Both the position numbers and the translations under genes were made by a program. The notes beneath the pieces are model-generated. The model was given only the letters and a program-made list of their open reading frames with translations, was not told the DNA's origin and ran no database searches. This document shows positions 1 through 64,000 of a stretch of DNA of 64,000 nucleotides, piece by piece. Position 1 is the first letter of the stretch, and the number at the start of each line of letters is the position of its first letter. The DNA comes from Trueperaceae bacterium (GTDB taxonomy: Bacteria; Deinococcota; Deinococci; Deinococcales; Trueperaceae): NCBI GenBank assembly GCA_011390675.1, contig JAABRX010000001.1:5368-69367 (forward strand), given 5' to 3'.

Positions 1-223
1 CATGGCCTCAGCTCCTGCGTCCGCTCGGCCGATCCGGTCGAGGCATCACGATGGCGGCATCATAACCAGGGCTCTGGAGACGCAGGCCCCGCCCAAAGCC
101 GCCCATCGCGCGGCACGAACCTCTTCGGCGGTCGCGAGGCTACGCGCAAGGTCCCGTGGGCGACGGAGCTAGCGAGAAGCCAGCGAACGGAGTCGACGAC
201 GGGGACGGGCTCGGGGACCATCG

Positions 224-239
224 GCCATAACGTTATGGC
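224..239. repeat. 16-bp perfect palindrome GCCATAACGTTATGGC in non-coding DNA upstream of the origin repeats
   Basis: Read directly. Positions 224-239 are self-complementary, with an AT-rich core in GC-rich surroundings. Confidence 0.6.
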
Positions 240-529
240 GTTCGAAGCGCACCACTCGTGCCGAGTACCGCGGGCTCCCCGTTTCGTCCCCGCACTCCGC
301 CGCAGGGGTCGACCTGGTCCCCCATCCTTCCCACGTTCGGCACCCGCACCTCGGCGAACCGGCACGCATCGAACAGCGACGGTCACGGAACGCCAGCGAT
401 CGCGCGATCTGGAGCACTCGCCCGCGCATCGAGGCTTGCGGCTAGCGTCCGGTCGCAGCGCATCGCGGTCACGCACCCCACGCACCACGCGCGAGACCAG
501 CGATCGCGTGCTCGCGCACGCACCGAACT

Positions 530-902
530 GGGGAACGCGGGGGACTCGTGGGTCTCATCGGTGCTTAGCGCGCGCGATGCGGGCCGTACCGATCGTACTT
601 CGAACCCAAGACCGGGGAATTCGCGGGACCGTGCCCGCGGCACGGGGAAGGCGGGGTACCGCTTGACCGGGGAATTCGCGGGACCGTGGCGTTGTCGCCC
701 GTCGGTCCCACGCCTTTCCCGGTTCGCTCGACCAACGGGTACCCAGCGGGACTCGCGCCGTTGGGTGTCGAGCGCTACCCGCGGTCGCCAGCCCGGGTGC
801 GCGGGTCCTCGGATCTCGGATCGCGCTGGAGGCTCCGAACGGGGAACGAGAGGGACTCGAGCCGGATCGCAGGTCCAGCGGGGAATCCATGGGGGTATCG
901 TG
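530..902 (+). repeat. Dispersed family of degenerate ~20-bp direct repeats (GGGGAA, 4-7 nt, GGG(A/T)(C/A)(C/T)CG), including two identical 24-mers
   Basis: Copies read at 530-550, 614-633, 644-660, 669-688, 841-861 and 880-902, plus 1182-1200. GACCGGGGAATTCGCGGGACCGTG occurs identically at 610-633 and 665-688 (55 bp apart). An inverted GGGACCGA core lies at 702-709. Confidence 0.7.
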
Positions 903-974
903 CGCCCGGGAGCTCGGTGGGTGGTCTTCGGGTTCGACCGTGGACGCTTCCGCCGCACACCATGAGCGCCGGAG

Positions 975-1030
975 GCGCGTTCGTGTTGCTTGTACGTTTA
1001 AGGTCTTCCATTACCATTCCCTTTAGGGGG
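975..1030. other. AT-rich island, candidate DNA unwinding element of the origin
   Basis: Hand count gives about 57% A+T over 981-1027 (tcgtgttgcttgtacgtttaaggtcttccattaccattccctttagg), against roughly 30% elsewhere. It lies directly left of the iterons. Confidence 0.55.
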
Positions 1031-1081
1031 GCCCTTCGAGGTCGTGCTGGACGCGCGTGCGACGGCGAACCGGGGAGGCCC

Positions 1082-1190
1082 GGGGACCGAGGCGGGAGCG
1101 GACGGGGACCGAGGCGGGAGAGCAGCGGGACCGATGTGGGGAGGCTGCGGGACCGAGTGGGGAGCGGGGGGGACCGAAATGGGGGAAACG
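1082..1190 (+). repeat. Five tandem ~22-bp iterons with a conserved GGGACCGA core
   Basis: Core GGACCGA starts at 1084, 1106, 1128, 1150 and 1171 (spacing 22, 22, 22, 21 bp). The first two units are identical over GGGGACCGAGGCGGGAG. The array lies ~100 bp upstream of the rep start. Confidence 0.8.
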
Positions 1191-1231
1191 GGGTACTCGC
1201 CGTTCGAGGTTCGTCGCCCATGTGGTGAACA

Positions 1232-1261
1232 TTGACACACGCTTTCCCGCATCCGTATGCT
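1232..1261 (+). promoter_or_regulatory. Sigma70-like promoter of rep (TTGACA, 18 nt, TATGCT)
   Basis: TTGACA at 1232-1237 and TATGCT at 1256-1261. These are followed by the SD GGGAGGAG (1274-1281) and ATG at 1286. Confidence 0.5.
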
Positions 1262-1285
1262 CCGATCGGACGCGGGAGGAGAGCG

Positions 1286-2920
1286 ATGGACGTTCCCACT
1301 TCGAGGCGCCGGGCTGCCGGTGCACCGGCCACGGAGGCCACGGCGGTCGACGCCGCGGTCGGCGACGGCGCTGACGGCAACGGGAGCGGGGTCGACGGCG
1401 GTGGCGACGGTCGGGCCCGCACCAACCCTGCCGCGCCCAGGGCCTCGGGGAGCGCACGGTCGGGCACCCGCGGAGCACGCCCTGCCAAGAGCGCGGCCAA
1501 GAACGCCGCCAAGGGTACGGCGCGTGCCGGTGCCAAGCGCGCGATCGAGCGTCGGAGCGGCGGCCGCGTGTCGGTCACGCAGGCGAACCCGCTGGCGCTG
1601 TCGCGGCAGGAGATGGGGCTCCTGACCAAGCGGCTGCTCGTGCTCGCGCTTTCCGACATCACCCGCGACGACCACGATCTGGAGCCCATCCGGATCACGG
1701 CGTGGGAGTACGCCCAGATCTTCAACATCCGGGGCAAGAGCATCTACAACCGCATCGAGGACAGCGCCCGCGAGCTCCTCGAGCAGACCGTCCAGATCAA
1801 GGAACCCAACGGCGACTGGATCATGTTCCAGTGGGTCTCCGAGGCGCGGTACGACAGCGGTCGCGACAGCAAGGACAAGCTCGCCTGCATCGAGCTCAAG
1901 ATCCACGACAAGCTCAAGCCCTACCTGCTGCAGCTGCGGCGCGACTTCAGCATCATCCCGACGGACCAGCTGCTCAGCTTCGAGTCGTTCAACAGCATGC
2001 GGCTGTTCGAGGTCCTCTACACCGCCAGCTACGGCGGCGAGAAGCGCCACCTCGATTTCGACGTCGACGACCTGAAGCTGCGTCTGGGCCTCGACGGCAA
2101 GTACGAGCGCTTCAAGGACTTCACCTACGTCCTCGACAAGGCTCAGGGCGAGTTCGCCAAGTACACGTCGCTGACGTTCACGTACGAGGGGCGCAAGGTC
2201 GGTCGGAAGTACCAGAACGTCGCGATCGTCATCGAGAAGAACGACGTCTTCCAGCCGCGCGTGCGGCTTCCGGACAGCATCGCCCGGCGGGTGCAGCGCG
2301 AGGGGGACACCGAGGCCCAGCTCCGGGCGCTGCAGGCCGCCGACGCGCTGCGCGACGTCGGCTGGGCGCTCGAGCCCGATCGGAGCGTCGCGCAGCACGG
2401 CGCCCAGCGGGTCATCGACGTCGTGCGCTACGCCCGCTCGCTGCAGCGCAAGTCCGAGCAGACCGGAAGGCCCATCGCGAACCTCGCCGGCTTCGTGCAC
2501 AGCTTGCTGCAACAGGGGATCGAACCGCCGCCCGCTGAGCCGGAGGTCGTCGACGCGCGACTGACGCGCGACGCCGTCCGCGGCATCGTGTCGGGCATCG
2601 TCGACGCCTTCGACCAGCAGCGCCGCGAGCGCGCCAAGGCCGCTTGGGAGGCCCTGAGCGACGACCAGCGCGACCTGGTCCACACGCTCATGCAAGCGAC
2701 CGGCCACCGCTTCACGCTCGAGCGCATCGAGGCCGCGGGGTGGGCGGGGCCGCTGTACGAGGCGAACCGCATCGACGTCTTGCTCAGCCACGGCTTCCTG
2801 ACGCTGCCGCCCTACCTCAGCGACGTGGTCGCCTACGCCGACCACGGCGACCTGCTCGAGGAGTACCCGGCCGAGGACCGCCAACGGTTGCTGAGCGAAC
2901 TCCGCGAGGCAGGTGCCTGA
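1286..2920 (+). CDS. Replication initiator, Rep_3/RepB-like, with a low-complexity N-terminal tail and a long C-terminal extension
   Basis: Track ORF 1232..2920; its TTG start is the -35 hexamer, so ATG 1286 with a strong SD is preferred. The core (LSRQEMGLLTKRLLVLALS, ITAWEYAQIF, SMRLFEVLY, DDLKLRLGL, YERFKDF, VAIVIEKN) follows the layout of Rep_3 winged-helix initiators. Confidence 0.8.
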   Translation: MDVPTSRRRAAGAPATEATAVDAAVGDGADGNGSGVDGGGDGRARTNPAAPRASGSARSGTRGARPAKSAAKNAAKGTARAGAKRAIERRSGGRVSVTQANPLALSRQEMGLLTKRLLVLALSDITRDDHDLEPIRITAWEYAQIFNIRGKSIYNRIEDSARELLEQTVQIKEPNGDWIMFQWVSEARYDSGRDSKDKLACIELKIHDKLKPYLLQLRRDFSIIPTDQLLSFESFNSMRLFEVLYTASYGGEKRHLDFDVDDLKLRLGLDGKYERFKDFTYVLDKAQGEFAKYTSLTFTYEGRKVGRKYQNVAIVIEKNDVFQPRVRLPDSIARRVQREGDTEAQLRALQAADALRDVGWALEPDRSVAQHGAQRVIDVVRYARSLQRKSEQTGRPIANLAGFVHSLLQQGIEPPPAEPEVVDARLTRDAVRGIVSGIVDAFDQQRRERAKAAWEALSDDQRDLVHTLMQATGHRFTLERIEAAGWAGPLYEANRIDVLLSHGFLTLPPYLSDVVAYADHGDLLEEYPAEDRQRLLSELREAGA

Positions 2921-2924
2921 CGCG

Positions 2925-3587
2925 ATGTGCGGGCGGTACACGCTCTACCACGACGAGGAGGACCTGAGCACCCTCTTCGAGCTCGACGCCTTCGCCGTGG
3001 CGCCCCGTTACAACGTGGCGCCCACTCAGACGGTGCCCATCGTCCGGGTGGGGGAGGGCGGTCGACGCGAGCGCGTCGACGCCCGCTGGGGTCTCGTACC
3101 GGGATGGGTGAAGGAGCCCCGAGCGTTCAAGGCGCTGCTCTTCAACGCCCGGTCCGAGACGGTCGCGGAGAAGCCGAGCTTCCGCGACGCCGCGCGGCGC
3201 ACCCGCTGCGCGGTCCCGGCGAGCGGCTTCTTCGAGTGGACCGTCGGCGACGGCGGTCGCAAACAGCCCTGGTACATCCACCGGCGCGACGGCGCGCCGA
3301 TGGTCTTCGCGGGCCTCTACGCCGAGCGCGGCGACGGCGGACCGAGCCTGAGCACGACGATCTTGACGACCGAACCCAACGCGACGCTGGCGGCGCTCCA
3401 CGACCGCATGCCCGTCGTCCTCGACCCCTCGGCGATCGCACGCTGGCTCGACCCCGACCAGCGCGATCCGCACGCCCTCGACGACCTGCTCGTGCCCTGT
3501 CCGGACGCCTGGCTGGAGGCGTACCCCGTCGGTCCGGAGGTCGGGAACGCGCGCGTGGACGAGCCGAGCTTGATCCAGCGGGCCTGA
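2925..3587 (+). CDS. SOS-response-associated peptidase (SRAP; YedK/HMCES-type abasic-site processing protein)
   Basis: MCGRY N-terminus (Cys2 nucleophile if the start is ATG 2925). Motifs: FNARSETV, PASGFFEW, HDRMPVVL. Confidence 0.85.
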   Translation: MCGRYTLYHDEEDLSTLFELDAFAVAPRYNVAPTQTVPIVRVGEGGRRERVDARWGLVPGWVKEPRAFKALLFNARSETVAEKPSFRDAARRTRCAVPASGFFEWTVGDGGRKQPWYIHRRDGAPMVFAGLYAERGDGGPSLSTTILTTEPNATLAALHDRMPVVLDPSAIARWLDPDQRDPHALDDLLVPCPDAWLEAYPVGPEVGNARVDEPSLIQRA

Positions 3588-3610
3588 GCACCCGCGCGAA
3601 GCCGCTTGCC

Positions 3611-4900
3611 TCAGTTCGCGCACGTCGACGGCGCGGGTGCGCCGTTCGTCAGCGCCCACATCCACTCGAGGGAGGCGTCGAAGCCCGCGGGACGGGTGTC
3701 GCGGTGCCGCGCGGTGGGCACGTTCAGGTAGGTCACGGGGCTCCCGGCAGCGCATAGGGCGGCTACGAAGCGCTCCTGGGTGCGATCGAGGACGATGACG
3801 TCCCGTCCGCCTTGCACCACGAGCGCAGGTAGGCCGTGGCCGCTGAGTCCGGTGGCGTTGGCGGCGAGCGCGCGCGCGAAGCCTGGCGCCACCGCGCCCG
3901 GATCGCCGGCCTGCAGCGCGCGATGGAAGGCGTCGGTGTACGTGCCCGCGCCGTCGTACGGGTAGACCTGCTGCGCGCGGTCGACGCAGAAGGCGCCCGC
4001 GTCCTGCTCGAGGGTGGGCACGAAGCGCGGCGCGAGGACCTGCGCCGGGTCGATGGCCTCGCCGTAGACCGACCGGTACGCCAGCAGCACGAACGGCGCG
4101 TAGTACGCCGCGGTGGCGAGCAGCGCCTCGACGTCCGTGGTCGCGGCGAAGCCCATCGCGCCGGCCACCTGCACGTCGGGCGCGTACGACCCGTGCTGGT
4201 CGGCGACCGCGAAGGCGGCGTGGCCCCCTTGCGAGTACCCGCCGAAGAAGGTCTCGGCCCGCAGCCCCCCCAGGGCGCCGGTGCGCGCGTACAGCTCGGT
4301 CATGGCGCGCGCGGCGTCGAGCAGCACGTGCGCCTCGCTGTCCGCGTGGAAGTAGGCCTGCGGTCGGTCGGGGTCCTCGAACCCGAGGTAGTCGGGGAAG
4401 ACGGTGGCGACGCCGCGACCGGCGTACGGGGCGAGCAACTCGCGGTAGTAGCCGAGCGGCGTCGCGCGCTCGTACTCGCGCGATGGGGCGCACGCGTCGG
4501 CGACGCCGGTGGTGCCGGAGCCGTACACCAGCAGCGGTGCCGCGCCGCGCGGCGGGTCCACCGGGGTGAAGGCGCGCGCGCGGACCACCGCCACCTCACC
4601 GTCGAAGCGGGTCGTGGTGAAGCGCAGGAGCCACAGATCGACCGCGTTCTCGACCAGCGGGGCACCGTACCCCCCGAAGGCGACGACGGCGCGCTGGTGC
4701 ACCTCCTGCGGCGTCCAGCGCTCGACGAACACGGCCTCGACGAGGCTCCCTGCCGGCAGGCCGGCGGCGTCGACGGTCGGCGGTGCGACGGGGAGGGGTG
4801 CCTGGGCGAAGGTGGTGGCCGCGAAGGCGGCGGCGACGCTCAGGGCGACGGCAAGCGGCGCGCGGCGGGCGGGGCGTTCGGATCGGGCGGGCTTCGTCAC
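3611..4900 (-). CDS. Secreted alpha/beta hydrolase (secretory-lipase-like), paralog 2
   Basis: C-terminal 429 aa of track ORF 3611..5782. GTG 4900 is preceded by GGAGG. Signal peptide ends AATTFAQAP. Nucleophile elbow is GYSQGG. GTGA overlap with the upstream gene. Confidence 0.75.
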   Translation of the reverse strand: MTKPARSERPARRAPLAVALSVAAAFAATTFAQAPLPVAPPTVDAAGLPAGSLVEAVFVERWTPQEVHQRAVVAFGGYGAPLVENAVDLWLLRFTTTRFDGEVAVVRARAFTPVDPPRGAAPLLVYGSGTTGVADACAPSREYERATPLGYYRELLAPYAGRGVATVFPDYLGFEDPDRPQAYFHADSEAHVLLDAARAMTELYARTGALGGLRAETFFGGYSQGGHAAFAVADQHGSYAPDVQVAGAMGFAATTDVEALLATAAYYAPFVLLAYRSVYGEAIDPAQVLAPRFVPTLEQDAGAFCVDRAQQVYPYDGAGTYTDAFHRALQAGDPGAVAPGFARALAANATGLSGHGLPALVVQGGRDVIVLDRTQERFVAALCAAGSPVTYLNVPTARHRDTRPAGFDASLEWMWALTNGAPAPSTCAN

Positions 4901-6108
4901 GGTGCGACCTCCGGGCAGTCGTCGGCGGGGGGCTGGTCCGCGGCGAGGGCGCGCATCCAGGCGAGCGCGTCGCGGAACCCGATGTAGCGGGTCTCGTGGC
5001 GGGTGCGGAGGTAGTTGGCGTAGCGGACCGGGCTGCCGAGCTCGCACAGACGCTCGACCAGCACGTCCTGAGCGGCGAGCGGCGCCACCGGGTCGTCGAC
5101 CCCCTGGAAGATCGCCACCGGGAGGCCGTGCGGGCGGACGCCGGTGTCGTTCGCGTCGAACAGCGCCCGCCACTCCGGGAAGTCCTCGGCGAGCGTGCCC
5201 CCGAAGAGCGCGGCGTGGAACTCCGGGGTGTACAGGAACGCCGGATCGGCCGGGTAGTGCGCCTGCGCCCCCAGGATGCACAACCGGCGCGCGTCGGCGT
5301 CGAGCGCATCGGCGTAGGCGTCCACGAGGACGTCGTCGCGATCGATCTGGCCCGGGTACGCCGTTTCGAAGGCGCGCACCGCCCACGGGGCGGTGTAGTG
5401 GAACGAGCGGAAGAGCGTGTCGAGGTCGCCGCTCGGCCCGAAGCCGATCGCGCCGGAGAGCGGCACCTCGCGGGCGTAGACCGCCGCTCGATCGGCGGCG
5501 GCGAGGGCGGCGTGGCCGCCCTGGGAGAAGCCGGCCACGAAGGCGTCGGCCACCTCCAGGTTCGGCGCCACGTCGGCGAGGGCATGGGTCGCGGCGCGTA
5601 GGGCGTCCAGGACGACCGTCGCCTCGGCCATCGCCACGAAGTAGGGCTGCACCGAGCCTGGCTCGGTGGCGCCTAGGTAGTCGGGGAGCACGGTGGCGAG
5701 TCCCTGTCCGGCGTACGCGAGCGCGGTCGCTCCGTAGGTCTCGACGCTGCCGCCGCGCAGCCGGACGTTCGTGGGGCTGCACGAGGGGTCGCTGCCGGTC
5801 GAGCCGGGGGCGAACGCGAGCAACGCGTCCTCGGTCGCGGCGCGCGGGACGAAGAGCTGCGCTTGCGCCAGCGCCTCGCCGCCATCGGTCCCGGTCGTCG
5901 CGTAGCGCAGCAGGTAGGTGTCGACGGCCGTGCTGGCCCGCGGCGGGGTCTCGCCGTCCCGGCGGAAGCGGCCGCCGACGGCGCCGTCCACCTGGGCGCC
6001 GGTGAGGGTGCCGAGCGGCTGCACCGACAGCAGCGTCCCCGGGGGGGTCTGCGCGGTCGCGAGGGCGACGAGGAGCACAGCGGCGAGGGCCGCGAGGCGG
6101 CGCCTCAC
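4897..6108 (-). CDS. Secreted alpha/beta hydrolase (secretory-lipase-like), paralog 1
   Basis: 403-aa ORF. Signal peptide is MRRRLAALAAVLLVALATAQT. Nucleophile elbow is GFSQGG. Collinear similarity to 3611..4900 (PDYLG, SQGGHAA). GTGA overlap with the AlgJ-like gene. Confidence 0.75.
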   Translation of the reverse strand: MRRRLAALAAVLLVALATAQTPPGTLLSVQPLGTLTGAQVDGAVGGRFRRDGETPPRASTAVDTYLLRYATTGTDGGEALAQAQLFVPRAATEDALLAFAPGSTGSDPSCSPTNVRLRGGSVETYGATALAYAGQGLATVLPDYLGATEPGSVQPYFVAMAEATVVLDALRAATHALADVAPNLEVADAFVAGFSQGGHAALAAADRAAVYAREVPLSGAIGFGPSGDLDTLFRSFHYTAPWAVRAFETAYPGQIDRDDVLVDAYADALDADARRLCILGAQAHYPADPAFLYTPEFHAALFGGTLAEDFPEWRALFDANDTGVRPHGLPVAIFQGVDDPVAPLAAQDVLVERLCELGSPVRYANYLRTRHETRYIGFRDALAWMRALAADQPPADDCPEVAP

Positions 6109-7178
6109 GGCGTCGGCTCCGCGGTGAGGAACGCGTCGTCGGTCAAGTAGCGCACGGGGACCTCCCAGACGACGGCGCGCGGACGGGCGGAGGCCCAGGC
6201 GTCGCCGTCGAGGTAGTCGAGCAGGGGACGGAGCGGACCGACGCCGGCGCGCGCGGCGTCGAGCACGTCGCGCCCGAGGGCGGTCCGCAAGCGGTCGGCG
6301 AGGTTCCAGCGCGGGTCGGCGGCGTAGCTCGTGCCGACGACCGCCACCGGCAGGTCGACCGCGGCGAACAGGTCGTTCGAGGGCTGGGCGCGGGAGCGCG
6401 CCTCGCTCAGCTCGATCACGTCGGGGTCGGGGGCGAGCGCGTCCTCCAGCGGGCCGAGGTCGAGCAGCCGCACCAGGTCGCCCTCGATCGCCTCGACGCC
6501 GACGAAGTCGCGCTCGAACGCGTCGGCGCCGCCCAGGCCGGGGTCGGCCTCGAGCAACGCGGCAGCGATGGCGTCGGCCGCCGCCTGCGCGCCGGCCGGG
6601 GTCCAGTGCGTGTCGGTGCGGAGCCAGGCGTCCTCACGCAGCGTTGCCAAGGCCGGCCGCAGGTCGACCGCTTGGACGCCCAGGGCGGCGAGGTCGGCCA
6701 AGGTGGCGTCGTAGCGCGCGCGCGCCACCTCGGGGAGCGGCGGTTGATCGGCGTCGACCAGGACGGCCTTGGCCGGCACCAGCGCCACGACGAGCACGAC
6801 CCCCTCGGCCTCGACCCGGGCCGCCGCCGCGTCGATCCGCGCCACCCACGCGTCCCGGTGCCGCTCGGCCGCGGCGGTGGCGGCGTACTCCTCGTCGGTG
6901 AACAGCCAGCCGTCGGCGCCCACCACGACCCCGTCGGGCGCCTGACCGAACACCAGCAGGTCGAGCGCGTTCCAACCGGCGACCGCCCACGGCCGCAGCG
7001 GCGACGCCTCGTCGAGCGATGCTTGGTACGCCGCGGCCCAAGCGCCGGTGCGCACGGGTAGCTCGGGCGCGCGGCGCAGCGCCGGGTTCGCCAGCGTGGC
7101 GGCGAAGCCGAGCGCCAGCACCGCGAGCAGCGCCACGGTGGCGAGCCGCGAGGGGGGGCGCGGGTCGTCGCTGGGCAT
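6105..7178 (-). CDS. AlgJ/AlgX-like SGNH-type polysaccharide O-acetyltransferase
   Basis: C-terminal 357 aa of track ORF 6105..9338. N-terminal membrane anchor. LRTDTHWT motif typical of the AlgJ/AlgX N-domain. Its start overlaps the MBOAT stop (TGATG). Confidence 0.7.
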   Translation of the reverse strand: MPSDDPRPPSRLATVALLAVLALGFAATLANPALRRAPELPVRTGAWAAAYQASLDEASPLRPWAVAGWNALDLLVFGQAPDGVVVGADGWLFTDEEYAATAAAERHRDAWVARIDAAAARVEAEGVVLVVALVPAKAVLVDADQPPLPEVARARYDATLADLAALGVQAVDLRPALATLREDAWLRTDTHWTPAGAQAAADAIAAALLEADPGLGGADAFERDFVGVEAIEGDLVRLLDLGPLEDALAPDPDVIELSEARSRAQPSNDLFAAVDLPVAVVGTSYAADPRWNLADRLRTALGRDVLDAARAGVGPLRPLLDYLDGDAWASARPRAVVWEVPVRYLTDDAFLTAEPTP

Positions 7179-8584
7179 CAGAAGCGGAAGTAGAGGAACG
7201 GCGAGGCGGTGTCGGCGAGCGCGCGGCCGACGCCCAGGACGAAGAGCGGGACGAGGAGCGCGACCCGCGGCGCGGCGAGCGCCAGACGCGGCCGGGTCGC
7301 CGGCTGGCCGGACGGTCGCGGGACGAAGGCGAGCGCCAAGCCGATCGCGAGCGTCGCGAGGGCGCGGGGCTCGAGCTGCCACGCGAGCTCGCCGGTCACC
7401 GGGAACCCGTGCGCGCCCACCAGGCCGCCGAGCATCGCGAGCGCCGCGGGCAGGCCCTCCGCGCGGAAGAGCACCCAGCCGAACAGCACCACGGCGAAGG
7501 TGCCGACGGTGCCGAACGCTCCGGGCCACGCGGGGCGGTCGCCGCGGACGCCGCGCAGCCGCTCGGCGATGAGCCACGCTCCGTGCCACGCCCCCCAGAG
7601 CACGAAGGTCCACGCCGCGCCGTGCCACAAGCCTCCCAGGAGCATGACGAGCGCGAGGTTGCGGTAGGTGCCCAGCGGGCCGCGGCGGTTGCCACCCAGG
7701 GGCACGTAGAGGTAGTCGCGCAGCCAGGTGGAGAGGCTGATGTGCCAGCGGCGCCAGAACTCGGTGATGCTGCGCGCCTGGTACGGCCGGTCGAAGTTCT
7801 CGGGGAAGCGGAAGCCGAGCATCCGGCCGAGGCCGATCGCCATGTCCGAGTACCCGGAGAAGTCGAACAGGAGTTGCACCGCGAAGGCGAGCAAGCCCAG
7901 CCACGCTTCGGCCGCGCTCGGTGCCGCGAGCGCGAAGGCGCCGTCGGCGATGGGGGCGACCGCGTCGGCGATCAGCACCTTCTTGACGAAGCCGAGCATG
8001 AAGCGCTCCGCCCCGGCGGCGAACGCCGCCCGGTCGATGATCGGCGCGGCGAGCCGGTCGGCGATCGTCTTGTAGCGGACGATGGGCCCCGCGATCAGCT
8101 GCGGGAAGAGCGCGATGTAGGCGGCGACGTCGACCGCCCGCGCGTCGTCCGGCGCGTCGCGGCGCGCGACGTCCACCACGTAGCTGATCGCCTGGAACAC
8201 GTAGAACGAGATCCCGATCGGGAGCACGACTTCCAGGAGCGGCAGCGGCCGCACCCCGACGCCGTCGAGCAGCGCGTTCAGGCTGGCGACGCCGAAGTCG
8301 GCGTACTTGAAGTACGCGAGCGTCGCGAGCTGCGCGCCCACGCCCCACGCGAGCGCGCGCCGCCCGGAGGGCGTACCGCGCCCGCGCGCGACGGCGCGGC
8401 CGGCCGCGATCGCGAGGAGCGACGACAGCGCGAAGACGAGCGCGAAGTCGGGGCGCCACCAGGCGTAGAAGGCGTACGAGCCCACCAAGATGGCCAGCGT
8501 GCGCCGCTGCGGCGGAAGCAGCGCGTACCCCGCCAAGAAAACCGGCAGGAACAGGAACAGGAAGACGGTGGAGGTGAAGACCAC
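7178..8584 (-). CDS. MBOAT-family O-acyltransferase (AlgI/DltB/PatA-like)
   Basis: 468-aa polytopic ORF. Motifs: FWRRWHISLSTWLRDYLYVPLGGN and GGLWHGAAWTFVLWGAWHG. Confidence 0.9.
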   Translation of the reverse strand: MVFTSTVFLFLFLPVFLAGYALLPPQRRTLAILVGSYAFYAWWRPDFALVFALSSLLAIAAGRAVARGRGTPSGRRALAWGVGAQLATLAYFKYADFGVASLNALLDGVGVRPLPLLEVVLPIGISFYVFQAISYVVDVARRDAPDDARAVDVAAYIALFPQLIAGPIVRYKTIADRLAAPIIDRAAFAAGAERFMLGFVKKVLIADAVAPIADGAFALAAPSAAEAWLGLLAFAVQLLFDFSGYSDMAIGLGRMLGFRFPENFDRPYQARSITEFWRRWHISLSTWLRDYLYVPLGGNRRGPLGTYRNLALVMLLGGLWHGAAWTFVLWGAWHGAWLIAERLRGVRGDRPAWPGAFGTVGTFAVVLFGWVLFRAEGLPAALAMLGGLVGAHGFPVTGELAWQLEPRALATLAIGLALAFVPRPSGQPATRPRLALAAPRVALLVPLFVLGVGRALADTASPFLYFRF

Positions 8585-8599
8585 GCCCCGACCCCGCGG

Positions 8600-9259
8600 T
8601 TATTCGCCGGCGGCGGTCAGCACGAACGCGACGATGCCGTCGGCGGTCGTGGTCGCGACGACCGCGTACGCGACGCCGCGCTCGAAGGTGCGGGCCTCGA
8701 GGCGCGCGACCACGGTGCCGCCGTCCACGACCACCAGCTCGGTGGTCGCCTCGGCGACGGCGACCGCGTCGTGGGCGCCCGGCGGCACCGCGGCGACCAC
8801 GGTCGGCCCATCGGGCACCTGGAGGTCGAGGCCCTCGCGCTCGGTCAGGTTCACGAGCCCGAGCAGGCCGCGCGAGATGTCGCGCAGCCCCGGGTCCGGC
8901 ACGACGACCACGCCGTCGCTGGTGGCGGCGACGGTGGTGAAGGACTCCGGACCCACGTCGAGCGTGACGGCGTCGCCGCCCACGTCCAGGCGCACCGGAC
9001 CGGGCGCCACGAGGGCGTAGCGGGTCGCATCGAAGAGCGCCAACACCCGCGTGCTGCCGTCGGCGATGCGCACGGCCACGCCGCCTTCGGCACCGATGTT
9101 GACGACGCGCACCCATGCGGCTTCGACGGGGGCTTCGGGGCCGTAGAGGCCACCGTGGGCGGAACCGATGAGCGCCGCGAGCGTCAGCAGCGCCGGGAGC
9201 GCGAGCGCGCCGCGGCGTTGGGCGCGGGGGCGGGGGAGGGGCGAGTCGTCCATGCGCAC
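8600..9259 (-). CDS. Periplasmic AlgF-like protein (tentative)
   Basis: 219 aa with a signal peptide. The mature N-terminus GLYGPEAPVEAAWVRVVN resembles, from memory, the LYGP..AP start of Pseudomonas AlgF. It lies 15 nt upstream of the MBOAT gene. Confidence 0.45.
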   Translation of the reverse strand: MRMDDSPLPRPRAQRRGALALPALLTLAALIGSAHGGLYGPEAPVEAAWVRVVNIGAEGGVAVRIADGSTRVLALFDATRYALVAPGPVRLDVGGDAVTLDVGPESFTTVAATSDGVVVVPDPGLRDISRGLLGLVNLTEREGLDLQVPDGPTVVAAVPPGAHDAVAVAEATTELVVVDGGTVVARLEARTFERGVAYAVVATTTADGIVAFVLTAAGE

Positions 9260-9415
9260 GACGGTATCCGATGCGGATGAGGCGGACCTCGCCGCGGGTT
9301 GCGAATCGTGTCGGCCACCTCACACCATGCCGTAGCAAATGCGGTACCGTAGCAATTCAGGTACTCGTTCACCCGCGCTCACCCGCTTCGTTTCGCTCCC
9401 GCCCCGGAGGACTTC

Positions 9416-9685
9416 ATGACCGCCACGCTCACCACCGCCGCCATGCTGCTCGTTCCGTTCCTGGCCGTCGTGCTGATCGGTGCCGTAGCGGTCGCGATCC
9501 ACGACGCGATCGAGCGGGCGTGGGCGGGTCGTACGACCTCGGCGAGCATGGGGGCGAACGCGTCGGCGGCGCGTCGGCCGGTCGCGCTTCGGGGGGATCA
9601 CCGGCGAGGTGCCCCCGTCGTCCTGGCCCGCTCGGCGTCGACGCGGCGTCCGGAGCGGCGCGCGCCGGTGGCGCTGGTTCGCTGA
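9416..9685 (+). CDS. Small hypothetical membrane protein (89 aa)
   Basis: ATG is preceded by GGAGGA. N-terminal hydrophobic helix (AAMLLVPFLAVVLIGAVAVAI). Very high third-position GC in this frame by hand. Confidence 0.4.
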   Translation: MTATLTTAAMLLVPFLAVVLIGAVAVAIHDAIERAWAGRTTSASMGANASAARRPVALRGDHRRGAPVVLARSASTRRPERRAPVALVR

Positions 9686-9811
9686 GCGAGGGGCGCTGGG
9701 CGGCGCTGCGCGCCGTCGACCGCGAGCCGGACGACGCGGTGGAGCTGCTCGTGTTCGCGCGTCGGCTCGGTGGCCGCACGCTGGCGCCCCGTGCGCGGGC
9801 TGCTGCCCCCC

Positions 9812-9817
9812 TACACT
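9812..9817 (+). promoter_or_regulatory. -10-like TACACT, 6 nt upstream of the ligA ATG (candidate leaderless promoter)
   Basis: TACACT-gacgtc-ATG read directly. No SD. Confidence 0.4.
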
Positions 9818-9823
9818 GACGTC

Positions 9824-11914
9824 ATGCCCGACGCCCCCCCTCCCGCGGACGCCGCCGCCCGCGCCGCCGAGCTCCGCCGCGCGATCGCGCACCACGACCG
9901 GCTGTACTACCAGGACGACGCCCCCGACATCAGCGACGAGGCGTACGACGCGCTGTGGCATGAGCTCAAGGAGCTCGAGGCGGCCCATCCCGAACTCGTG
10001 ACGCCCGAGAGCCCCACCCAGCGGGTCTCGGGGACGCCGCTCGACGGCCTCGAGAGCGCCGAGCACGTCGCCCCCATGCTCAGCCTCGACTCCAGCGCCA
10101 AGGAGGAGGCGTTCCGCCAGTTCGACGCGCGCCTGCGCAAGGCGCTCGGCGACGACGTCCCGCTGCGCTACTCGCTCGAGCCCAAGCTCGACGGGTTGTC
10201 GATCGAGCTCGTCTACGAGGGCGGCCGCCTGACCCGCGCGGTCACCCGCGGCGACGGACGCACCGGCGAGGTCATCACGGCGAACGCGCGCACCATCCGC
10301 TCGCTGCCCCTCGAGCTCGACGGCTCGGTGCGGCCGTTGCCGCCGCTGCTCTCGGTGCGCGGCGAGGTGTTCTTGGCGCTGCAGGCCTTCGACGACGTCA
10401 ACGAGCGCTTGATCCAGGAGGGCAAGCCGCCCTTCGCCAGCCCCCGCAACGTCGCCGCGGGCACGGTGCGCCAGCTCGACCCCGCGCTCGCTGCCTCGCG
10501 CCCGCTCTCGGTGTACGCCTACGACGTCCTCGAGGCGGGCGCTGGCGACGATGGCCACGGAGCGCTCGCGACCCACACCGAGGTGCTCGCGGCGATGCGC
10601 GACTGGGGTCTCCCCGTCAACCCCGAGAACGCGCTCGCGGACGACGCCGATGGGGTGTGGCGTGCGTTCGAGGCGTTCGCCGAGCGCCGCGACCACCTGC
10701 CGTACGAGGTCGACGGCCTGGTCGTCAAGCTCGACGACCTCGCCGCCCGGCGGCGCCTCGGCACCACCGCCCACCACCCGCGCTGGGCGTACGCGATCAA
10801 GTTCGCGCCGCGCAAGGAGGTGAGCCAAGTGCTGCGGATCATCGCCAGCGTCGGGCGCACCGGCGTGGTGACGCCGGTGGCGCTCCTGCGGCCGGTGAAC
10901 ATCGGCGGCGTGACGGTCGCCCGCGCCAACCTGCACAACCGCGAGGACGTCGAGCGCAAGGACATCCGCGAGGGCGACACGGTTCGCGTCGAGCGCGCGG
11001 GCGACGTGATCCCCCAGGTGATCGAGCGGATCGAGGTCGCCGGCGCCGAGGAGCGTGGCGCTCCGTTCCGGATGCCCGAGCGCTGCCCCAGCTGCGGCAC
11101 CGAACTGGTCGCGCGAGGCCCCTACAGCCTGTGCCCCAACGCCTTCGGCTGCCCGGCGCAGGCCGTGGCGCGGCTCGTGCACTTCGGCAGCCGCGCAGCG
11201 CTCGACGTCGAGGGTCTGGGGGAGGTCACGGCGCGACTGCTCGTCGAGGAGGGGCTCGTGAAGGAGCTGCCCGATCTGTTCGACCTGCGCGCGGCCGACT
11301 TCGAGCGGCTCGAGGGGTTCGCCGAGCTCTCGGCTGCGAACCTCGAGGCGAACGTCGCGAAGGCGGCGGCCACGACCCTGCCGCGCTTCCTGGTGGCGCT
11401 CGGCGTGCCCGACACGGGTCCTGCGGTGGCGCGCACCCTAGCCGGGCGGTTCGGGAGCGTCGAGGCCCTGCGCGCCGCCGACGCCGACACGCTGGCCGCC
11501 GTGCACGGCATCGGCCCGATCATGGCCGAAGCGATCGCCGGCTTCTTCGCCGACCCCAAGAACGCGCGCGTCGTCGACGCGCTCCTCGACGGGCGCGTGC
11601 AGGTGGCACCCTTCGAGGTGGTCGCACCGGCCTCCGACGCGCTCGCAGGCACCACCCTGGTCTTCACCGGCGCGCTGGAGCGCTTCACTCGCGGCGCCGC
11701 CGAGGCGCTCGTGGCCAAGCTCGGCGGCAAGGCGGCCAGCAGCGTCAGCACCAAGACCACCCTCGTGGTCGCCGGCGCCGATGCCGGCAGCAAGCTCGAG
11801 AAGGCCGTGGCGCTCGGGGTGCCGGTCGCCGACGAGGAGGGCTTCCTCGCCTTCCTGGAGGAGCGCGGGGTGGCGCCGGGCGAGGTCGCAGCGTTGGTCG
11901 GAGGTGCCGAATGA
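9824..11914 (+). CDS. ligA: NAD-dependent DNA ligase
   Basis: Adenylation motif EPKLDGLS. Zn finger CPSCGTELV..CPN..CPAQ. HhH region and C-terminal BRCT (TLVFTGALERFTRGAAEALV). Internal ATG 9824 of track ORF 9770..11914 chosen. Confidence 0.95.
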   Translation: MPDAPPPADAAARAAELRRAIAHHDRLYYQDDAPDISDEAYDALWHELKELEAAHPELVTPESPTQRVSGTPLDGLESAEHVAPMLSLDSSAKEEAFRQFDARLRKALGDDVPLRYSLEPKLDGLSIELVYEGGRLTRAVTRGDGRTGEVITANARTIRSLPLELDGSVRPLPPLLSVRGEVFLALQAFDDVNERLIQEGKPPFASPRNVAAGTVRQLDPALAASRPLSVYAYDVLEAGAGDDGHGALATHTEVLAAMRDWGLPVNPENALADDADGVWRAFEAFAERRDHLPYEVDGLVVKLDDLAARRRLGTTAHHPRWAYAIKFAPRKEVSQVLRIIASVGRTGVVTPVALLRPVNIGGVTVARANLHNREDVERKDIREGDTVRVERAGDVIPQVIERIEVAGAEERGAPFRMPERCPSCGTELVARGPYSLCPNAFGCPAQAVARLVHFGSRAALDVEGLGEVTARLLVEEGLVKELPDLFDLRAADFERLEGFAELSAANLEANVAKAAATTLPRFLVALGVPDTGPAVARTLAGRFGSVEALRAADADTLAAVHGIGPIMAEAIAGFFADPKNARVVDALLDGRVQVAPFEVVAPASDALAGTTLVFTGALERFTRGAAEALVAKLGGKAASSVSTKTTLVVAGADAGSKLEKAVALGVPVADEEGFLAFLEERGVAPGEVAALVGGAE

Positions 11915-13722
11915 CGGTCCCCAGGGCGTTCTCGAACGCGGTCGTCGCCGCGCGCCTCGAGCGGCTGGCCGACCTGCTCGAGCTCTCCGGCGCCAACCCG
12001 TTCCGGGTGCGCGCCTACCGCACCGCCGCCGCCACCGTCGAGGCGCACCCCGAGCGCGTCGGCGACCTCGTCGCGCGCGATGCGCCGCTCACCGACCTCA
12101 AGGGGGTGGGGAAGGACATCGCGGCCGCGATCGCCGCGCTCTACGCGACGGGCGCCATCCCCGCCTTCGACGAGCTCGCCCGCGAGGTGCCGCTGGGGCT
12201 GCTCGACGTGGTGCAGGTGCCGGGCGTCGGGCCCAAGCGCGCGCGTTCGCTCTGGAAGGACCTCGCGGTCACCAACCTCGACGACCTCGAGCGCGTGGCC
12301 ACCGAAGGCAAGGTCGCCGCGCTCGCCGGCTTCGGCGCCAAGACCCAGGCGAAGGTCCTCGCGGGCGTCGCGCAGGTGCGGCGCCGCGCCGGGCGCCGGC
12401 GGCTGGGCGACGTCGATGCTTGGTTGCGGCCGCTGCTCGCGGCGCTGCGGGCCGTGCCCGGCGTGCGCCGCATCGAGGTCGCGGGCAGCGTCCGGCGCGG
12501 CCGCGCCACCATCGGCGACGTCGACCTGCTCGCGGTCGCCGACGACGGCGCGGCGCTCATGGCCGCCCTGCGCGAGCACCCGGACGTCGCCGAGGTACTC
12601 GGAAGCGGCGCGACCAAGACCAGCGTCCGGTTGGAGGGCGACCTGCAGGTCGACCTGCGGGTGGTGCCCGAGGAGAGCTTCGGCGCCGCCTGGCAGTACT
12701 TCACCGGCTCGAAGGCCCACAACGTCGCGCTGCGCCAGCGCGCGATCGAGCGGGGGCTGCGGCTCAACGAGTACGGGGTGTTCCGGGGCGGCGAGGAGGG
12801 CGCGGACGCCGAAGCGGGCGCCGACCCGCAGCGCGGCGAGCGCGTCGCCGGCGCCGACGAGGCCGAGGTGTACGCCGCGCTGGGCCTGGAGTGGATCCCG
12901 CCGGAGCTGCGCGAGGACCGCGGCGAGGTGGCGCAGGCCGCCGACGGCCGCCTGCCGCGCCTGCTGGCGCAGGACGACCTGAAGGGCGACCTGCACCTGC
13001 ACTCCACGTGGTCCGACGGCAAGGGGGACGTGCGCGCGATGCGCGCGGCCTGCTCCGCCAAGGGGTACGCCTACCACGGCCTCACCGACCACTCGCAAGC
13101 CCTGAAGATGACCGGGGGCCTGGACGCCGCCAAGCTCGAGCGCCAGTGGGCCGAGCTCGACCAGGTCGCTGCGGAGGAGGCCGAGGCCGGCGCACCCATG
13201 CCGGCGCTGCTGCGCGGGCTGGAGGTCGACATCCTCAAGGACGGCACGCTCGACCTCGACGAGGCGTGGCTCGCGCGCCTCGACCTGGTGATCGTCTCGG
13301 TGCACGGGCACTTCGACCTCCCCGAGGCGGAGCAGACGGCGCGCATCGTCAAGGCGCTGCAGCACCCGCGGGTGAACGTGCTCGCGCACCCGACGGGGCG
13401 CCTGCTGGGCGAGCGCGAGGGGTACGCCGTCGACCTGGATGCGATCTTCGAGGTGGCGGCGGCGCATGGGGTGGCGATCGAATGCAACGCCTCGCCGTAC
13501 CGGCTCGACCTCGGCGACGTGGAGCTCGCCCGCGCGGTCGCGGCCGGGTGCACCGTGGTGGTGAACTCCGATGCCCACTCGGTCGCCGGGCTCGACGTGA
13601 TGCCGTACGGCGTGGTCACGGCCCGGCGCGCGGGCCTGGGGCCGGAGCACGTGCTCAACGCCTGGAGCGAGGCGCGGGTCCGGGCGTTCCTGACCAAGGG
13701 CGACGGGCCCGACCGCTCCTGA
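11911..13722 (+). CDS. polX: Family X DNA polymerase with C-terminal PHP domain
   Basis: In frame of track ORF 10657..13722. HhH motifs (LKGVGKDIA, VPGVGPKRA). Catalytic GDVDLLAVADDG. PHP motifs (HLHSTWSDG, LTDHS, NSDAHS). ATGA overlap with the ligA stop. Confidence 0.9.
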   Translation: MTVPRAFSNAVVAARLERLADLLELSGANPFRVRAYRTAAATVEAHPERVGDLVARDAPLTDLKGVGKDIAAAIAALYATGAIPAFDELAREVPLGLLDVVQVPGVGPKRARSLWKDLAVTNLDDLERVATEGKVAALAGFGAKTQAKVLAGVAQVRRRAGRRRLGDVDAWLRPLLAALRAVPGVRRIEVAGSVRRGRATIGDVDLLAVADDGAALMAALREHPDVAEVLGSGATKTSVRLEGDLQVDLRVVPEESFGAAWQYFTGSKAHNVALRQRAIERGLRLNEYGVFRGGEEGADAEAGADPQRGERVAGADEAEVYAALGLEWIPPELREDRGEVAQAADGRLPRLLAQDDLKGDLHLHSTWSDGKGDVRAMRAACSAKGYAYHGLTDHSQALKMTGGLDAAKLERQWAELDQVAAEEAEAGAPMPALLRGLEVDILKDGTLDLDEAWLARLDLVIVSVHGHFDLPEAEQTARIVKALQHPRVNVLAHPTGRLLGEREGYAVDLDAIFEVAAAHGVAIECNASPYRLDLGDVELARAVAAGCTVVVNSDAHSVAGLDVMPYGVVTARRAGLGPEHVLNAWSEARVRAFLTKGDGPDRS

Positions 13723-13846
13723 GCGGCGCAGCATGAAGGCGAAGGGGCGCTGTGTTCACCGCTCGTTCACGGCGCGCGCGCCTCGGCGTGTCATCATCCC
13801 ATCGGCGCCGCCGCGACCCACCGGGGTCCCCGCCCGCCGTTCGACC

Positions 13847-14275
13847 ATGCCCAAGGCCCTGCGACCCCACCCCACGCCCCGGCGCGCCGCGGCGTGGACC
13901 GTCGTCGTGGCGTGGGCGGCCGCCGTCGCGGCCGCCGCCGGACTCGTCGGCACCCCGTACGACCACGTCGCCGACGCCTTGCTCGAGCACCTGCACGCGG
14001 AGCGCGTCGCCTGCCCGGTGGCGGTCGGCGAAGCGACCGTGTGCTTCGTCGTCGAACCGGGGCGTGCCGCACCGCTGGCCGAGGCGCTCGACGCCTTCGT
14101 CGCCGACCACGCCGGCGCGCTGGAGGTCGGACCGTGGCACTCGGGCAACGGCGCCCACCGGGTCACGCTGTACTGGGACGACGACCTGTGGGGCGGCCTC
14201 GAGGTCTGGTTCGCCGAGCACGGCGCGACCCGCGTCGAAGGCCGGTTCGAACACGTCGCGAAGCGCCGCGATTGA
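13847..14275 (+). CDS. Hypothetical membrane-anchored or secreted protein (142 aa)
   Basis: Internal ATG of track ORF 13733..14275. Hydrophobic N-terminus (AAAWTVVVAWAAAVAAAAGLV). Third-position GC above 90% by hand. Confidence 0.5.
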   Translation: MPKALRPHPTPRRAAAWTVVVAWAAAVAAAAGLVGTPYDHVADALLEHLHAERVACPVAVGEATVCFVVEPGRAAPLAEALDAFVADHAGALEVGPWHSGNGAHRVTLYWDDDLWGGLEVWFAEHGATRVEGRFEHVAKRRD

Positions 14276-14309
14276 CGTCCCGACCACCGGACGGCGCCTT
14301 CGGCCTACG

Positions 14310-15002
14310 ATGAACGGCGACGTGCCCGGTTCCGCCCTCTCCACCGCGATCGGCGACTACCTCAAGGCGATCTGGATCGTCGGTCAGGGCGAGCGCGCCA
14401 CCACGAGCGCGCTCGCCGAGCACCTCTCGGTCTCGGCGTCCTCGGTCTCCGGCATGCTCGCGCGCCTGCAGGCCCAGGGATGGGTGACGTACGAGCGCTA
14501 CAAGGGCGCCACCCTCACCGAGCGCGGCGCCGCCGAGGCGCTGCGCTTGCTTCGGCGCCACCGGCTCATCGAGACCTTCCTGATCGAGTACCTGAGCTAC
14601 ACCTGGGACGAGGTGCACGAGGAGGCCGAGGCGCTCGAGCACGCTATCAGCGACCGCTTCACCGAGCGCCTCGCCGAGCGCCTCGGCCACCCGACGCACG
14701 ATCCCCACGGCGACCCGATCCCCACCCGGCGCGGCGGTCTGCCGCGGACCCCGGACCTGGCGCTCGACGAGCTGGAGGTCGGCGACCGCCTTCGCGTCGC
14801 GCGCTTGCGCACGCAGGACGCCTCGCTGCTGGCGCACCTCGACGCGCTTCGGATCCGCCCCGGCCAGGTGGTGACGGTCGTCCGCCGGACGCCGGAAGCG
14901 GGCGTCGTCCACGTGCTCGTCGACGGCCACGAAGCGGTCCTGTCGCAGCCGGTGGCCGGCGTGGTGCGCGGCGCGCGCGGCAAAGGGGAGGGGGCGGCGT
15001 GA
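14310..15002 (+). CDS. DtxR/MntR-family metal-dependent transcriptional regulator with a C-terminal FeoA/SH3-like domain
   Basis: 230 aa in frame of ORF 13752..15002. Motifs: DYLKAIW, HTH (TTSALAEHLSVSASSVSGMLARL), RRHRLIETFL, EVHEEAEALEH, HPTHDPHGDPIP. Confidence 0.85.
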   Translation: MNGDVPGSALSTAIGDYLKAIWIVGQGERATTSALAEHLSVSASSVSGMLARLQAQGWVTYERYKGATLTERGAAEALRLLRRHRLIETFLIEYLSYTWDEVHEEAEALEHAISDRFTERLAERLGHPTHDPHGDPIPTRRGGLPRTPDLALDELEVGDRLRVARLRTQDASLLAHLDALRIRPGQVVTVVRRTPEAGVVHVLVDGHEAVLSQPVAGVVRGARGKGEGAA

Positions 15003-15277
15003 GCGGCGCCCCGAGGATGCTCGAGCGCACCGGGCCGCTCCAGCCCGATCTGTTCTCGGGAACGCAGGTGCTCGAACGGGTCTTGGGCCACAGCCGAACC
15101 GTCGTCCGCCTGCGGCTGCGGCCGCTCGGCGGCGGTCGGGTGCGGGTGGAGGAGGCCGCGCGCCGGCTCGCCGGGCGGGCGCGGTTCGATCCCTGGCCCG
15201 AGGAAGAGGGCCGCGAGGTCGCCTTCGAGCGGCTCGGGTTCGCGGTCGGCTACGCCGACGTGTTCGGACCTGGCTGA
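14999..15277 (+). CDS. Small hypothetical protein (92 aa from GTG 14999; 86 aa from ATG 15017)
   Basis: GTGA overlap with the regulator stop. Third-position GC about 90% in this frame by hand. No recognisable family. Confidence 0.35.
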   Translation: MSGAPRMLERTGPLQPDLFSGTQVLERVLGHSRTVVRLRLRPLGGGRVRVEEAARRLAGRARFDPWPEEEGREVAFERLGFAVGYADVFGPG

Positions 15278-18258
15278 ATCGGATCCGGCCGAGGCGCGGC
15301 GCCCTCCTCGAGCAGCCCCAGGAAGCGCGCGGTGAGCTCCGGGTCGAACTGGCTGCCGGCGCCGCGCGCGAGCTCGGCGACCGCTGCCTCGTGCGACCAC
15401 GCCTCCTTGTAGGGGCGTTCCGAGGTGAGCGCGTCGTAGACGTCGATCAAGCTGAACACGCGCGCGGCCAACGGGATCGCGGTGCCCGCGAGCCCGTCGG
15501 GGTATCCGGCGCCGTCCCAACGCTCGTGGTGCGACCGCACCAGCTGGCGCGTGTCGACCGGGAGGAAGCGCAGATCGCGGCACAGGTCGTCGCCGATCGT
15601 GGCGTGGGTGCGGATGAGCACGTACTCGTCGGCATCGAGCTTGGACGGCTTGAGCAGCACCTGGTCGGGGATGGCGATCTTGCCGATGTCGTGCAAGTAG
15701 GCGCCCCACTGCAGGGCTCGGGCGCGTTCGGGTGGAAGCTCCAGCGCCGCGGCGAAGCGGTGCGTCAGCGCCACCACCCGGTCGGTGTGCCCCTTGGTCT
15801 CGTAGTCGCGGTACTCGAGCGCGATCCCCAGCGCGCGGAACGCGTCCTGGCGGGTCGCCTCGATCTCGTGCAGGTAGTCGGCGCGCTCGAGCGCGTGCTC
15901 CAGGCGCCGGACGAAGGCGCGCGCCACCGTCAGCTGATCGGACCTCAGCTCGTTGCGGCGCTGGTAGCTCGCGAGCGCCAGCACGTCGACCCCCTCGTCG
16001 GTCGACACCGGTAGGCAGAGCATGGTGGCCAGCCCGAGGTCGGCGAGCCCGGGGACCGCGCCGGGCCAGGCGCCGTAGTCGGGCAGGTACACCACGTCGC
16101 GGGTCGCCGCCGCCGCGCCGACCGCCCCCGACGCGTTCACCACCGGTGCCGAGGCGATGTCGAGGATCCCCTCCGGGATCGTGCCCCACGAGCGCTCCAA
16201 GTGGAGCGCGTCGCCGCGCCCTACGAAGAAGGCGGCGGAGTCCATGGCGAACTCGTGCATGAGCGTCGTCGCGCCCGTCTCGAGGAGCGCGTCGACGTCG
16301 TGCAGGTCCTCGATCGCGCCCGAGAAGTTCGCCAGGTCGCGGTAGCTCGTCGCCGCGGTCCGCAGCCGCTCGAGCAGCTGCGCCACGTCGAGGGCGACCG
16401 CCGCCTGGCCGGCGATCGCCGCCACGAAGGCCGCGTGGCCGGGCGTGCGGGCCGCTCCGTCGACGTAGAACGCCTCGAGCACGCCGAGCGGTCGGCCCTT
16501 GGCGAGCAGCGGGAACGCCGTGTAGGCCTCGAAGCGCCCGAGCATGGCGGCGGGGCCTGCCGCGTGTTCGCGGATCAGGCGGTCGCGACCGTCGACGTCG
16601 AGCGGTGCGCCGGCCGCGAGCGCTCGCCCGGCCAGCCCCTCCCCAGGGCGGAGCGCGACGTCGTGCAGCAGGTGGCGCGGGAGCCCGAGGGTCGCGGCGT
16701 AGCCGAGGGTGCCGGCGTCCGCGTTCTTGAGCAGCACGGCGGCGGCGTCCACCCGCGCGTGGAGCAGCAACTGCTCCAGGATGACGTCGAGCACCGCGGC
16801 GGGCTCGGTCTGGTCCGCGATCGCCGCGTCGATGCGGCGCAGCGTAGCGAGCTGCTCGACTTGCCTCTCCAGCGCTTGGTTGGCGGTGGCGAGGGCGTCG
16901 CGGTGGCGGTGCACGTCGGCTTCCGCGGAGCGTCGCGCGAGAGCGACCTCGACCTGCCGCGCGAACAACCGCGCCAAGGGGCCCGCGTCGTCCGCGAACG
17001 GTGGTGCGTCGGCGAGGCGGTCGATGCACAGCGCCGCTTCGAGGCGGCCGGCGAGCACGATCGGGACGACGAGCGTCGACGCGATGCCGGTCTCGAGCGT
17101 GTAGGCCGAGAGCGCGGCCGGCACGGCCTCGGGCAGGTCGAGCACCACCTTCGGAACGTCCACGACGACGTTCGGTTCGCCGTCGCTCCAGTCCCTCCCG
17201 AACAGCACCTGGTCGGCAGGCAGCTCGAACCGGCTCAGCCGCGCCAGGTCGTACCCGACGGCGGCGACGAAGGCGAAGGTGCCGCGCTCCGTGCGTGCGA
17301 GCGCGCTCCCGCGGGTGCCGCCGAGCTGCTCCAACGCCTCTTCGAGCACGATGGCGAACGGGTTCGGATCGTCGTCCCATGGGCGTTCGTAGAGTCGGAG
17401 CAGGGCGCGCTGCCGGGCCGCGCGCCGCTCCGCTTCGACCGCACGCTTCTCGCGCTCCTGCTCCAGGGCGAGCCGGTCGCTCGCATCGCGGGCGTTGAGC
17501 ACGAACGCACCGACCGCCGGTTCGGCGCGCAGGTCTTGCACCACCGCGTCGGTCGGCAGCCAGGAGCCGTCCCGGGTCCGCAGCCGCAGCGCGCCGCGCC
17601 GTGGCCCGCCGCCGTCCGCGAAGAGCGCAGCTGCGACCGCTCGGTCGTCCGGGTGGATCAGATCGGGCAAGAGCGTACCGATCCGGTCGCGCGGTTCGAA
17701 CCCCAAGATCGGGCGGATCGAGGGCGACACGTACGCGATCACCCCCGTGTCCTGCACGAGCGCGATGACGCCCGACGCGTGCGCGACGAGCGCCTCGAAC
17801 CGCGCGTCCCACGTGCGCCGCTCGGCCAGCAAGCGCTCCTCCTCGGTCAGGTTGCGAGCGAGGACGAGGACCGCGAGCTCGCCGCCCCACGAGACCGGGT
17901 TGGCCGTGATGTCCACCGGGAGCTCGCTGCCGTCCGCCCGCAGGTGGCGCCACCGGGCGGGGCCCGGGTGGACGACGTCCGGACCCTGGTGCCGCAGCCG
18001 TTCCCGGAGCCGCACGCCCTCGTCGGGCGAGCGCAGATCCATCAGGTCGAGGGTCAGGAAGGTCGCGCGGTCGTAGCCGTACGCGGAGCACGCGGCGTCG
18101 TTGACGGCCACGATCCGAAGCGTGGCCCGCAGGTAGATCCAGGCGGGCACCGGGTGGTCGGCGAGCAGCGCATCGAACGCGGCGAGCGACCCGGCGCCGG
18201 CATCGAAATCGTCCTCGTGCACGCTGCTGCTCCTTTCCGCGACGAGCCTCCCGCGCAT
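15250..18258 (-). CDS. Multi-sensor PAS/GAF HD-GYP-domain protein (putative c-di-GMP phosphodiesterase)
   Basis: 1002-aa ORF. Two N-terminal PAS-like modules, a coiled-coil linker and GAF-like repeats. C-terminal HD-GYP motifs HDIGKIAIP and HHERWDGAGYP. Confidence 0.85.
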   Translation of the reverse strand: MRGRLVAERSSSVHEDDFDAGAGSLAAFDALLADHPVPAWIYLRATLRIVAVNDAACSAYGYDRATFLTLDLMDLRSPDEGVRLRERLRHQGPDVVHPGPARWRHLRADGSELPVDITANPVSWGGELAVLVLARNLTEEERLLAERRTWDARFEALVAHASGVIALVQDTGVIAYVSPSIRPILGFEPRDRIGTLLPDLIHPDDRAVAAALFADGGGPRRGALRLRTRDGSWLPTDAVVQDLRAEPAVGAFVLNARDASDRLALEQEREKRAVEAERRAARQRALLRLYERPWDDDPNPFAIVLEEALEQLGGTRGSALARTERGTFAFVAAVGYDLARLSRFELPADQVLFGRDWSDGEPNVVVDVPKVVLDLPEAVPAALSAYTLETGIASTLVVPIVLAGRLEAALCIDRLADAPPFADDAGPLARLFARQVEVALARRSAEADVHRHRDALATANQALERQVEQLATLRRIDAAIADQTEPAAVLDVILEQLLLHARVDAAAVLLKNADAGTLGYAATLGLPRHLLHDVALRPGEGLAGRALAAGAPLDVDGRDRLIREHAAGPAAMLGRFEAYTAFPLLAKGRPLGVLEAFYVDGAARTPGHAAFVAAIAGQAAVALDVAQLLERLRTAATSYRDLANFSGAIEDLHDVDALLETGATTLMHEFAMDSAAFFVGRGDALHLERSWGTIPEGILDIASAPVVNASGAVGAAAATRDVVYLPDYGAWPGAVPGLADLGLATMLCLPVSTDEGVDVLALASYQRRNELRSDQLTVARAFVRRLEHALERADYLHEIEATRQDAFRALGIALEYRDYETKGHTDRVVALTHRFAAALELPPERARALQWGAYLHDIGKIAIPDQVLLKPSKLDADEYVLIRTHATIGDDLCRDLRFLPVDTRQLVRSHHERWDGAGYPDGLAGTAIPLAARVFSLIDVYDALTSERPYKEAWSHEAAVAELARGAGSQFDPELTARFLGLLEEGAAPRPDPIQPGPNTSA

Positions 18259-18710
18259 GCGCCCGCGCGCCTGCGTCGGACGAAGGTGGACGTCCAGCGC
18301 CTCATGCTACGGCGCGACCTCCATCCGCGCCGTGCCGGGGTCGGTGCGTGGAGCGCGTGGCACGCCGCGCGGCGCCCGTCGCGCGTGTCGTGCACGGGCG
18401 ACCGCCGTTCGGGTACCGTGAAGGGACGTCGCCCGCGCGCATCGCGCGGGCGACCGACGTACCCCCCGCCGTTCGCGGCCCGCTCGACCTGAGGACCGCG
18501 CCTTCCGCGGTGTCGCCCGCCCGGGCGGTGCACTGGTTGGAGGGTGAATCCGAACCGGGGCTCCGGTGCGCTCGAGCTGCGCCCCGAACCGAGTGGTACC
18601 GCCGGACCCCGAGGAGGCTCGATGACGATCCCGCAACGGGCGACGCGCCTGGGCGCCCGCGAGTCCAACGCACCCCCTGCCGGCCCCGGTCGGAGCCGCG
18701 GAGCGCGCCG

Positions 18711-21056
18711 ATGCTGACCTCGGTGCTCCTCGCGTTCGCCGTGGCGCTCGCGGCGCCGTCCCTCGCGAACCGCATCGGCGCGCGGGCGGGCTGGGTGCTC
18801 GCGCTCCTGCCCGCCGGGCTCACGGCCTACTACGCCTCGTTCCTCCCGCGCCTCGCGTCGGGCGAGGTCGTCGAGCAGACGCTCGCTTGGGTCCCCCAGG
18901 TGGGCGTCGAACTCGCGTTCCGCATGGACGGGCTCTCGGCGCTCTTCGCGCTGATGATCGCCGGGATCGGCACGTTCATCACGATCTACGGCGGCGGCTA
19001 CCTCGCCGGCGACCGCCAGCTGCCGCGCTTCTACCTGTTGCTGTTCGCCTTCATGGCGGCGATGCTCGGGGTCGTCCTCACCGACGACCTGGTCACGCTG
19101 TTCGTGTTCTGGGAGCTGACCAGCATCACGTCGTACTTCCTCATCGGCTACAAGCACGAGTACGAGGACAGCCGCACCAGCGCGCTGCAGGCGCTGCTCG
19201 TGACCGGCACGGGCGGGCTGGCGATGCTCGGCGGCTTCCTGCTCCTCGGTCAGATCGGCGGCACGTACCGCATCTCCGAGCTGATGGCGTCCCCGGACGT
19301 GCTCCAGGCGAGCCCCTGGTACGCCGCCGCGCTGCTGCTCGTCGCCGCGGGGGCGCTCACCAAGTCGGCCCAGTTCCCGTTCCACTTCTGGCTCCCGAGC
19401 GCCATGGCGGCACCGACGCCGGTGAGCGCGTACCTGCACTCCGCGACGATGGTCAAGGCCGGCGTCTACCTGCTCGCGCGCATGGCGCCCGGGCTCGGGG
19501 GGACGCCGCTCTGGTTCTGGCTGTTGACGCTCGCCGGCGGCGCGACGATCCTCGCGGCGGCGGGCCTGGCCATGCTGCAGCGCGACAGCAAGCGCTTGCT
19601 CGCGTACAGCACGCTCATCGCGCTCGGCACGCTGGTGCTGTTGATCGGCGTCGGTACCCCGGCCGCGATCAAGGGGATGGTCGTCTTCCTCCTCGCGCAC
19701 TCGCTGTACAAGGCCCCGCTCTTCATGGTCGCCGGTGCGGTCGACCACGAGGCCGGCAGCCGCGACGTCACCAAGCTCCGCGGGCTCGGGCGCGTGATGC
19801 CGTGGACCTGGGTGGCGGCGGTCGTCGCCGGCGTCAGCGCCGCCGGGCTGCCGCCGATGCTCGGGTTCGTCGGCAAGGAGCTCGCGTACGAAGGGCTCTT
19901 CGACACGCCCTGGCTCCTCGCGGCGCTGATCGCCGCGTCGGCCGTCATGCTCGTCATCGTCGTGCTCGTCGCCTGGCGCCCGTTCGCGGGGCGCACGGTC
20001 GAGGCGCCCAAGGCCGCGCACGAGGCGCCGCTCTCGCTGCTGATCGGTCCGCTGACGATCGCTGGCCTCGGGCTGGCCTTCGGGGTCCGGCCCGACCTGC
20101 TGCAGGACGGCCTGATGCGACCGGCCGCCGCCGCGGTCCTCGGGGCGCCCTACGCCTTCGATCTCTACCTGTGGCACGGCCTCACGCTGGCGCTCGGCCT
20201 CTCGGTGCTGACGGTGCTGCTGGGCGTGGTGCTCACCGCGACCTGGCCCCGCCTGCACCCGGCGCTCGTCGCGCGCTTCGGCGACCTGACCTGGGGTCCT
20301 GCTGCCGGGTACTTCGCACTCCTCAAGGGGCTCGTGGCCGCGGCGTACGCGCAGACCAAGTTCCTGCAGTCCGACGACCTACGCCACCACCTCACCGTGA
20401 TCGTCGCGTTCGCGATCGGCCTGACCGGCACCGTCGGGATCGCGTCCGGGGCCTTCGCAGGCCTTGCGCTCGCGCCGGTGTTCGAGTACGGCTACGAAGT
20501 GGTGCTGCTGCTCGTGATCGTGGCCGCGGTCGCGAGCGCCGTGCGCGCTCACTCGCGCATGGTGGCCATCACGTCGCTCGGCGTCGTCGGCTTGGGCATC
20601 GCGCTCCTCTTCGTGCTCTTCGCCGCGCCCGATCTGGCGATCACCCAGTTCCTCGTGGAGACCCTGATCGTGATCATCGCCGCGCTCGTGCTGGTGCGGC
20701 TCCCGAGCGGTACGCTGCGGGCGCCCGGCAACGGCCGCGTCCGACTCTTGGCCGGTACGATCGCCGCGCTCGGAGGCGCGCTCTTCGCGGGGCTCCTGAT
20801 GGCGGTCACGTCGTACCCGCTCGACCGCACCCTCACCGAGTTCTACGAGGCCGCGAGTTACCCCGAGGCCAACGGACGCAACATCGTCAACGTGATCCTG
20901 GTCGACTTCCGCGGCATCGATACGCTCGGGGAGATCACCGTGCTCGCGGCCGCTGCGAGCGGCGTCTACGCCCTGCTCCGGCGGGCGCGCACCAAGCGCG
21001 TCGACGCGCCTGCCGGTCCCGACGACGGCGCCGCGGACGAAGGGGGAGCGTCATGA
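18711..21056 (+). CDS. mrpA: Na+/H+ antiporter subunit A (MrpA/MnhA, with fused MrpB-like domain)
   Basis: Internal ATG of track ORF 18348..21056. Polytopic. NuoL-like motifs ([27 protein letters not shown]). Confidence 0.9.
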
Positions 21057-21463
21057 ACAGCGTCATCCTCCGCTCCGCCACCAGCTTGCTCATCGCGGTC
21101 CTGCTGCTGTTCAGCGTGTTCCTCTTGCTCCGCGGGCACGACCTTCCGGGCGGCGGCTTCATCGGCGGCCTCCTCGCCGCGTCGGCGGCGGCGCTGTACG
21201 CGATCGCGTATGGCCACCCGGCGGCCGTGCGGCTGCTGCGGGTACCGCCGCAGGCGCTGATCGGTTGGGGGCTCGCGCTCGGCGTCGGGGCCGGGCTGCT
21301 CGCCGCGCTCCAGGGCGAGCCGTATCTGACCGGTCAATGGCTGATCTTCAGCTTCGCCGGCGTCGAGTGGAAGCTCAGTTCGCCGCTCGTGTTCGACGTC
21401 GGCGTCTACCTGGTCGTCGTGGGCGTGGTGCTCACGATGGTGTTCGCCCTGGAGGAGCGCTGA
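21053..21463 (+). CDS. mrpB: Na+/H+ antiporter subunit B
   Basis: [44 protein letters not shown] overlap with mrpA. Confidence 0.85.
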
Positions 21464-21464
21464 C

Positions 21465-21857
21465 GTGGAGGTCCCCCTCGCCCTCGTCGTCGGCGCGATC
21501 ATCGCCGGCGCCCTCTACCTGCTGTTGCAGCGCAACCTGCTGCGCTTCGTCTTCGGCCTCATCCTCTTGTCCGGGGGGGTCAACTTGCTCCTGTTCACCG
21601 CCGGCCGGCCCACCCGCGGTGCCCCACCCCTCGTGCCCGAAGGCGCGTACGCTCCGGTCGGCGCCGTCGCGAACGGCCTCCCGCAGGCGCTGATCCTGAC
21701 CGCCATCGTCATCGGCTTCGGCCTCACCTCGTTCGCGCTGGTCCTGCTGCTGCGTGCGTACGAACGTCTGGGCACGCTGAGCACCGACGAGCTCTCCGCG
21801 CGCGTCGCCGACCCGCGGCCGGTCGCCGGCAGCGACGACGGGGAGGTGGCGCCATGA
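21465..21857 (+). CDS. mrpC: Na+/H+ antiporter subunit C (NuoK-like)
   Basis: 130-aa hydrophobic ORF in the operon position. GTG start 1 nt after the mrpB stop. Confidence 0.85.
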   Translation: MEVPLALVVGAIIAGALYLLLQRNLLRFVFGLILLSGGVNLLLFTAGRPTRGAPPLVPEGAYAPVGAVANGLPQALILTAIVIGFGLTSFALVLLLRAYERLGTLSTDELSARVADPRPVAGSDDGEVAP

Positions 21858-23362
21858 GCTGGTTCGTCGTCGCCCCGGTCGTGCTCCCGCTGCTGACCGC
21901 CGCTGCGCTGTTCTTGCTCCGCGACCGCCTCGAGGCGCAGCGCGTGCTTTCCACCACGTCCGCCGCGCTCGGACTGATCGCGGCGATCGTGGTCCTGGGC
22001 CGCGTGTCGCAGCACGGCATCCAGGTGGCCCAGTTCGGCGATTGGAGCGCCCCGTTCGGGATCAGCTTCGTCGCCGATCACCTCTCCGCGATCATGGTCG
22101 TGATCAGCGGCGTGATGGCGACGGCGGTCGCCGTGTACGCGCTGCGCGACATCGACCCGGAGCGCGAGCGGCTCGGCTACCACGCGCTCTTCCACGTGCT
22201 CCTCGCCGGCATCAACGGTGCCTTCCTCACCGGCGACCTGTTCAACCTCTACGTCTGGTTCGAGGTGCTCCTCATCTCCAGCTTCGTGCTGTTGACCCTC
22301 GGCAATCGCCGGGAGCAGCTCGAGGGGGGCGTCAAGTACGTCGCCGTCAACCTGGTCTCGTCGATGATCTTCCTGGCCGCCACCGGGCTCGTGTACGGCA
22401 CCACCGGGACGCTCAACATGGCCGACCTGGCGGTCAAGCTCCCGCAGGCCGACCCGGCGCTGGTGGCGACGCTCTCGATGCTGTTCTTGGTGGCGTTCGG
22501 GATCAAGGCTGCGGTGTTCCCGCTGTTCTTCTGGCTGCCGGCCTCGTACCACACGCCGCCCGTCGCGGTCTCGGCGATCTTCGCCGGCATGCTCACCAAG
22601 GTGGGCGTGTATGCGCTCATCCGCTCGTTCACGCTGCTGTTCGTCGGCGACGTCGCGCTCACGCACACGATCCTGCTGTGGGTGGCGGGCGTGACCATGC
22701 TGACGGGGGTGCTCGGGGCCGCCGCGCAGAACGAGTTCCGCAAGATCCTCTCGTTCCACATCATCAGCCAGATCGGCTACATGATCCTGGGCCTCGCGCT
22801 CTACACCCCGCTCGGCCTCATGGGCGCGGTCTTCTACCTGGTGCACCACATCGTCGTGAAGGGGAACCTGTTCCTGGTGGCCGGCATCGCGCGCGCCACC
22901 GGCGGCAGCTTCGAGCTCGATCGGCTCGGCGGGCTCTACCGCTACCGGCCGCTGCTCGCGGTGCTGTTCGTGATCCCCGCGTTCTCGCTCGCCGGCTTCC
23001 CGCCGCTCTCGGGCTTCTGGGCCAAGCTGGTCGTGATCCAGGCCGGCCTCGCGGCCCAAGAGTGGTTCTTCGTGGCGCTGGCGCTCGTGGTCGGCCTGCT
23101 GACGATCTACTCGATGACCAAGATCTGGCAGGCCGCCTTCTGGTCGCCGGCGCCCGAGGGGACGACGCTGCGCGCGGACGTGCCCAAACTGCTCTACGCC
23201 CCGGTGATCGGCCTCGCGGCCATCACGCTGGTCATCGGCTTCTGGAGCGGACCGTTCGTCGCGCTCGCGCAGGCCGCTGCGAGCGAGCTGCTGAACCCCG
23301 CGGGGTACGTCGGTGCGGTGCTCGGGCCCGAAGCGGCGGCACTGGTCGGGGGGCCGCGGTGA
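21854..23362 (+). CDS. mrpD: Na+/H+ antiporter subunit D (NuoM/N-like)
   Basis: 502-aa polytopic ORF. Motifs FNLYVWFEVLLISSF and FPLFFWLP. ATGA overlap with mrpC. Confidence 0.9.
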   Translation: MSWFVVAPVVLPLLTAAALFLLRDRLEAQRVLSTTSAALGLIAAIVVLGRVSQHGIQVAQFGDWSAPFGISFVADHLSAIMVVISGVMATAVAVYALRDIDPERERLGYHALFHVLLAGINGAFLTGDLFNLYVWFEVLLISSFVLLTLGNRREQLEGGVKYVAVNLVSSMIFLAATGLVYGTTGTLNMADLAVKLPQADPALVATLSMLFLVAFGIKAAVFPLFFWLPASYHTPPVAVSAIFAGMLTKVGVYALIRSFTLLFVGDVALTHTILLWVAGVTMLTGVLGAAAQNEFRKILSFHIISQIGYMILGLALYTPLGLMGAVFYLVHHIVVKGNLFLVAGIARATGGSFELDRLGGLYRYRPLLAVLFVIPAFSLAGFPPLSGFWAKLVVIQAGLAAQEWFFVALALVVGLLTIYSMTKIWQAAFWSPAPEGTTLRADVPKLLYAPVIGLAAITLVIGFWSGPFVALAQAAASELLNPAGYVGAVLGPEAAALVGGPR

Positions 23363-23832
23363 GCCTCCTGGGACTGCACCTCGTGCTCACGATCCTGTGG
23401 GCGATGGCGACCGGCTCGCTCGAGCTCGTCAACCTCTTCGTCGGCTTCGTGGTCGGTGGTGGTGTGCTGCACTTCGCCGGCCCCGCGCTCGGCGACCCGC
23501 GCTACGGCATCCGGGCGCTGCGGATCGTGGGGTTGACGCTGTTCTTCTTCCGCGAGCTCTTCGTGTCCAGCGTGCGGGTCGCGATCGACGTGCTGCGGCC
23601 ACGCCTGACGATGACGCCGGCGCTCGTCGCGGTGCCGCTCGACCTGACGAGCGACGCGGCGATCACGCTGCTCGCCAACATGGTGTCGCTCACGCCCGGG
23701 ACCCTGTCGATCGACGTCGCCGACGACCGGTCGTGTCTCTTCGTGCACGCCATGTACGGCGAGGACCCCGACGCGGTGCGGCGGAGCATCAAGCACGACT
23801 TCGAGCGCCGGATCCAGGAGGTGTTCCGATGA
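23359..23832 (+). CDS. mrpE: Na+/H+ antiporter subunit E
   Basis: GTG start with GTGA overlap. Motif LANMVSLTPGTLSIDV typical of MnhE. Confidence 0.8.
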   Translation: MSLLGLHLVLTILWAMATGSLELVNLFVGFVVGGGVLHFAGPALGDPRYGIRALRIVGLTLFFFRELFVSSVRVAIDVLRPRLTMTPALVAVPLDLTSDAAITLLANMVSLTPGTLSIDVADDRSCLFVHAMYGEDPDAVRRSIKHDFERRIQEVFR

Positions 23833-24128
23833 CGCTCTTCGAGGCAGCCCCCACCTTCCTCAGTTTCGCCGCGTACGCGGCCATCGTCGCGGTCGTCCTG
23901 TCGGTCGCCGCCGCCGCGGTGCGCGTGCTCCGGGGCCCGAGCCTCCCCGACCGGGTGCTGGCGCTGGACATGATCGGTCTGTTGTCGGTCTCGTTCATCG
24001 CGGTCGTCGCGATCGCGTCGCACCAGGCCGTGCTGCTCGACGCCGCCATCGCGATCGCGCTCGTGAGTTTCCTCGGCACGGTGGCCTTCTCGCGCTTCAT
24101 CGAGCGCCGCAGTCGGGAGGAGTCGTGA
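23829..24128 (+). CDS. mrpF: Na+/H+ antiporter subunit F
   Basis: 99-aa hydrophobic protein. Motif LRGPSLPDRVLALD typical of MnhF. ATGA overlap. Confidence 0.8.
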   Translation: MTLFEAAPTFLSFAAYAAIVAVVLSVAAAAVRVLRGPSLPDRVLALDMIGLLSVSFIAVVAIASHQAVLLDAAIAIALVSFLGTVAFSRFIERRSREES

Positions 24129-24499
24129 ACGAGATCGTGGCGGGCGCTCTGCTGCTCCTCGGCGCGTTCTTCGTGCTCGTCTCGGCGATCGGGATCCTGC
24201 GCTTCCCCGACCTGTACATGCGCATGCACGGCGCGACCAAGGCCGGCACGCTCGGCGCCGGCCTCATCCTGCTCGGCGCATCGGTGCTGTTCGGGACCCT
24301 CGCCGTGACCGTCAAGGCGATGGCGGTGTTCGTCTTCTTGCTGCTGACGGCGCCCGTGGCGGCGCACGTGCTCGGGCGCGCGGCGCACCACGAGGACGTG
24401 CCCAAATGGGAGCGGACCGGCGTGGACGAGCTCGAGGGGCGGTACGACCGGAGCGATCCCGAGCACGACGGACCGACGGGGGTCACGGCGAAGGGCTAG
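24125..24499 (+). CDS. mrpG: Na+/H+ antiporter subunit G
   Basis: Motif IGILRFPDLYMRMHGATKAGTLG typical of MnhG. GTGA overlap. Confidence 0.85.
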   Translation: MNEIVAGALLLLGAFFVLVSAIGILRFPDLYMRMHGATKAGTLGAGLILLGASVLFGTLAVTVKAMAVFVFLLLTAPVAAHVLGRAAHHEDVPKWERTGVDELEGRYDRSDPEHDGPTGVTAKG

Positions 24500-24560
24500 G
24501 ACCGGCTCCGGACGAGGTGCGCGCCGGTCGTTGGGCACGTCCCCTGGACGAGCCTCGGCG

Positions 24561-25145
24561 TCAAGCGCCCGCGAGCGCCAGCGCCCGCCTCGCGATGATG
24601 GGCCAACCGTCGCAGCGCTCCACCCCGGGCGCTTCGAAGGAGGCGTTGTACGCCTCGTGGCGCAACAGCACCGTCAGCCCGTCCTCGGCGAGCGCGCGCG
24701 CTTCGACGGGCGCGTCCTCGACCATGACCCGCGCGCCCAAGGCGCGCACCTGCGCGGCCTTGCCGACGCCCTTCGGGGCGTGGTGCACGGGCAGCTCAGG
24801 GAAGCCGTGGCGGAGCAGCCAGTCCAAGGTGATCGCGCTCAGGGTGTCCGGTCGACGGGTCACGTAGCCGCCGGCGATGCCCGCGTCGTGCAGCGCCCAC
24901 ACCCCCTCGAGCGCTCCCGGGACCACGTCGGCGTCGCCGTACACGCCGTGTTCGCCGCTGAAGTAGGCGCGTTGGAAGAGCTCCTGGACGCGCGGCCGGA
25001 ACCGTGAGGGCCAGGGCGTGAAGGGATCGGCGTAGTCGTCGAAGCGCCCCAGTTCGGCTGGATCGGCCCCGGTCTCGCGAAGCGCGAGCCGCACGAAGCC
25101 GTGGATGCTGTCGGCGAGGACGCCGTCGACGTCGAAGGCCACCAT
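24561..25145 (-). CDS. HAD-superfamily hydrolase (5'(3')-nucleotidase-like)
   Basis: C-terminal 194 aa of track ORF 24561..27536. N-terminal DxD motif [13 protein letters not shown]. Confidence 0.65.
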
Positions 25146-25150
25146 GGCGA

Positions 25151-25156
25151 GAGGGT
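25151..25156 (-). promoter_or_regulatory. -10-like TACCCT, 5 nt upstream of the HAD hydrolase ATG
   Basis: The minus strand reads TACCCT-ctcgc-ATG. Confidence 0.3.
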
Positions 25157-25244
25157 ACCGCGGTGCCGCGCGCCGTCCCGCATCGTGCGCCCTGCTACCG
25201 TGAGGCATGCGCCGTTCACCGTCGTTCGACCACCGGGTACGCCC

Positions 25245-26444
25245 ATGACGCGCGCCTCCGAGCGCTTCCACGAGCACCTCAGCTCCGAGCTCGCCGCGAT
25301 CGAGGCCGAGGGCCTCACCAAGCACGAGCGCGCCATCGTCGGCCAACAGCAGGCCGAGGTGACGCTCGCCGACGGCCGCCGGGTGCTCAACCTGTGCGCG
25401 AACAACTACCTCGGCCTCGCCAACCACCCGGACGTGATGGCGGCGGCCAAGCGGGGCATCGACGAGCACGGGTTCGGGGTCGCCTCGGTGCGCTTCATCT
25501 GCGGCACCCAGGACCAGCACGTCGAGCTCGAGCGGCGCGTCGCCGAGTTCGTCGGCACCGAGGACGCGATCCTCTACAGCAGCTGCTTCGACGCCAACAC
25601 CGGGCTGTTCGAGACGCTGTTGGGCGCCGAGGACGCGATCGTCTCCGACGCGCTCAACCACGCCTCGATCATCGACGGCGTGCGGCTGTGCAAGGCGCAG
25701 CGCTTCCGCTACGCCAACGCCGACCTCGCCGACCTGGAGCGGCAGCTGCAGGCCGCCCAGGACGCTCGCTTCCGGATGATCGTCACCGACGGCGTCTTCA
25801 GCATGGACGGGGTGGTGGCGCCGCTCGCGGGCATCTGCGACCTGGCCGATCGGTACGACGCGCTGGTGATGGTCGACGACTCGCACGCGGTGGGCTTCAT
25901 GGGGGCGCAAGGCCGCGGCACCCACGAGCACGCGGGCGTGCTGGATCGGGTCGACCTGCTCACCGGCACGCTCGGCAAGGCGCTCGGCGGCGCCTCGGGC
26001 GGCTACACCGCCGGCAGCCGTGCGCTGGTGTCGCTGTTGCGGCAGCGCTCGCGCCCCTACCTCTTCAGCAACGCCCTCGCCCCGTCGGTGGTGGCGGCCT
26101 CGCTCGCGGTGCTCGACCTGCTCGAGGGTTCGGGCGACCTGCGCGAGCAGCTGCACGCCAACGCCGCCTACTTCCGCGAGCGCATGAGCTCGGCCGGGTT
26201 CACCTTGGCGGGCGCCGGCCACCCGATCGTGCCGGTGATGATCGGCGACGCCGCGCTCGCCGCGCGCCTCGCCGAGCGCATGCTCGACGAGGGCGTCTAC
26301 GTGGTGGCCTTCTCGTTCCCGGTGGTGCCGCGCGGGCAGGCGCGCATCCGCACGCAGATGTCGGCGGCGCACACCCGAGCCCATCTGGACCACGCGATCG
26401 ACGCGTTCACCCGCGTCGGGCGCGAACTCGGCGTCCTCGCCTGA
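25245..26444 (+). CDS. kbl: Glycine C-acetyltransferase (2-amino-3-ketobutyrate CoA ligase)
   Basis: Internal ATG of ORF 25101..26444. Motifs NNYLGL, DDSHAVG, PLP-lysine context GTLGKALGG. Directly followed by tdh. Confidence 0.9.
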
Positions 26445-26453
26445 GGAGGCGGC

Positions 26454-27503
26454 ATGTTCAGCCTGGCCAAACTCGAGCCGCGCGAGGGGATGTGGGCGTT
26501 CGACGCCCCCGAGCCCACCGTCGGCCCCAACGACGTGCTCATCGCGATCCGCAAGACCAGCATCTGCGGCACCGACGTGCACATCCACAACTGGGACGCC
26601 TGGGCCCAGAAGACGATCCCGGTGCCCATGGTCACCGGCCACGAGTACATGGGCGTGGTGGAGGCGGTCGGCAGCGAGGTGCGCGGCGTCGCCCTCGGCG
26701 ACCGGGTGTCGGGCGAGGGGCACCTGACCTGCGGCCATTGCCGCAACTGCCGCGCCGGGCGCCGGCACTTGTGCCGCAACACGGTGGGCGTGGGCGTGAA
26801 CGTGCCCGGCGCGTTCGCGGAGCGCTTCGCGCTGCCCGCGAGCAACGTCTTCAAGCTCCCGGACGCCATCTCGGACACCGTCGCGGCGATCCTCGACCCG
26901 TTCGGCAACGCGGTGCACACCGCGCTCTCCTTCGACGTGGTGGGGGAGGACGTGCTCGTCACCGGTGCCGGCCCCATCGGCTGCATGGCGGCGGCGGTGG
27001 CGCGCTTCGTCGGTGCGCGCCACGTGGTCGTCACCGACCCCAATCCCTACCGGCGAGGCCTCGCCGAGCAGATGGGCGCGACGCGCGTCGTCGACCCCAG
27101 CGCCCCCGGCTTCGACCTGCGCGACGTGATGGCCGATCTGGGGATGACCGAGGGCTTCGACGTCTCCTTCGAGATGTCGGGCTCGGGGGCGGCGCTGCGC
27201 GAGGGGCTGGCGGCGATGAACTACGGCGGCAAGGTGGCGTTGCTCGGGGTCCCGAGCGCCGACGTGGCGATCGACTGGAACGTGGTGATCTTCAGGGGGT
27301 TGCTGCTCAAGGGGATCTACGGTCGCGAGCTGTTCGAGACCTGGTACAAGATGGCCGGCCTGCTCGAGTCCGGGCTCGACCTGAGCCCGATCATCACCCA
27401 CGAGTTGCCGGCGGCGCGGTTCCAGGAGGGCTTCGATCTGATGCGGTCGGGCGCTTCGGGCAAGGTGGTGCTCGACTGGGCGCCGGGGTCGTTGCCGGAG
27501 TGA
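26454..27503 (+). CDS. tdh: L-threonine 3-dehydrogenase
   Basis: 349 aa Zn-ADH fold. Motifs [31 protein letters not shown]. Classic kbl-tdh pairing. Confidence 0.9.
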
Positions 27504-27690
27504 GGTTCGCGGCCGGATCGACGCGCGCGGATGCAACCTCGATGCAACCTCGTTCGTGTGCGTATGGAGGAGGCAGGGTCGCCGTGGTGGCAGCCTGAGC
27601 GTCCCTGACCGACCAACTCCCCGCCGTCGCCCCGCTTCCTCGCGCAGGAATCCCTCCGCAGCCGGGCGCGGCGGGGTCTTCTATGGTCGC

Positions 27691-28221
27691 TCAGCCGTCG
27701 CCGGAGACGTCGAGGGGGGCGTCCGGAGGACCGTCCGCAAGGACCGCGCCCAACCGCTGCGCGATCCGGGGCGGGAAGACCCGCTCCGACGTCGCCGCGA
27801 GCTCGGCCAGCGTCCACCACCGGAACCCGTGGAACGTGCGCGCCTCCCATGCTTCGAACCCGGTCGGGTGCGGCGTCCGACGTTCGACGGCGACGCGCGC
27901 CAGGCGGTACGCCTCCTCGAAGCGGCGGACCTCGCCGTGCACCAGGAGGTCGACCGTACGCCGCCACACCCAGGCGCCCCACGCGACGTCGTCGAAACCG
28001 GTCTCTTCGCGCAGCTCGCGCCTGAGCCCGGCGGCCGGGTCTTCGCCGGGCTCGAGCCCGCCGCCCGGTGGGAACCACACCGGGGCGTCGGTGGGTGGGG
28101 CGCCGGGGCGCCGCACCTCGGGGTCGACGAACGCCTGGAGCAGGACGCGATCGGCGGGATCGAGGAGCAGCACGCGGACGGTGGGGCGCGACCGCGCGGG
28201 CGCGGCGTCGATCCGAGGCAC
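27691..28221 (-). CDS. NUDIX hydrolase
   Basis: Nudix box GGGLEPGEDPAAGLRRELREETG. GTG 28221 chosen inside track ORF 27691..28650; the start is uncertain. Confidence 0.75.
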   Translation of the reverse strand: MPRIDAAPARSRPTVRVLLLDPADRVLLQAFVDPEVRRPGAPPTDAPVWFPPGGGLEPGEDPAAGLRRELREETGFDDVAWGAWVWRRTVDLLVHGEVRRFEEAYRLARVAVERRTPHPTGFEAWEARTFHGFRWWTLAELAATSERVFPPRIAQRLGAVLADGPPDAPLDVSGDG

Positions 28222-28226
28222 CTCGC

Positions 28227-29174
28227 TCAGCGGCAACCGAGCGCCGCGAACGCGTCGTTGAAACCGGTCGTCTCGGTCGTGAAGGTGATCGGAGGGAGGC
28301 CTGCCCGGCGCGGCTCCATGCGGACGGTGACGTCGACGACGCCGCGCAGGAAGCGGATCAGGCGCTCTTCGGTCGCGTCGTCCGGGATCTGGGCGGCCGC
28401 GAACGGTCCGACGGTCACCGGCGTCGTCAGGAAGTCGACGTTGCCGGAGCGGAAGGTGGCGTCGTAGACGTCGCCTTCGGCGAGCCCGTAGGGACCGACG
28501 TCGATCTCCACCCCGTTGCCGCCTTCGACGCAGTAGAGGCCGATCGCCCCGTCGGTGACGGCGCTGAAGATGCCGGCGGCGTCCTCGGTCGGCGACCAGC
28601 TCCCGATCGCGTCGGGCGCGCCGGGGTCCGCTGCGGGCGCCGTGCCGCACGTGAGCTGCGCGAGCGCCGCCGAGAACCCGCGCACGTCGTATTGGAAGGT
28701 GCGTTCCGGCACGCCCGCTTCCGGGTCGGCCTGCACGCGCAGCGCGAGGTTGGTGGCGCCGGCGAGCCCCGCGAACAGGGCTTCGTTGAACTCGTAGTAC
28801 GCCACGACCTCCTGTACGCCGATCTCACCGGTCAGGAACCACGTCTGGGTCGCCACCGGACCCTGGTCGAAGCGCACGAGCATCGAGACGTCACCGTCGG
28901 CGTTCACCGCGTCCGGGAAGGGCATCGCGGCCACCCAGGCGCTCACTTCGAAGCCGTTGGGCGACTGGTCGTCGCAGCCGACCACCAGGACCGCGTCGCT
29001 GGTCGGGAGGTCGTCCGGGTGCTGGGACGCCGAGACCCAGATGGAGCCGAGCCCCAAGTAGCTGAAGAGGTCGAACTCGCTCTCGACGTTCCACGCGCCG
29101 GTCGCTTGGGCGTGGCTCGCGCTCGAGAACACGGCGGCGAGGAGGAGGATGGACGTGGCGACGAAGCGGCGCAT
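28227..29174 (-). CDS. Secreted hypothetical protein made of two internally duplicated Cys-bracketed domains
   Basis: Internal ATG 29174 of ORF 28227..29375. Signal peptide MRRFVATSILLLAAVFSSASHAQA. The two halves end RGFSAALAQLTCG and TGFNDAFAALGCR, and each has an earlier Cys (VVGCDD, LYCVEGG). Confidence 0.55.
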   Translation of the reverse strand: MRRFVATSILLLAAVFSSASHAQATGAWNVESEFDLFSYLGLGSIWVSASQHPDDLPTSDAVLVVGCDDQSPNGFEVSAWVAAMPFPDAVNADGDVSMLVRFDQGPVATQTWFLTGEIGVQEVVAYYEFNEALFAGLAGATNLALRVQADPEAGVPERTFQYDVRGFSAALAQLTCGTAPAADPGAPDAIGSWSPTEDAAGIFSAVTDGAIGLYCVEGGNGVEIDVGPYGLAEGDVYDATFRSGNVDFLTTPVTVGPFAAAQIPDDATEERLIRFLRGVVDVTVRMEPRRAGLPPITFTTETTGFNDAFAALGCR

Positions 29175-29329
29175 GGACGACCTCCGAAGCGACGGGACGG
29201 CGCCCGCGCGTGGGTGTGGACCGATGCTACCCGGCCGCTCCGGTTCGGAGCCAAGCGCGCGTGGGTTCGCCGGGTGGCCGCGCGGGCGTCCGGGTCGTGG
29301 AGCGCGCCGGGGGCGGCCAGGTCGCGCGG

Positions 29330-29335
29330 TAGATT
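29330..29335 (+). promoter_or_regulatory. -10-like TAGATT, 6 nt upstream of the TetR-family GTG
   Basis: TAGATT-gcgtgc-GTG read directly. Confidence 0.4.
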
Positions 29336-29341
29336 GCGTGC

Positions 29342-29950
29342 GTGGAGGACGGCGAACGAGGGCAGATCGCGGCATCGACGGCGCGGGAGCGGGTGTTGGA
29401 GGTGGCGGCGCGGTTGTTCCAGGAGCACGGCTTGGCGCGCGTCACGATGCGCGACGTGGCCGACGCGCTCGGGATGCGCCAGGCTTCGCTGTACCACCAC
29501 GCCCCGGGGGGCAAGGCGCAGCTGTACCGCGAGGTGTTCGAGCGCATGATCGCCCACCATCGCGCGGGCCTCGAGCACGCCATCGCCGCGGCCGGCCCCG
29601 ACCTGCGCGCCCGCTTGCGCGCGGTCTCGAGCTGGTACGGAACGCAGCAGCCCTTGAACTTCCTGCGCATGATGACCTCCGACATGCCTTCGCTCGGCGA
29701 CGACGAGGCGGAGGCGCTTGCGGCGCCCGCCTACGCGGCGCTCATGCGCCCCATCCGCGACGCGTTCGCGGAGGCGGCGGCCGCCGGCGCGATCGAGGCG
29801 CGCGACCCCGACCTGCTCGCCGGGTCGTTCCTCGCGGTGCTCGATGCGGTCGACTTCGCCGAGTCGCGCGCGTACGGTTCCGCCGATCGGGTCGCGATGG
29901 CGCACACGATGGTCGACGTCCTGCTCGACGGGTTGACGGTGCGGGCGTGA
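29342..29950 (+). CDS. TetR/AcrR-family transcriptional regulator
   Basis: N-terminal HTH: RERVLEVAARLFQEHGLARVTMRDVADALGMRQASLYHH. Confidence 0.85.
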   Translation: MEDGERGQIAASTARERVLEVAARLFQEHGLARVTMRDVADALGMRQASLYHHAPGGKAQLYREVFERMIAHHRAGLEHAIAAAGPDLRARLRAVSSWYGTQQPLNFLRMMTSDMPSLGDDEAEALAAPAYAALMRPIRDAFAEAAAAGAIEARDPDLLAGSFLAVLDAVDFAESRAYGSADRVAMAHTMVDVLLDGLTVRA

Positions 29951-30498
29951 GGCGCGGCGCATGGCCCTCGTGGGCTCCTGCCATGGGCGCGTTCTTCGCG
30001 GGCGCCGTGCTCGTCAGCGCGCTGGGTGGACCGGTGCTGGTGGGCTTGCTCGTCGGCGGCTTGGCCGCCTGGCTCGTCCCCATGACGTTCCGGGCGCCTC
30101 CGTGGACGCCGCGGGGACGCGCCGTGTGGCGCGCGCGGGGCAGCGCACTCGGAACCTTGGGCCGCGCCGCCCATACCTGGTGGGCGTTGGTGCGCCGCAG
30201 CCGACCGGTCGATCCCTACGGGTCGCGCGCGCCGGCGGACGGCGGAGACGCGGCCTGGAACGTCGACCCGAACGACGCGCGCGAGGGCGCCCGCTTCGAC
30301 GCCGCCTTCCCGGTCCGCTGCGAGGTGGTCACGGATCGCCTGCAGGTATGGCACTCGACCGACACCGGTCGCGCGTACGAGGTCGACCTGCGGCGTGCCC
30401 CGGCCGAAGCGCGCCCCGGCGATCTCGGCTGGCTCGCGTTCGAGGCCGGTCGCCCGCGGGTGCGGCTCGAGCGCGATCGGAGCCGCGTCCTCAACTGA
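29947..30498 (+). CDS. Hypothetical membrane-anchored protein (alternative start ATG 29983)
   Basis: In frame of track ORF 29149..30498. GTGA overlap with the TetR stop. One TM helix (FFAGAVLVSALGGPVLVGLLVGGLAAWLV). Third-position GC about 90% by hand. Confidence 0.45.
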   Translation: MRRGAWPSWAPAMGAFFAGAVLVSALGGPVLVGLLVGGLAAWLVPMTFRAPPWTPRGRAVWRARGSALGTLGRAAHTWWALVRRSRPVDPYGSRAPADGGDAAWNVDPNDAREGARFDAAFPVRCEVVTDRLQVWHSTDTGRAYEVDLRRAPAEARPGDLGWLAFEAGRPRVRLERDRSRVLN

Positions 30499-30580
30499 CC
30501 TGCGTCCGCCGAACGGATCGGGTGCGCCCGCCCCGGCCGTACGTCACGGCGGTGCCCGTGCCGCGGGTGCATGCTGCGGT

Positions 30581-31087
30581 ATGGACCTCGACGAGGCGCG
30601 CAGTCGCTTGGCCGTGGGGGTCGAAGCGATCGAGTGCTTCGTCGCCGGGATCGGTGACGAGGAGGCTGCGTACCGCCCAGGGCCGGATGCATGGAGCGTA
30701 CGCGACGTGCTCGCTCATCTGCTGCACGAGGAGGGCGCCGACTTCCGCAAGCGCTTCAGGGCGACCTTGAACGACCCGGCGGGCCCGTGGCCGCCGAACG
30801 ATCCGCACGGCACGGTCGAGGACGCCCGGCGCGACGCCCGTTCGGCGCGCGTCCTCGTGGAAGGGTTCCGCGAGGAGCGGGAAGTGTCGCTCGCCTGGCT
30901 CGCCACGCTCGACGCCCCGGACCTCGAGCGTGTGCACGACGCCGAGGGACGTCGGCTCCGAGCCGGCGACCTGTTGGCCGCGTGGGTGGCCCACGACCTG
31001 GTCCACCTGCGCCAGTTGACCGGGGTCCGGCTCTCCTGGTGGGCGCGGCGGGCGGCGCCGTTCGACGTCGGGTACGCAGAAGGCTAG
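30581..31087 (+). CDS. DinB-family (DinB_2) metal-binding protein
   Basis: Internal ATG of ORF 30395..31087. His-containing motifs DVLAHLLHEE and WVAHDLVHLRQL. Confidence 0.7.
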   Translation: MDLDEARSRLAVGVEAIECFVAGIGDEEAAYRPGPDAWSVRDVLAHLLHEEGADFRKRFRATLNDPAGPWPPNDPHGTVEDARRDARSARVLVEGFREEREVSLAWLATLDAPDLERVHDAEGRRLRAGDLLAAWVAHDLVHLRQLTGVRLSWWARRAAPFDVGYAEG

Positions 31088-31557
31088 GAGCGGCGCGGCG
31101 GGTCGTCGGCGTATCCCTCGTCGCGACCGATCTGCAGCCAAACGAGCTCCAGCGCGTCCGCGGCGGCGCGCAGACTGGCTGGATCGACGTCCGGATGGAG
31201 GGCATCGAAGCGCTCGGCCGCCGCGCGCATGGCGAGGGCATGACGCGCCCTGCCCGCATCCGTGACGTGGGCGGACCGACGACGACGATCGCCGGGTTCG
31301 TCTTCGACGCGCACCAACCCTTCGACCTCCAAGTATCCGAGGGCGCGGGCGACGGACGGGGCGGAGCGCGCCAAGCGGTCGGCGATCGCGCTTGGGGAGT
31401 GGTAGCCGAGCACGAGGCTGTGCAAGACCAGGAGGTCGTTGTGCCGGAGCTGGCTGACCTCGGTGACGTACGGGTCGATCTCGCGCGAGACCAGCCGCGA
31501 GAGTTGCATCGCGCGCTGGATCACGCGAACGAAATCTGGGCGTTCGCTCGTTCGCAT
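31084..31557 (-). CDS. MarR-family transcriptional regulator
   Basis: Internal ATG 31557 of ORF 31084..31611. wHTH region LLVLHSLVLGYHSPSAIADRLARSAPSVARALGYLEVEGLVRVEDEPGDRR. Confidence 0.8.
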   Translation of the reverse strand: MRTSERPDFVRVIQRAMQLSRLVSREIDPYVTEVSQLRHNDLLVLHSLVLGYHSPSAIADRLARSAPSVARALGYLEVEGLVRVEDEPGDRRRRSAHVTDAGRARHALAMRAAAERFDALHPDVDPASLRAAADALELVWLQIGRDEGYADDPPRRS

Positions 31558-31638
31558 CGGAAACGAGCGTAACGCTCGGCGGCGCCATCGAGGCACCGCC
31601 GAGCGACGCACGGAGCGGTTCCGAGTCGCAGGGGTCGC

Positions 31639-32190
31639 TCAGCCCTGTTGCGTCACCTGCACGTCGATCGAGAGCTTGACCTCTTCGGCGACGAGGAGCG
31701 CGCCGGCCTCGAGGATCTGGTTCCAGGTGAGGCCCCACTCCTTGCGGTTGAGCTTGGCGCTGGCCGTCGCCGCGCGGCGCTGCAGGCCCCAGGGGTCGGT
31801 GATCGGGTCACCGATCTCGGCGTCGAGGACCACGGGCTTGGTGACGCCGTGCATGGTCAGGTCGCCGGCGACCTCGAAGCGCTCGCCGCCACGGGCGGAC
31901 ACGCCGGTGCTCACGAAGGTGATCGTGGCATGGGACTCGGCGTCGAAGAAGTCCGCGGAGCGCAGGTGGGCGTCGCGGTCCTTGGTCCCGGTGTTGATGC
32001 TGGCGGTCTCGATGTCGATGCGCACGGACGTGGGGACGCCGTCGGCGCCGGTCTCGACGGTGCCGGCGACCCGCTCGAAGCGGCCACGGACGGTCGAGAG
32101 GCCCATGTGGCGGACGGCGAACGCGACGTCGGTATGGGTGGGATCGATCGTCCACGTGGCGGGCGTGGTGGTGGCGGTGGTGGTGGTCAT
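31639..32190 (-). CDS. YceI-family periplasmic polyisoprenoid-binding protein
   Basis: Internal ATG 32190 with a GAGGAG SD. Motifs WTIDPTHTDVAFAVRHMGLSTVRGRF and LTMHGVTKPV. Confidence 0.85.
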   Translation of the reverse strand: MTTTTATTTPATWTIDPTHTDVAFAVRHMGLSTVRGRFERVAGTVETGADGVPTSVRIDIETASINTGTKDRDAHLRSADFFDAESHATITFVSTGVSARGGERFEVAGDLTMHGVTKPVVLDAEIGDPITDPWGLQRRAATASAKLNRKEWGLTWNQILEAGALLVAEEVKLSIDVQVTQQG

Positions 32191-32262
32191 GGTCGGGCTC
32201 CTCGCGGTGTGGGATGGTCGGGGCGGCGCATCGCCGCTGCGGTCGAACGAGCACACCGTACG

Positions 32263-32290
32263 GTCAAGTGCTCCAGAATGTCAAGCGCTC
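32263..32290 (+). promoter_or_regulatory. Direct repeat GTCAAG(T/C)GCTC x2 in the yceI/hxlR divergent region (candidate operator)
   Basis: GTCAAGTGCTC at 32263-32273 and GTCAAGCGCTC at 32280-32290, with 17-bp periodicity. Confidence 0.35.
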
Positions 32291-32314
32291 TAACCGATGC
32301 AGCGCACCATCGTG

Positions 32315-32320
32315 TAGACT
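32315..32320 (+). promoter_or_regulatory. -10-like TAGACT, 6 nt upstream of the HxlR-family ATG
   Basis: TAGACT-tgccgc-ATG read directly. Confidence 0.4.
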
Positions 32321-32326
32321 TGCCGC

Positions 32327-32716
32327 ATGACCGCGCACGACCACGCCTTCTGCCCCGTCTACGACAGCATCCAACTGCTGCAGGAGAAGTGGGTGCTGCA
32401 CATCGTCCGGGCGCTGCTCGAGGGACCGCACGGGTTCAACGACCTGGCGCGCGCCGTCGGTGGGGTCAACACGACGACGCTCTCCGCGCGCCTGGAGCAC
32501 CTCGAGCGCGTCGGCGTGGTGGTCAAGACGATCGAGTCGACGATGCCGCCGCGGACGCGCTACGAGCTCAGCGAATCCGGGCGCGCGCTGCAGCAGGTGG
32601 TCGATGCGATCGACGCCTGGGCGCGCGCGCACATGCCGGCGTGCCGGGCGGCGGCAGCGGCCGAGGTCGCGTCCGCGACGGCGCGATCAGGCGCGCGTCA
32701 CCCAGCGCACGAGTAG
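32327..32716 (+). CDS. HxlR-family winged-helix transcriptional regulator
   Basis: CPVYDSIQLLQEKWVLHIVRALLEGPHGFNDLARAV..NTTTLSARLEHLERVGVV. Confidence 0.85.
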   Translation: MTAHDHAFCPVYDSIQLLQEKWVLHIVRALLEGPHGFNDLARAVGGVNTTTLSARLEHLERVGVVVKTIESTMPPRTRYELSESGRALQQVVDAIDAWARAHMPACRAAAAAEVASATARSGARHPAHE

Positions 32717-34159
32717 CCGCACCCCGAAGCCCGTCGCCCCCTTGGTCACGTAGCCTTGCTCGGTGCTTTGCAGGTTCATGCCCGCGATGTCGAGATGCAC
32801 CCACGGGTAGTCGACGAAGCGCTCGAGGAACGCGGCAGCCACCGACGCCCCCCCACGCGGCTTGCCACTCGAGTTCTTGAGGTCGGCGACGTCGCTCCGC
32901 AGGTCCTCGAGGTACTCCTTCCACAGCGGCAGCGGCCACACCCGCTCGAACGTCGCCTCGGCGGCCGCGTCGATCTGCGCCGCGAGCGCGGCGTCGTTCG
33001 CGAAGCGCCCCGCCGCGATCCCCTCGCCGAGCGCCGTGACCACGGCCCCGGTCAGCGTGGCCAGGTCGACCACGGCCCGCGGGCGGTACCGCTGCGCGAA
33101 GGAGAGCGCGTCGGCGAGCAGGAGGCGCCCCTCGGCGTCGGTCGAGATGATCTCGATCGTCGTGCCGTTCGCGGCCGTGAGCACGTCGGCCGGGCGGTAG
33201 GCGTGGGCGTCGAGCATGTTCTCGGTCGCCGGGACGATCGCGACCACCCGCCGCGGCGCGCGCAGCCGCCCGAGCGTCCGCATCGCACCGAGCACCGCGG
33301 CGGCGCCGGCCATGTCCGCCTTCATCGCCCCCATGCCCGCGCGCCCCTTGATCGACACGCCGCCGCTGTCGAACGTGACCCCCTTGCCGACGAGCACGAG
33401 CGGCGCTTCCTGGCCGTTGGTCGGGTCGTGCTCGAGCACGATGAAGCGCGGCTCGCAGCCGGCGCCCTGGGCGACGCCGAGGAAGGCACCCATGCCGTGT
33501 TCGGCCGCCCACGCGCGGTCGCCCACGGTGACGGCGAAGCCGTGGTCGCGCGCGAGCTCGTGCGCGACGTCGGCCAGGTGGTCGGGCGTGGCGACGTTCG
33601 GCGGGCGGTTGACCAGTTCGCGGGCGAGCTCGACGCCTTCGGCGACCGCCTCGGCCCAGCGCACGGCGTCGCGGGCGGCCTCGAGGCGCGGCTCGTCCAC
33701 CGCGAGCACGAGCTCGTCCACGCCCGGCTCCTGGGCGTATCGATACAGTCCGAGGCGTGCCCCTTCGACCGTCGCGCCCGTCGCGGCCGCGAAGTCGAGG
33801 TCGGCGAGCCCGGCGCCCAGTGGGGCGACCCCGACGCGCTTCGCGCCCAGAGCTCGCGCGCGCCGCAGGGCCGCGGCCGCGGCGCGGCGCACCACCTCGG
33901 CGTCGAGGCCGGATGCGGGACCCAGCCCGACCACGAGGACGCGCGGCGCCGCCAGCCCTCGTTCGGGGAAGAGGGGCGTGACCTGCCCGACGCCGGCGTC
34001 GAGGTCGCCGCGCGCGTGGAGGCGACCGACCAGGCCGTCCAGCGCGCGGTCCACGGCGTGGGTCGCGCCGCCGGGCAGGCTCGCCTCGGCGAGGACGGGG
34101 ATCACGATGGCGTCCACGTCGAGTTCGGTGATGGCGACGGCATGTGGGATCGTCTTCAT
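32687..34159 (-). CDS. pepA: Leucyl aminopeptidase (M17)
   Basis: 490 aa. Motifs VGKGVTFDSGG and STDAEGRLLLADAL, with the M17 catalytic-domain layout. Confidence 0.9.
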   Translation of the reverse strand: MKTIPHAVAITELDVDAIVIPVLAEASLPGGATHAVDRALDGLVGRLHARGDLDAGVGQVTPLFPERGLAAPRVLVVGLGPASGLDAEVVRRAAAAALRRARALGAKRVGVAPLGAGLADLDFAAATGATVEGARLGLYRYAQEPGVDELVLAVDEPRLEAARDAVRWAEAVAEGVELARELVNRPPNVATPDHLADVAHELARDHGFAVTVGDRAWAAEHGMGAFLGVAQGAGCEPRFIVLEHDPTNGQEAPLVLVGKGVTFDSGGVSIKGRAGMGAMKADMAGAAAVLGAMRTLGRLRAPRRVVAIVPATENMLDAHAYRPADVLTAANGTTIEIISTDAEGRLLLADALSFAQRYRPRAVVDLATLTGAVVTALGEGIAAGRFANDAALAAQIDAAAEATFERVWPLPLWKEYLEDLRSDVADLKNSSGKPRGGASVAAAFLERFVDYPWVHLDIAGMNLQSTEQGYVTKGATGFGVRLLVRWVTRA

Positions 34160-34257
34160 GGGTCAGGTGTACCGCACCGGGCGGAGCGTCGCCCGGGCGC
34201 CGAGCTTGCCGCGGGGCACGGCGGTAGCGATCGGCGCCGCCTCGGTGGCGTGCGGGC

Positions 34258-34286
34258 TTGACGTGCATACCCCTACTGGGTATAAG
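34258..34286 (+). promoter_or_regulatory. Near-consensus sigma70 promoter TTGACG, 17 nt, TATAAG, ending 6 nt before the rhodanese ATG (leaderless)
   Basis: TTGACG 34258-34263, exactly 17-nt spacer, TATAAG 34281-34286, ggctcc, ATG 34293. Confidence 0.65.
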
Positions 34287-34292
34287 GGCTCC

Positions 34293-34733
34293 ATGGCCAA
34301 ACGCCCTACCCCCCAAGCTCCGCGCCGCCTTCCGACGGCGCTCTTCGCCGCCCTCGCCGCCGTGGTCGTCCTCGGCGGCCTCGGGGTGGCGCTCACCCGC
34401 GGCTCCGATGCGGCTCTGACGACCGTCAGCGTTCGCGACCTGTTCACGGCGATCGGCCAAGACCCCGCACCGACCGTGCTCGACGTGCGCGAGCCCGACG
34501 AGTACGCGGCCGGCCACGTCGAGGGCGCGCTCCTGATGCCGCTCGCGCGCACCGTGGAGATGGCGCTCGCCGCCGACCTCCCCAAGGACGAGCCCGTGTA
34601 CGTCTTCTGCCGCAGCGGCAATCGCTCGCTGCAGGCGGCTCAGGCGCTCGTCGCCGCCGGGTACGAGGACGTGCGCAACGTCGACGGCGGCATCATCGCC
34701 TGGACCGGGGCGGGTCTGCCGGTGGTGCGATGA
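34293..34733 (+). CDS. Membrane-anchored rhodanese-domain sulfurtransferase
   Basis: Internal ATG of ORF 33216..34733. TM or signal anchor. Motifs LDVREPDEY and active-site loop FCRSGNRS. Confidence 0.8.
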   Translation: MAKRPTPQAPRRLPTALFAALAAVVVLGGLGVALTRGSDAALTTVSVRDLFTAIGQDPAPTVLDVREPDEYAAGHVEGALLMPLARTVEMALAADLPKDEPVYVFCRSGNRSLQAAQALVAAGYEDVRNVDGGIIAWTGAGLPVVR

Positions 34734-35059
34734 GCCGCATCGACATGGGTTCGTACGTCGAGGTCGACGTCGGCGAGCTCCACGGCGACGACGACCCGGA
34801 CAAGGTCGTCCTGGACGTGCGCGAGCCGATGGAGACCGCCCAAGGGACGGTGGAGGGGGCGCTCTGCGTCCCGCTCGGCCGGCTGGACGAGGCGATGGCG
34901 CAGATCGACGACGACGCCAACCTCTACATCGTGTGCCGCTCGGGAAGCCGTTCGGCGTACGCCTCCGAGGTCCTGTCGTCGGCCGGCAAGCGCGACGTCA
35001 AGAACGTCGCCGGGGGCCTGATGGCCTGGGTGTCGAAGGGATACCCGCTGGCGCGCTGA
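34730..35059 (+). CDS. Single-domain rhodanese sulfurtransferase
   Basis: Motifs LDVREPME and VCRSGSRS. ATGA overlap with the preceding rhodanese. Confidence 0.8.
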   Translation: MSRIDMGSYVEVDVGELHGDDDPDKVVLDVREPMETAQGTVEGALCVPLGRLDEAMAQIDDDANLYIVCRSGSRSAYASEVLSSAGKRDVKNVAGGLMAWVSKGYPLAR

Positions 35060-35210
35060 CCGCCGGCCCGGTGGATGTACAAGGTTTGACAATGGTGTGT
35101 CTAACTACGGTCGCGCCTCGAAGCCTGGGGAACACTCCAGTCATCGAGGCGCGATCATCCGGACGGGGGCTGCCCGCCGCCGGGCGGGCCTCGGGGAAAC
35201 GAGGAGCACC

Positions 35211-36128
35211 ATGCGCCAGAAGAACTTGTTCCGAGCCCTCTTGACGTTCGCCCTCGCGGGTACGCTCGCGGCGTGCGGCATGACGACGCCGGCCGATCGC
35301 GGCTCGATCGCCGAGATCGCCGCCGAGAACGGCAACTTCACCATCCTGCTCGCCGCGCTGACCCAGGAGAACCTGGCGTCGACCTTCGCGGACGACGAGG
35401 CGGGCCCCTTCACCGTGTTCGCGCCGACCGACGACGCGTTCGCAGCGTTGATCGAAGAGCTCGGCACCACCGCCGAAGGCCTGCTCGCGCGGGACGACCT
35501 CGCCGACATCCTCCAGTACCACGTGACCGAGGGCAGCGTGCTCTTCAGCACGGCCGCCGGCCTCGAGGTCATCCCGACGCTCAACGGCATGCCGATCGCG
35601 CAAGACGGCGGCGTCCTCGACGACCGCGCCACCATCGTGAGCGCGGACATCGTGGCCAGCAACGGCGTCATCCACGTCATCGACCAGGTGCTGCTGCCGA
35701 CCAAGACGATCGCCGACATCGCGGTCGCCGACAGCCGCTTCTCGACGCTCGTCGCCGCGCTGACCGAGGCCGACCTGGTCGGCGCCGTCGCCGACGAGAA
35801 CGCTTCGCTGACCGTGTTCGCCCCGACCAACGACGCGTTCGGCGCGGCGCTCGAGGCGCTCGACCTGACCGCGGCGGAGCTCCTGGCGAGCCCCGACCTC
35901 GCCGACATCCTCCTGTACCACGTGGTTCCGGGCACCTTCCTCGCGGCCGACGTCATCGCGGCGTCGCCGTTCGACGCCCCCACGCTTCAAGGTTCGACCA
36001 TCGGCGTCGAGATCGTCGACGGCGGCGTCGTCCTCAACGGCAGCGTCAACGTGATCATCACGGACGTCAAGGCCGTCAACGGCGTCATCCACGCGATCGA
36101 TTTCGTCCTGCTTCCGCCGGCCGAGTAA
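35211..36128 (+). CDS. Lipoprotein with two fasciclin (FAS1) domains
   Basis: GAGGAG SD. Lipobox LAAC. Duplicated motifs FTVFAPTDDAF/LTVFAPTNDAF and NGVIHVIDQVLLP/NGVIHAIDFVLLP. Confidence 0.85.
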   Translation: MRQKNLFRALLTFALAGTLAACGMTTPADRGSIAEIAAENGNFTILLAALTQENLASTFADDEAGPFTVFAPTDDAFAALIEELGTTAEGLLARDDLADILQYHVTEGSVLFSTAAGLEVIPTLNGMPIAQDGGVLDDRATIVSADIVASNGVIHVIDQVLLPTKTIADIAVADSRFSTLVAALTEADLVGAVADENASLTVFAPTNDAFGAALEALDLTAAELLASPDLADILLYHVVPGTFLAADVIAASPFDAPTLQGSTIGVEIVDGGVVLNGSVNVIITDVKAVNGVIHAIDFVLLPPAE

Positions 36129-36155
36129 GCAACCGGCACGCTCGATCGATCGAAC

Positions 36156-36181
36156 GGGCCCCGCGGCATGCCGCGGGGCCC
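36156..36181. terminator. Perfect 26-nt palindrome GGGCCCCGCGGCATGCCGCGGGGCCC between convergent genes (bidirectional terminator candidate)
   Basis: 11-bp GC stem with a 4-nt loop, followed by gttgttcgtg on the + strand. Confidence 0.6.
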
Positions 36182-36218
36182 GTTGTTCGTGTGGAACGGC
36201 GCGCACGCCGTGGACGGA

Positions 36219-37040
36219 TCAGCCTTTGACCGACCCCGCCAGCAGCCCCTTGACGAAGTAGCGCCCGAGCAGGATGTAGACGAGCAGCGTCGGCAGCGCC
36301 GCGAGGATCGCGCCCGCCATCGGCAGGTTCCAGCGCACCGCTTCGCCACCAGCGAGCTGGGCGAGCGCGACCGTGATCGGCTGGCTCGATTGGCTGGTGA
36401 GCGTGACCGCGAACAGGAACTCGTTCCAGATCTGGGTGAACTGCCAGATGATCACCACTACGAACCCCGGCAGCGACAGCGGGAAGACGATGCGGCCGTA
36501 GAGACCGAAGAAGCCGGCGCCGTCGATCTTGCCGGCCTCGAGCATCTCGTCGGGGATCTCGGCGTAGTAGTTGCGGAAGATCAGGGTGGTGATCGGCAGC
36601 CCGTAGACCACGTGCGCCAGGATCAGACCCGTCAACCCGCCGTACAGACCGACCGAGCGCAGGAAGTCGAACAGCGGGATCAGGATCGCCTGGTACGGGA
36701 TGAACATCCCGAAGAGCATCAGCGGGAAGATCACGTTGGCGCCCGGGAAGCGCCACTTGGCCAGGACGTAGCCGTTCATCGAACCGAGCAGCGCCGACAG
36801 GAAGGTCGCGACCAGCGTCAGCGTGAAGCTGTTCGCCAGCTTGGGCGCGAACGCCGCCCAGGCGTCGACGAACGATTGCCAGTACCAGACCTCGGGCAGC
36901 GACCACGTGGTCGGTAGGTTGATCGCCGCCGGCGACTTGAGGCTCGTCACCACCACCAGGTAGACCGGCAGCAGGAAGAGCGCGCTGGCGATCGCCAGCA
37001 GGACGTAGATCAGCCAGCGGTGGCGGCGCCAGGCGATCAT
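36219..37040 (-). CDS. Carbohydrate ABC transporter permease (MalG-like)
   Basis: C-terminal 273 aa of track ORF 36219..38057. EAA-type loop [26 protein letters not shown] overlap with the upstream permease. Confidence 0.85.
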
Positions 37041-38155
37041 CGCTTGGTCTCCCCGCGCAAGCTCGTCCACAGGTAGGGAACGATCACCGCGGCGACCAAC
37101 ACCAGCAGCACCATCGCGATCGCCGCGCCCTTGCTGAACTGGTTGGCGCGGAAGGCGGTGAGGTACATCAGCAGCGCCGGCACGTCGGTGGTGGCGTTGT
37201 CGGCGCCGGCCATCGCGAAGATCAGGTCGAAGATCTTGAGGCTGATGTGGCCGAGGATGATCATCGCCGAGAGCGTGATCGGCTGCAGCAGCGGCAGGAT
37301 GACGTGGCGGTAGAGCTGCACCTCGTTCGCGCCGTCGACGCGGGCGGCCTCGCGCAGCTCGCCCGGGATGCCGCGCAGGCCGGCGAGGTAGAGCGCCATC
37401 GTGTAGCCCGACATCTGCCAGACGGCCGCCATGATGATGCCGATGAACGCCAGGTTGAAGCCGTGCAACTCGGGGTAGGGGAGCAGCGCCACGTCGCGCG
37501 CCCACGTGAGCGACCAGAGGCCGACGGTGGCCGCCGAGAGGAGCGCCACGCCCGCGCGGGTGCGGCGCTTGTCGCGCCACGCGGCGATCGCCACCCAGGC
37601 CAGCACCACCGCGACGAGCAGCCCGGTCATGCTCGGCAGGGCGTTCCAATCGAAGCGCCAGATCTGCGTGCGGTCGGTGAGCCAGCGGAACTCGAGCGGC
37701 TCGAGCCCGACGGTCGTGGGCAACACGTTGAGGCCGCCGCGGGGTTGGAGCATCCAGCGCCACACGGTGCCGGTGACGACGAACGAGAGCGACATCGGGA
37801 AGAGGAACAGGGTGCGGAAGAAGCCCTCGCCGGCCACGTCCTGGTCGAGGAGGAAGGCGAGCGCCAGGCCGATGCCCAGGCAGCCGGCGAGGAAGAAGAT
37901 AGTGAAGAAGAAGGTGTTGACCAGGTCTTGCCGGAAGCGCACGTCGATGAAGCCAGTGAACAGGTCGCGGTAGTTCTGCCAGCCGACGTACTGGATCACG
38001 GGGTCGACCGCGAGCGCCTGGGCTGGGACGCGGCCCCAGTCGGTGAGCGAGGTCCACGCGGTCTGGCCGATGAACCCGTACACGAAGACGCCGAGCAGCA
38101 CGACGCTCGGCAACAGCATCAAGATCGCGGTCCAGCGGTCGCGCGTCATCTTCAT
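37037..38155 (-). CDS. Carbohydrate ABC transporter permease (MalF-like)
   Basis: ATG 38155 with a GAGG SD inside ORF 37037..38194. Loop [22 protein letters not shown]. Confidence 0.85.
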
Positions 38156-38279
38156 GAATGGACCTCGTCGGCGTGGCCGGTTCGAACGGGACATGGCGCG
38201 CCGCGATCGGCGGTCGCGCGGGGAAGGGGACGCGCAGGACCCCGAGGAAGGGTCCTGCGCGTGGGACGAGCCGGGACGC

Positions 38280-39512
38280 TTACTGGCCCAAGCTCACCTG
38301 GGTGGCGATCGCCTGCGCGGCGTTGGCGGCGTTCATCGCGCTGCCGGTCGCGAGGTAGATCTCCATGACGGTGGCGAAGTCGCTCATGAACGCTTCCTTG
38401 GCGGCCGCCCCGTGGACGAGGCTGCCGACGACGCGGTTCGACGTCCAGTCGGACGCGGTGTCCTGCAGGTAGGCGTTGTAGAGGTCGAGGTCGGACTCGA
38501 GGTGCGGCGCGATCGAACCCTTGAGCGGGTTGAAGATGTCCTGCCCCTCGGCGGAGCCGACGAGGCGCAGCCAGTCGAGCGTGTTCTCGCGGTTGGAGAT
38601 GCCCTGGGGAAGCCCGAACGCGTCGGACAGCATCATGAAGACGCCGTCGGTACCGGGGCTCGCGGCCCAGCCGAAGCCCTCGCCCGGCTCGAGGCCGAGG
38701 GTGGTGACCATGTAGCCGGCCGCCCAGTCGCCCATGATGTTGAACGCGGCGGTGCCGCCCACGACCATGTCGGTCGCCTGCTGCCAGGAGAGGCCGGCGG
38801 CGTCGTCGTTCGTGCACTCGAGCACCTGGCCGAAGACGTCCCAGACCTCCATGGCCTTGGGATCGGTGAACGCGAGTTCGCCCGTCCACAGCGCTTCGTA
38901 GTCGTCGGCACCCAGGACGCCCAAGGCGACCGATTCCCACAGATGCTGCTGGGTCCAGTTCTCACCCAGGGCCAGCGGGGTCACGCCGGCGGCGCGGATC
39001 GTGGGGCACATGCTCAGGAAGGCGTCCCACGTGGCGGGCGCTTCGATGCCCCACTCGGTGAGGTTGGCCGGCACGTACCACATCACGTTCGAGCGGTGGA
39101 TGTTGACGGGGACGCTCCAGATGCCGTCCTCGGTGCTCATCAGGTCGATGAGTCCCTGCGGGTACTGGTCGAACCAGCCCTGCTCTTCGTAGAGGAAGGT
39201 GAGGTCTTCCATGCGGTCGGCGACCACCCAGGTGCCGATCAGTTCTTGGCCGGCGTGCACCTGGAAGGCGTCGGGCGGATCGCCGCCGAGCATGCGGGTC
39301 TTGAGGACCGCGCGCGCGTTGACGCCCGAGCCGCCGGTGACGGTGGCGTTGACGACCTCGACGCCCGGGTGGTCGGCCTGGTACTGGGCGATGAGCGCTT
39401 CGAGGGCGGGGCCCTCGTCGCCGGCCCACCAGGAGAAGATCTCGATCTGGCCCTGCGCGGCGGCAGCGGTGAACAGCGTGAAGAAGGAAGCGAGCAACCA
39501 CTTGCGGAGCAT
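38280..39512 (-). CDS. Carbohydrate ABC transporter substrate-binding protein (family 1)
   Basis: Internal ATG 39512 of ORF 38280..39617. Signal peptide ends [22 protein letters not shown] start typical of CUT1 SBPs. Confidence 0.85.
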
Positions 39513-39811
39513 TCGGCACCTCGGTGAAGCCAATGAGCTACGAACGGGCCAGCGCGCGGGGCGCGCCGGTTCGGCAGGGTCTGCGGTGCACACCTCCCCT
39601 CCGCCCCGAAGGGGCAAGGGAACGAGAACGACGGTCGCTCCATCTTAGCGCTGCGCCAGGGCGCCGCGTCCCGAGCGTCACGGTCGCGTGCCTGACGTGG
39701 TTCTCATCCCGAACGGGTACGATTGGAGCGTTCGAGGCGCCGCCCGACCCCGTGCCGAGCGGAACGTCCAAGGCCCTCTCGACGAATTCACGCCAGGAGG
39801 ACCGTACCGAC

Positions 39812-40477
39812 ATGATTGGCATCTTCATCCTCACCCTCGTGCTCACCATGGGCGTCCAGCTGTGGCTCCGCAACACGTACGGCAAGTGGGAGCGGGTCGC
39901 GAACGCGTCCGGCCTCACCGGCGCCGACACGGCGCGCGCCATCCTGCGCGCCAACGGGCTCGACGACGTCCAGGTCGAAGCCGTCAAGGGGCAGCTCACC
40001 GACCACTACGATCCGCGCACCCGCACCGTGCGCCTCTCCGAGAAGCACTTCCGCGTCCCGAGCGTCGCCGGCGCCGCCGTCGCCGCGCACGAAGTGGGGC
40101 ATGCGCTCCAGCACGCCAAGTCCTACGCGCCGCTGCAGTGGCGCGCCAGCCTCGTCCCGGTGGCGAGCATCGGTTCGCAGTTCGGCCCGTGGATCGTCAT
40201 CGGTGGTTTCATGCTCGGCATGGCCGGCATGATCCAGGTGGGCATCGCCCTCTTCGCTGCCGCCGTCCTCTTCCAGCTCGTGACCCTGCCGGTCGAGTTC
40301 GATGCCAGCAAGCGCGCGGTCGCCGAGATGGACCGGCTCGGCTTGGCCACCGCCGCCGACGTCGGCGGCTCGAAGGCCGTTCTGAACGCCGCCGCCATGA
40401 CCTACGTGGCCGCCGCGGCGGCCTCGGTGATGTACCTGTTCTACTACGTCATGATGTTCGCGGGCGGTCGCGACTGA
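39812..40477 (+). CDS. Membrane zinc metallopeptidase (YpfJ/Zn_peptidase_2-like)
   Basis: AGGAGG SD. HExxH motif AAHEVGHALQH. N- and C-terminal TM helices. Confidence 0.8.
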   Translation: MIGIFILTLVLTMGVQLWLRNTYGKWERVANASGLTGADTARAILRANGLDDVQVEAVKGQLTDHYDPRTRTVRLSEKHFRVPSVAGAAVAAHEVGHALQHAKSYAPLQWRASLVPVASIGSQFGPWIVIGGFMLGMAGMIQVGIALFAAAVLFQLVTLPVEFDASKRAVAEMDRLGLATAADVGGSKAVLNAAAMTYVAAAAASVMYLFYYVMMFAGGRD

Positions 40478-40506
40478 CGGATCGCGACGCTCCACCAGCG
40501 CCGTTC

Positions 40507-40536
40507 AGGGGCGCCGACCAACCGGTCGGCGCCCCT
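40507..40536. terminator. 13-bp perfect GC-rich stem with a 4-nt loop between convergent genes
   Basis: AGGGGCGCCGACC-aacc-GGTCGGCGCCCCT, followed by tcgtcgttcc. Confidence 0.55.
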
Positions 40537-40556
40537 TCGTCGTTCCGTCGGGTCGT

Positions 40557-41279
40557 TCAGTCGGCAGCCCGCCGGTAGTGGGCGTTCACCGTCGCCCGCA
40601 CCCCCCACGCGGGGTGCGGCTCGCTGGCCGTGCCGCGGTCGTCGGGGCCGGTGCGGCGCTCGACGCGCTGGGTCGGCTGGGCGGGCACCAGACCGTGCGC
40701 GGCGAAGGCGGCGTCGAGCCCGTCCGGCTCGTGGAGCACCATCGGCGCCGCGTCGTCGCTACCGCCCCAGCCGACGAACGTGTGGGCCGTGCCGGAGACG
40801 GGCGTGAGCTCGCGGCCACCGGGGCGCGAGGACGGCGCGAAGTGGGCGACTAGGACGGCGCCGCCCGGCCGCAGGACGCGCGCCACGGTGGCGATCGCGG
40901 CGTCGAACGCCGCCTCGCTCCCTGCGTGTTGGAGGACCCCCAGAGCGAGCACCAGGTCGAAGGCCGCGTGGGGGAGGTCGGCCAGCCCGTCCACGCGGTC
41001 GTGGCGCACCCGCCGCTCCGCCTCCGCGGCACCGAGCAACGGAACGAGCCGCGCGCGCGTCGCCGCGACCATGGCGGCGCTGGCGTCGACGGCCAGGACG
41101 TCGACGTCGAGAGCGGTCAGGTAGTCGGCGTTGCGGCCGCCGGCGCAGCCGAGATCGAGGACGCGCGCCCCGCAGGGGAGGGCGCCGGACTCGACGAGCG
41201 CCACCAAGCGGTGGTCGGGCGGGCGATCGCGGAAGAAGGCGACGGTGTCGGGGTCGTCCCACGAGGGCATGCGCCCCAT
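40557..41279 (-). CDS. Class I SAM-dependent methyltransferase
   Basis: Motif I VLDLGCAGGRN. Also DLVLALGVLQH and LRPGG. Start ambiguous (41279 or 41270). Confidence 0.75.
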   Translation of the reverse strand: MGRMPSWDDPDTVAFFRDRPPDHRLVALVESGALPCGARVLDLGCAGGRNADYLTALDVDVLAVDASAAMVAATRARLVPLLGAAEAERRVRHDRVDGLADLPHAAFDLVLALGVLQHAGSEAAFDAAIATVARVLRPGGAVLVAHFAPSSRPGGRELTPVSGTAHTFVGWGGSDDAAPMVLHEPDGLDAAFAAHGLVPAQPTQRVERRTGPDDRGTASEPHPAWGVRATVNAHYRRAAD

Positions 41280-41300
41280 GGTCGCACGCGCACGCCGACG

Positions 41301-41306
41301 TAGAGT
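41301..41306 (+). promoter_or_regulatory. -10-like TAGAGT, 8 nt upstream of the GGDEF-EAL ATG
   Basis: TAGAGT-gaaggtcc-ATG read directly. Confidence 0.3.
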
Positions 41307-41314
41307 GAAGGTCC

Positions 41315-44300
41315 ATGAGCGCTGCGCGCTTTCCATCGCGTGACCCCGACGCGGATCCTCTCGATCTGCGGGCCTGGATCGATCGCTTGCCGGTCGGCGC
41401 GGTGTGGACCGACGGTACGCGCCTGGTCGCCAACGCCCGGATCGAGGCCCTGATCGGCCGGCCGCGCGAGCGCGTGGCCACCTTGGACGACTGGTTCCGC
41501 GAGGTCTACGGCGACGAGGCCGAGCGGTACCGGGCGGACTACGAGGCCGATCGAGCGAAGGGTTTTCCGTTCCCCGTCCGGTCGCCGATCCGCCGGCCCG
41601 ACGGCGACGAGCGCGTCCTGGAGTACCGTTGCATCACCGACGAGGTGGGCGAGGTCTGGCTGATCGACGACCGCACCGCCGAGGTGGTCGCAGGCACGCT
41701 CGCGCGCACCCTGGACGGCGTGCTGCGGAAGGTGAGCGACCACGTGCCGGGCGTGCTCTACCAGTTCCTCGCGCGGCCCGACGGCACCTACGCGTTCCCG
41801 TTCGCGACCCAGGGCATCCGCGAGGTGTACGGCGTCGAGCCCGACGACGTGCTTGAGGACGCGAGCGCCGCGTTCGAGGCGCTCCATCCCGACGACCGGG
41901 CGCGCGTCGAGGCGACCATCGAGCGCTCGCGCGCCACGCTGTCCGTTTGGCGCGAGACGTACCGCGTGCGCCACCCGGAGCGCGGCGAGCGCTGGCTCCA
42001 CGGGGAAGCGACCCCTGAGGCACTCCCGGACGGCACGGTCTTGTGGCACGGATACATCAGCGACGTGACCGAGCTGCGTCAGGCGCAGGAGGCGCTCGTC
42101 GCGTCCGAGGCGTACCTTCAGGACGTCTTCGCCGCGACCGAGGCGGCCATGTTCGTGGTCGACGTCGAGCCCGACGGGACGTTCCGCTACGTAGGATCGA
42201 ACACCGCGCACGTGCGCGCGTCCGGGATCCCCACGGAGACCTTGGCCGGGTCCACGCCCTACGACGTGGTACCGCCCGACGCTGCCGAAGCGGTGGTGGC
42301 CCGGTACCGAGCCTGTGCGGACGCCGGGGAGCCCGTGACCTACCAGGAGGAGCTGCCGCTACCGGCGCCCGGCACGTGGTTCCGCACCAGCCTCGTCCCC
42401 GAGCGCGACGCCACCGGTCGTGTCCACCGGATCGTGGGCAGCGGCTTCGACATCACGGCCTCACGAAGCGCCGAGCTCGCCGTGCGCGAACGCGACGCGC
42501 TGCTGGAGCGCGCGCAGCGCGTCGGCCGGTTGGGGACCTGGGCCTACGACCCCGTCGATGGGGCCGCGAGTTGGTCGCCGGCGGTCGAGGAGTTGGTCGG
42601 GCCCCTTGGGGTCCTCGGCGTCGTCGATACGTTGCGCGAGCGGGTGGTCGAGGAAGACCGGGGCAGGGTCGAGACTGCGTGGGCCGAGGGGCTCGCCAAC
42701 GGCCGCTTCGACGTCACCTTCCGCGTGCGCACCGCCGACCATCCGCGCTACGTGCGGCTCGTCGGTGAGCGCGAGCGGACGGACGAGCCCGAGGCTCGGT
42801 TCGTCGGCACGCTGCAAGACGTCGACGAGGCGACCCGCCGCGAAGCGGAGGTGGCCCGCCTCGCGATGATCGTCGAGCAAGCGCCCAGCATCGTGATCTT
42901 GACGGGCCCGGACGGCACCATCGAGTACGTCAACCGGCGCTTCGAGGAGGCGACCGGCCATCGTGCCGACGACGTCGTCGACCGCCCGCTGGCGATGCTT
43001 GCGAGCAACGACGTGGACGCCGAGCGGCAGCTCCAGGCGATGTGGCCCGTGATCCTGGCTGGCGGCTCGTGGTCGGGGCGGCTCGAGCGTCGGCGCGCGG
43101 ACGGCAGCTGGTACCAAGAGCGCGCGACCTTCAGCCCGCTGTTCGATGCGGCGGGTCGCGTGAACCACGTGCTCAAGCTCTCCGAGGACGTCACCGAGCA
43201 GCAGCGCCTCGCCGACCGGGTCGAATACCTGTCGTCCTACGACCCGCTGACCGGCCTCGCGAACCGGGGGTTGCTCGAGGACCGCCTCGATGCAGCGATC
43301 GTCGCTGCCAAGCGCCACGGCGACCACGTGGCGGTGCTCCTGCTCGACCTCGACGCGTTCAAGACGGTCAACGACGGCTTGGGGCACCGCGCCGGCGACG
43401 CCTTGCTCGCCGAGGTCGCGACGCGCTTGCGCGTGCACGTGCGGGCGGACGACCTGGTCGCCCGCTTCGGTGGCGACGAGTTCGTCGTCTTGCTCGACCG
43501 GGTGAGCCGTCTCGACGACCTCGCGCCGGTGGTCGCGAAGCTGCGCGCGGGGCTCGAGGCGCCCTTGGAGGTGGACGGGCACCGCTTGTCGGCGTCGGCG
43601 TGCGTCGGCGTGGCGGTGTTCCCCGAGGACGCCGAGAGCGGCGAGGTGCTCCTGCGCTACGCCGACGCGGCGATGGAGCGCGCCAAGGAGCGCGGGCCCG
43701 GCAGCGTCGCGTACTACACCGATGCCCTGAGCTCCCGGCTCGAGGAGCGCGTGCGGCTCGAGGCCGCCATGCGGCTCGGGTTCGCGGCCGGCGAGTTCCG
43801 GCTCGTGTACCAGCCGCGCGTCGACATGGCCAGCCGCCGCGTGGTCAGCCTCGAGGCGCTGGCTCGCTGGCGCTCGCCGACGTTCGGCGACGTGCCGCCG
43901 GGCCGGTTCGTCGCGGTGGCCGAGTCCAGCGGCTTCATCCACGAGTTCGGCGCCTGGGTCACCCGCACCGCGGCCGCCCAGCTCGCCGCCTTCCGCGAGG
44001 CCGGACTCCCGATCGTGCCGATCGCGGTCAACCTCTCCGTGCGCCAGTTCCTCCGCGACGACGTCGTCGAGGTGGTCCAGCGCGCGCTCGAGGACGTCGA
44101 CGTGCCGCCCGGACTGTTCGAGGTGGAGATCACCGAGAGCACCGCCATGACCGACGTTGCCGACACGGTCGCCAAACTGCGCGCCTTCGAACGCCTTGGG
44201 GTGGCGGTGAGCATCGACGACTTCGGGACGTACCACTCGTCGCTCGGACGCCTCAAGCGCTTGGCCGTCAAGAGCATCAAGATCGATCGTGGCTTCGTCA

Positions 44301-44539
44301 TGGACCTGGGCGACGACCCGAGCGCAGCCCCGCACGATGCGGCGATCGTGCGCGCGATGATCGGGATCGGCGAGGCGCTGGGGCTCGAAGTGATCGCCGA
44401 GGGCGTCGAGACCGAGGCGCAGCGCGACTTCTTGTTGCGCAACGGGTGCCGGTTGGCGCAGGGCTTCCTGTTCGCGCGACCGGGCGAGGTCGAGCAGGTC
44501 GCGCAGTGGCTTCGCGCCGGGCGTCTGCCCGCTTCCTGA
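41315..44539 (+). CDS. Multi-PAS GGDEF-EAL protein (diguanylate cyclase/phosphodiesterase)
   Basis: 1074 aa with several PAS/PAC modules. I-site RADD five residues before GGDEF. EAL motifs (SLEALARW, EITES, DDFGTYHSS, KIDRGF, EGVETE, QGFLF). Confidence 0.9.
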   Translation: MSAARFPSRDPDADPLDLRAWIDRLPVGAVWTDGTRLVANARIEALIGRPRERVATLDDWFREVYGDEAERYRADYEADRAKGFPFPVRSPIRRPDGDERVLEYRCITDEVGEVWLIDDRTAEVVAGTLARTLDGVLRKVSDHVPGVLYQFLARPDGTYAFPFATQGIREVYGVEPDDVLEDASAAFEALHPDDRARVEATIERSRATLSVWRETYRVRHPERGERWLHGEATPEALPDGTVLWHGYISDVTELRQAQEALVASEAYLQDVFAATEAAMFVVDVEPDGTFRYVGSNTAHVRASGIPTETLAGSTPYDVVPPDAAEAVVARYRACADAGEPVTYQEELPLPAPGTWFRTSLVPERDATGRVHRIVGSGFDITASRSAELAVRERDALLERAQRVGRLGTWAYDPVDGAASWSPAVEELVGPLGVLGVVDTLRERVVEEDRGRVETAWAEGLANGRFDVTFRVRTADHPRYVRLVGERERTDEPEARFVGTLQDVDEATRREAEVARLAMIVEQAPSIVILTGPDGTIEYVNRRFEEATGHRADDVVDRPLAMLASNDVDAERQLQAMWPVILAGGSWSGRLERRRADGSWYQERATFSPLFDAAGRVNHVLKLSEDVTEQQRLADRVEYLSSYDPLTGLANRGLLEDRLDAAIVAAKRHGDHVAVLLLDLDAFKTVNDGLGHRAGDALLAEVATRLRVHVRADDLVARFGGDEFVVLLDRVSRLDDLAPVVAKLRAGLEAPLEVDGHRLSASACVGVAVFPEDAESGEVLLRYADAAMERAKERGPGSVAYYTDALSSRLEERVRLEAAMRLGFAAGEFRLVYQPRVDMASRRVVSLEALARWRSPTFGDVPPGRFVAVAESSGFIHEFGAWVTRTAAAQLAAFREAGLPIVPIAVNLSVRQFLRDDVVEVVQRALEDVDVPPGLFEVEITESTAMTDVADTVAKLRAFERLGVAVSIDDFGTYHSSLGRLKRLAVKSIKIDRGFVMDLGDDPSAAPHDAAIVRAMIGIGEALGLEVIAEGVETEAQRDFLLRNGCRLAQGFLFARPGEVEQVAQWLRAGRLPAS

Positions 44540-44549
44540 GGGCCGCGGT

Positions 44550-45635
44550 TCAGCGCCGCCGAGCGCGGCCAGCGAGCGACGGACCGAGGCCGACCGCCAG
44601 CAGCACCGCGGTCGGGACGCCGAGCGCCCAAGCGAGCGCGACCGGGTCCGGGGCGACGGCGCCCGCGGCGGCCAGGCGCACGAGCGTCGCCGTGTAGGCG
44701 GCGTACCCGACGAGGAGCACGACCCCTTCCCACCGCGCGATCCCGAGCCCGGACACGAAGATCGGCAGGCACACCACCGCGACCGCGAGCATCACCCAGG
44801 CATCGAAGGCTTGCACCGCGACCGGCACCGCCAGCCCTCCGGGCGTCGCCAGCGCCGCCACCCCCAGGATGCCGAGCAGGTTGAAGACGTTGCTGCCCAC
44901 CACGTTGCCGATCGCCAGGTCGCGCTGTCCGCGGAGCGTCGCCACCACCGACGTCGCGACCTCCGGCATCGAGGTGCCGGCGGCCACGATGGTGAGGCCG
45001 ACGATCAGGTCGCTGACGCCCAGCGCGGTGGCGATCCCGGTGGCGCCGCCCACCAGCCAGCGCGAGCCGACGACGAGCAGCAGGAGGCCGCCGGCGATCA
45101 GGCCGAGATCGAGGGCTAGGCGCGGCTTCGGCCGCTTCGCTTCGACGGCGCCGGCCGCGGGATCTCCGGGGGTCGCCGTCGTTTGGGGGCGGCGCCCGGC
45201 GTACAGCAACCATCCCAGATAGGCGACGAGGCCGGCCGCCAGCAGCGCCCCGTCGAGCGTGCCGACGCGGCCGTCGGAGGCGAGCACGACGACGAGCGCG
45301 CTCGCGCCGATCATCACCGGCACGTCGAGGCGCACCAGCTGGCGTGCGACCACCAGCGGTGCGATCACCGCGGTGAGCCCGAGGATGAACAGGACGTTGA
45401 AGACGTTGCTGCCGACGACGTTGCCTAGCGCCAAGCCGTCGAGGCCGGCGCGTCCGGCGCCGACGCTCACCGCGAGCTCCGGGGCGCTGGTGCCGAACGC
45501 GACGACCGTGAGCCCGACGACGAGCGGCGTGAGCCCCACGGCGAGCGCCAGCCGCGAGGCGCCGCGCACGAGCACCTCGGCGCCGCCGATCAACACGACC
45601 AGACCCAAGACCAAGCGCAGGGCGTCGAGGATCAC
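44550..45635 (-). CDS. CaCA-family cation/Ca2+ antiporter (YrbG-like)
   Basis: GTG 45635 inside ORF 44550..45911. Duplicated alpha-repeats GTSAPELAVS..GNVVGSNVFN and GTSMPEVATS..GNVVGSNVFN. Confidence 0.85.
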   Translation of the reverse strand: MILDALRLVLGLVVLIGGAEVLVRGASRLALAVGLTPLVVGLTVVAFGTSAPELAVSVGAGRAGLDGLALGNVVGSNVFNVLFILGLTAVIAPLVVARQLVRLDVPVMIGASALVVVLASDGRVGTLDGALLAAGLVAYLGWLLYAGRRPQTTATPGDPAAGAVEAKRPKPRLALDLGLIAGGLLLLVVGSRWLVGGATGIATALGVSDLIVGLTIVAAGTSMPEVATSVVATLRGQRDLAIGNVVGSNVFNLLGILGVAALATPGGLAVPVAVQAFDAWVMLAVAVVCLPIFVSGLGIARWEGVVLLVGYAAYTATLVRLAAAGAVAPDPVALAWALGVPTAVLLAVGLGPSLAGRARRR

Positions 45636-46483
45636 GGGTGGCGCTCGCCGGCGGTGACGGCGAAGGGGAGGCGGTTCTCGAGCGGCGGCAAGGGGCACGT
45701 GGCGTGGGGCGTGTGGGCGCAGGGTGGGTGGTGGGCGAGGTGGAAGTCGAGCCAGGCGCGGCCTGCGACGGGCGGGTCGACGGTGAGGAAACGGCCGGCG
45801 CCGTAGGTCGACGCGCCGTTCGTGGCGTCGCGGAAGTTGAGGAACAAGCGCTCGCCCGACCACGTGGCCAGCAGCGCGTGCGTCGCCCCCGCGTGTTCGA
45901 AGCGCAGCCAACCCGCGGCCGGAAGCTCCAAGGCGTCACCGAGCGCGTTCACGATCGCCACGTGCTCGTCCGGAGCGGCCGGCACGAAGCGGGCGGGCAC
46001 CCGCCACCCGGGCTCGATCGCGAACCAGCCGACGCCCGCGCCGGCGGCGCGCTCGACCGCTTGCCGCGGGTCGTACGTCCGCACGCCGTGGCGGTCGCCG
46101 CGCCGGAGCACCACGCTGCGGACCGCGCCCTCCTCGGGCCCGAGCGCGAACGGCTGGTCCGCCCCCGCCACCCGCACGACGCCCTCCACCGGCGCCCCGT
46201 CCGCCCACAGTCGGTTCGGCCCCGCAGGCTCGACGACCACTACGTCGCCGTCGACGGCGAGCGTCGCGACGTGCGCGGCGGTCGTCGGTGGCGTCCGCAC
46301 CGCGCAATCGGCGTCGCTGCCGAGGCGATGGGCTCCTTCGCCCAGCCAGTCGAGCCCGACGACCGCCCACCAGCCGTCGGGCGCCGCGAGGCGCGCCGCG
46401 TAGGCCGCGCGCCAGTCGACCAAGGCGGTGTGGGCGGTGGCGTCGTTGGCGGGGTCGGCGTTCGGGACCGGATTCGTGGTCAT
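45632..46483 (-). CDS. DUF1684-domain protein
   Basis: Internal ATG 46483 of ORF 45632..46762. C-terminal FRDATNGASTYGAGRFL..HHPPCAHTPHATCPLPPLENRL pattern typical of DUF1684. GTGA overlap with the antiporter. Confidence 0.7.
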   Translation of the reverse strand: MTTNPVPNADPANDATAHTALVDWRAAYAARLAAPDGWWAVVGLDWLGEGAHRLGSDADCAVRTPPTTAAHVATLAVDGDVVVVEPAGPNRLWADGAPVEGVVRVAGADQPFALGPEEGAVRSVVLRRGDRHGVRTYDPRQAVERAAGAGVGWFAIEPGWRVPARFVPAAPDEHVAIVNALGDALELPAAGWLRFEHAGATHALLATWSGERLFLNFRDATNGASTYGAGRFLTVDPPVAGRAWLDFHLAHHPPCAHTPHATCPLPPLENRLPFAVTAGERHP

Positions 46484-46619
46484 CGCGCCGCAAGCATGAC
46501 GCATCGCGGCCCCCGACGCGGTGGCACCCAATGCATCGGCATCGGCGGCCCCCGCGCGCCGCTGATGCCGTACGCTGGCCGTCTGCCCGGACAGCCCGGG
46601 CGACCTACGGAGGTCCTGC

Positions 46620-48095
46620 ATGCGACGTGCCCTACTGCCCCTGCTCGCGCTCCTCGCGCTGGCGACGGCGTCCGCCCAGACGCTCACCACCGCGATCGGC
46701 TCCAACCCGCCGACCCTCGACCCGCAAGTCACCTTCAACGGCTTCTCGTTCCACGTCACCAACCAGGTCTACGAAACGCTCGTGCGCGTCACGCCCGATG
46801 GGGAGATCGTTCCCGGACTCGCCACCGACTGGAGCTACCCCGACCCCACCACGCTGCGGCTGACGCTGCGCGAGGGCGTGACCTTCCACGACGGCACGGC
46901 GTTCGATGCCGACGCGGTGGTCGCCTCGTTCGGGCGCATCCTCGATCCCGAGACGGCCGCGCCCGGCCGCTTCGTGCTCAGCTCGATCGACGAGGTCCGC
47001 GCGGTGGACGCCACGACCGTCGAGCTGGTCACCGACCCTCCGTTCGCGCCGCTGCTCGCGCACCTCGCGCACCCGGTCTCGGCCATCGTCCCGGTCGCGC
47101 AGGCCGCCGATCTGGCTCGCAACCCCGTCGGCACCGGCCCGTACACCTTCGTCCGCTGGGTCGACGGCAGCGAGGTCGTGCTGCAGGCGAACGCGAACTA
47201 CTGGGGCGGCGCGCCCGCGATCGCCGACGTGGTCGTGCGGATCATCCCCGAGGTCAGCACCCAGGTGGTCGAGCTCCGCTCGGGCGGCGTCGACCTGATC
47301 TTCAACCTGCCGGCCGACAACTTCCTGACGCTGGCTGGCGACCCCGCGCTCGCGACCGACACGCTCCCCGGGTGGGGGAGCGCGCACCTCGGCTTCAACG
47401 TCGCGAACCCCAAGCTCGCCGACCTGCGCGTGCGTCAGGCGCTCGCCCACGCGATCGACAAGGCGCTCATCACCGAGGAGTTCTTCCGCGGCCTCGCCGC
47501 CCCGGGCGTGGCCCCCATCCCCGGCACCGTGCGCTACGCCGCCGACCTCGAGGAGCCGTACCCGTACGACGTCGAGGGCGCCAAGGCACTGCTCGCCGAA
47601 GCGGGCGCCGAGGGGCTCTCGCTGCGCCTCGACGTGTTCCAGAACCCCGACCTCGAGTCGGTGGCCCAGGTCCTGCAGTTCGCCTTCGCGGAGATCGGCG
47701 TCGACCTCGAGATCCGCGTCCAGGACTTCTCGGCGTACACCCAGGCGGTCGAGTCCGACGACCTCGAGCTCTACATGACGTCGTGGGGCACGGTCACGCT
47801 CGACGCGGACTACACCCTCTACGCGTTCTTCCACTCGAGCCAGGTCCCGGCGAACAACCGCTCGCGCTGGGTCGACGCCGACATCGACGCGCTGCTCCAG
47901 ACCGGCCGCGACGACCCGGACGACGCCGCCCGCGCCGCTGCCTACCTCGAGGTGCAGGAGCGCGCGGTCGCCGAGCTCCCGATGGTGACGCTCTACTACC
48001 CGCTCTTCACGTACGCCAAGCGCCCGAGCGTCCAGGGCGAGGTGCTCGCGTTCTCCTGGATCCTCCTCGACCTGCGGAACGCGACGCTGGACTAA
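46620..48095 (+). CDS. Peptide/nickel-type ABC transporter substrate-binding protein (family 5, DppA/OppA-like)
   Basis: GGAGG SD. Signal peptide ends ATASAQT. Motifs GLATDWSY..LTLREGVTFHDG and NPVGTGPY. Confidence 0.85.
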   Translation: MRRALLPLLALLALATASAQTLTTAIGSNPPTLDPQVTFNGFSFHVTNQVYETLVRVTPDGEIVPGLATDWSYPDPTTLRLTLREGVTFHDGTAFDADAVVASFGRILDPETAAPGRFVLSSIDEVRAVDATTVELVTDPPFAPLLAHLAHPVSAIVPVAQAADLARNPVGTGPYTFVRWVDGSEVVLQANANYWGGAPAIADVVVRIIPEVSTQVVELRSGGVDLIFNLPADNFLTLAGDPALATDTLPGWGSAHLGFNVANPKLADLRVRQALAHAIDKALITEEFFRGLAAPGVAPIPGTVRYAADLEEPYPYDVEGAKALLAEAGAEGLSLRLDVFQNPDLESVAQVLQFAFAEIGVDLEIRVQDFSAYTQAVESDDLELYMTSWGTVTLDADYTLYAFFHSSQVPANNRSRWVDADIDALLQTGRDDPDDAARAAAYLEVQERAVAELPMVTLYYPLFTYAKRPSVQGEVLAFSWILLDLRNATLD

Positions 48096-48096
48096 C

Positions 48097-49026
48097 TTGC
48101 TCGGCTACCTGCTGGGCCGCCTGGTCGGCACGGCGCCGGTCCTGTTCGGGGTGACGCTGCTCGTCTTCGCGATGACGTGGCTCACCCCGGGCGACCCGGT
48201 CGTCGCGCTGCTCGGCGAGACCGCCCAAGGCATCTCCGCCGAGGGCCGCGACGACCTGCGCCGCCAGCTCGGTCTGGACCGGCCCTGGCCGGTGCAGTAC
48301 GTCGAGTACGTCAGCGGTCTGGTGCGGGGCGACCTGGGCACCTCGATCCGGTCGCGGCGACCGGTGCTCGACGAGGTGCTCGACCGCTTGCCCGCCACCG
48401 CCGAGCTCGCGCTGGCGGGGCTGGCGATCGCCATCGTCGTCGGCGTCTCGCTAGGGGTCGCCGCGGCCGTGCGCAAGCGCACGTGGGTCGACGCGCTCGC
48501 GATCGCCGTCGCGCTCGTGGGCGTCTCGGTACCGGTCTTCTGGTCCGGGTTCCTGCTGATGCTCGTCTTCGCGCTCGACCTCGGCTGGTTGCCGGCCAGC
48601 GGCCGGGGCACGTGGCAGCACCTGGTGCTGCCGGCGCTGACGGTCGGCATCTCCTCGGCGGCCTTCATCGCGCGCATCACCCGCGGCGCCGTGCTCGAGA
48701 CGCTCGGTCAGGACTACGTGCGCACCGCCCGCGCGAAAGGGGTGGCCGCGCGCCGCGTGGTGGTGCGCCACGCGCTGCGCAACGCGCTGCTCCCGATCGT
48801 CACCGTGGTCGGCCTGCAGCTCGGCGGCCTGCTCGGCGGCGCGGTGCTGACCGAGACCGTGTTCGCCTGGCCCGGCGTCGGGCGCATGCTCGTCGACGCG
48901 ATCCTCGCGCGCGACCTGCCGCTGGTGCAGGGGAGCGTGCTCGTCGTCTCGCTCCTGTTCATCCTCGTCAACCTCGCCGTCGACCTGTCCTACGCGGCGA
49001 TCAACCCCAAGGTGCGCTATGGCTGA
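48097..49026 (+). CDS. ABC transporter permease (DppB-like)
   Basis: TTG start 1 nt after the SBP stop. Motif YVRTARAKGV typical of DppB/OppB. Confidence 0.85.
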   Translation: MLGYLLGRLVGTAPVLFGVTLLVFAMTWLTPGDPVVALLGETAQGISAEGRDDLRRQLGLDRPWPVQYVEYVSGLVRGDLGTSIRSRRPVLDEVLDRLPATAELALAGLAIAIVVGVSLGVAAAVRKRTWVDALAIAVALVGVSVPVFWSGFLLMLVFALDLGWLPASGRGTWQHLVLPALTVGISSAAFIARITRGAVLETLGQDYVRTARAKGVAARRVVVRHALRNALLPIVTVVGLQLGGLLGGAVLTETVFAWPGVGRMLVDAILARDLPLVQGSVLVVSLLFILVNLAVDLSYAAINPKVRYG

Positions 49027-49894
49027 CGCCGCCACCGCTGCGCCCGTCGGGCGCTGGCGCGCGTTCTGGACGGCGCCGGCCACCCGCCGCTTCCGGCGCA
49101 ACCCCGGCGCCTGGGTGGGCCTGGCGATCGTCGTGGGCCTGGTCGCCCTCGCCGTGTTCGCCCCCTGGATCGCGGACCGGGCGCCGGACGCGCAGAACCT
49201 GCGGATGCGGCTGCGTCCGCCGTCGCTCGAACACCCGTTCGGCACCGACGAGTTCGGCCGCAGCGTCCTCGCGCGCGTCGCCTACGGGGCGCGCGTCTCG
49301 CTGCTCACCGGCGTCGTGCCGGTGGCGCTGGCGCTGCTGCTCGGCAGCACGATCGGCCTGGTCGCCGGCTTCTTCCGCGGTCGCCTCGATAGCGCCCTCA
49401 TGCGCGTGATGGACGTGCTGCTCGCGTTCCCGTCGCTGCTGTTGGCGCTCGCCGTGGTGGGCACGCTGGGCCCCGGGTTGGTGAACGCGGTGATCGCCAT
49501 CGCGGTCGTCGACGTGCCGCAGTACGCGCGCTTGGTGCGCAGCGTGGTGCTCGGGACGCGCGAAGAGGAGTACGTGCAGGCCGCCCGCGCCCTGGGGGCC
49601 GGCAACGGCCGCCTGATGCTGCGGCACGTGCTCCCCAGCGCGGTCGGCCCCATCGTGGTGCAGGCGACGCTGGGGGTGGGCTTCGCGATCCTCGCGATCG
49701 CCGGGCTCTCGTTCCTGGGCCTAGGGGTCCAACCGCCGACCTCGGATTGGGGCGAGATGCTCGCGCGCGGGCGCCGCTTCCTCCCCGACGCCACCTGGCT
49801 GATGATCTTCCCGGGGCTCGCGGTCTCGCTCACGGTGCTCGGCTTCAACCTCTTGGGGGACGGTCTGCGCGACGCGCTCGATCCCAGGGGCTGA
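49019..49894 (+). CDS. ABC transporter permease (DppC-like)
   Basis: Motifs FGTDEFGRSVLARV and YVQAARALGA typical of DppC/OppC. Confidence 0.85.
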   Translation: MADAATAAPVGRWRAFWTAPATRRFRRNPGAWVGLAIVVGLVALAVFAPWIADRAPDAQNLRMRLRPPSLEHPFGTDEFGRSVLARVAYGARVSLLTGVVPVALALLLGSTIGLVAGFFRGRLDSALMRVMDVLLAFPSLLLALAVVGTLGPGLVNAVIAIAVVDVPQYARLVRSVVLGTREEEYVQAARALGAGNGRLMLRHVLPSAVGPIVVQATLGVGFAILAIAGLSFLGLGVQPPTSDWGEMLARGRRFLPDATWLMIFPGLAVSLTVLGFNLLGDGLRDALDPRG

Positions 49895-49899
49895 GGTCC

Positions 49900-51339
49900 T
49901 CAGGCGACCGCGGTCGCCCGCCCCTCGCGATCGAGGTACCTCCGCAACGCCGCGAACACCACCGGGTCGATCCCGGTCCCCAGGTCGCGCTCGAGGATGG
50001 CGATCACCCGCGCCCGATCGAGCCGCTCGCGGTAGGGGCGTTCGGCCGACAGCGCCTCGAACTGGTCCGCGACCGCCAGGATCCGTGCTTCGAGCGGCAG
50101 CTCGGCGCCACCGACGCCGCGGTGGTACCCGCCGCCGTCGACGCGCTCGTGGTGCATCGCCGCGACCTCGGCGAGGTCGCGGAAGGGACCGACGCGCTCG
50201 AGGATCCGCAACGTGTGGTCGGGGTGGCGCCGCACCTCGACGAGCTCCTCGTCGGTCAGGCGCCCAGGCTTGTCGAGGATCGCGCTCGACACCCCGAGCT
50301 TGCCCAGGTCGTGCAGCAGCGCCGCGCGCCTCAGGCGCCGCTGGCCGGCCGCGTCGATGCCGAGCTCTTCGGCGATCCCGACCGTGTAGCGCGCCACCTC
50401 GGTGGAGTGGCGGTAGGTCCAGGGCGACTTGGCGTCGATCACGCCCGCGAACGCTTCGGCGACGCGGTCGAGCTGAGCCTCGTCGGAGCGGCGGACGCGG
50501 TCCTCCGGTTCGAGCGCGGCCACCCGTTCGCGCACCCGCTCGCCGGCGAGCGCCGGCCAGAAGTCCGGACGCCGCTGCGCCTTCAAGAAGGCGTCGACCA
50601 GCTGCGGGTCGAACCAGGTGCCGCGGCGCCGACGCGCCACGCGGCGGGCGGCGGCCGGCCCGTAGGCGCTGGCGAACACCTCGGTGGTCTGGGCCAGCTG
50701 CAGGATGCGGCCCAGGAGCGGGATGCCTTCGCCGTGCAGCCCGGCCGGTTGCCCGCGCCCGTCCCAGTGCTCGTCGAGCGTGCGGATCGCGTCGGCGGTG
50801 GCGTCCGCGAACCCGAGGTCGAGGGCGATCGAGGCGCCGCGCTCGCAGCGCAGCGCCATCAGCTCCTGGGTGCCGCCGTGGCGCCCGAGCGCCACCTCCG
50901 CGATGCGGCGGATCCGAGCGAGGCTCACCTCGCCGCTGCGGGTCGCGCGCACCACGAACCGGAAGGCATCGGCCAGGTTCGTCCAGCGCATCCGCTTGTG
51001 GAGCGCCTTGGCCGCGCGGTCGTCCGCCTGGAAGAGCTGCGCCATCTTCGACGCGTTCGACGAGCAACCGAGGTCCTTGAGCAGCAGCGCGTAGAACAGC
51101 GACGACAGCGTCGTGGTGGGGAGGTCGATCTCGGCCGCCACGCGCATGCCGATCAGGCAGGTGCGCAGCGCGTGCCCCTCGGGCATGCCCTCGGTGAGGT
51201 CGAGCGCGGTGCTGAGCGCGGCGACGACCTCGGACGTGCGCAGCGCCGCGCTCGGGTCGACCGCGGCGCCCAGGGCAACGGCGGTGGCCGTGGGGTTCGG
51301 TGCACCGGTCGGCGGGGCGGGGGCGATCGCTGAGGTCAC
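49900..51339 (-). CDS. Tandem HD-domain protein: degenerate N-terminal HD-GYP-like module plus C-terminal HD-GYP-type module
   Basis: N-terminal module has KD in place of HD (LLLKDLGCSS) and HWDGRGQP. C-terminal module has LLHDLGKLG and HHERVDGGGYH (GYH instead of GYP). Confidence 0.8.
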   Translation of the reverse strand: MTSAIAPAPPTGAPNPTATAVALGAAVDPSAALRTSEVVAALSTALDLTEGMPEGHALRTCLIGMRVAAEIDLPTTTLSSLFYALLLKDLGCSSNASKMAQLFQADDRAAKALHKRMRWTNLADAFRFVVRATRSGEVSLARIRRIAEVALGRHGGTQELMALRCERGASIALDLGFADATADAIRTLDEHWDGRGQPAGLHGEGIPLLGRILQLAQTTEVFASAYGPAAARRVARRRRGTWFDPQLVDAFLKAQRRPDFWPALAGERVRERVAALEPEDRVRRSDEAQLDRVAEAFAGVIDAKSPWTYRHSTEVARYTVGIAEELGIDAAGQRRLRRAALLHDLGKLGVSSAILDKPGRLTDEELVEVRRHPDHTLRILERVGPFRDLAEVAAMHHERVDGGGYHRGVGGAELPLEARILAVADQFEALSAERPYRERLDRARVIAILERDLGTGIDPVVFAALRRYLDREGRATAVA

Positions 51340-51345
51340 GCCGTC

Positions 51346-51351
51346 ACGCTA
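51346..51351 (-). promoter_or_regulatory. -10-like TAGCGT, 6 nt upstream of the HD-GYP GTG
   Basis: The minus strand reads TAGCGT-gacggc-GTG. Confidence 0.35.
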
Positions 51352-51374
51352 GCGGTCCGCCCCTTACGGCACCG

Positions 51375-54300
51375 TCACGCGGTCTCGTCGGCGCGGTACG
51401 TCCAGCCGGCGAGGTCGGACGCGGGCATGGGTCGCGCCAACAGGAAGCCTTGGCCCACGCGGCAGCCACGGGTGACGAGCGCGCGTCGCTGCGCGGGCTC
51501 CTCGATGCCTTCGGCGACGACCTCGAGGCCGAGGCCGGCGGCGAGCGCCAGCACGGCGTCGACCACCGCCGTGCCGCGGCTCGCGGCTTCGGTGGCGTCG
51601 GGGTCGTCGCCATGGTCGTCGAAGCCCAAGCCGCGCACGAACGAGCGGTCGATCTTGAGCACGTCCACGGGCAAGACCGCCAGGCGATGCAGCGACGAGT
51701 AGCCGGTGCCGAAGTCGTCCATGGCGACCCGGATGCCCGACGCCTGCAGCGCCGCGAGCGCCGCGGTGGCTTGGTGGCGCTCGTCCGCCATCACGCTCTC
51801 GGTGACCTCCAACTCCAGGTCCTGCGGCTCCAGCCCGTGCCGCGCGATGGCGTCGCGAACGCCCTGCTCGAAGTCGTCCGCCCGCAGCTGGTGGACGGAC
51901 ACGTTGACGCAGACGCGCGGCACCGCGAGCCCGGCCGCCCGCCAGGTGACGAGGTCGGCGCACGCCCGGTCCAGGACGAACGCGCCCAGCGTCGCGATCA
52001 GGCCCGCCTCCTCCGCGAGCGGGACGAACGTGCCCGGGGCGATGGGGCCCTGGCTCGGGTGGTCCCAGCGGGCGAGCGCTTCGACCCCCTCGAGGGCGCC
52101 GTCGGCGAGGCGGACGCGCGGTTGGTACGCGACCCACAAGCTCGCTTCGGCGCGCAGCGCGCCGCGGAGGTCCTCGGTCAGGGCGGCACGGGCGCGCATC
52201 CGGGCGTCGAGGTCGCGGGTGAAGTAGGCGACCGCGCCGCGCCCCTCGCGCTTGACGCGGTACATCGCCAGGTCGGCGTGGCGCATGAGCGTCGCGGCGT
52301 CGGTGGCGTCGTCCGGGGCGACGCTGACGCCCACCGAGCCGCCGACGCGCACCGCGCGGCCGGCCACGAGGACCTCTTGGCGCAGCACGTCGATCACCTT
52401 CTGGGCGACCTTGGCCGCCGAGTCCGCGTCCTGGAGGCCGGCCGCGACGACCGCGAACTCATCGCCTCCGAGGCGCGCGACCGTGTCCTCGTCGCGCAGC
52501 GCGTCGCGCAGACGCGTGGCCACCGTGACGAGGAGTTCATCGCCGGCGGCGTGCCCGAAGGCGTCGTTGACGCTCTTGAAGGCGTCCAGGTCGATGACCA
52601 GGAGCGCGGTGCGGGCCTCCGTGCGGCGGTCGCGCGCCAAGGCGCGTTCGAGCCGATCGTTGAGCAGCGTGCGGTTGGGCAGCCCGGTGAGCGGGTCGTG
52701 GTGCGCGAGGTGCGCGAGTTTGGTGCGTTCCTCGTTCAGGGCACGCTCGAGGGCTCGGCGCTGCAGGAGCACCGCCACCGTGCCGCCGAGCAGTTCGGCG
52801 CGCTCGAGCGATTCTTCGTCGAAGCCGTCCTCGTGCATGGCGTCGAGTTGCAGGAACCCGAGCAGGTCGCCGCCGGCGACGATCGGCACGGACAGCGTCG
52901 CCGCGAGCGGCGCTGCGTTGGGGTGGGTGTTGAAGCGCTTGGCGGTCTCGGGATCCATCAGCTCGCGCTCGGCGCGCAGGTCGACCCGCTCGACCCGGTC
53001 GAGTCGGCGCCGGGCGAACGACTCGGGTCCGAGCGCCACCTGGGTCAGGTCGCCGAGCGGCCGTGCATGCAGCGCTACGAACCGGAAGCGACCGTCCTCG
53101 CCGCGCGCCAGCACGCAGCCGGTGTCGGCGCCGGGGACGTGGGCGATCGCGTGGTGCAGGACCTGCTCGTGCACGTCGGCGTCGGGTGCCGCACCGAGCA
53201 CGTCGTGGGTGAGCGCCAAGAGGCTGCGGCGGAAGGCGACCTCGCGCTCGAGCGCGGCCCGTTCCCGGATCCGCTCGGTGACGTCGACGCTGCGGTAGAC
53301 CGCACCGTGCACCGCGCCCTCCGACCACAGCGGTTGGAAGGTGACGTCGACCCAGTACGGTGGGAGGCCCGCCGCGCGGGACTCGGGGCCGCGGACGGCA
53401 CGGACCTCGGCACCCGACAGTGCGGTGTCCAGGTCGCTATGGAACACCGGGTCGTCGATGACTCGGTCGATCTTGGCGCCGACGCGAAGCTCGTGCCCGA
53501 ACCGGTTCCGCACGCGCGTGGCGGCGGTCGGGTTCAGCGCCGCGACCTGCCGTTCGGCGTCGACGAGCACGACCGCGTCGTCACTGAGCTCGAGCATGGT
53601 GCGCAGCTCGGACTCCGAGCGGCGCAGTGCTTCGGTCAGGTGCGTGCGCTCGGTGACGTCGTGGAGGAAGCCGTGCCACACCATCGTGCCGTCCTCGCGC
53701 TGCGAAGGGACCGCACGACCGTGCAGGACACGCACGCCGTGGGCGTGGTCGATGGCCCGGAACTCGTGGTCCCAGCGCTGCAGCGAGCGCGCCGACGCGA
53801 CGAGGCTCGCCTCGAAGGCGGGCCGGTCCTGGTCGAGGATCCGATCGAGCGCCGGGTTCGCGTTGGACCGGAGCGGCGCGATGTCGATGCCGAGCAGCTC
53901 GCCGAAGCGGGGGCTCGCGTACGCGAACCGGCGGGCGCCGTCCGGCGCGCGCTCGAAGCGGAAGAGGCCGCCCGGGACCTCGGCGGCGAGGTGGCGCAGG
54001 TCGCGCAGGGCGTCGTCGCGTTCGCGGGCGGTCTGGGTCCGCTCGACGTCCCCGAGCACGACCTGGGCTGCGGTTCCGAAGGCGACCGCCGCGTCCTCGG
54101 GCCACGGGCCGGGCACCGGGCGCTCGAAGGCGACGAAGCCGGTCGTGCGGTAGTCGGTGCGCATGGGTGCGTACAGGAGCGCGGCGCTCCCTGCTGCGAG
54201 GCGGGCGGCGACGTGGGCTCGGGGTGCGCCGTCTGGGTCCGCGGTCCACGCGTTCAGGTCGTCCACGACGATCGCTTCGTTGGCGACGAGCCGGTTCCAC

Positions 54301-54599
54301 CAGGTGCCCAGCATCTCGACGTTCTCGATGAGCGGCGGTGCGTCCGAACCGTCGGGGTGCTGGCGCCACTCGTACGTGCGCGACAACGTCCAGCCGTCCT
54401 CGCCGAGCGTCATGATGCTCGCCACGTGGGCGCTGGCCGCCTCCGCCAGTTCCCCGAGGGCCGCAGCGACGCCGCGTTCGATCGCTTCGGCGGGTCGTTC
54501 CGTCACCCGACGCAGCAGCTGCAGCGTGCGCGGTGCGATGAGGTCCGCGCCGCGGCCGCGGCGATCGCGGTCGCCCGAGTCGTGCCGGTCGGCTGCCAT
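51375..54599 (-). CDS. GAF-PAS-GGDEF-EAL protein, tandem paralog B
   Basis: 1074 aa. I-site RDED five residues before GGDEF. EAL motifs GVEALARW, EVTES, DDFGTGYSSL, KIDRSF, EGIEE, QGFLL. Confidence 0.9.
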   Translation of the reverse strand: MAADRHDSGDRDRRGRGADLIAPRTLQLLRRVTERPAEAIERGVAAALGELAEAASAHVASIMTLGEDGWTLSRTYEWRQHPDGSDAPPLIENVEMLGTWWNRLVANEAIVVDDLNAWTADPDGAPRAHVAARLAAGSAALLYAPMRTDYRTTGFVAFERPVPGPWPEDAAVAFGTAAQVVLGDVERTQTARERDDALRDLRHLAAEVPGGLFRFERAPDGARRFAYASPRFGELLGIDIAPLRSNANPALDRILDQDRPAFEASLVASARSLQRWDHEFRAIDHAHGVRVLHGRAVPSQREDGTMVWHGFLHDVTERTHLTEALRRSESELRTMLELSDDAVVLVDAERQVAALNPTAATRVRNRFGHELRVGAKIDRVIDDPVFHSDLDTALSGAEVRAVRGPESRAAGLPPYWVDVTFQPLWSEGAVHGAVYRSVDVTERIRERAALEREVAFRRSLLALTHDVLGAAPDADVHEQVLHHAIAHVPGADTGCVLARGEDGRFRFVALHARPLGDLTQVALGPESFARRRLDRVERVDLRAERELMDPETAKRFNTHPNAAPLAATLSVPIVAGGDLLGFLQLDAMHEDGFDEESLERAELLGGTVAVLLQRRALERALNEERTKLAHLAHHDPLTGLPNRTLLNDRLERALARDRRTEARTALLVIDLDAFKSVNDAFGHAAGDELLVTVATRLRDALRDEDTVARLGGDEFAVVAAGLQDADSAAKVAQKVIDVLRQEVLVAGRAVRVGGSVGVSVAPDDATDAATLMRHADLAMYRVKREGRGAVAYFTRDLDARMRARAALTEDLRGALRAEASLWVAYQPRVRLADGALEGVEALARWDHPSQGPIAPGTFVPLAEEAGLIATLGAFVLDRACADLVTWRAAGLAVPRVCVNVSVHQLRADDFEQGVRDAIARHGLEPQDLELEVTESVMADERHQATAALAALQASGIRVAMDDFGTGYSSLHRLAVLPVDVLKIDRSFVRGLGFDDHGDDPDATEAASRGTAVVDAVLALAAGLGLEVVAEGIEEPAQRRALVTRGCRVGQGFLLARPMPASDLAGWTYRADETA

Positions 54600-54676
54600 G
54601 GCGACAGCCTACGGGACTCGGGCATGCGGTCGTGGCGAAACGGTCGGGTACGCGCGGGGCACGCGGTTGGGCGAGG

Positions 54677-57466
54677 TCAGGACGCGAATCGCTCGGCGTG
54701 CCAGTGGATCAGGTCGGCCTCGGCCATCGGACGCCCGAACAGGTATCCCTGGGCCACCAGGCATCCACGCTCGATCAGGGCGTCGCGTTGCGCCTCGGTC
54801 TCGACCCCTTCGGCGATGGCGTGGAGGCCCAACCCCGAGGCCAACGCGAGCACGCCGTCGACGAGGGCCGCGTCGCGCCGGCCGGCCCCGAGGCGCTCCA
54901 CGAAGCTGCGGTCGATCTTGAGCACGTCCACGGGAAGGACGGCCAGGCGATGCAGCGACGAGTAGCCGGTGCCGAAGTCGTCGATCGCCACCCGCGCCCC
55001 CGCCGCCTGCAGGCACCGCAACGGGTCGAGCAGGTCGGCGTGTTCGCCGGCCATCACGCTCTCGGTGACCTCGAGGTCGAGGTCGCCCGGTCCGAGCCCG
55101 TAGCGCCCCGTGATGCGAGCGAGCCGCGCTTCGAGATCGCCGGCGCGCAGCTCCTGCGGGGCGACGTTGAGCGCGAGCCGGCCGCTCGTCCCCATGTCGG
55201 CCGCGCGCATGCGCGCGAAGCCGGCGCAGGCGAGGTCGAAGACGTGGTCGCTGAGCGCTTGCACCAAGCCGGACTCCTCGGCGAGGGGCACGAAGGTCGC
55301 CGGCGGCACGGCACCGAGCGTCGGATGGTTCCAACGCGCGAGTGCCTCGACGCCGACGCAACCACCGCCATCGAGCCGCACCTGCGGCTGGAACGCGACT
55401 CGGATCCCGGTGCCGTCGCGGAGCGCGGAGCGCAGGTCCTCGGTCAGCTGCGCCCGTTCGCGCATCCGTGCGTCGAGATCGGGCGTGAAGTACGCGACCG
55501 CGCCTCGCCCGGCGCGCTTGGCGCGGTACATCGCGAGGTCGGCGTTGGCGAGGAGCTCGCCGGCGTCGGTGCCGTCGGCCGGAGCTACCGACACGCCGAT
55601 CGACGCGCCGACGTACACGTCGCGGCCGGCGATCGCGATCGGTTGGTGCAGGGTGCTCAGGACCTTGCGCGCGACGTTGGCGGCGCTGCCGACGGTCTCG
55701 AGCCCGGCCGCCACGACCGCGAACTCGTCGCCGCCGAGCCGCGCGACCGTGTCTGCGCCGCGCAGCACGTCGTCGAGGCGGTGCGCGAGGGCGGCGAGGA
55801 GTTCGTCGCCCGCGGCGTGCCCGAAGGTGTCGTTCACGCTCTTGAAGCCGTCGAGGTCGACGACCATGAGCGCGGTCGCGTGGCCGGTGCGGGCGTCGCG
55901 CATGAGGGCGCGATCGAGGCGGTCGGCGAGCAGGACCCGGTTGGGCAGGCCGGTCAGCGGATCGTGGTGCGCCAGATGGGCGAGCTTGGCCCGCTCCTCG
56001 AGCAAACCGCGCTCGAGGTCGAGGCGCTGGACGAGGGCGCCGATCAAGTCGCCGAGCAGGCGCCCCGCCTCGAGCGAGTCGTCACCGAAGGCCCCCGCGT
56101 CCGAGAAGCTGTTCAACTGCAGGTAGGCGGCGGTTCGCCCCTCGACCACGACCGGGACCGAGAGGGTAGCGGCGATCGCGTCGGTCGGGCCGGAATCCTC
56201 GAACGCCCTGCGCACCGCAGGGTCGTCGAGCACGTGCGGGAGCAGGCGCGGGAGGCGCGTCACGTCCGCAGCGGCGGGCTCCGAGATCGCGTCGGTTGGG
56301 AAGCGCAGCGGTCCGAGCGCCTCGAGATCGAACCCGACGGCGGCGACGAACCGGTACCGCCCGTCGGGGTCGAGCTGCAACACGCTGCCGGCCTCGGCGC
56401 CCGGCACGTGGCGCACCGCCTGTTCGAGCACCTGTTGCAGGGGCTCGGCGTCGTGGTGGTGGACGAGCGCGGCGTGGGCGAGCGCCAGGAGCCCCTGGCG
56501 CAACCGGTTGCCACGCTCGAGCGAGCGCCGCGCCCGCACCTGCTCCGTGATGTCGACGCTGTGGTACACGGCGCCGGTTACATCGCCGGCGTCGTCGCGC
56601 ACGGGGCTGATCGTGACCTCGACCCAGTAGTCCGGGACCGTCGGCTCCCGGTGCTCGGGCCCCCACAGCTCGCGTACCACTTCGCCGGCCAGCGCGCGGC
56701 GCAGGTCGGCGTCGAAGTAGGCCGCCTCGATCCGCTGGCCGATCACGAGCTCCACGCCGTAGTTCTGGCGCGAGCGTTCGGCCGCCACCGGGTTGAAGGC
56801 CACGAGGCGGCGGCGGCGGTCGAACAGCACGATGGTGGCGCTCGCGTACTCGAGCATGACGTCGAAGCGTTGGCGCGTCGCCCGCTCGCTCGACGAGCGG
56901 GCCAGCGCGATGCCGATCAGGTGGCCGGTCAGCCGCAGCATCTGGCGCACCGAGGGGCTCCAGTCGCGCTCGCGCCGCACCGCGACGAACCCGACGAAGC
57001 CCGTCCAGCGTCCGCCGCTGCGCAGCGGGACCGCGAGCAGCGAGCGCACCCCGAGCTCCTCGAGCACCGGCGTCTCGGGGTGGTGTTCGGGGTCGAGGGC
57101 TGCGACGCTCGGGAGCACCACCGCCTCGCCGCGCTCGAACGCGGGCATCCAGCGGACGATCAGGTCGATCGGGACGGCCTGGAGCTTCTCCATCTGAGGC
57201 TCGACGCCCGGGGCGCACCACTCGTGGGTGTTCCGCACCGTCGTGCCGTCGGCCGAGCGCTGGAACGTGTAGGCACGGTCGGCGTCGGCGGCCGGTCCGA
57301 GCTCGCTCAACAGGTCGTCGATCGCCGCGTCGAGTTCGTCGGCTGGGTGCTCTTCGAGCCGCATCGCGAGGTGGGCGATCAGTTCGAGCGCCTTCTCGTC
57401 GCGAGGTTCGTGCGGTTCGTCTTCGGTCGTCACGTCCGGAGCGTACCGGAGGTGGGCGGGGTCCAT
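54677..57466 (-). CDS. GAF-PAS-GGDEF-EAL protein, tandem paralog A
   Basis: 929 aa. I-site RGAD five residues before GGDEF. EAL motifs GVEALARW, EVTES, DDFGTGYSSL, KIDRSF, EGVETE, QGYLF. Confidence 0.9.
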   Translation of the reverse strand: MDPAHLRYAPDVTTEDEPHEPRDEKALELIAHLAMRLEEHPADELDAAIDDLLSELGPAADADRAYTFQRSADGTTVRNTHEWCAPGVEPQMEKLQAVPIDLIVRWMPAFERGEAVVLPSVAALDPEHHPETPVLEELGVRSLLAVPLRSGGRWTGFVGFVAVRRERDWSPSVRQMLRLTGHLIGIALARSSSERATRQRFDVMLEYASATIVLFDRRRRLVAFNPVAAERSRQNYGVELVIGQRIEAAYFDADLRRALAGEVVRELWGPEHREPTVPDYWVEVTISPVRDDAGDVTGAVYHSVDITEQVRARRSLERGNRLRQGLLALAHAALVHHHDAEPLQQVLEQAVRHVPGAEAGSVLQLDPDGRYRFVAAVGFDLEALGPLRFPTDAISEPAAADVTRLPRLLPHVLDDPAVRRAFEDSGPTDAIAATLSVPVVVEGRTAAYLQLNSFSDAGAFGDDSLEAGRLLGDLIGALVQRLDLERGLLEERAKLAHLAHHDPLTGLPNRVLLADRLDRALMRDARTGHATALMVVDLDGFKSVNDTFGHAAGDELLAALAHRLDDVLRGADTVARLGGDEFAVVAAGLETVGSAANVARKVLSTLHQPIAIAGRDVYVGASIGVSVAPADGTDAGELLANADLAMYRAKRAGRGAVAYFTPDLDARMRERAQLTEDLRSALRDGTGIRVAFQPQVRLDGGGCVGVEALARWNHPTLGAVPPATFVPLAEESGLVQALSDHVFDLACAGFARMRAADMGTSGRLALNVAPQELRAGDLEARLARITGRYGLGPGDLDLEVTESVMAGEHADLLDPLRCLQAAGARVAIDDFGTGYSSLHRLAVLPVDVLKIDRSFVERLGAGRRDAALVDGVLALASGLGLHAIAEGVETEAQRDALIERGCLVAQGYLFGRPMAEADLIHWHAERFAS

Positions 57467-57514
57467 CGCGCTTCGCCGCTGCGGTGCGTCAGCGCGCCTG
57501 GCTTCGGGCCGGCA

Positions 57515-59041
57515 TCAGCGGCGCCCCTCGTACGAGAGCAACAGGCCGGCGAAGGCGGCAGAGAACAGCACGACGGCTGCGGCGAACGGCGCCGCCTCGG
57601 CGAGCATCCCTTCGTTCGTGCGCGAGAACACGCGGACCGCGAGCGTCGTGTATCCGGTGGGCGCGAGCAGGAAGGTCATCGGCAGCTCCTTCATCGCCAC
57701 CATCAGCACCATCGCGCCGGAGGCGGCGAGGCTGCGCCCGATCAAGCGAAAGGTGGTCTGCACGAAGGCGGCGGAGCGCGAGCGACCCAGCGAGCGGGCC
57801 GCTTCCTCGACGCGCGGGCTGATCTGCAGCAGCGAGCTGCGGATGGGGCCGATGGCGAGGGCGAGGAACGAGATCACGTAGGCGGCGACCACGAGCGGGA
57901 TCGTCTGGTAGAGGCCCGGCGCGGATCGGAGCGCGAACATGACGAGCGCGAGCGCCAGCGCGACCGGCGGGATCGCGTACCCGACGTAGGCGAGCCGCTC
58001 GACCGCGCGTCCGGCCGCGCTCCGAACGCGCGCGCCCATCACCGCGATCGGCAGCGCCAACGCGGTCGCCACCAGCGCGGCGGGCAGGGCGAGCGCCGCC
58101 GTGCGCCCGAAGGTCGCCGCGACCGCCTGCCACGTCTCGAAGCTGGGGGGCGCGAGCACCATCCAGGCGCCGAGCGCGAGGACCGGCAGTCCGAGGGCGG
58201 CGCCGAGCACGAGCGCCACCCACGTCCACGCCAGCGGCGCCCGCGCGCCCAGCCTCGACGTCGGGGCGCGTCGGGCGGCACCGCCCCCCACGCGGGCGTA
58301 GCGGCGCCGCCCGAGCAGCCGCGCCTCGAGCAGGACGATCGAGAGCGTCATCGCGAGCAGCATGAGCGCCAACCAGGCGGCGTAGGTCCGGTCGAAGGCC
58401 GACGTGTACTGGGTGTAGATGGCGTAGCTGAAGGTCTCGTAACGCATGAGCGCCACGACGCCGAAGTCGCCGAGCACGTAGAGCGCCACGACCAGCCAGC
58501 CCGCCAGCAGCGCCGGTCGCATCTGCGGCAGCACGACCGTGCGCAACGTGGCGGCGGGCGACTGCCCCAGGCTCCGCGCGCTCTCCTCGAGCGCCGGGTC
58601 GAGCCCCAACAGGGCGTTGCGGACGTTCAGGAACAGGTAGGGGAAGGTGTAGAGCGACAGGGCCAGCGCGGCGCCGAAGTACCCGGAGGGGCGCGGCACG
58701 CTCCAGCCCGCGAGCTGGGCGAGGAGCCCTTGGTGGCCGCCCAGGCCGAGAAGCGCGTACGCCATGACGTACCCAGGGATCGCGAGCGGGACGACCGAGA
58801 GCCAGGTGATCACGTTCCGACCGCGCAGGTCGGTGCGCACGACCAGCCAGGCGAGCGGGACCGCCAGCAGCGTCGTGAGCGCCAGGACGCCACCGACGAG
58901 CGCCAGGGTGTTGGCGAACAGCGCCCACGTGCGCGGCCGGAACACCAAGCGCGCGACCGTGGCCGGGTCGGCCTCGGTCGCGCGCAGGATCAGGTACGCG
59001 ATGGGGAGCAGGGTCGCCGCGCCCGCGATCAGCGCGGGCAC
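57515..59041 (-). CDS. Fe(III) ABC transporter permease (two-module, FbpB-like)
   Basis: 508-aa polytopic ORF with two EAA-type loops (EESARSLGQSPAATLRTVVLP, EEAARSLGRSRSAAFVQTTF). The true start may lie upstream. Confidence 0.8.
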   Translation of the reverse strand: MPALIAGAATLLPIAYLILRATEADPATVARLVFRPRTWALFANTLALVGGVLALTTLLAVPLAWLVVRTDLRGRNVITWLSVVPLAIPGYVMAYALLGLGGHQGLLAQLAGWSVPRPSGYFGAALALSLYTFPYLFLNVRNALLGLDPALEESARSLGQSPAATLRTVVLPQMRPALLAGWLVVALYVLGDFGVVALMRYETFSYAIYTQYTSAFDRTYAAWLALMLLAMTLSIVLLEARLLGRRRYARVGGGAARRAPTSRLGARAPLAWTWVALVLGAALGLPVLALGAWMVLAPPSFETWQAVAATFGRTAALALPAALVATALALPIAVMGARVRSAAGRAVERLAYVGYAIPPVALALALVMFALRSAPGLYQTIPLVVAAYVISFLALAIGPIRSSLLQISPRVEEAARSLGRSRSAAFVQTTFRLIGRSLAASGAMVLMVAMKELPMTFLLAPTGYTTLAVRVFSRTNEGMLAEAAPFAAAVVLFSAAFAGLLLSYEGRR

Positions 59042-59100
59042 GGCGACGTACCACGGGACGCGCCGGATGCCGCGGCGCGCGCGGGCCAGCGCGGCGGCGG

Positions 59101-60081
59101 TCAGAGGAGGCCGACCTCCCGCAGCAGGTCGAGGGTGCCGTCGAGGTCGTCGAGGGTGTCGAGGTCGACGTCGGGGCTGGCCTCGACCAGGCGTTCGAGG
59201 CTCTCGAGGTTGGCGTTGGGGGCGACGGCGGTGGTCACGGGGTACTCGAAGACCTCGTTGGTGAAGTAGCTTTGCGCATCGTCGGAGAGCAGGAACGCCA
59301 CGAAGCGCTCGGCTGCCTCCGGCTGGCTGCTCGTGTCGAGGACGCCTGCTCCGGCCACGTTCACCAGGTTACCCACGTCGCCGTCCGCGAAGAAGGCCTG
59401 GGCGACGGGGTAGCTCGGGTCGTTCGCGAGGAAGCGCAGCAGGTAGTAGTTGTTCACCAGCGCGACGTCGACCTCACCGGCCGCGATGGCCTCGACTTGG
59501 GTGGTGTTGTTCGAGTACGCGCGCACGCCGTTCGCCTGCATCCCGCGCAGCCAGTCGCGGGTAGCGTCCTCGCCGTGCACGACGCGCATGGCGGTGACGA
59601 AGGCCTGGAAGCTGCCGTTGGTCGGCGCCCACGAGACGCGGCCGCGCCACTCGGGGGCGGTGAGCTCGAACACGCTGGTCGGGAGCTCGGCGACGCGGTC
59701 CGGGCCGTACGCGAACACCCGCGCGCGGCCGCTGGTCGCGACCCACGTCTGGCTGGCGCCGGAGTAGATGCCCGGGAGCTCGGCGGTGAGCGCGTCGGGG
59801 ACGGCGCGCAGGCGGCCGGCCTGCGCGAGTGCGCCCAGGGCGCCCGCGTCCTGACCCCAGTAGACGTCGGCGGGGCTGACCGCCCCTTCCTCGAGGATCA
59901 GCACGGCCAGCTGAGCGGTGTCGCCGTAGCGCACGGCGACCTCGATGCCGGTCTCGGCGGTGAACTGGGCGACGAGGGGGGCGACGAGCGCCTCGCCGCG
60001 TCCGGAGTAGACGGTCAGCGTCTGCGCCGAGGCGGCGCCGAGGACGAGGGCGGCGAGGAGGGCGAGCAGGCGGTGGCGCAT
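59101..60081 (-). CDS. Fe(III) ABC transporter substrate-binding protein (FbpA/AfuA-like)
   Basis: AGGAG SD. Signal peptide ends GAASAQT. LTVYSGRGE start, with YWGQDAG and NNYYL motifs typical of iron SBPs. Confidence 0.8.
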   Translation of the reverse strand: MRHRLLALLAALVLGAASAQTLTVYSGRGEALVAPLVAQFTAETGIEVAVRYGDTAQLAVLILEEGAVSPADVYWGQDAGALGALAQAGRLRAVPDALTAELPGIYSGASQTWVATSGRARVFAYGPDRVAELPTSVFELTAPEWRGRVSWAPTNGSFQAFVTAMRVVHGEDATRDWLRGMQANGVRAYSNNTTQVEAIAAGEVDVALVNNYYLLRFLANDPSYPVAQAFFADGDVGNLVNVAGAGVLDTSSQPEAAERFVAFLLSDDAQSYFTNEVFEYPVTTAVAPNANLESLERLVEASPDVDLDTLDDLDGTLDLLREVGLL

Positions 60082-60198
60082 GGGGGACTCCTTGGGCGCG
60101 GGCGCGGGCGCGGTGCGCCCGGGGATTGGAGCGAGAATACCCGAGTGATCAGGTCGGGAATCTAGGGACGAAATTACCGCGGCGTGGAGGCGCCGTCA

Positions 60199-60223
60199 AT
60201 ACCCGAGTCGCGGACTCGGGTAT
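60199..60223. promoter_or_regulatory. 25-bp perfect palindrome ATACCCGAGTC-GCG-GACTCGGGTAT (candidate operator) in the fbpA/ICMT divergent region
   Basis: Read directly. The half-site AATACCCGAGT recurs at 60136-60146. Confidence 0.5.
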
Positions 60224-60267
60224 CGAGGTTGGTGCGGCGACCGCGCCGCTCGTGGCGGAGCGCGCGG

Positions 60268-60273
60268 TAGCCT
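60268..60273 (+). promoter_or_regulatory. -10-like TAGCCT, 7 nt upstream of the ICMT-like GTG
   Basis: TAGCCT-ggtccgc-GTG read directly. Confidence 0.35.
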
Positions 60274-60280
60274 GGTCCGC

Positions 60281-60736
60281 GTGGGCGATCCCAAGGGCGT
60301 GCGGTTCGTGGCGGTGCAGGCGGCGCTGTTCGTCGTGGTCGGCGCCGGTCCCGGCTGGTTCGGCGGGGTCGGGTCGGCCGGGGCGCTGCGGGCGCTCGCG
60401 CTCGCGGTGATGGCGCTCGGCGTCGTGCTCGCCCTGGCGGCCGGTTTCCGGCTCGGCCGCAACCTCACCCCGCTTCCGGTCCCCGTCGCGGACGGACGGC
60501 TCGTGACGTCCGGCGTGTACGCCTTCGCGCGCCACCCCATCTACGGCGGCCTGCTCGTGCTCGCGCTCGGGTGGAGCGCGCTCGCCGGTTCGGTGGGCAC
60601 GCTCGCCGCGACGCTGGCGCTGTGGGCGCTGTTCGAGGTCAAGTCGCGCTTCGAGGAGCGCGCCCTGCTCGCGCGCTACCCCGAGTACGCGCGGTACCGC
60701 GCCGGCACGCGCCGCTTCGTGCCGTTCGTCTACTGA
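60281..60736 (+). CDS. Isoprenylcysteine carboxyl methyltransferase (ICMT/PEMT)-family membrane protein
   Basis: 151 aa, polytopic. Motif SGVYAFARHPIYGG with downstream EERALLARYPEY. Confidence 0.75.
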   Translation: MGDPKGVRFVAVQAALFVVVGAGPGWFGGVGSAGALRALALAVMALGVVLALAAGFRLGRNLTPLPVPVADGRLVTSGVYAFARHPIYGGLLVLALGWSALAGSVGTLAATLALWALFEVKSRFEERALLARYPEYARYRAGTRRFVPFVY

Positions 60737-62007
60737 TGGCCGCGTCGCCGCGGGGGCACGCGGTGGTGGTGGGCGCCGGCGTCGTCGGGCTGGCGTCCGC
60801 CGATGCGCTCGCGCGCGACGGCTGGCGCGTGACGCTGCTCGACGCCGCGCTCGGCCCCGGGCGCGACGGCGCCAGCTTCGGCAACGCGGGCATGATCGTC
60901 CCGAGCCACGTGGTGCCGCTCGCGCAGCCGGGGGTGTTCGGCCGCTCGCTGCACTGGCTGCTCGACCCGGAGAGCCCCTTCTACGTGGCGCCGCGCGCCG
61001 ATCTCGAGTTGCTTCGCTGGGGCTGGCGCTTCTGGCGCTCGGCGACCCCGGCGCACGTCGCGCGCACGCTGCCGCGGCTGCACGCGCTGCACCAGGCGGG
61101 TGCCGCAGCCCACGTCGCTCTGGCCGGACGCCTCGCCCTGCCCGCGCCCGAGCGGCGCGGCTTGGTCATGCTCTGCGCCACCGAGGCCGGTTGGCGCGAG
61201 GCGCGCCACGAGGCGGAGGTCGCCGCCCGGGCGGGCGTGGCCGCCCAGGTGTTGGACGCGGCGGAGGTAGCGGCGTGCTACCCCGGCGTCGACGTCCGTG
61301 CGGTCGGCGGCGTGCATTACCCCGACGACGGCCACCGTTCGCCCGGCGCGCTGATGCGCGCGTGGCAGGAGCACCTGCCCGAAGGGGCCACCATCCGCTG
61401 GGGCGCGCGGGCGGTGGCCTGGCGCCGGCGCGGCGCGGAGGTGGCGGCGGTCGCGCTCGAGAACGGCGCCGAGGTCGCGGGCGACGCGTTCGTGCTGGCC
61501 GGGGGCCACGCCACGCCGGAGCTGGCGCGCGCGCTCGGCCTGCGCCTCCCCATCCAGAGCGGGCGTGGGTACTCGGTGACGCTCACCGACCCGCCGCAGC
61601 GGCCGACCGTGCCGGCGATCCTGGTCGAGGGCCGGGTCGCGATGACGCCGCTGCCCGAAGGGGTGCGCTTCGGCGGCACCATGGAGATCGCGCCGGCCGA
61701 CCGCCCGGTCGACCCGCGCCGGGTGCGCGGCATCGCCAAGGCGGCGGCGCGCACGTTCCCGGCCTTCGAGGCCGACGCGCTCGCGGCGCTGCCCGTCTGG
61801 AGCGGCGCACGCCCCGTGTCGCCCGACGGGCTGCCGTACGTCGGGCGCCTGCGGCGCGCGCCCAACGTCGCGGTCGCGGCCGGGCACGGGATGATGGGGT
61901 TCAGCCTCGGGCCCGTGACCGGCGAGCTGATCGCCGACCTGTTCGCCGACCGAACCCCGCGGGTGCCGCTCGAGGGGCTCGAGCCCGAACGGTTCGCCGG
62001 CGCCTGA
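60736..62007 (+). CDS. FAD-dependent oxidoreductase (DadA-like; candidate D-hydroxyproline/D-amino-acid dehydrogenase)
   Basis: Internal ATG of ORF 60571..62007 (TGATG overlap). Dinucleotide fold VVVGAGVVGLASA. C-terminal GHGMMGFSLGP. Confidence 0.75.
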   Translation: MAASPRGHAVVVGAGVVGLASADALARDGWRVTLLDAALGPGRDGASFGNAGMIVPSHVVPLAQPGVFGRSLHWLLDPESPFYVAPRADLELLRWGWRFWRSATPAHVARTLPRLHALHQAGAAAHVALAGRLALPAPERRGLVMLCATEAGWREARHEAEVAARAGVAAQVLDAAEVAACYPGVDVRAVGGVHYPDDGHRSPGALMRAWQEHLPEGATIRWGARAVAWRRRGAEVAAVALENGAEVAGDAFVLAGGHATPELARALGLRLPIQSGRGYSVTLTDPPQRPTVPAILVEGRVAMTPLPEGVRFGGTMEIAPADRPVDPRRVRGIAKAAARTFPAFEADALAALPVWSGARPVSPDGLPYVGRLRRAPNVAVAAGHGMMGFSLGPVTGELIADLFADRTPRVPLEGLEPERFAGA

Positions 62008-62038
62008 CCATCGCCCACGCGAACCCCGCGGGGGCGGC

Positions 62039-62044
62039 TAGATT
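62039..62044 (+). promoter_or_regulatory. -10-like TAGATT, 6 nt upstream of the aminopeptidase ATG
   Basis: TAGATT-gggcgc-ATG read directly. Confidence 0.4.
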
Positions 62045-62050
62045 GGGCGC

Positions 62051-63349
62051 ATGACCTCCACCGACCCCGTCGTGCGCCACGGACTCGCCCGCGTCGACCA
62101 CACCCTCGAGGTGCCGATCGACCGCTCCGAACCGCACGGCGGCGCCACGCGCGTGTTCGCCCGCGAGGTCTGGGCGGTCGGCGCGGATCGCGCGGCGCTC
62201 CCGGTGCTGCTCTTCCTCCAGGGCGGTCCGGGCGGGGCTGCCCCGCGACCGCGCGTCAAAGACGGTTGGCTCGGCGCGGCGCTCGAGCGCCACCGGGTGG
62301 TGCTCCTCGACCAGCGCGGCACCGGCCGCAGCGACCCCATCGACGTCGCCTCCCCCTGGACGGACGCCGCCGGCCGGCCGCTCGACGACGCCGCGCTCGC
62401 CGCGCGCCTCGCCCACTACCGCGCGGACGCGATCGTCGCCGACGCCGAGGACCTGCGCCGCGCGCTCGTGGGCGACGCCGGCCGCTGGACGCTGCTCGGT
62501 CAGTCGTACGGCGGTTTCCTGGCCTTCACCTATTTATCAAATCACCCCGACGCGCTCGAGGGGGTGCTCGTCGCTGGCGGTGTCCCGTCGCTCGACCGGC
62601 CCGCCCTCGACGTGTACCGGACCACCTACCGCGCGCTGCTCGGCAAGCTGCGCGCCTTCGAGCGCTGCTACCCCGGCGACCTCGCGCGCTGGCGCGCCCT
62701 GGCCGAGCACGTGGCGGAGCGCGACGACCGGTCCGCGGACGGGCGCCGAGCGACGCCGCTGCAGGTCGCCTACCTCGGCAACCTGCTCGGCTCGGGCTCC
62801 GGCCCCGACGTCCTCCACGAGCTGCTCGAGCGCGCGCTGGTGGGGGAGGGGGAGCGCGCCGCGCTCTCGACCCCGGGGCGCCGCGCGCTCGAGAACGCGC
62901 AGCCCTTCGGCGCCAGCCCGATCTACGCCGCGCTCCACGAGTCGATCTACGCCCAGGGGGCGCCGACCGCATGGGCTGCGGCGCGTGCGCACGCCGAGGT
63001 GGCGGCCGTATGGCCCGACGAGCTGCCGCGCGCCCACGCCGAGGTGGCGCTGCCCGAGCTCTTCGACGAGGTCGCCGAGTTGCGGCCGCTGCGGGGCGCC
63101 GCCGAGATCCTCGCGCGCCAGGCCGACTGGCCGGCGCTCTACGACCCGGCCGTGCTCGAGCGCAACCGAGTTCCGGTCGCTGCCGTCGCGTACGCCGAGG
63201 ACCTCTACGTGCCGCTCGCCTTCAGCCAGGAGACCGCCGCGCGGGTCCCCAACGTGCGCCTGTGGGTGACCAACGAGTTCGAACACGACGGGTTGCGGTC
63301 CCACGGGGAACGCGTGTTCCGCCGCTTGCAGGAGCTGCGGGTCGGATGA
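62051..63349 (+). CDS. Prolyl aminopeptidase-like alpha/beta hydrolase (S33)
   Basis: Motifs [19 protein letters not shown] and nucleophile GQSYGG. Confidence 0.75.
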
Positions 63350-64000
63350 TCGACGTCCAGGTCATCGACAGCCACACCGGCGGTGAGCCGACGCGGGTGG
63401 TGATCGCCGGCGGCCCGGACCTGGGGTCGGGCACGCTCGCCGAGCGGCGCGCGCGCTTCGACGCGGCGTGCGCCGACTGGCGCGACGCCGTGATCCGCGA
63501 GCCGCGCGGGCACGCGGCGATGGTGGGGGCGCTGCTGCTGCCGCCGGACGCGCCCGATGCCGCGGCCGGGGTGCTGTTCTTCAACGACGTCGGCAGCCTG
63601 GGCATGTGCGGTCACGGCACGATCGGATTGCTCGTGACCTTGTGCGAACTGGGGCGCGTCGGTCTGGGTGCGCACCGCATCGACACCCCGGTCGGATCGG
63701 TCGGGGCCACGCTGCACGACCCGCACACCGTCGAGATCGCGAACGTGCCGGCGTACCGCCACCGCGCCGCCGTGGCGCTCGACGTCCCCGGCGTGGGTCG
63801 GGTGGTGGGCGACGTCGCCTGGGGCGGCAACTGGTTCTTCCTGGTGCACGGCGCGCGCGCCGACCTCGACCTCGCGCACGTCGACGCGCTGACCGCGGAG
63901 GCCAAGGCGATCCGCGCGGCTCTCGACGCGTCGGGCGTCACCGGCGCGGACGGCGCCGCCATCGACCACGTGGAGTTCAACGGCCCATCGCCCACCGCGG
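63346..64000 (+). CDS. Proline racemase-family protein (4-hydroxyproline 2-epimerase-like), truncated at the window end
   Basis: My own translation from ATG 63346 (ATGA overlap): [25 protein letters not shown], catalytic-Cys context [15 protein letters not shown]. No stop before 64000. Confidence 0.8.

Follow-up and report, generated by a model that had tools for sequence, protein, structure and literature searches.

Rep_3 initiator gene and candidate iteron-type origin of a probable secondary replicon shared by uncultured Trueperaceae

Positions 4 to 1285 of the 64-kb stretch of Trueperaceae DNA analyzed here (the window) are very probably the oriV, together with its control region, of a secondary replicon of large size and low copy number, a megaplasmid or chromid, in an uncultured member of this family, at which replication would be initiated by the Rep_3 protein encoded at 1286-2920 (Table 1). 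A sequence-only reading of this DNA had proposed an iteron-type layout of DNA-unwinding element, iterons, and rep, and every element of that layout that can be checked in sequence was found to be present and conserved in position across related loci. In common with the iteron replicons of the Rep_3 family, the region has (i) an initiator with two winged-helix domains; (ii) phased iterons that adjoin rep and have half-sites one helical turn apart; and (iii) an AT-rich element flanking the iterons, as judged by composition and conserved position. The DnaA box or boxes that are common at such origins were not among the elements found.

Table 1. Coordinates of the features of the candidate origin module in the window
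Feature	Position	Strand	Evidence or remark
parA start codon (CAT, i.e., ATG on the minus strand); gene body outside the window	1-3	-	Alignment with related locus L033
Dispersed iteron-like site GGGGACGGGCTCGGGGACC	201-219	+	Bipartite motif match
Perfect 16-bp palindrome GCCATAACGTTATGGC, candidate parS centromere or parAB operator	224-239		
Dispersed iteron-like site, inverted	264-279	-	Bipartite motif match
Dispersed iteron-like site, inverted	316-332	-	Bipartite motif match
Dispersed iteron-like site	530-546	+	Bipartite motif match
Dispersed iteron-like site GGGGAATTCGCGGGACC	614-630	+	Exact repeat of the 669-685 site
Dispersed iteron-like site GGGGAAGGCGGGGTACC	644-660	+	Bipartite motif match
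Dispersed iteron-like site	669-685	+	Bipartite motif match; exact repeat of 614-630
Dispersed iteron-like site, inverted	704-720	-	76% complementarity with the beginning of the array
Dispersed iteron-like site GGGGAACGAGAGGGACT	841-857	+	Bipartite motif match
AT-rich island, candidate DNA-unwinding element, T-rich on the plus strand	978-1027	+	Composition and conservation
Tandem iteron array, six bipartite units	1072-1197	+	24 aligned loci, shuffles, TRF
Candidate operator, left arm GTGGTGAA	1222-1229	+	Resembles the GGGGAA iteron half-site; just upstream of -35
rep promoter: -35 TTGACA (1232-1237), 18-nt spacer, -10 TATGCT (1256-1261)	1232-1261	+	
Candidate operator, right arm	1242-1250	-	Inverted iteron half-site between -35 and -10
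Shine-Dalgarno sequence GGGAGGAG	1274-1281	+	Conserved in related loci L033 and L001
rep gene, 544 aa	1286-2920	+	Rep3_N/Rep3_C, RepE/pi fold, ~100 homologues

The rep product was examined for its relationship to known initiators. A Pfam search returned matches to Rep3_N (PF01051; 1.1e-23, 84.7 bits with a cut-off of 22.4) and Rep3_C (PF21205; 1.2e-8, 35.5 bits with a cut-off of 21.1), which bears out the earlier assignment of a Rep_3-like gene starting at 1286. When a profile of the Rep family was compared with the PDB, the structures of RepE (2z9o and 1rep), pi (2nra), and RepA (1hkq) were matched at 1e-11 to 8e-24, and Foldseek aligned an AF2 model of Rep with 2z9o, 2nra, and 1rep at a probability of 1.00 and a target-normalized TM of up to 0.74. 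Three parts were distinguished in the protein: residues 1-102 are disordered, residues 103-318 form the WH1-WH2 core, and residues 330-544 make up an all-helical C-terminal domain. This 215-residue C-terminal domain had no match in Pfam and no fold match in the PDB by Foldseek (best E 0.2, TM < 0.2), and when used alone in tblastn it had no match in PLSDB. About 100 homologues of 56-93% identity were found; annotated plasmid Reps were at most 33% identical, and an exact-sequence protein look-up gave no record identical to the Rep of the window. The GC3 of rep was 0.92. Rep is an unusually long subtype of the Rep_3 family.

The repeats upstream of rep were analyzed by periodicity, by shuffling, and by alignment of related loci. 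The GGACCGA cores reported in the sequence-only reading were found exactly where described, with starts at 1084, 1106, 1128, 1150, and 1171 and a spacing of 22, 22, 22, and 21 bp, and are far more numerous than chance would give, with five copies in 1060-1200 against a mean of 0.18 and a maximum of 2 in 2000 dinucleotide shuffles. GGGACCGA occurs eight times on the plus strand of the 64 kb, five of these inside the tandem array, and TRF detected a period of 22 bp in 4.5 copies (1081-1177) as well as an 11-bp sub-period. The count of five iterons was revised to six, since the register of the related loci defines units that start at 1072, 1094, 1116, 1138, 1159, and 1181 (spacing 22, 22, 22, 21, and 22 bp), the last of them degenerate (GGTACT). 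Each unit is bipartite, GGGRA-N6-GG(G/T)ACC, with half-site starts 11 bp apart; the iterons are ~80% G+C, and the array ends 88 bp before the rep ATG. Across 24 loci the six-unit array was aligned free of gaps at all six positions, and the information content was confined to the GGGRA and GG(G/T)ACC half-sites while the spacers were free to vary. A relaxed form of the unit, GGGRR-N4-8-GG[GT]AC[CT], was then used to scan the DNA and was detected at 15 distinct sites in 1-1285, comprising the six tandem units and nine dispersed sites in both orientations (201-857), compared with a mean of 0.15 and a maximum of 3 in shuffled versions of the same region and with no site in the remaining 62.7 kb of the window. 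At the 614-630 site, L033 and L001 retain both half-sites but differ in the spacer. Of 34 related loci, 33 showed a similar clustering of the motif ahead of rep, and 297 of 304 sites were in or beside the rep upstream region. With six tandem units and nine dispersed sites, the functional region would extend over the whole 1.28-kb space between parA and rep.

To the left of the iteron array, at a distance of ~45 bp, is the AT-rich island, which had been put at about 57% A+T by hand count; the measured value over 981-1027 is 57.4%, the maximum of the window, compared with a window average of 27.1%. Only 4 of the 63,954 47-mers of the 64 kb reach this value, all within 978-1027, and the island as a whole is 57-60% A+T. 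Its position is conserved at ~86 nt ahead of the array: among 24 aligned loci, 18 have their 40-mer of minimum G+C at a distance of 84-89 nt from the first unit, on the upstream side, and in the aligned loci the island carries a conserved TTGyTG...CATTCCnTTTArTGG pattern. A search for the DnaA box TTATCCACA at up to one mismatch gave no match in the whole 64-kb window. DnaA boxes are present in many classical iteron plasmids and are common in the Rep_3 family, but not universal.

The sequence between the array and rep was found to contain the signals expected for expression of the initiator. The promoter TTGACA-18-TATGCT agrees with the consensus at 10 of 12 positions and was the only sigma-70-like match in 1-1400 (shuffle mean 0.0); the TTGAC of its -35 element is nearly invariant across 24 loci, and the closest relatives retain both the Shine-Dalgarno sequence and the ATG of 1286. 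The expression signals named in the sequence-only reading stand. TTG at 1232 was considered as an alternative start of rep and rejected, as it is part of the -35 hexamer, and ATG 1286 has a Shine-Dalgarno sequence and fits the N-termini of the homologues. Around the promoter, a GGGGAA...TTGAC...TTCCCC arrangement is conserved in the 24 loci. In the window the right arm of this candidate operator reads CTTTCCCGC, which corresponds to GCGGGAAAG on the opposite strand, and the left arm is imperfect (GGTGAA vs GGGGAA). These inverted half-sites flanking the -35 element are compatible with autorepression by Rep. A 10-bp palindrome between the -10 element and the Shine-Dalgarno sequence, TCCGATCGGA (1261-1270), was dropped as an operator candidate because it is not conserved even in L033 and L001, whereas the GGGGAA/TTCCCC arms are. 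The overlap of half-sites with the rep promoter could be read to mean that the repeats are no more than transcriptional control sites of rep and parAB and that the origin is at another place, such as within rep or beyond its end; in some families, such as the RepABC-type replicons, the origin does lie within the initiator gene. We find this scarcely credible for the present region, as (i) origins of the Rep_3 family are formed by an iteron array and the adjoining AT-rich region, as reflected in the RepE and pi iteron complexes (1rep and 2nra); (ii) the island is conserved in position, is uniquely AT-rich, and has no obvious role in repression; and (iii) neither comparable repeats nor a comparable AT-rich island were found elsewhere in the window.

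The left end of the region was assigned by comparison with related loci. Positions 1-70 of the window align base for base with 1718-1790 of L033, in which an ORF at 929-1720 of the minus strand encodes a ParA-type ATPase (AAA_31, 5.6e-34; CbiA), and a ParA-ParB pair was found upstream of rep, in divergent orientation, in all four relatives examined. By this alignment, the first three bases of the window are the parA start codon of a divergently oriented parAB operon. Several long ORFs are present in 1-1228, all with a flat GC1/GC2/GC3 of ~0.7 compared with a GC3 of 0.9 in real genes, and this region was treated as non-coding. The palindrome GCCATAACGTTATGGC has a single copy in the 64 kb even when up to 3 mismatches are allowed, and was detected upstream of rep in 32 of 37 loci, at one to three copies per locus with 0-3 (mostly 0-2) mismatches; locus L037 has two extra copies beyond parB. 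The canonical chromosomal parS, TGTTTCACGTGAAACA, gave no match at up to 3 mismatches.

This proximity to parAB raises the question of whether the repeat arrays, which sit in the parA-rep intergenic region, are mainly parS-like centromere sites for the adjacent ParAB instead of Rep-binding iterons. A precedent comes from the same phylum, Deinococcota, and also from secondary replicons: in Deinococcus radiodurans, the cisII and cisMP elements of chromosome II and MP1, in which an array of direct repeats beside parAB confers maintenance, occupy the equivalent position, and their 18-bp repeats are reported to bind DnaA and ParB, with no known initiator encoded on these replicons according to the authors (Maurya and Misra 2020, PMC7671480). 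On MP1, a replication-initiator gene is divergent across the repeats, a layout like that of the Trueperaceae module; this neighbor is annotated as 'replication initiator protein A' and is not a Rep_3 protein, and the D. radiodurans repeats differ from the Trueperaceae iterons in being 18 bp long, of unrelated sequence, and ~47-52% GC. In the Trueperaceae module, however, the separate and conserved 16-bp palindrome would suit an HTH-type ParB much better as parS, and the tandem array keeps a constant distance from the rep promoter and AT-rich island but not from parA. Furthermore, each unit is made of two half-sites that are not palindromic and are spaced by 11 bp, which fits binding by a WH1-WH2 monomer, and an inverted copy of one iteron half-site brackets the rep -35 element. 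A mainly centromeric function is thus highly improbable, although the array may have a dual role as centromere and origin.

Gene content and related loci were used to examine what kind of replicon the candidate origin belongs to. The genes of the window are chromosome-like, including LigA, Mrp antiporter, PepA, ABC transporters, and GGDEF/EAL proteins, and the related rep genes are mid-contig, internal to contigs of up to 285 kb; together these observations point to the origin of a megaplasmid or chromid. Among the contigs with the module are JBIQLT010000004.1 (285 kb), ERZ25039495 contig_9950 (215 kb), and JBHEOT010000007.1 (75 kb). As is typical of chromids, plasmid-type replication and partition functions, here Rep_3, iterons, and parAB, are found on a large replicon. 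No conjugation genes were seen among the ~37 of 45 called ORFs that were scanned, and tRNA, rRNA, and Rfam scans of the window gave no match. The motif, array, AT-rich island, and promoter recur in more than 20 related loci, all but one of which are titled as Trueperaceae or Deinococcota MAGs. The gene for LigA, the NAD-dependent DNA ligase, follows rep at a distance of 0.3-7 kb in the window, as it does in three relatives with Rep identities as low as 59%, and synteny conserved across 56-93% Rep identity suggests vertical inheritance of the replicon. Mean GC skew was -0.055 in the left flanks, -0.011 in the right flanks, and +0.017 in the window, with the left value below the right in 16 of 26 loci, which is weakly consistent with an origin. 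The earlier impression that the replicon is undescribed was strengthened, as a near-identity DNA search of PLSDB gave no match, Rep has low identity to annotated plasmid Reps, and a literature search for plasmids of Trueperaceae or Rep_3 in Deinococcus yielded no paper. One could also suppose that the module is a remnant of a plasmid integrated and domesticated in the main chromosome, with an origin that is silent or serves only as a back-up, given that the 64 kb to the right have a chromosomal appearance throughout (LigA, PepA, Mrp, transporters) and showed no transfer genes, no rep-bearing contig is demonstrably circular, and the GC-skew signal is weak. We consider this improbable, since Rep, the half-sites, the AT-rich island, the promoter, parAB, and the palindrome are under purifying selection in more than 30 species-level genomes, down to ~56% Rep identity, and selection visible on all elements of the module is not expected of a dead origin. 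In addition, a dedicated parAB pair adjoins the module, and none of the ~100 Rep homologues is on a contig longer than 285 kb.

A mechanism can be proposed for the preferred reading of the region as an active origin with its control sites. Rep monomers would bind the six 22-bp iterons of 1072-1197, with each winged-helix domain contacting one half-site, GGGRA or GG(G/T)ACC, 11 bp from the other, and the 22-bp spacing would place all Rep monomers on the same face of the helix. The resulting nucleoprotein complex would melt the AT-rich island at 978-1027, of which Rep would probably hold one strand, as in the loop-back model of RepE and TrfA, proteins that bind iteron dsDNA and the ssDNA of the DNA-unwinding element simultaneously (PMC10602881). 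Host helicase and replisome would then be loaded, apparently without a canonical DnaA box. Rep dimers on the inverted half-sites at 1222-1229 and 1242-1250 would repress the rep promoter, the nine dispersed sites at 201-857 may titrate Rep and/or handcuff with the origin array to keep copy number low, and the divergent parAB together with the candidate parS palindrome at 224-239 would segregate the copies. A bolder version, which we regard as doubtful, is that much of the Trueperaceae has in common an ancient chromid, passed on vertically, that has its origin in this module and keeps genes of DNA replication and repair close to it (LigA and SRAP, joined in relatives by a DnaE-like polymerase and PolX), and that the origin fires independently of DnaA boxes because the C-terminal helical domain of Rep has taken over the recruitment of helicase and replisome.

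Compared with pPS10 (RepA/oriV), mini-F (RepE/ori2), and R6K (pi), the Trueperaceae module was found to share (i) a two-winged-helix initiator, by both sequence and fold; (ii) ~22-bp tandem direct repeats in helical phase beside rep; and (iii) an adjoining AT-rich region. The candidate operator over the rep promoter, with its imperfect left arm, may be a counterpart of the inverted partial iteron that serves autorepression in such systems. It differs from these systems in that its Rep is 544 aa in length, compared with ~250-300 aa, and includes a disordered N-terminus of 100 aa and a helical C-terminal domain of 215 aa. Its iterons are G+C-rich (~80%), a DnaA box is lacking, nine extra dispersed sites are present upstream, and the replicon is large and chromosome-like, unlike these small plasmids. 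P1 (incC/incA, parABS) and F (incB/incC, sopABC) are low-copy iteron replicons with auxiliary iterons and a partition system. The Trueperaceae module resembles them in having extra initiator-binding sites outside the minimal origin (here predicted from sequence), a dedicated ParA/ParB pair beside the replication module, and an expected control of copy number by handcuffing or titration. However, whereas P1 and F have a second tandem array downstream of rep, the auxiliary sites of the Trueperaceae module are single, in both orientations, and upstream of the AT-rich island, and parAB is divergent from rep with one common intergenic region.

Overall, this is a textbook-style, well-supported but ordinary feature of a previously undescribed replicon that is common to many uncultured relatives of Deinococcus. 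Because the layout is that expected of the Rep_3 mechanism, the view of how iteron origins work is unchanged. What the module provides is an origin and initiator defined at the sequence level, along with a candidate operator and a candidate centromere, for a replicon widespread in uncultured, extremophile-related Trueperaceae, within Deinococcota, a phylum in which the understanding of secondary replicons is still poor. Shuttle vectors for Truepera- or Deinococcus-like hosts could be built from the conserved module, which may also help to sort megaplasmid or chromid contigs during metagenome binning and to examine whether a plasmid-type replicon has acquired LigA and other repair genes.

Exact matching placed the heptamer GGACCGA at starts 1084, 1106, 1128, 1150, and 1171, where the sequence-only reading had located five iteron cores. 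Tandem Repeats Finder (TRF) reported a period of 22 bp × 4.5 copies over 1081-1177, plus an 11-bp sub-period, and the count of GGACCGA was at most two in every one of 2000 dinucleotide-preserving shuffles of 1060-1200. A repeat-family search suggested a register in which the array unit is bipartite, GGGRA followed by about 6 nt and GG(G/T)ACC, with the half-sites of each iteron starting 11 bp apart. The five cores thus stood, while the array size of five was revised to six units in the new register, the sixth being degenerate (GGTACT). When the window was scanned with the loose pattern GGGRR-N4-8-GG[GT]AC[CT], 15 distinct bipartite sites were found, every one within 201-1197 and none in the other 62.7 kb; shuffling (n = 1000) gave a chance expectation in 1-1285 of 0.15 sites on average and 3 at most. 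The simplest reading of the nine sites beyond the six tandem units is that they are auxiliary sites to which Rep would bind for titration or handcuffing. Auxiliary initiator sites serve these functions in P1 and F, as in other low-copy iteron replicons. The segment 1-1228 is non-coding, since no ORF there displays the GC3 bias typical of real genes; the host genome has a G+C content of 73%. One compared locus (L010) also has, between parA and rep, an unrelated extra 17-bp tandem array (GGGCAGAGTCAACCGCG, 7.3 copies), which lies 1316 to 1194 nt upstream of the rep match.

Coordinates of the features of the module and its surroundings (window positions unless an accession is given)
Feature	Position	Strand	Remarks
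parA start codon (CAT)	1-3		divergent from rep; alignment with the close relative L033
Candidate parS or parAB operator, GCCATAACGTTATGGC	224-239		perfect 16-bp palindrome; single copy in window
Dispersed iteron-like sites (n = 6)	201, 530, 614, 644, 669, 841	+	loose-pattern scan
Dispersed iteron-like sites (n = 3)	264, 316, 704	-	loose-pattern scan
Six tandem iterons	starts 1072, 1094, 1116, 1138, 1159, 1181	+	bipartite register
Candidate operator, left arm	1222-1229		GTGGTGAA
rep promoter, TTGACA-18-TATGCT	1232-1261	+	sole sigma-70-like match in 1-1400
Candidate operator, right arm	1242-1250		CTTTCCCGC
rep ORF	1286-2920	+	544 aa; GC3 0.92
SRAP (YedK-like abasic-site sensor) gene	2935-3587		directly after rep
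LigA (NAD-dependent DNA ligase) gene	9686-11914		downstream of rep
Signalling genes, unusually dense	15250-18306, 41309-44539, 49900-51348, 51375-54608, 54677-57514		three ~1000-aa PAS/GAF-GGDEF-EAL proteins and two HD_5 (HD-GYP-like) proteins
D. radiodurans MP1 loci L038/L039	NC_000958.1 176244-177344 and 520-2168		RefSeq annotation

The AT-rich island described to the left of the iterons was also borne out: A+T content over 981-1027 was 57.4% compared with 27.1% for the whole window, and the only equally AT-rich 47-mers (4 of 63,954) all lay inside 978-1027. Across aligned loci the island shares the pattern TTGyTG...CATTCCnTTTArTGG, with the rep strand T-rich, and in 18 of 24 loci the minimum-GC 40-mer was positioned 84-89 nt before the start of the array. 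This 24-locus alignment carried few gaps through the AT island, array, and promoter, and the array block was gap-free; at the six iteron positions only the half-sites were conserved while the spacers drifted. Such a pattern is the signature of selection on putative protein-binding half-sites and a positioned, predicted unwinding element. A G+C-rich hairpin, GCGCCGGAGGCGC (966-978), followed by a T-rich run, marks the left edge of the island; it is terminator-like on the + strand and, of the closest relatives, L033 retains it whole and L001 in part. Between the island and the first iteron, the GC-rich spacer contains CTGGACG (1047-1053), which does not resemble the iterons; its GACG core persists in ≥90% of the 24 aligned loci, and it could bind a host factor.

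A scan of species-representative genomes for rep returned 34 loci (up to 7.8 kb in length), and bipartite motif clusters were detected upstream of rep in 33 of them, with 297 of 304 sites in or adjoining the upstream region and 7 elsewhere. By TRF, most loci had arrays upstream of rep with a period of 20-22 bp, or of ~43 bp in two loci. The comparative evidence raises what had been a single-sequence impression to a family-level feature. With one exception, those of the 34 loci that have a taxonomic title belong to Trueperaceae, Deinococcales, or Deinococcota MAGs. The exception (L034, JAWOGY010000193.1) is a 3.7-kb contig with a Trueperaceae-type rep and iterons that was assigned to a MAG of Vicinamibacterales (Acidobacteriota), probably through a binning error, though it may represent horizontal transfer. 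About 100 Rep homologues of ~500 aa and 56-93% identity were found in the protein collection, the few that are named being called 'replication initiation protein [Trueperaceae bacterium]'. The iterons had been described as those of no recognised replicon, and in agreement PLSDB contained no near-identical DNA and annotated plasmid Reps were at most 33% identical to the window Rep.

The proposed rep promoter held up as the lone sigma-70-like match in 1-1400, with none in shuffled sequence, and is followed by GGGAGGAG and the ATG at 1286, such that the claimed Shine-Dalgarno sequence and start codon are both present. The -35 TTGAC was almost invariant across the 24 aligned loci, which have in common GGGGAA(A)-N2-3-TTGAC-N6-7-TTCCCC, an inverted pair of GGGRA half-sites around the -35 element. 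In Rep_3 replicons, Rep dimers classically act on an operator in which part of an iteron, in inverted form, overlies the rep promoter. We infer that Rep would repress its own gene through these arms, as supported by their resemblance to such operators and by the presence of the RepE-operator structure (2z9o) among the top matches to Rep. The palindrome TCCGATCGGA (1261-1270) was rejected as an operator, as it is not conserved.

The ORF from 1286, suggested to encode a Rep_3-like initiator, matched both Rep3_N (E-value 1.1e-23) and Rep3_C (E-value 1.2e-8) of Pfam, and the Rep family profile matched RepE (2z9o, 1rep), pi (2nra), and pPS10 RepA (1hkq) in the PDB. An AlphaFold2 model (mean pLDDT 75.6) was confident for the WH1-WH2 core (residues 103-318), which superposed on RepE and pi with a probability of 1.00 and a target-normalised TM of at most 0.74. 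This core is highly conserved among homologues, while residues 1-102 (1286-1591), predicted to be disordered and rich in Ala, Gly, Arg, and Lys, form an N-terminal extension that varies in sequence and length. Residues 330-544 (2273-2917) were modelled as a confident all-helical domain (pLDDT ~89 when modelled alone) with no match in Pfam and no fold match in the PDB. An exhaustive HMMER search detected the domain in 71 clusters (50% identity), with full-length matches bearing it at the C-terminus of ~430-510-aa proteins. It marks a 'long Rep_3' subtype, as it accompanied Rep3_N at the N-terminus in all ten proteins scanned (Rep3_C in nine).

Gene order was compared in four relatives, with flanks of up to 10 kb per side, and was (DnaE-like polymerase) - AhpC - ParB - ParA <- intergenic -> Rep. 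The first 70 bases of the window align with L033, in which the ORF ending there encodes a ParA-type ATPase. Of 37 loci, 32 carry the palindrome GCCATAACGTTATGGC upstream of rep (1-3 copies, mostly 0-2 mismatches), with two further copies beyond parB in the compared locus L037; parS or a parAB operator is the role for which it is a strong candidate. The iterons themselves could be imagined as the centromere, but this palindrome argues against that idea. LigA was encoded downstream of Rep in three of the four relatives, with SRAP preceding it in two and PolX following in one; the fourth had transposase genes and neither LigA nor SRAP. The distance from rep to LigA was 0.3-7 kb in the window and in L037, L040, and L041, down to 59% Rep identity, and the most distant relative, at that identity, lacked AhpC but kept the order ParB-ParA, Rep, LigA. 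Together with the DnaE-like polymerase, located beyond parAB in two relatives, SRAP, LigA, and PolX make up a group of replication and repair genes clustered around the origin.

Products of the remaining 62 kb include SRAP, lipases, AlgX/MBOAT/AlgF, LigA, an Mrp antiporter, aminotransferases, leucyl aminopeptidase, and ABC transporters. Five large signalling proteins with c-di-GMP or HD domains are also encoded there, and this set resembles a hub for c-di-GMP signalling on the replicon. Among the ~37 of 45 called ORFs scanned, none was recognised as a conjugation or phage gene, scans of the window detected no tRNA or Rfam RNA, and no DnaA box was present in the whole window at up to one mismatch. 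GC skew was -0.055 for left flanks, -0.011 for right flanks, and +0.017 for the window, weakly in the expected direction. Related rep genes occurred mid-contig, on contigs no longer than 285 kb. These features are best read as those of a large secondary replicon of low copy number (megaplasmid or chromid); as the window is a fragment, the module may instead be integrated into a chromosome.

By every criterion that can be tested on sequence, the predicted origin is a member of the Rep_3 / WH1-WH2 iteron replicons, and it would work as pPS10, mini-F, and R6K do. It differs from these in (i) a long Rep with a novel C-terminal domain; (ii) very GC-rich iterons; (iii) auxiliary sites scattered in both orientations; (iv) the lack of a DnaA box; and (v) a chromosome-like replicon. 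The closest described case in Deinococcota is that of D. radiodurans, in which the cisII/cisMP repeat arrays next to parAB confer maintenance and are reported to bind DnaA and ParB, with no known initiator reported on chromosome II or the megaplasmid (PMC7671480). On D. radiodurans MP1, RefSeq annotates a gene for 'replication initiator protein A' that lies across cisMP from parAB and is transcribed divergently from it; therefore, the layout is the same as in the Trueperaceae module and the initiator family is different. In the literature library searched, neither Trueperaceae plasmids nor Rep_3 in Deinococcus were the subject of any paper found. Overall, the iteron-type origin reading is supported and is widened to take in all 1.28 kb between parA and rep; the module is very probably a functional origin of this type. 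While the mechanism is canonical for iteron replicons, worth recording are the family-wide conservation of the module in an uncultured Deinococcota clade, the linkage of LigA and repair genes to the origin, and the uncharacterised C-terminal domain of Rep.

Follow-up and report, generated by a model that had tools for sequence, protein, structure and literature searches.

A conserved cassette of Trueperaceae and Spirochaetota joins a putative AlgF-AlgI-AlgJ-like glycan O-acetylation module to two LIP-family hydrolases

The described systems closest to the locus presented here are the alginate module AlgI-AlgJ-AlgF-AlgX of Pseudomonas and Azotobacter, the WssF-WssG-WssH-WssI module of Pseudomonas fluorescens, Bordetella and Achromobacter, and the peptidoglycan OAP cluster PatA-PatB-Ape1 of Neisseria and Campylobacter. 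Passage of acetyl from acetyl-CoA via a tyrosine to an SGNH protein has been demonstrated for PatA/PatB and is proposed to be general for bacterial MBOAT-SGNH pairs, with the FxYxxF tail of the MBOAT as the shuttle motif (PMC12148441). AlgF lacks esterase activity; its binding partners are AlgJ and AlgX (PMC10641220). The OAP cluster has an orphan location and carries an esterase gene in its operon (PMC1199599; PMC12148441). Xanthomonas oryzae LipA and Xylella LesA (3H2G), both "cell-wall degrading" esterases, Legionella lpg1103 (4EZI) and Candida antarctica lipase A (CalA), in turn, are stand-alone secreted virulence or lipolytic enzymes, none of which is known to be tied genetically to an MBOAT acetylation module.

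The locus lies in a 64-kb window, that is, the whole stretch of 64,000 nucleotides of Trueperaceae DNA that was analysed. According to the GC3 frame plot and the translations, positions 3611-9253 of the minus strand hold five consecutive genes, A to E, with a third-position GC of 0.94-0.97. The features are as follows:

2913-3587, plus strand: SRAP gene, flanking and convergent to the operon
3611-4900, minus strand: gene E (LIP2), alpha/beta hydrolase, 429 aa; PF03583 LIP, 50.4 bits
4897-6108, minus strand: gene D (LIP1), alpha/beta hydrolase, 403 aa; PF03583 LIP, 55.9 bits
6105-7178, minus strand: gene C, AlgJ-like SGNH protein, 357 aa; PF16822 ALGX, 223 bits
7178-8584, minus strand: gene B, MBOAT, 468 aa; PF03062 MBOAT, 114 bits
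8600-9253, minus strand: gene A, AlgF-like adaptor, 217 aa; PF11182 AlgF, 69.6 bits (cut-off 34.4)
9254-9415, no strand assigned: putative shared control region of gene A and a small divergent ORF, from the sequence
9770-11914, plus strand: LigA, flanking and divergent from the operon

An earlier sequence-only reading had described five tightly coupled genes and named the four profiles to look for (PF03062, PF16822, PF11182 and PF03583); all four were found, with the matches of all five genes above the curated cut-offs. The junctions were re-read exactly as described: TAA, 15 nt and GTG between A and B, TGATG between B and C, and GTGA at both C/D and D/E. The GTG start of gene D has GGAG 8 nt on its 5' side, and that of gene E has GGAGG at 7 nt. 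One correction concerns the start of gene A, which had been placed at a GTG at 9259, two codons too far upstream; a 217-aa database protein of 100% identity sets it at the ATG at 9253. Upstream of it, the region 9254-9415 contains two minus-strand copies of TTGCTACGG (9347-9355 and 9330-9338), both overlapping the near-palindrome TACGGTACCG. The syntenic loci L040 and L041 keep the block, with a perfect palindrome there (CTACGGTACCGTAG). Neither a sigma-70 consensus nor a terminator was found within 3300-9900, and Rfam gave no match for 9254-9415.

All catalytic and signature motifs are intact, and A, D and E have hydrophobic, signal-like N-termini without a lipobox Cys. The product of gene A has a signal peptide and, after it, a pair of beta-sandwich domains in tandem. 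The AlgF likeness proposed from the sequence alone is borne out by sequence and fold together: phmmer aligns residues 35-204 with Pseudomonas aeruginosa AlgF 6CZT (E 2.5e-12), and Foldseek matches the AF2 model (pLDDT 87) to the N- and C-domains of AlgF (6CZT/6D10) with TM 0.81/0.82 and an rmsd of about 2 A. The extracellular domains of PepT1/2 also match this model.

Gene B, read earlier as an AlgI/PatA-like MBOAT, has its catalytic His281 within WRRWH and the shuttle Tyr465 in the C-terminal FLYFRF, part of a tail, PFLYF[RQ]F, that is invariant across 34 loci; every ortholog keeps both the His and the FxYxxF motif. With 43-55% identity to acetyl translocases of the AlgI/WssH/PatA type, including 50% to the AlgI encoded in a genuine alginate operon (L009), it is by sequence a predicted MBOAT acyl translocase of the AlgI/PatA/WssH type. 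Gene C, for which an AlgJ-type SGNH protein with TDTHW had been claimed, has an N-terminal membrane anchor (residues 9-34) and the motifs ALVPAK (132-137), RTDTHW (187-192, with Asp189 and His191) and GTSY (282, with Ser284), whose positions match the AlgJ signature motifs (PMC4148444). The motifs align with those of AlgJ 4O8V (phmmer, E 9e-47), and identity to AlgJ of the same alginate operon is 34%.

Genes D and E encode the two secreted alpha/beta hydrolases expected from the earlier reading, with GFSQGG in D and GYSQGG in E. The triad is Ser195/Asp339/His371 in D, accompanied by four invariant Cys (scored across 36-40 sequences), and Ser223/Asp367/His399 in E; every D and E ortholog keeps Ser, Asp, His and the four Cys. 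LipA, LesA, lpg1103 and CalA share with the LIPs a triad set in a nucleophile elbow of the GxSQGGH type and a fold that matches over the full length, although sequence identity is only 17-19%. In Foldseek, the AF2 model of D (pLDDT 94.7) reached TM 0.75-0.82 with LipA and lpg1103 (LipA 3H2K, E 3e-23, TM 0.75-0.77; lpg1103 4EZI, TM 0.76/0.82) and 0.67 with CalA, which places LipA closer than CalA. Xanthomonas LipA acts as an esterase on short chains (C4 but not C10) and carries a carbohydrate-binding module. D and E are 36% identical, and E forms a clade separate from D, with both Trueperaceae and spirochaete members. The two paralogs are an old duplication that both phyla have retained.

The five-family set is one conserved unit. 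It recurs in more than 60 independent loci, far beyond chance, and AlgF, MBOAT and ALGX adjoin a related LIP in 47 of the 50 informative metagenome loci, where the linkage seen from the LIP side is 100% at an identity of at least 37%. Seen from the ALGX side (gene C), a LIP is present in all six informative Trueperaceae-type genome loci. The sequence-only reading had proposed a neighbourhood survey across Deinococcota; the set extends beyond that phylum, with rearranged versions in Spirochaetota. It occurs in Trueperaceae (Deinococcota) and Spirochaetota in three arrangements: the LIPs run in the same direction as the other genes and lie either downstream or upstream of them, or the two groups are divergent. 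No further gene family recurs beside the set (32 loci). A divergent M23 peptidase was seen in two Trueperaceae-type loci and a BlaI/BlaR1-like pair upstream in one; these neighbours speak for the wall-glycan reading given below, but each is confined to a single lineage.

The alginate module shares with the cassette an MBOAT with catalytic His and FxYxxF tail, a membrane-anchored AlgJ-type protein with PhiPhiPhiPxK, RTDTHW and GTSY, and a tandem beta-sandwich AlgF adaptor. In contrast to it, the cassette has the order F-I-J instead of I-J-F, has two LIP-family alpha/beta hydrolases, lacks AlgX (a second ALGX-family protein with a carbohydrate-binding module), lies outside any alg8/alg44/algK/algE/algG/algL operon, and is hosted by Deinococcota and Spirochaetota. 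With the Wss module it shares the identical order AlgF-like, MBOAT, AlgJ-like (G-H-I) and a make-up of four or more parts, one of them an extra periplasmic protein of unsettled role. Yet there is no WssF homolog and no adjoining bcs genes, and where Wss has a small SGNH-like protein upstream, the cassette has LIP hydrolases downstream, upstream or divergent. The OAP cluster is similar in being an orphan, away from polymer synthesis genes, in pairing an MBOAT with an extracytoplasmic serine-triad transferase, and in encoding a hydrolase-family protein in the operon. It differs in its PatB-type transferase (here ALGX family), in its SGNH/CE3 hydrolase (here two alpha/beta-fold LIP paralogs) and in having no AlgF adaptor. 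The likeness to patA-patB-ape noted earlier accordingly holds for the orphan MBOAT/transferase/hydrolase layout with an extra AlgF, but AlgIJFX and WssFGHI are the closer comparators. In these AlgF systems the fourth part is a second SGNH-like protein; here LipA/CalA-type hydrolases stand in that place.

We posit, tentatively and at a little less than even chance, that genes A to E are a self-contained cassette controlling the O-acetylation of an extracytoplasmic wall glycan made by genes elsewhere, with the LIPs trimming or recycling the esters. B would take acetyl from cytoplasmic acetyl-CoA and, via His281, load it on the outer membrane face onto Tyr465, which lies in the C-terminal FLYFRF tail. 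C would accept the acetyl on Ser284 (triad Asp189/His191/Ser284) and transfer it to sugar hydroxyls. A would be non-catalytic and tether C to periplasmic partners, which would be the secreted D and E, LipA-like serine hydrolases acting on the same acetyl esters.

The most likely target polymer of such a cassette is a wall glycan with a housekeeping role, with peptidoglycan as the first candidate and a secondary cell-wall or S-layer-anchoring glycan as the second, because the cassette travels without a polymer synthase and in unrelated genomic places of two phyla. No synthase, export or glycosyltransferase gene was found beside it in 32 loci covering three arrangements and both phyla. Queries with all proteins of genuine alginate, wss and Rhodobacterales loci found no alginate, cellulose or flippase homologs in the 64-kb window, in agreement with the earlier remark that alginate polymerase and export genes are absent nearby, and the 20 largest other genes of the window are unrelated to these functions. 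What counts against peptidoglycan is that the ALGX-family proteins known to date all come from exopolysaccharide systems (alginate, cellulose). The cassette might instead decorate a secreted exopolysaccharide (alginate-like, cellulose-like or other) made elsewhere in the genome, with the LIPs tuning or removing its acetylation, which we consider unlikely but worth serious attention. Every ALGX-family or AlgF protein characterised to date acts on a polymer of this kind (PMC10641220; PMC10302187; PMC4148444), B and C are 50% and 34% identical to their alginate counterparts AlgI and AlgJ of L009, the module is joined to alginate, cellulose and flippase/sulfotransferase loci in Proteobacteria, and the replicon carries many c-di-GMP signalling genes, often controllers of EPS. 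However, the proteobacterial module lies inside the polymer operon, whereas here neither the neighbourhoods nor the window hold such genes, and standing apart as an orphan is what typifies the peptidoglycan OAP cluster (PMC1199599).

A slightly more doubtful reading, the main rival as regards the LIP reaction, makes the LIPs the last step of the relay: they would take acetyl from the AlgJ-like C while held by AlgF and pass it to the glycan, as non-homologous replacements of AlgX or WssF, with two paralogs for two positions or acceptors. The characterised AlgF systems are four-part, AlgF binding AlgJ and the second SGNH protein AlgX, with WssF as the proposed equivalent (PMC10641220; PMC10302187; PMC4148444). 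In our loci, AlgF accompanies AlgX' (L009-L012, L014), WssF (Pseudomonas, Herbaspirillum and Bordetella loci) or a LIP (all Trueperaceae and spirochaete loci) and is missing from all five MBOAT+ALGX-only loci, and no LIP-linked locus has a second ALGX-family or WssF-like ORF. The Rhodobacterales modules found here (L010-L012) have the Trueperaceae order AlgF-MBOAT-AlgJ followed directly by a fourth periplasmic gene, but this is AlgX', a second ALGX-family protein in the place of the LIP, and the module adjoins the flippase and sulfotransferase genes of a polysaccharide locus. Since AlgF was seen in this sample only with a further periplasmic partner (AlgX', WssF or LIP), a relay partner explains the pattern no worse than a free esterase does. 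The earlier statement that non-SGNH hydrolases occupy the esterase position is right in that LIPs are found there, but the "esterase position" itself is assumed, because in AlgIJFX and WssFGHI this slot holds another SGNH-like protein, probably a transferase. Acyl transfer in water, which few hydrolases perform, is known from CalA-related enzymes of the LIP family (PMC7383625), and "Ape2", an esterase by sequence, turned out to be the transferase PatB (PMC6174289). Nevertheless, every characterised LIP/LipA member is a hydrolase in vivo, CalA-type acyl transfer needs long-chain donors, and ethyl acetate inhibits CpLIP2 (PMC7383625). An extra transferase is also not required, since the AlgJ homolog WssI alone acetylates cello-oligomers (PMC10302187) and two-gene MBOAT+ALGX modules exist (L016), and the AlgF correlation rests on only about four versus two independent lineages, is contradicted by L036 and is unclear for L013. 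Acetyl removal by the LIPs is the likelier of the two. Two observations run against it: OAP clusters have no AlgF, and an enzyme that undoes a product while translationally coupled to its maker looks wasteful, for which patB-ape1 is nevertheless a precedent.

It is very improbable that the MBOAT moves another acyl group, such as a longer fatty acyl, with the LIPs handling fatty-acyl esters of a glycolipid or lipoglycan. The MBOAT superfamily uses diverse acyl donors and the CalA branch of the LIP family favours long chains (PMC7383625), but B groups with the acetyl translocases by identity and FxYxxF tail, C is an AlgJ-type acetyl handler, D is nearer to short-chain LipA than to CalA, and a carrier protein or ligase gene such as dltA/dltC is lacking. 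Just as improbable are ordinary secreted nutrient lipases or esterases merely co-transcribed with an unrelated module: the Pfam name "secretory lipase", database names ("lipase family protein", "acetyl esterase/lipase") and distant members standing alone at L048, L104, L121 and L125 speak for them, but the linkage holds at 35-100% identity, in all arrangements and both phyla, the module is inherited together with both paralog clades, outside which the unlinked L048, L121 and L125 fall, start and stop codons overlap, and the nearest relative of solved structure is an esterase that acts on short chains and binds carbohydrate. The possibility raised earlier of true triacylglycerol lipases transcribed separately thus agrees neither with the closest solved relatives of D, LipA and its kin, nor with the linkage in three arrangements.

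New here are the status of the set as a conserved unit, its three arrangements, its occurrence in Spirochaetota, the old LIP duplication, the lack of any other family recurring beside the set and the LIPs in the place of the fourth part. For the wall-glycan cassette that we favour, D and E would most likely act as short-chain esterases on carbohydrates and trim back or recycle the acetyl groups, comparable to Ape1 on O-acetylated peptidoglycan, and specificities would differ between these two old paralogs.

The window has a G+C content of ~74% and, for this reason, open reading frames alone say little about its coding content. A plot of third-position GC delineates five successive minus-strand coding frames from 3611 to about 9259, and the five cassette genes reach third-position GC values of 0.94-0.97. 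The cassette genes (lengths from translation) and the two genes that bound them are as follows:

8600-9253, minus strand, gene A, AlgF-like protein, 217 aa
7178-8584, minus strand, gene B, MBOAT protein, 468 aa
6105-7178, minus strand, gene C, AlgJ-like ALGX protein, 357 aa
4897-6108, minus strand, gene D (LIP1), LIP-family hydrolase, 403 aa
3611-4900, minus strand, gene E (LIP2), LIP-family hydrolase, 429 aa
2913-3587, plus strand, SRAP gene, convergent boundary of the cassette
9770-11914, plus strand, LigA gene, divergent boundary of the cassette

The sequence-only reading had started gene A at GTG 9259, but a 100% identical database protein of 217 aa places the real start two codons downstream, at ATG 9253. 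Its account of the tight gene junctions is correct: TAA, 15 nt and GTG between A and B, TGATG between B and C, and GTGA both between C and D and between D and E. GGAG precedes the start of D and GGAGG that of E, each at Shine-Dalgarno spacing. Promoter and terminator consensus scans of window 3300-9900 and an Rfam search of window 1-14000 returned no match, so that nothing points to an internal terminator, riboswitch or leader RNA in the cassette.

The five protein families named by the sequence-only reading were recovered by Pfam with scores above all curated cut-offs, namely 69.6 bits for AlgF (PF11182), 114 for MBOAT, 223 for ALGX (PF16822), and 55.9 (D) and 50.4 (E) for LIP (PF03583, gathering cut-off 23 bits). 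Automated annotation in databases already labels such proteins "AlgF", "MBOAT" and "lipase family protein", and no NCBIfam equivalog was matched by A, C, D or E. For gene A, sequence and predicted fold agree on an AlgF-like protein: it aligns to Pseudomonas aeruginosa AlgF (6CZT, E 2.5e-12) with both domains covered, and its AlphaFold model (pLDDT 87) is a tandem beta-sandwich that superposes on the AlgF domains 6CZT/6D10 with TM 0.81/0.82 and an rmsd of ~2 Å. The model also resembles the extracellular domains of PepT1/PepT2, which have been given as structural neighbours of AlgF too (PMC10641220). Gene B carries His281 within WRRWH and ends in FLYFRF with Tyr465, corresponding to the catalytic histidine of the F-W-R/N-R-W-H motif (PMC1199599) and the C-terminal FxYxxF acyl-shuttle (PMC12148441); the tail shows no variation among the 34 orthologous loci examined. 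D-alanylation can be dismissed, as B scores 159 bits against an NCBIfam DltB cut-off of 375 and dltA/dltC-like genes are absent. Gene C matches AlgJ (4O8V, phmmer E 9e-47), is anchored by an N-terminal transmembrane segment (residues 9-34) and contains ALVPAK at 132, RTDTHW at 187 and a GTSY serine motif at 282, the first two being the AlgJ signatures PhiPhiPhiPxK and (R/K)TDTHW (PMC4148444). Among solved structures, AlgJ and AlgX are the only sequence relatives of C at E up to 1, with no PatB chain among them.

Genes D and E share 36% identity and have signal-like N-termini with no lipobox. Both have a Ser-Asp-His triad with a GxSxG elbow; Ser195, Asp339, His371 and four cysteines (D numbering) are invariant in 40 sequences and 14 paralog copies, and the invariant triads lead us to reject the possibility that D and E are pseudoenzymes. 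The AF2 model of D (pLDDT 94.7) predicts a full-length LipA/CalA fold including the helical cap. Its best full-length matches in Foldseek are Xanthomonas LipA (3H2K, E 3e-23, TM 0.75-0.77) and Legionella lpg1103 (4EZI, TM 0.76/0.82), followed by Candida antarctica lipase A (3GUU, TM 0.67). From its 36% identity to D, E is expected to adopt the same fold. Xanthomonas LipA has been described as a "cell-wall degrading esterase"; LipA and LesA cleave C4 but not C10 esters, and the carbohydrate-binding module of LipA is required for virulence (PMC4709584; PMC4329599). At one related locus (L041), similarity of the E-type LIP gene (6228-7544) is lost in the last third and resumes in another frame, the missing part being found by profile in a second ORF (6844-7533). 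The contig is of long-read style, and the probable cause of the break is a frameshift in the assembly and not decay to a pseudogene.

A scan with C as query, using one genome per species, retrieved eight Trueperaceae-type MAG loci and 28 proteobacterial loci, and the order AlgF-MBOAT-ALGX-LIP(-LIP) is present in 6/6 Trueperaceae-type loci with enough flank. Exact-sequence look-ups of C and D matched no indexed contig, and genomic contexts were therefore read around orthologs. Orthologs of D, read from 92% down to 48% identity, occur in at least four unrelated neighbourhoods, each time directly after AlgF-MBOAT-ALGX: with LigA/PolX and SRAP/Rep3/ParAB, after a BlaI/BlaR1-like pair, beside a divergent M23 peptidase and a DUF218 gene, and with a GerE-type regulator and rpsT. 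In L037 the single LIP is D-type while the sister lineage has both LIPs, so that E was secondarily lost there. A profile-free, exhaustive LIP search (E up to 1e-30) yielded 73 representative clusters, two of which (35-38% identity) are rearranged, with ALGX-MBOAT-AlgF on one strand and LIP-LIP divergent on the other. Screening of metagenomes with the LIP alignment added 79 loci, which were scored by iterated profiles and comprise the following arrangements:

Type I, AlgF-MBOAT-ALGX-LIP-LIP, 12 metagenome loci
Type II, LIP-LIP-AlgF-MBOAT-ALGX, 13 metagenome loci
Type III, divergent halves, 22 metagenome loci
LIP alone, both flanks informative, all at 32-36% identity, 3 metagenome loci

The remaining metagenome loci are truncated and stand outside the linkage count. 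LIP is linked to AlgF/MBOAT/ALGX in 47 of the 50 informative loci, including all of those at 37% identity or more, and the evolutionary linkage of the five families is exceptionally robust. When the flanking ORFs of 32 linked loci were clustered, no further family recurred apart from a generic ABC ATPase at several kb distance and synteny within single lineages, so that the conserved unit consists of the five genes and nothing more. In the literature we found neither a description of this five-gene set nor a report that ties LIP-family hydrolases to MBOAT acetylation modules.

Every carrier found is an uncultured MAG or a metagenome contig. The organism-named relatives of type II and III LIPs are Spirochaetota MAGs in ten of ten cases, and three type III loci match named Spirochaetia or Spirochaetales proteins at 100% identity. 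In PLSDB, megablast of window 1-12000 gave one 296-bp MBOAT match in Azospirillum and nothing else, and tblastn of D gave weak Acinetobacter lysophospholipase matches only, placing the cassette on no cultured plasmid. A neighbour-joining tree of 49 LIP domains, built without bootstrap, separates copy 1 and copy 2 into two clades, each with members from Trueperaceae and from spirochaetes whose branching is congruent. Of the four unlinked LIPs, L048, L121 and L125 belong to neither clade, and L104 is nested within the copy-1 clade. The order of copy 1 followed by copy 2 is retained in types I, II and III. A recent lineage-specific LIP duplication is rejected, as each clade spans both phyla. The cassette appears to have been assembled once and to have been carried between two phyla.

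As regards the genomic surroundings, the start of the window (1-2920) looks like a plasmid-type replication origin from its sequence, with a Rep3-family initiator gene (PF01051/PF21205; 1232/1568-2920, plus strand) and iteron-like repeats upstream. Repeats lie at 1072-1172 and 610-688: GGGGACCGAGGCGGGAGC occurs at 1082 and 1104, at 22-nt spacing, with a third related copy in a 35-nt repeat (1138-1172), and a perfect 24-nt direct repeat is found at 610 and 665. In relatives, ParA/ParB are located just past the Rep3 region. A plasmid-type origin with LigA and PolX on the same replicon suggests a chromid or secondary chromosome, and the synteny Rep3-SRAP-cassette-LigA-PolX is kept down to 52% D identity (L045). 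SRAP is an SOS-response associated peptidase and abasic-site sensor. Its gene (2913-3587, plus strand) overlaps the Rep3 stop (2920) by 8 nt, and the pairing is retained in the related loci L040, L041 and L045 as a conserved initiator/DNA-damage-protein coupling. The stop codons of E and SRAP are 23 nt apart (3588-3610), compared with ~2.3-3.3 kb in close relatives, where the stretch (L040 12530-15752, L041 7621-9870) encodes a 750-780 aa protein without Pfam match. In L040 it codes for a CitMHS transporter fragment as well. The difference is an indel. Genes for signalling by c-di-GMP, a common regulator of surface polysaccharides, are dense in the 64 kb (15250-18258, minus strand; 41387-44539, plus; 49900-51339, 51375-54506 and 54677-57364, all minus). 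Three of them encode large PAS/GAF-GGDEF-EAL proteins; the other two code for proteins of the HD-GYP type (HD_5), of which one has PAS and GAF sensor domains.

Upstream of the cassette, intergenic region 9254-9415 contains two minus-strand copies of TTGCTACGG, 17 nt apart (9330-9355), which overlap the near-palindrome TACGGTACCG. This block is kept upstream of the cassette in L040 and L041, there as the perfect palindrome CTACGGTACCGTAG, and we regard it as a candidate operator. Between the cassette and LigA lies a divergent 89-aa ORF (9416-9685, plus strand). Its ribosome-binding site is GGAGGA and its N-terminus is hydrophobic; L040 has the ORF as a called gene too (6411-6680), and no Pfam match is on record for it. 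In one Trueperaceae-type lineage (L038 3886-6826, same in L039), a BlaI-like repressor (Penicillinase_R) and an 853-aa BlaR1-like M56 sensor-protease are encoded on the same strand as AlgF, with a 46-nt gap. Lying directly upstream of AlgF, the pair hints at induction of the cassette by an envelope or antibiotic signal in this lineage.

The statement of the sequence-only reading that no alginate genes are nearby holds for the whole 64-kb window. It was searched by tblastn with all proteins of three loci, the alginate operon L009, the wss acetylated-cellulose operon L023 and the Rhodobacterales polysaccharide locus L011, and A, B and C were the sole matches; BcsB, BcsC and GH8 of L023 had none. 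Alginate polymerase, porin, epimerase and lyase genes are likewise missing from 32 related loci. On these searches we reject the presence of a genuine alginate or cellulose system in the window. Among the remaining genes of the window, the 20 largest code for PolX, an Mrp antiporter, ABC transporters, metabolic enzymes and c-di-GMP signalling proteins. Proteobacterial types are represented by a true alginate operon (AlgE, AlgG, AlgI, AlgJ, AlgF, AlgX with carbohydrate-binding module, AlgL), by wss operons (BcsB, GH8, BcsC, WssF, WssG, WssH, WssI), by Rhodobacterales AlgF-MBOAT-AlgJ-AlgX' (AlgX' being a second ALGX-family protein) beside flippase-like and sulfotransferase genes, and by bare MBOAT+ALGX pairs in Acetobacteraceae and one Rickettsiales MAG.

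The cassette resembles AlgIJFX in that B has the MBOAT catalytic histidine and FxYxxF tail, C is an N-terminally anchored AlgJ-type protein with both signature motifs and GTSY, and A is an AlgF-type tandem beta-sandwich. It differs in standing outside any alginate biosynthesis operon and in lacking AlgX, a second ALGX-family transferase with a C-terminal carbohydrate-binding module: in each LIP-linked locus, the window included, iterated profiles on six-frame ORFs found a single ALGX-family ORF, whereas the same profile does recover AlgX' in L009-L012 and L014. The order A-B-C equals WssG-WssH-WssI of the wss locus L023, but WssF and adjacent bcs/wss cellulose synthase genes are absent; a WssF profile matches Pseudomonas, Herbaspirillum and Bordetella loci and none of the LIP-linked loci. 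The sequence-only reading had also compared the layout with the peptidoglycan O-acetylation cluster PatA-PatB-Ape1 (OAP). The cassette shares with OAP the orphan position away from polymer synthesis genes, but its proteins differ: C belongs to the ALGX family (PF16822) and is not a PatB-type SGNH O-acetyltransferase, and D and E are alpha/beta-fold LIP proteins, not an SGNH/CE3 Ape1 esterase. With AlgX, WssF, PatB/Ape1 and polymer genes absent, the cassette is not an alginate, Wss or OAP system, and by analogy it would nevertheless plainly work like them.

AlgF is enzymatically inactive and has both AlgJ and AlgX as binding partners (PMC10641220); WssF is a presumed AlgX analogue, and WssI alone can acetylate cello-oligomers (PMC10302187). 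In the sampled loci, AlgF is present with an extra periplasmic component (AlgX', WssF or LIP) and absent from bare MBOAT+ALGX pairs; L036 is the one exception, and L013 is unclear. Over ~6 independent lineages, this correlation is suggestive only. The unclear case, from the Rickettsiales MAG (7012-12290), has a 729-aa alginate-lyase-domain protein and a 196-aa ORF, then an AlgJ-MBOAT pair in reversed order; no AlgF is detectable there, and the 196-aa ORF, which lacks a Pfam match, could be a very divergent AlgF. A second ALGX-family protein and a WssF-like protein are both absent from the Trueperaceae/spirochaete system, and the LIPs are the sole candidate partners of the AlgF-like A.

The families, intact catalytic and shuttle motifs, signal and anchor topology, operon coupling and linkage are direct observations, to which a relay can be fitted from PatA/PatB and AlgIJFX work. 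In PatA, the FxYxxF tyrosine is auto-acetylated from acetyl-CoA and the acetyl group then passes to the SGNH partner (PMC12148441). By analogy, acetyl-CoA would load Tyr465 of B with His281 as base, B would hand the acetyl group to Ser284 of C, and C would place it on a glycan hydroxyl, with A as scaffold. That the cassette is an orphan and portable in two phyla argues for a housekeeping envelope glycan as target, peptidoglycan first. An exopolysaccharide encoded elsewhere in the genome is a serious alternative, given that every characterised member of the ALGX and AlgF families works on an exopolysaccharide. A divergent M23 peptidoglycan endopeptidase gene adjoins the cassette in two related loci (L037 5814-6470; L042 5082-6561, the latter also with a DUF218 gene), which is a weak, single-lineage pointer to the cell wall.

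For D and E we favour a role as de-O-acetylating enzymes, in editing or turnover. Every characterised relative is a hydrolase, the closest ones are short-chain, carbohydrate-directed esterases, and the OAP precedent joins a transferase and its esterase in one operon (PMC12148441; PMC1199599). The main rival would make the LIPs terminal transferases in place of AlgX/WssF. It draws on the correlation of AlgF with an extra periplasmic partner, on a position equivalent to that of AlgX' in Rhodobacterales, on the tendency of CalA-type enzymes to acyl transfer (PMC7383625), and on "Ape2", which proved to be the transferase PatB (PMC6174289). In a broader form, which we consider unlikely, the LIPs would be alpha/beta-hydrolase-fold glycan O-acetyltransferases that displace SGNH-type AlgX/WssF in an MBOAT-AlgJ-AlgF relay, or one paralog would be the transferase and the other its matching esterase, in a cross-phylum envelope system (Deinococcota and Spirochaetota) whose target would be a housekeeping glycan of the wall, for example peptidoglycan.

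MBOAT-SGNH relays acetylate peptidoglycan, teichoic acids, alginate and cellulose, and thereby shape lysozyme resistance, autolysin control and biofilm properties. The cassette is a conserved, portable five-protein version of such a relay with no attached polymer pathway, in two phyla with poorly studied envelopes, and it is testable. It also offers a natural experiment on the purpose of AlgF-type adaptors, as AlgX cannot be the AlgF partner here. If the LIPs were transferases, they would represent a non-homologous replacement inside an otherwise conserved acyl relay, and the broader form of that reading, if true, a previously unrecognised cross-phylum envelope-acetylation system. The cassette provides the first genetic tie of bacterial LipA/CalA-type "lipases" to glycan acetylation, which suggests a native function for this widespread family and possibly a new carbohydrate-esterase or acyltransferase class.

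Follow-up and report, generated by a model that had tools for sequence, protein, structure and literature searches.

Ferric-ion importers of the FbpABC/HitABC/SfuABC class are represented in the PDB by FbpA proteins (7w3w, and 3wae/4elo from T. thermophilus) and by a permease (9j4r). IscR type-1 operators, known from iscR, nfuA, erpA and tpx of E. coli and P. aeruginosa, are 25-bp palindromes with ATA...TAT ends and CCCGA/TCGGG arms, and the iscR promoter bears two such sites that flank or overlap it (PMC6599224). Among cyclic-dinucleotide enzymes, V. cholerae V-cGAP3 (VCA0931), which sits in the Vibrio VSP/DncV context, degrades 3'3'-cGAMP as well as c-di-GMP (PMC4423081); its hydrolysis of c-di-GMP is also reported in PMC8177086, as is the use of Fe or Mn as cofactor by HD-GYP enzymes. 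PAS/GAF-GGDEF-EAL proteins of the DibA, DosP and PdeR type carry the catalytic motifs of both domains and an RxxD inhibition site. In Deinococcus-Thermus, leaderless expression from a "-10 region adjacent to ORF" relies on TANNNT 6 nt from an ATG or GTG without an SD sequence, and this motif and its spacing rule have been experimentally validated in Deinococcus (PMC12340547; de Groot et al., 2014, PMC4007540).

The DNA analysed here, referred to as the window, is a stretch of 64,000 nt from a Trueperaceae bacterium (Deinococcota; assembly GCA_011390675.1, contig JAABRX010000001.1, positions 5,368-69,367 of the forward strand). The 73-kb parent contig carries a Rep3-type replication initiator gene at 1232-2920 of the window, which suggests that the sequence belongs to a plasmid-like secondary replicon. 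The features of relevance are as follows:

15250-18258, minus: gene of PAS-PAS-GAF-GAF-HD-GYP architecture; its HD and GYP motifs are canonical, and it converges with a gene for a DtxR-family regulator
41315-44539, plus: third GGDEF-EAL gene, four PAS domains then GGDEF-EAL
49900-51339, minus: V-cGAP3-like tandem HD-GYP phosphodiesterase, two HD_5 stretches, matching PDB 5z7c
51346-51351, minus: TAGCGT, -10-like, 6 nt before GTG 51339
51375-54599, minus: GGDEF-EAL B (GAF/PAS-GAF-GGDEF-EAL), motifs intact
54606-54611, minus: TAGGCT, -10-like, 6 nt before ATG 54599
54677-57433, minus: GGDEF-EAL A (GAF-PAS-GAF-GGDEF-EAL), start revised from 57466; GGDEF, RxxD and EAL intact
57440-57445, minus: TACGCT, -10-like, 6 nt before GTG 57433
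57515-59041, minus: fbpB, fused two-domain iron ABC permease (Pfam BPD_transp_1 twice; PDB match)
59101-60081, minus: fbpA, periplasmic Fe(III)-binding protein (FbpA-like SBP; PDB matches)
60137-60161, no strand: IscR type-1-like box 2, 3' of the -10, covering the predicted start of transcription
60171-60199, minus: fbpA promoter TTGACG-N17-TAATTT, leader of ~85 nt, then a GGAG ribosome-binding site
60199-60223, no strand: IscR type-1-like box 1, perfect 25-bp palindrome ATACCCGAGT-N5-ACTCGGGTAT, abutting the -35 hexamer

The coordinates and minus-strand order given in the preliminary description (fbpA, fbpB, GGDEF-EAL A, GGDEF-EAL B, tandem HD-GYP) were confirmed, as were the gaps of 59, 48, 77 and 35 nt and the 13,689 bp attributed to five signalling genes (3009+3225+1440+3225+2790; 21.4% of the window). 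A tblastn search of the 64-kb window returned no sixth GGDEF/EAL/HD-GYP gene. The start of GGDEF-EAL A is most likely GTG 57433, which leaves 81 nt to fbpB, since the relative L081 has ACG at the upstream ATG and the conserved block stops at the GTG. The same array order occurs in L081, an independent NCBI assembly of 87% nucleotide identity, and contigs from four sediment metagenomes cross the fbpB/GGDEF-EAL A (56933-57608), GGDEF-EAL A/B (53991-54971) and GGDEF-EAL B/HD-GYP (51175-51659) junctions; the five-gene array is therefore no assembly artefact. Against L081, dN/dS was 0.07-0.29 across the genes with similar dS (0.22-0.38), and on these ratios all array genes are functional.

FbpA matched 7w3w best (E=4e-113) and the Thermus proteins at E=1e-79, its tyrosine pair at residues 212-213 aligning with the YY of both matches, and FbpB matched 9j4r ("Iron ABC transporter permease", E=1e-135). 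The window thus encodes close full-length homologues of FbpABC-type proteins, sharing the fused 2x6-TM-type permease, the tyrosine pair and the fbpA-fbpB order, but its locus is without the ATPase gene fbpC. No ABC ATPase gene was found anywhere in the window, either after fbpB or elsewhere, despite the presence of three ABC importers. In most other fbpB-bearing loci, and in L001, a Trueperaceae outgroup, fbpC comes after fbpB; it is missing there from the window, L081, L002 and L003. This cognate ATPase gene appears to have been lost from its position, and ATP hydrolysis would be provided by an ATPase encoded elsewhere. Judged by dN/dS values of 0.11 (fbpA) and 0.07 (fbpB), the pair is kept by purifying selection though fbpC is absent.

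Across five Trueperaceae loci the fbpA promoter shows no variation in its -35 hexamer or in the TA...T of its -10. No other TTGACn-N16-18-TAnnnT site occurs on the array's minus strand; the whole window holds three such sites versus 0.1 expected. The 25-bp palindrome has two matches in the window (0.01 expected). Box 1, also found in L081 and L210, agrees at 18 of 25 positions with the published IscR type-1 consensus ATASYYGACTRWWWYAGTCRRSTAT (PMC6599224), which is that of E. coli; box 2 is kept in place in the window, L081, L002 and L003 and is weaker in L001 and L210. As at iscR, two sites surround the promoter (PMC6599224), the ends and arms are of the IscR type, and the P. aeruginosa tpx site AAACCCGAGGTTTTCGCTCGGGTAA closely resembles the fbpA boxes. 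Unlike the known operators, these boxes precede genes for ferric-ion import and not a gene for Fe-S assembly, their central spacer is G+C-rich, and a regulator gene of the Rrf2 family was not found within the window. In metagenomes, the 150 ORFs neighbouring the palindrome included NifU (5), Fe-S_biosyn (5), Rrf2 (2) and Redoxin/AhpC (2), although many matches adjoin unrelated genes. The promoter hence looks iron/Fe-S responsive, the IscR assignment being made by resemblance to the E. coli consensus. This sigma-70-like promoter, followed by a leader and an SD, would drive fbpAB and is bracketed by the two palindromes; an Fe-S-loaded Rrf2 repressor may silence it when Fe-S clusters are plentiful and release it during iron or oxidative stress.

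GGDEF-EAL A and B are paralogues that share 54% identity over 750 aa. Motif inspection recovered GGDEF, the RxxD I-site, EAL/DDFGTGYSS/KIDRSF and, for guanine specificity, the canonical N...D residues, and A and B are predicted from these motifs to be equipped for both c-di-GMP synthesis and hydrolysis. They share the catalytic motifs and inhibition site of the DibA, DosP and PdeR-type proteins but are equivalogs of none, with the best NCBIfam models scoring 424-466 bits against cut-offs of at least 980 and the only sensor match in the PDB being a weak GAF. The tandem HD-GYP protein aligns over its full length with V-cGAP3 (5z7c, E=9e-111, residues 29-469), with the same degenerate N-domain (LLLKD.GCSSNA, EHW.G.G.P; KD...GQP here) and the same C-terminal metal ligands (H..HD..H..HH..D). 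It would therefore combine a pseudo-HD-GYP N-domain with a C-domain that retains its metal ligands, though the C-terminal signature is GYH and not GYP, and its gene context is unrelated to that of V-cGAP3. Among the best 120 homologues, G-Y-H-R occurs in 93 and GYH in any form in 98, which makes GYH the commonest state in this family. To call this gene a c-di-GMP enzyme, as had been done, is too narrow, as its closest characterized homologue also cuts 3'3'-cGAMP (PMC4423081); it may act on c-di-GMP, on 3'3'-cGAMP or on both.

Each of the three signalling genes of the array (the trio) is preceded by a TAnnnT-N6-start signal with no SD sequence, as in leaderless expression. For GGDEF-EAL A, the window, L081, L206, L207 and L208 all share GGTAnnCTC...CGTG; for GGDEF-EAL B, TAGGCT/TACGCT/TACCCT-N6-ATG is kept in L081, L206 and L208; and the TAGCGT-type element is kept in L081 and before the solo tandem HD-GYP orthologues of L082 and L084. 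None of the three boxes has a recognizable -35 partner. TAnnnT occurs only 74 times on both strands of the window, and 11 of these sit 5-8 nt (mostly 6) before coding-like ORF starts, namely those of the trio and eight other genes, the chance of such spacing being ~0.002 for one start codon. Leaderless expression of this kind has been shown by experiment in Deinococcus only, while in this Trueperaceae organism it is deduced from sequence and conservation.

The slot that houses the array, between a PEMT/ICMT-like methyltransferase gene and oppC of a convergent oppABC-like operon, is of variable content in close Trueperaceae (DAO identity to the window in brackets):

Window (reference): fbpAB and the trio
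L081 (94%): fbpAB and the trio
L210 (92%): fbpAB and GGDEF-EAL A
L206 (94%): GGDEF-EAL A and B, no fbpAB
L207 (87%): GGDEF-EAL A only
L208 (84%): GGDEF-EAL A and B
L002 (70%): fbpAB only, with the fbpB and oppC stops 9 nt apart
L003: fbpAB only

GGDEF-EAL A thus has orthologues in the same slot of L081, L206, L207, L208 and L210, and loci without fbpAB also lack the fbpA promoter and boxes. The otherwise collinear L002 backbone lacks four signalling genes out of five, namely those of the trio and the third GGDEF-EAL gene (41315-44539), which forms with the adjacent methyltransferase gene (40557-41336) a second insertion, the Na/Ca exchanger gene of L002 abutting the Zn-peptidase gene where the window holds this pair. 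Outside the lineage, only three of 80 FbpA loci have any flanking GGDEF/EAL/HD-GYP gene, and none of the 80 has a co-directional one downstream. The local crowding of cyclic-dinucleotide genes was borne out (five in 64 kb, versus three in the 1.21 Mb flanking the 80 FbpA loci of other bacteria), but a general iron/c-di-GMP association was not. Taken together, the array is probably a mosaic of two independent cassettes, and their adjacency a recent, strain-specific outcome of gain and loss rather than a conserved functional unit. In L206 a GGAGTCCC remnant resembling the ribosome-binding site of fbpA persists before GGDEF-EAL A, suggesting that the subclade's ancestor already had both cassettes and that a later deletion removed fbpAB; the two may thus have been linked for some time.

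The preliminary description read the five genes as one iron-regulated operon in which the importer is made together with the c-di-GMP enzymes. We consider this unlikely, though likelier than the other alternatives. In its favour, the genes are co-directional with short gaps, the only sigma-70-like promoter of the array strand lies before fbpA with iron/Fe-S-type boxes, L081 keeps the order with similar dS in all five genes, and the Fe/Mn cofactors of HD-GYP enzymes (PMC8177086) offer a plausible rationale. It is true that the array strand has no terminator-like site or stable hairpin (intergenic folds were unremarkable, z 0 to 1.4), and read-through from fbpB into the trio is hence physically plausible; however, terminator-like sites lie near shuffle level throughout the 60.7 kb scanned (4 versus 3.8, 7 versus 5.5, 0 versus 1.5 and 1 versus 2.1 in segments within 1-60700), so that their absence is uninformative. 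Independent promoters had themselves been named as grounds against a single operon, and at the level of sequence each of the three signalling genes has a conserved promoter signal of its own. Relatives as near as L081 hold GGDEF-EAL genes without fbpAB or its promoter and others hold fbpAB alone, and the association is absent at the 80 other FbpA loci. Iron-linked control looks likely for fbpA, with its two boxes; an operon extending to the trio is poorly supported.

That the trio is a 3'3'-cGAMP module (CBASS-like or Hypr-GGDEF) rather than a c-di-GMP one appears improbable. The full-length match to 5z7c, annotated as "3'3'-cGAMP-specific phosphodiesterase 3", and the cGAMP-degrading activity of VCA0931 (PMC4423081) would fit it, but that enzyme also cuts c-di-GMP (PMC4423081; PMC8177086), and the tandem HD-GYP family is very widespread, with >7,800 homologues, mostly solo, including those in other contexts in L082 and L084. 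The scanned ORFs of the window showed no CD-NTase, DncV-like or CBASS effector domain. Hypr GGDEFs deviate at the Asp position nine residues after the conserved Asn, whereas all three GGDEF domains of the window have the canonical Asp there (NDxxGHxxGD), as GTP-specific enzymes do. An assembly chimera or a foreign mobile island beside fbpB is least credible of all: the block is missing from L002 and L003 precisely between two convergent stop codons, and L081, L207 and L210 gained a lipoprotein gene at the junction, yet the independent assembly and the four metagenomes cross the fbpB/GGDEF-EAL A and internal junctions, G+C is uniform (0.72-0.74) in block and flanks, no direct or inverted repeats flank the block, the scanned ORFs showed no domain of an integrase or transposase, and block and backbone genes have similar dS versus L081.

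As for downstream outputs, the scanned ORFs contain no PilZ domain, as had been noted, and the window matched neither a riboswitch nor any other Rfam family; the claim that no output system is present needs the caveat of an AlgX/AlgI(MBOAT)/AlgF-like polysaccharide O-acetylation cluster at 6105-9259.

In the two-cassette reading, fbpAB and the trio would be neighbours in a variable slot, with each trio gene mostly read into a separate leaderless mRNA, the usual mode in the phylum. Where both cassettes are present, transcription continuing from the fbpA promoter may make the trio partly iron-responsive. The array would then be an ordinary neighbourhood that was recently shuffled, not an operon dedicated to iron and c-di-GMP.

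The array consists of five consecutive minus-strand ORFs, all with coding-type GC3 in a window of 73% G+C, and every component belongs to a known family. The same order was found in an independent assembly, the relative's locus L081 (87% nucleotide identity), against which the substitution ratios below were calculated.

Genes of the array, with dN/dS against L081
59101-60081, minus strand: fbpA, a full-length match to solved ferric-binding proteins; 0.11
57515-59041, minus strand: fbpB, a fused double permease with two BPD_transp_1 stretches; 0.07
54677-57466 (start revised to 57433), minus strand: GGDEF-EAL A, a GAF/PAS-GGDEF-EAL gene; 0.23
51375-54599, minus strand: GGDEF-EAL B, a GAF/PAS-GGDEF-EAL gene; 0.29
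49900-51339, minus strand: tandem HD-GYP gene with two HD_5 stretches; 0.17

An assembly artefact was rejected, since L081 independently has this order and contigs of four sediment metagenomes span three of the junctions (fbpB/GGDEF-EAL A, A/B and B/HD-GYP). Purifying selection acts on each of the five genes, whose dS values are similar (0.22-0.38). Rechecking of the coordinates bore out the gene order, the gaps and the sum of 13,689 bp of signalling genes reported in the preliminary description; after relocation of the GGDEF-EAL A start, the gaps between the co-directional genes are 59, 81, 77 and 35 nt. Beyond the five signalling genes, the window contains no other GGDEF, EAL or HD-GYP gene. 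The GTG at 57433 was taken as the real start of this gene because the upstream ATG of the window reads ACG in L081. For fbpB the start codon of the permease frame is uncertain, the call in L081 being 13 codons longer, and a 521-aa ORF in another frame over it (57489-59054, minus strand) is a high-G+C artefact. A repeat search for mobile-element borders found only that GGDEF-EAL A and B are paralogous; when the array was compared by megablast with the plasmids of PLSDB, only short GGDEF/EAL fragments matched, and no exact-protein match was found for the window's FbpA or GGDEF-EAL A.

The gene content of the stretch between the PEMT-like gene and oppC (here called the slot) was compared among relatives, which share the backbone order of a DAO and a PEMT-like gene, a slot whose genes diverge from the latter, and a convergent oppC-oppB-oppA group.

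Contents of the slot, with DAO identity to the window
Window (reference): fbpAB; GGDEF-EAL A, B and HD-GYP
L081 (94%): fbpAB; GGDEF-EAL A, B and HD-GYP, plus a lipoprotein gene
L210 (92%): fbpAB; GGDEF-EAL A, plus a lipoprotein gene
L206 (94%): no fbpAB; GGDEF-EAL A and B
L208/L209 (84%): no fbpAB; GGDEF-EAL A and B
L207 (87%): no fbpAB; GGDEF-EAL A only, plus a lipoprotein gene
L002 (70%): fbpAB; no signalling genes, fbpB and oppC stops 9 nt apart
L003 (DAO identity not measured): fbpAB; no signalling genes

Loci devoid of fbpAB are also devoid of its promoter and operator boxes, and their GGDEF-EAL genes then lie 60-95 nt from the PEMT-like gene. L206 keeps a GGAGTCCC remnant resembling the fbpA ribosome-binding site, which suggests that fbpAB was deleted there. 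Orthologues of the HD-GYP gene (81% and 65% identity) occur solo in unrelated contexts. A wider survey across many phyla, which took in 80 FbpA loci and 1.21 Mb, recovered a GGDEF, EAL or HD-GYP gene nearby in only three loci, downstream and co-directional in none. Because slot contents vary and no association emerges from these 80 loci, the importer and signalling cassettes are independent, and the neighbourhood is a presence/absence mosaic. The lipoprotein-like ORFs (~255-268 aa, no Pfam match; L081 11179-11985, L207 4162-4929 and L210 11775-12545, all on the minus strand) precede oppC in L081 and L207; in L207 and L210 they come directly after GGDEF-EAL A, and in L210 the contig stops short of any oppC; the window, L002 and L003 have no such ORF.

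The preliminary description had proposed that the array, from fbpA to the HD-GYP gene, forms a single iron-importer/c-di-GMP operon. The co-directional genes and their short gaps speak for such a unit, as does the finding that the sole TTGACn-N16-18-TAnnnT promoter on the array strand is upstream of fbpA. The absence of terminators, on which that proposal partly relied, held for the minus strand of the array, and the intergenic regions contain no unusual hairpins; however, terminator-like sites occur at shuffle level in every scanned segment (1-60700), so their absence is uninformative. Only 5 nt separate the stop codon of the HD-GYP gene from that of the convergent oppC. Against a single unit, each signalling gene has its own TAnnnT-N6-start signal.

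Start signals of the signalling genes
57433, minus strand: TACGCT-N6-GTG, GGDEF-EAL A
54599, minus strand: TAGGCT-N6-ATG, GGDEF-EAL B
51339, minus strand: TAGCGT-N6-GTG, tandem HD-GYP gene

The two strands of the window together contain only 74 copies of TAnnnT. In 11 of them a coding-like ORF starts 5-8 nt further on, the three signalling genes of the array being among these, and the chance of a box before one gene is about 0.002. The three boxes are conserved in every relative, including those with diverged flanks and the solo HD-GYP orthologues L082 and L084. They match the type of leaderless expression described as "-10 region adjacent to the ORF", which has been established experimentally in Deinococcus with strict spacing (PMC12340547); 60% of the mRNAs of D. 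deserti are leaderless (PMC4007540). Other genes of the window with a TAnnnT start include those at 9824, 29342, 32327, 41315, 60281 and 62051. A generic sigma-70 scan returned nothing in the array and also missed the conserved fbpA promoter, and the TTGACn/TAnnnT search was used instead. An Rfam scan at gathering thresholds gave no riboswitch or other RNA family, and among sequencing runs the locus is present only in DNA metagenomes and in no RNA run. With conserved signals at all three downstream genes, and with relatives that show every combination of fbpAB and GGDEF-EAL presence and absence instead of a kept gene order, there is no support for the operon as a linkage that is either conserved or necessary.

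The promoter of fbpA is itself conserved, TTGACG-N17-TAnnnT being common to five Trueperaceae fbpA loci. In all five, a 25-bp palindrome, ATACCCGAGT-N5-ACTCGGGTAT, lies just after the -10 element, over the expected transcription start. The window, L081 and L210 have a further copy, a perfect one, immediately next to the -35. The palindrome agrees with the consensus for type-1 IscR sites of E. coli, ATASYYGACTRWWWYAGTCRRSTAT (PMC6599224), at 18 of 25 positions, the mismatches being confined to the spacer and the symmetric C/G positions 9 and 17; it also bears a close resemblance to the tpx site of P. aeruginosa, which is known from footprinting. Two sites are arranged in the same way at iscR promoters, where [2Fe-2S]-IscR acts as a repressor (PMC6599224). 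When metagenomes were scanned for the exact pattern, ATWCCCGAS-N7-CTCGGGTWT, the palindrome was located at more than 120 loci, of 31% to 75% G+C. Among 150 ORFs near these metagenomic sites were NifU (5), Fe-S_biosyn (5), Rrf2 (2) and Redoxin/AhpC (2); the NifU, Fe-S_biosyn and Rrf2 counts are far over background, but most neighbours are unrelated genes. In tblastn searches with the Trueperaceae Rrf2 protein of L084, an Rrf2 gene adjoined only 2 of 120 palindrome loci and none was found in the window. One context recurs in seven loci of ~62% G+C, where the palindrome has an Endonuclease_1 gene on one side and an unknown ORF of 155 aa on the other; in one locus (L199) it comes directly after a GGDEF-like gene. 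Fur and DtxR boxes were rejected on comparison of the sequence with the consensus sequences of these boxes. Judged from these sequence features, a Rrf2/IscR-type repressor is likely to act at the fbpA promoter, and if this is right, fbpAB would be de-repressed when Fe-S clusters are scarce.

A PDB search supported the assignment of the importer itself. FbpA matched 7w3w (E=4e-113) and the Thermus structures 3wae/4elo (E=1e-79), and its tyrosine pair is kept, NNYY (residues 210-213) aligning with NNYY and NHYY of solved FbpA proteins; FbpB had as its best match 9j4r, annotated "Iron ABC transporter permease" (E=1e-135). The nearest FbpA loci are in Trueperaceae MAGs (70-81% identity). The window, L081, L002 and L003 have no fbpC, the gene for the cognate ATPase expected beside the permease gene of an FbpABC-type importer. 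This gene, coding for ABC_tran and TOBE_2 domains, follows fbpB in the Trueperaceae outgroup L001, in loci of Halomonas, Vibrio, Geobacteraceae and Actinomycetota, and in the majority of the remaining loci with fbpB. A tblastn search with FbpC found nothing in the window at E<1e-3, and an ABC ATPase is encoded nowhere in it, alongside three ABC importers: FbpAB (57515-60081), an Opp-like system (46620-49894) and a CUT1-type system (within 36085-39617, at ~37037-39617). The Opp-like operon of L084 is likewise without ATPase genes. Because the dN/dS of fbpAB is low despite the absent fbpC, the likeliest explanation is that FbpAB draws on a shared ATPase whose gene lies elsewhere; such sharing may be the rule among Trueperaceae importers.

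GGDEF-EAL A and B are 54% identical over 750 residues. Each has GGDEF and, with five residues in between, an upstream I-site of the form RxxD (A, RGAD-TVARL-GGDEF; B, RDED-TVARL-GGDEF), the guanine-specificity Asn/Asp within NDxFGHAAGD, and a complete EAL signature (EAL, Asn, ExTE, DDFGTGYSS, KIDRSF, EG[VI]E and QG), which are the full motif sets of predicted bifunctional GGDEF-EAL c-di-GMP enzymes. B has an insertion of ~20 residues after KIDRSF. A Hypr-GGDEF (cGAMP synthase) reading was rejected, the specificity Asp being canonical. A PDB search for the sensor ligand of A, run with its sensor half, gave only a weak GAF match.

The product of the tandem HD-GYP gene aligns over residues 29-469 with the V. 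cholerae phosphodiesterase V-cGAP3 (VCA0931; 5z7c; E=9e-111). Both proteins have a degenerate N-terminal domain (LLLKD.GCSSNA, with KD for HD, and G-x-P for GYP), and the C-terminal metal ligands H..HD..H..HH..D are kept within RHST, LLHDLGK, HPDH, MHHERVDG and VAD. In place of the GYP triad the window protein has GYH. The family is very large, with over 7,800 homologues at E<1e-20, of which many are ~55% identical across phyla; among the best 120, GYH in any form is present in 98 (G-Y-H-R in 93) and the N-domain KD in 102, so GYH is the family norm and GYP the exception. Reports on the effects of GYP mutations conflict (PMC8177086; PMC4423081). Since VCA0931 linearises 3'3'-cGAMP as well as hydrolysing c-di-GMP (PMC4423081; PMC8177086), the label of c-di-GMP gene applied in the preliminary description is too narrow.

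The remainder of the window places the array in a broader setting.

Other features of the window
1232-2920, plus strand: Rep3-family replication initiator (Rep3_N and Rep3_C)
6105-9259, minus strand: AlgX (SGNH)/MBOAT (AlgI-like)/AlgF-like cluster, a polysaccharide O-acetylation system
~14330-15002, plus strand: DtxR/IdeR-family metal-dependent repressor gene (Fe_dep_repress, Fe_dep_repr_C and FeoA-like domain)
15250-18258, minus strand: PAS/GAF-HD-GYP gene, the fifth signalling gene, convergent with the DtxR-family regulator gene

The suggested enrichment of signalling genes, one per 13 kb, is locally real and arises from recent insertions. L002 is collinear with the window from 38 to 64 kb and lacks the three signalling genes of the array as well as the GGDEF-EAL gene at 41315-44539 with its neighbouring divergent SAM-methyltransferase gene (window 40557-44539 versus L002 16673-18660), the Na/Ca exchanger gene abutting the Zn-peptidase gene at this second indel. 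Thus four of the five signalling genes, being absent from L002, were added to a shared backbone in a lineage-specific manner. The gene added with the second indel is PAS-rich, and an alpha/beta-hydrolase gene (62051-63349) is also missing in L002. The DtxR/IdeR gene beside 15250-18258 makes a second metal/cyclic-dinucleotide adjacency. A search of the literature for a c-di-GMP gene census of Truepera returned nothing usable. The Rep3 initiator gene and the 73,014-bp parent contig indicate that the window is probably part of a plasmid-like secondary replicon; a promoter-like site, TTGACA-N18-TATGCT, at 1232-1261 places the true Rep3 start probably further downstream. Contrary to the earlier statement that the window has no output system, the O-acetylation cluster is present and could be a c-di-GMP output. 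Secretory-lipase-like ORFs (3611-6108) adjoin this cluster, and a DNA-repair pair at 9770-13722 on the plus strand is formed by the gene for LigA (NAD-dependent DNA ligase) and, after it, one for a PolX-type polymerase (Pol beta thumb and PHP).

For Deinococcota these results carry a caution: since a -10 box directly before the ORF serves as the start of many genes, tight co-directional spacing without terminators is no sign of an operon. The TAnnnT leaderless signature is strong and helps to correct start codons in this organism. Of interest to specialists are the ATPase-less fbpAB pair maintained by purifying selection and the V-cGAP3-type tandem HD-GYP family, very widespread and mostly GYH instead of GYP. 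The conserved, predicted IscR-type double operator on a Trueperaceae ferric-ion importer is a candidate member of an Fe-S-status regulon outside Proteobacteria. In strains with both cassettes, it is conceivable, though we consider it unlikely, that transcripts begun at the fbpA promoter, under control of the IscR boxes, extend into the GGDEF-EAL genes and the gene for an iron-dependent phosphodiesterase of the V-cGAP3 type; in that case the signalling genes' own leaderless promoters would be overlaid by a response to Fe-S cluster status. If true, this would be a strain-specific, recent rewiring of cyclic-dinucleotide signalling to iron status, arising from gene gain and loss at one slot.
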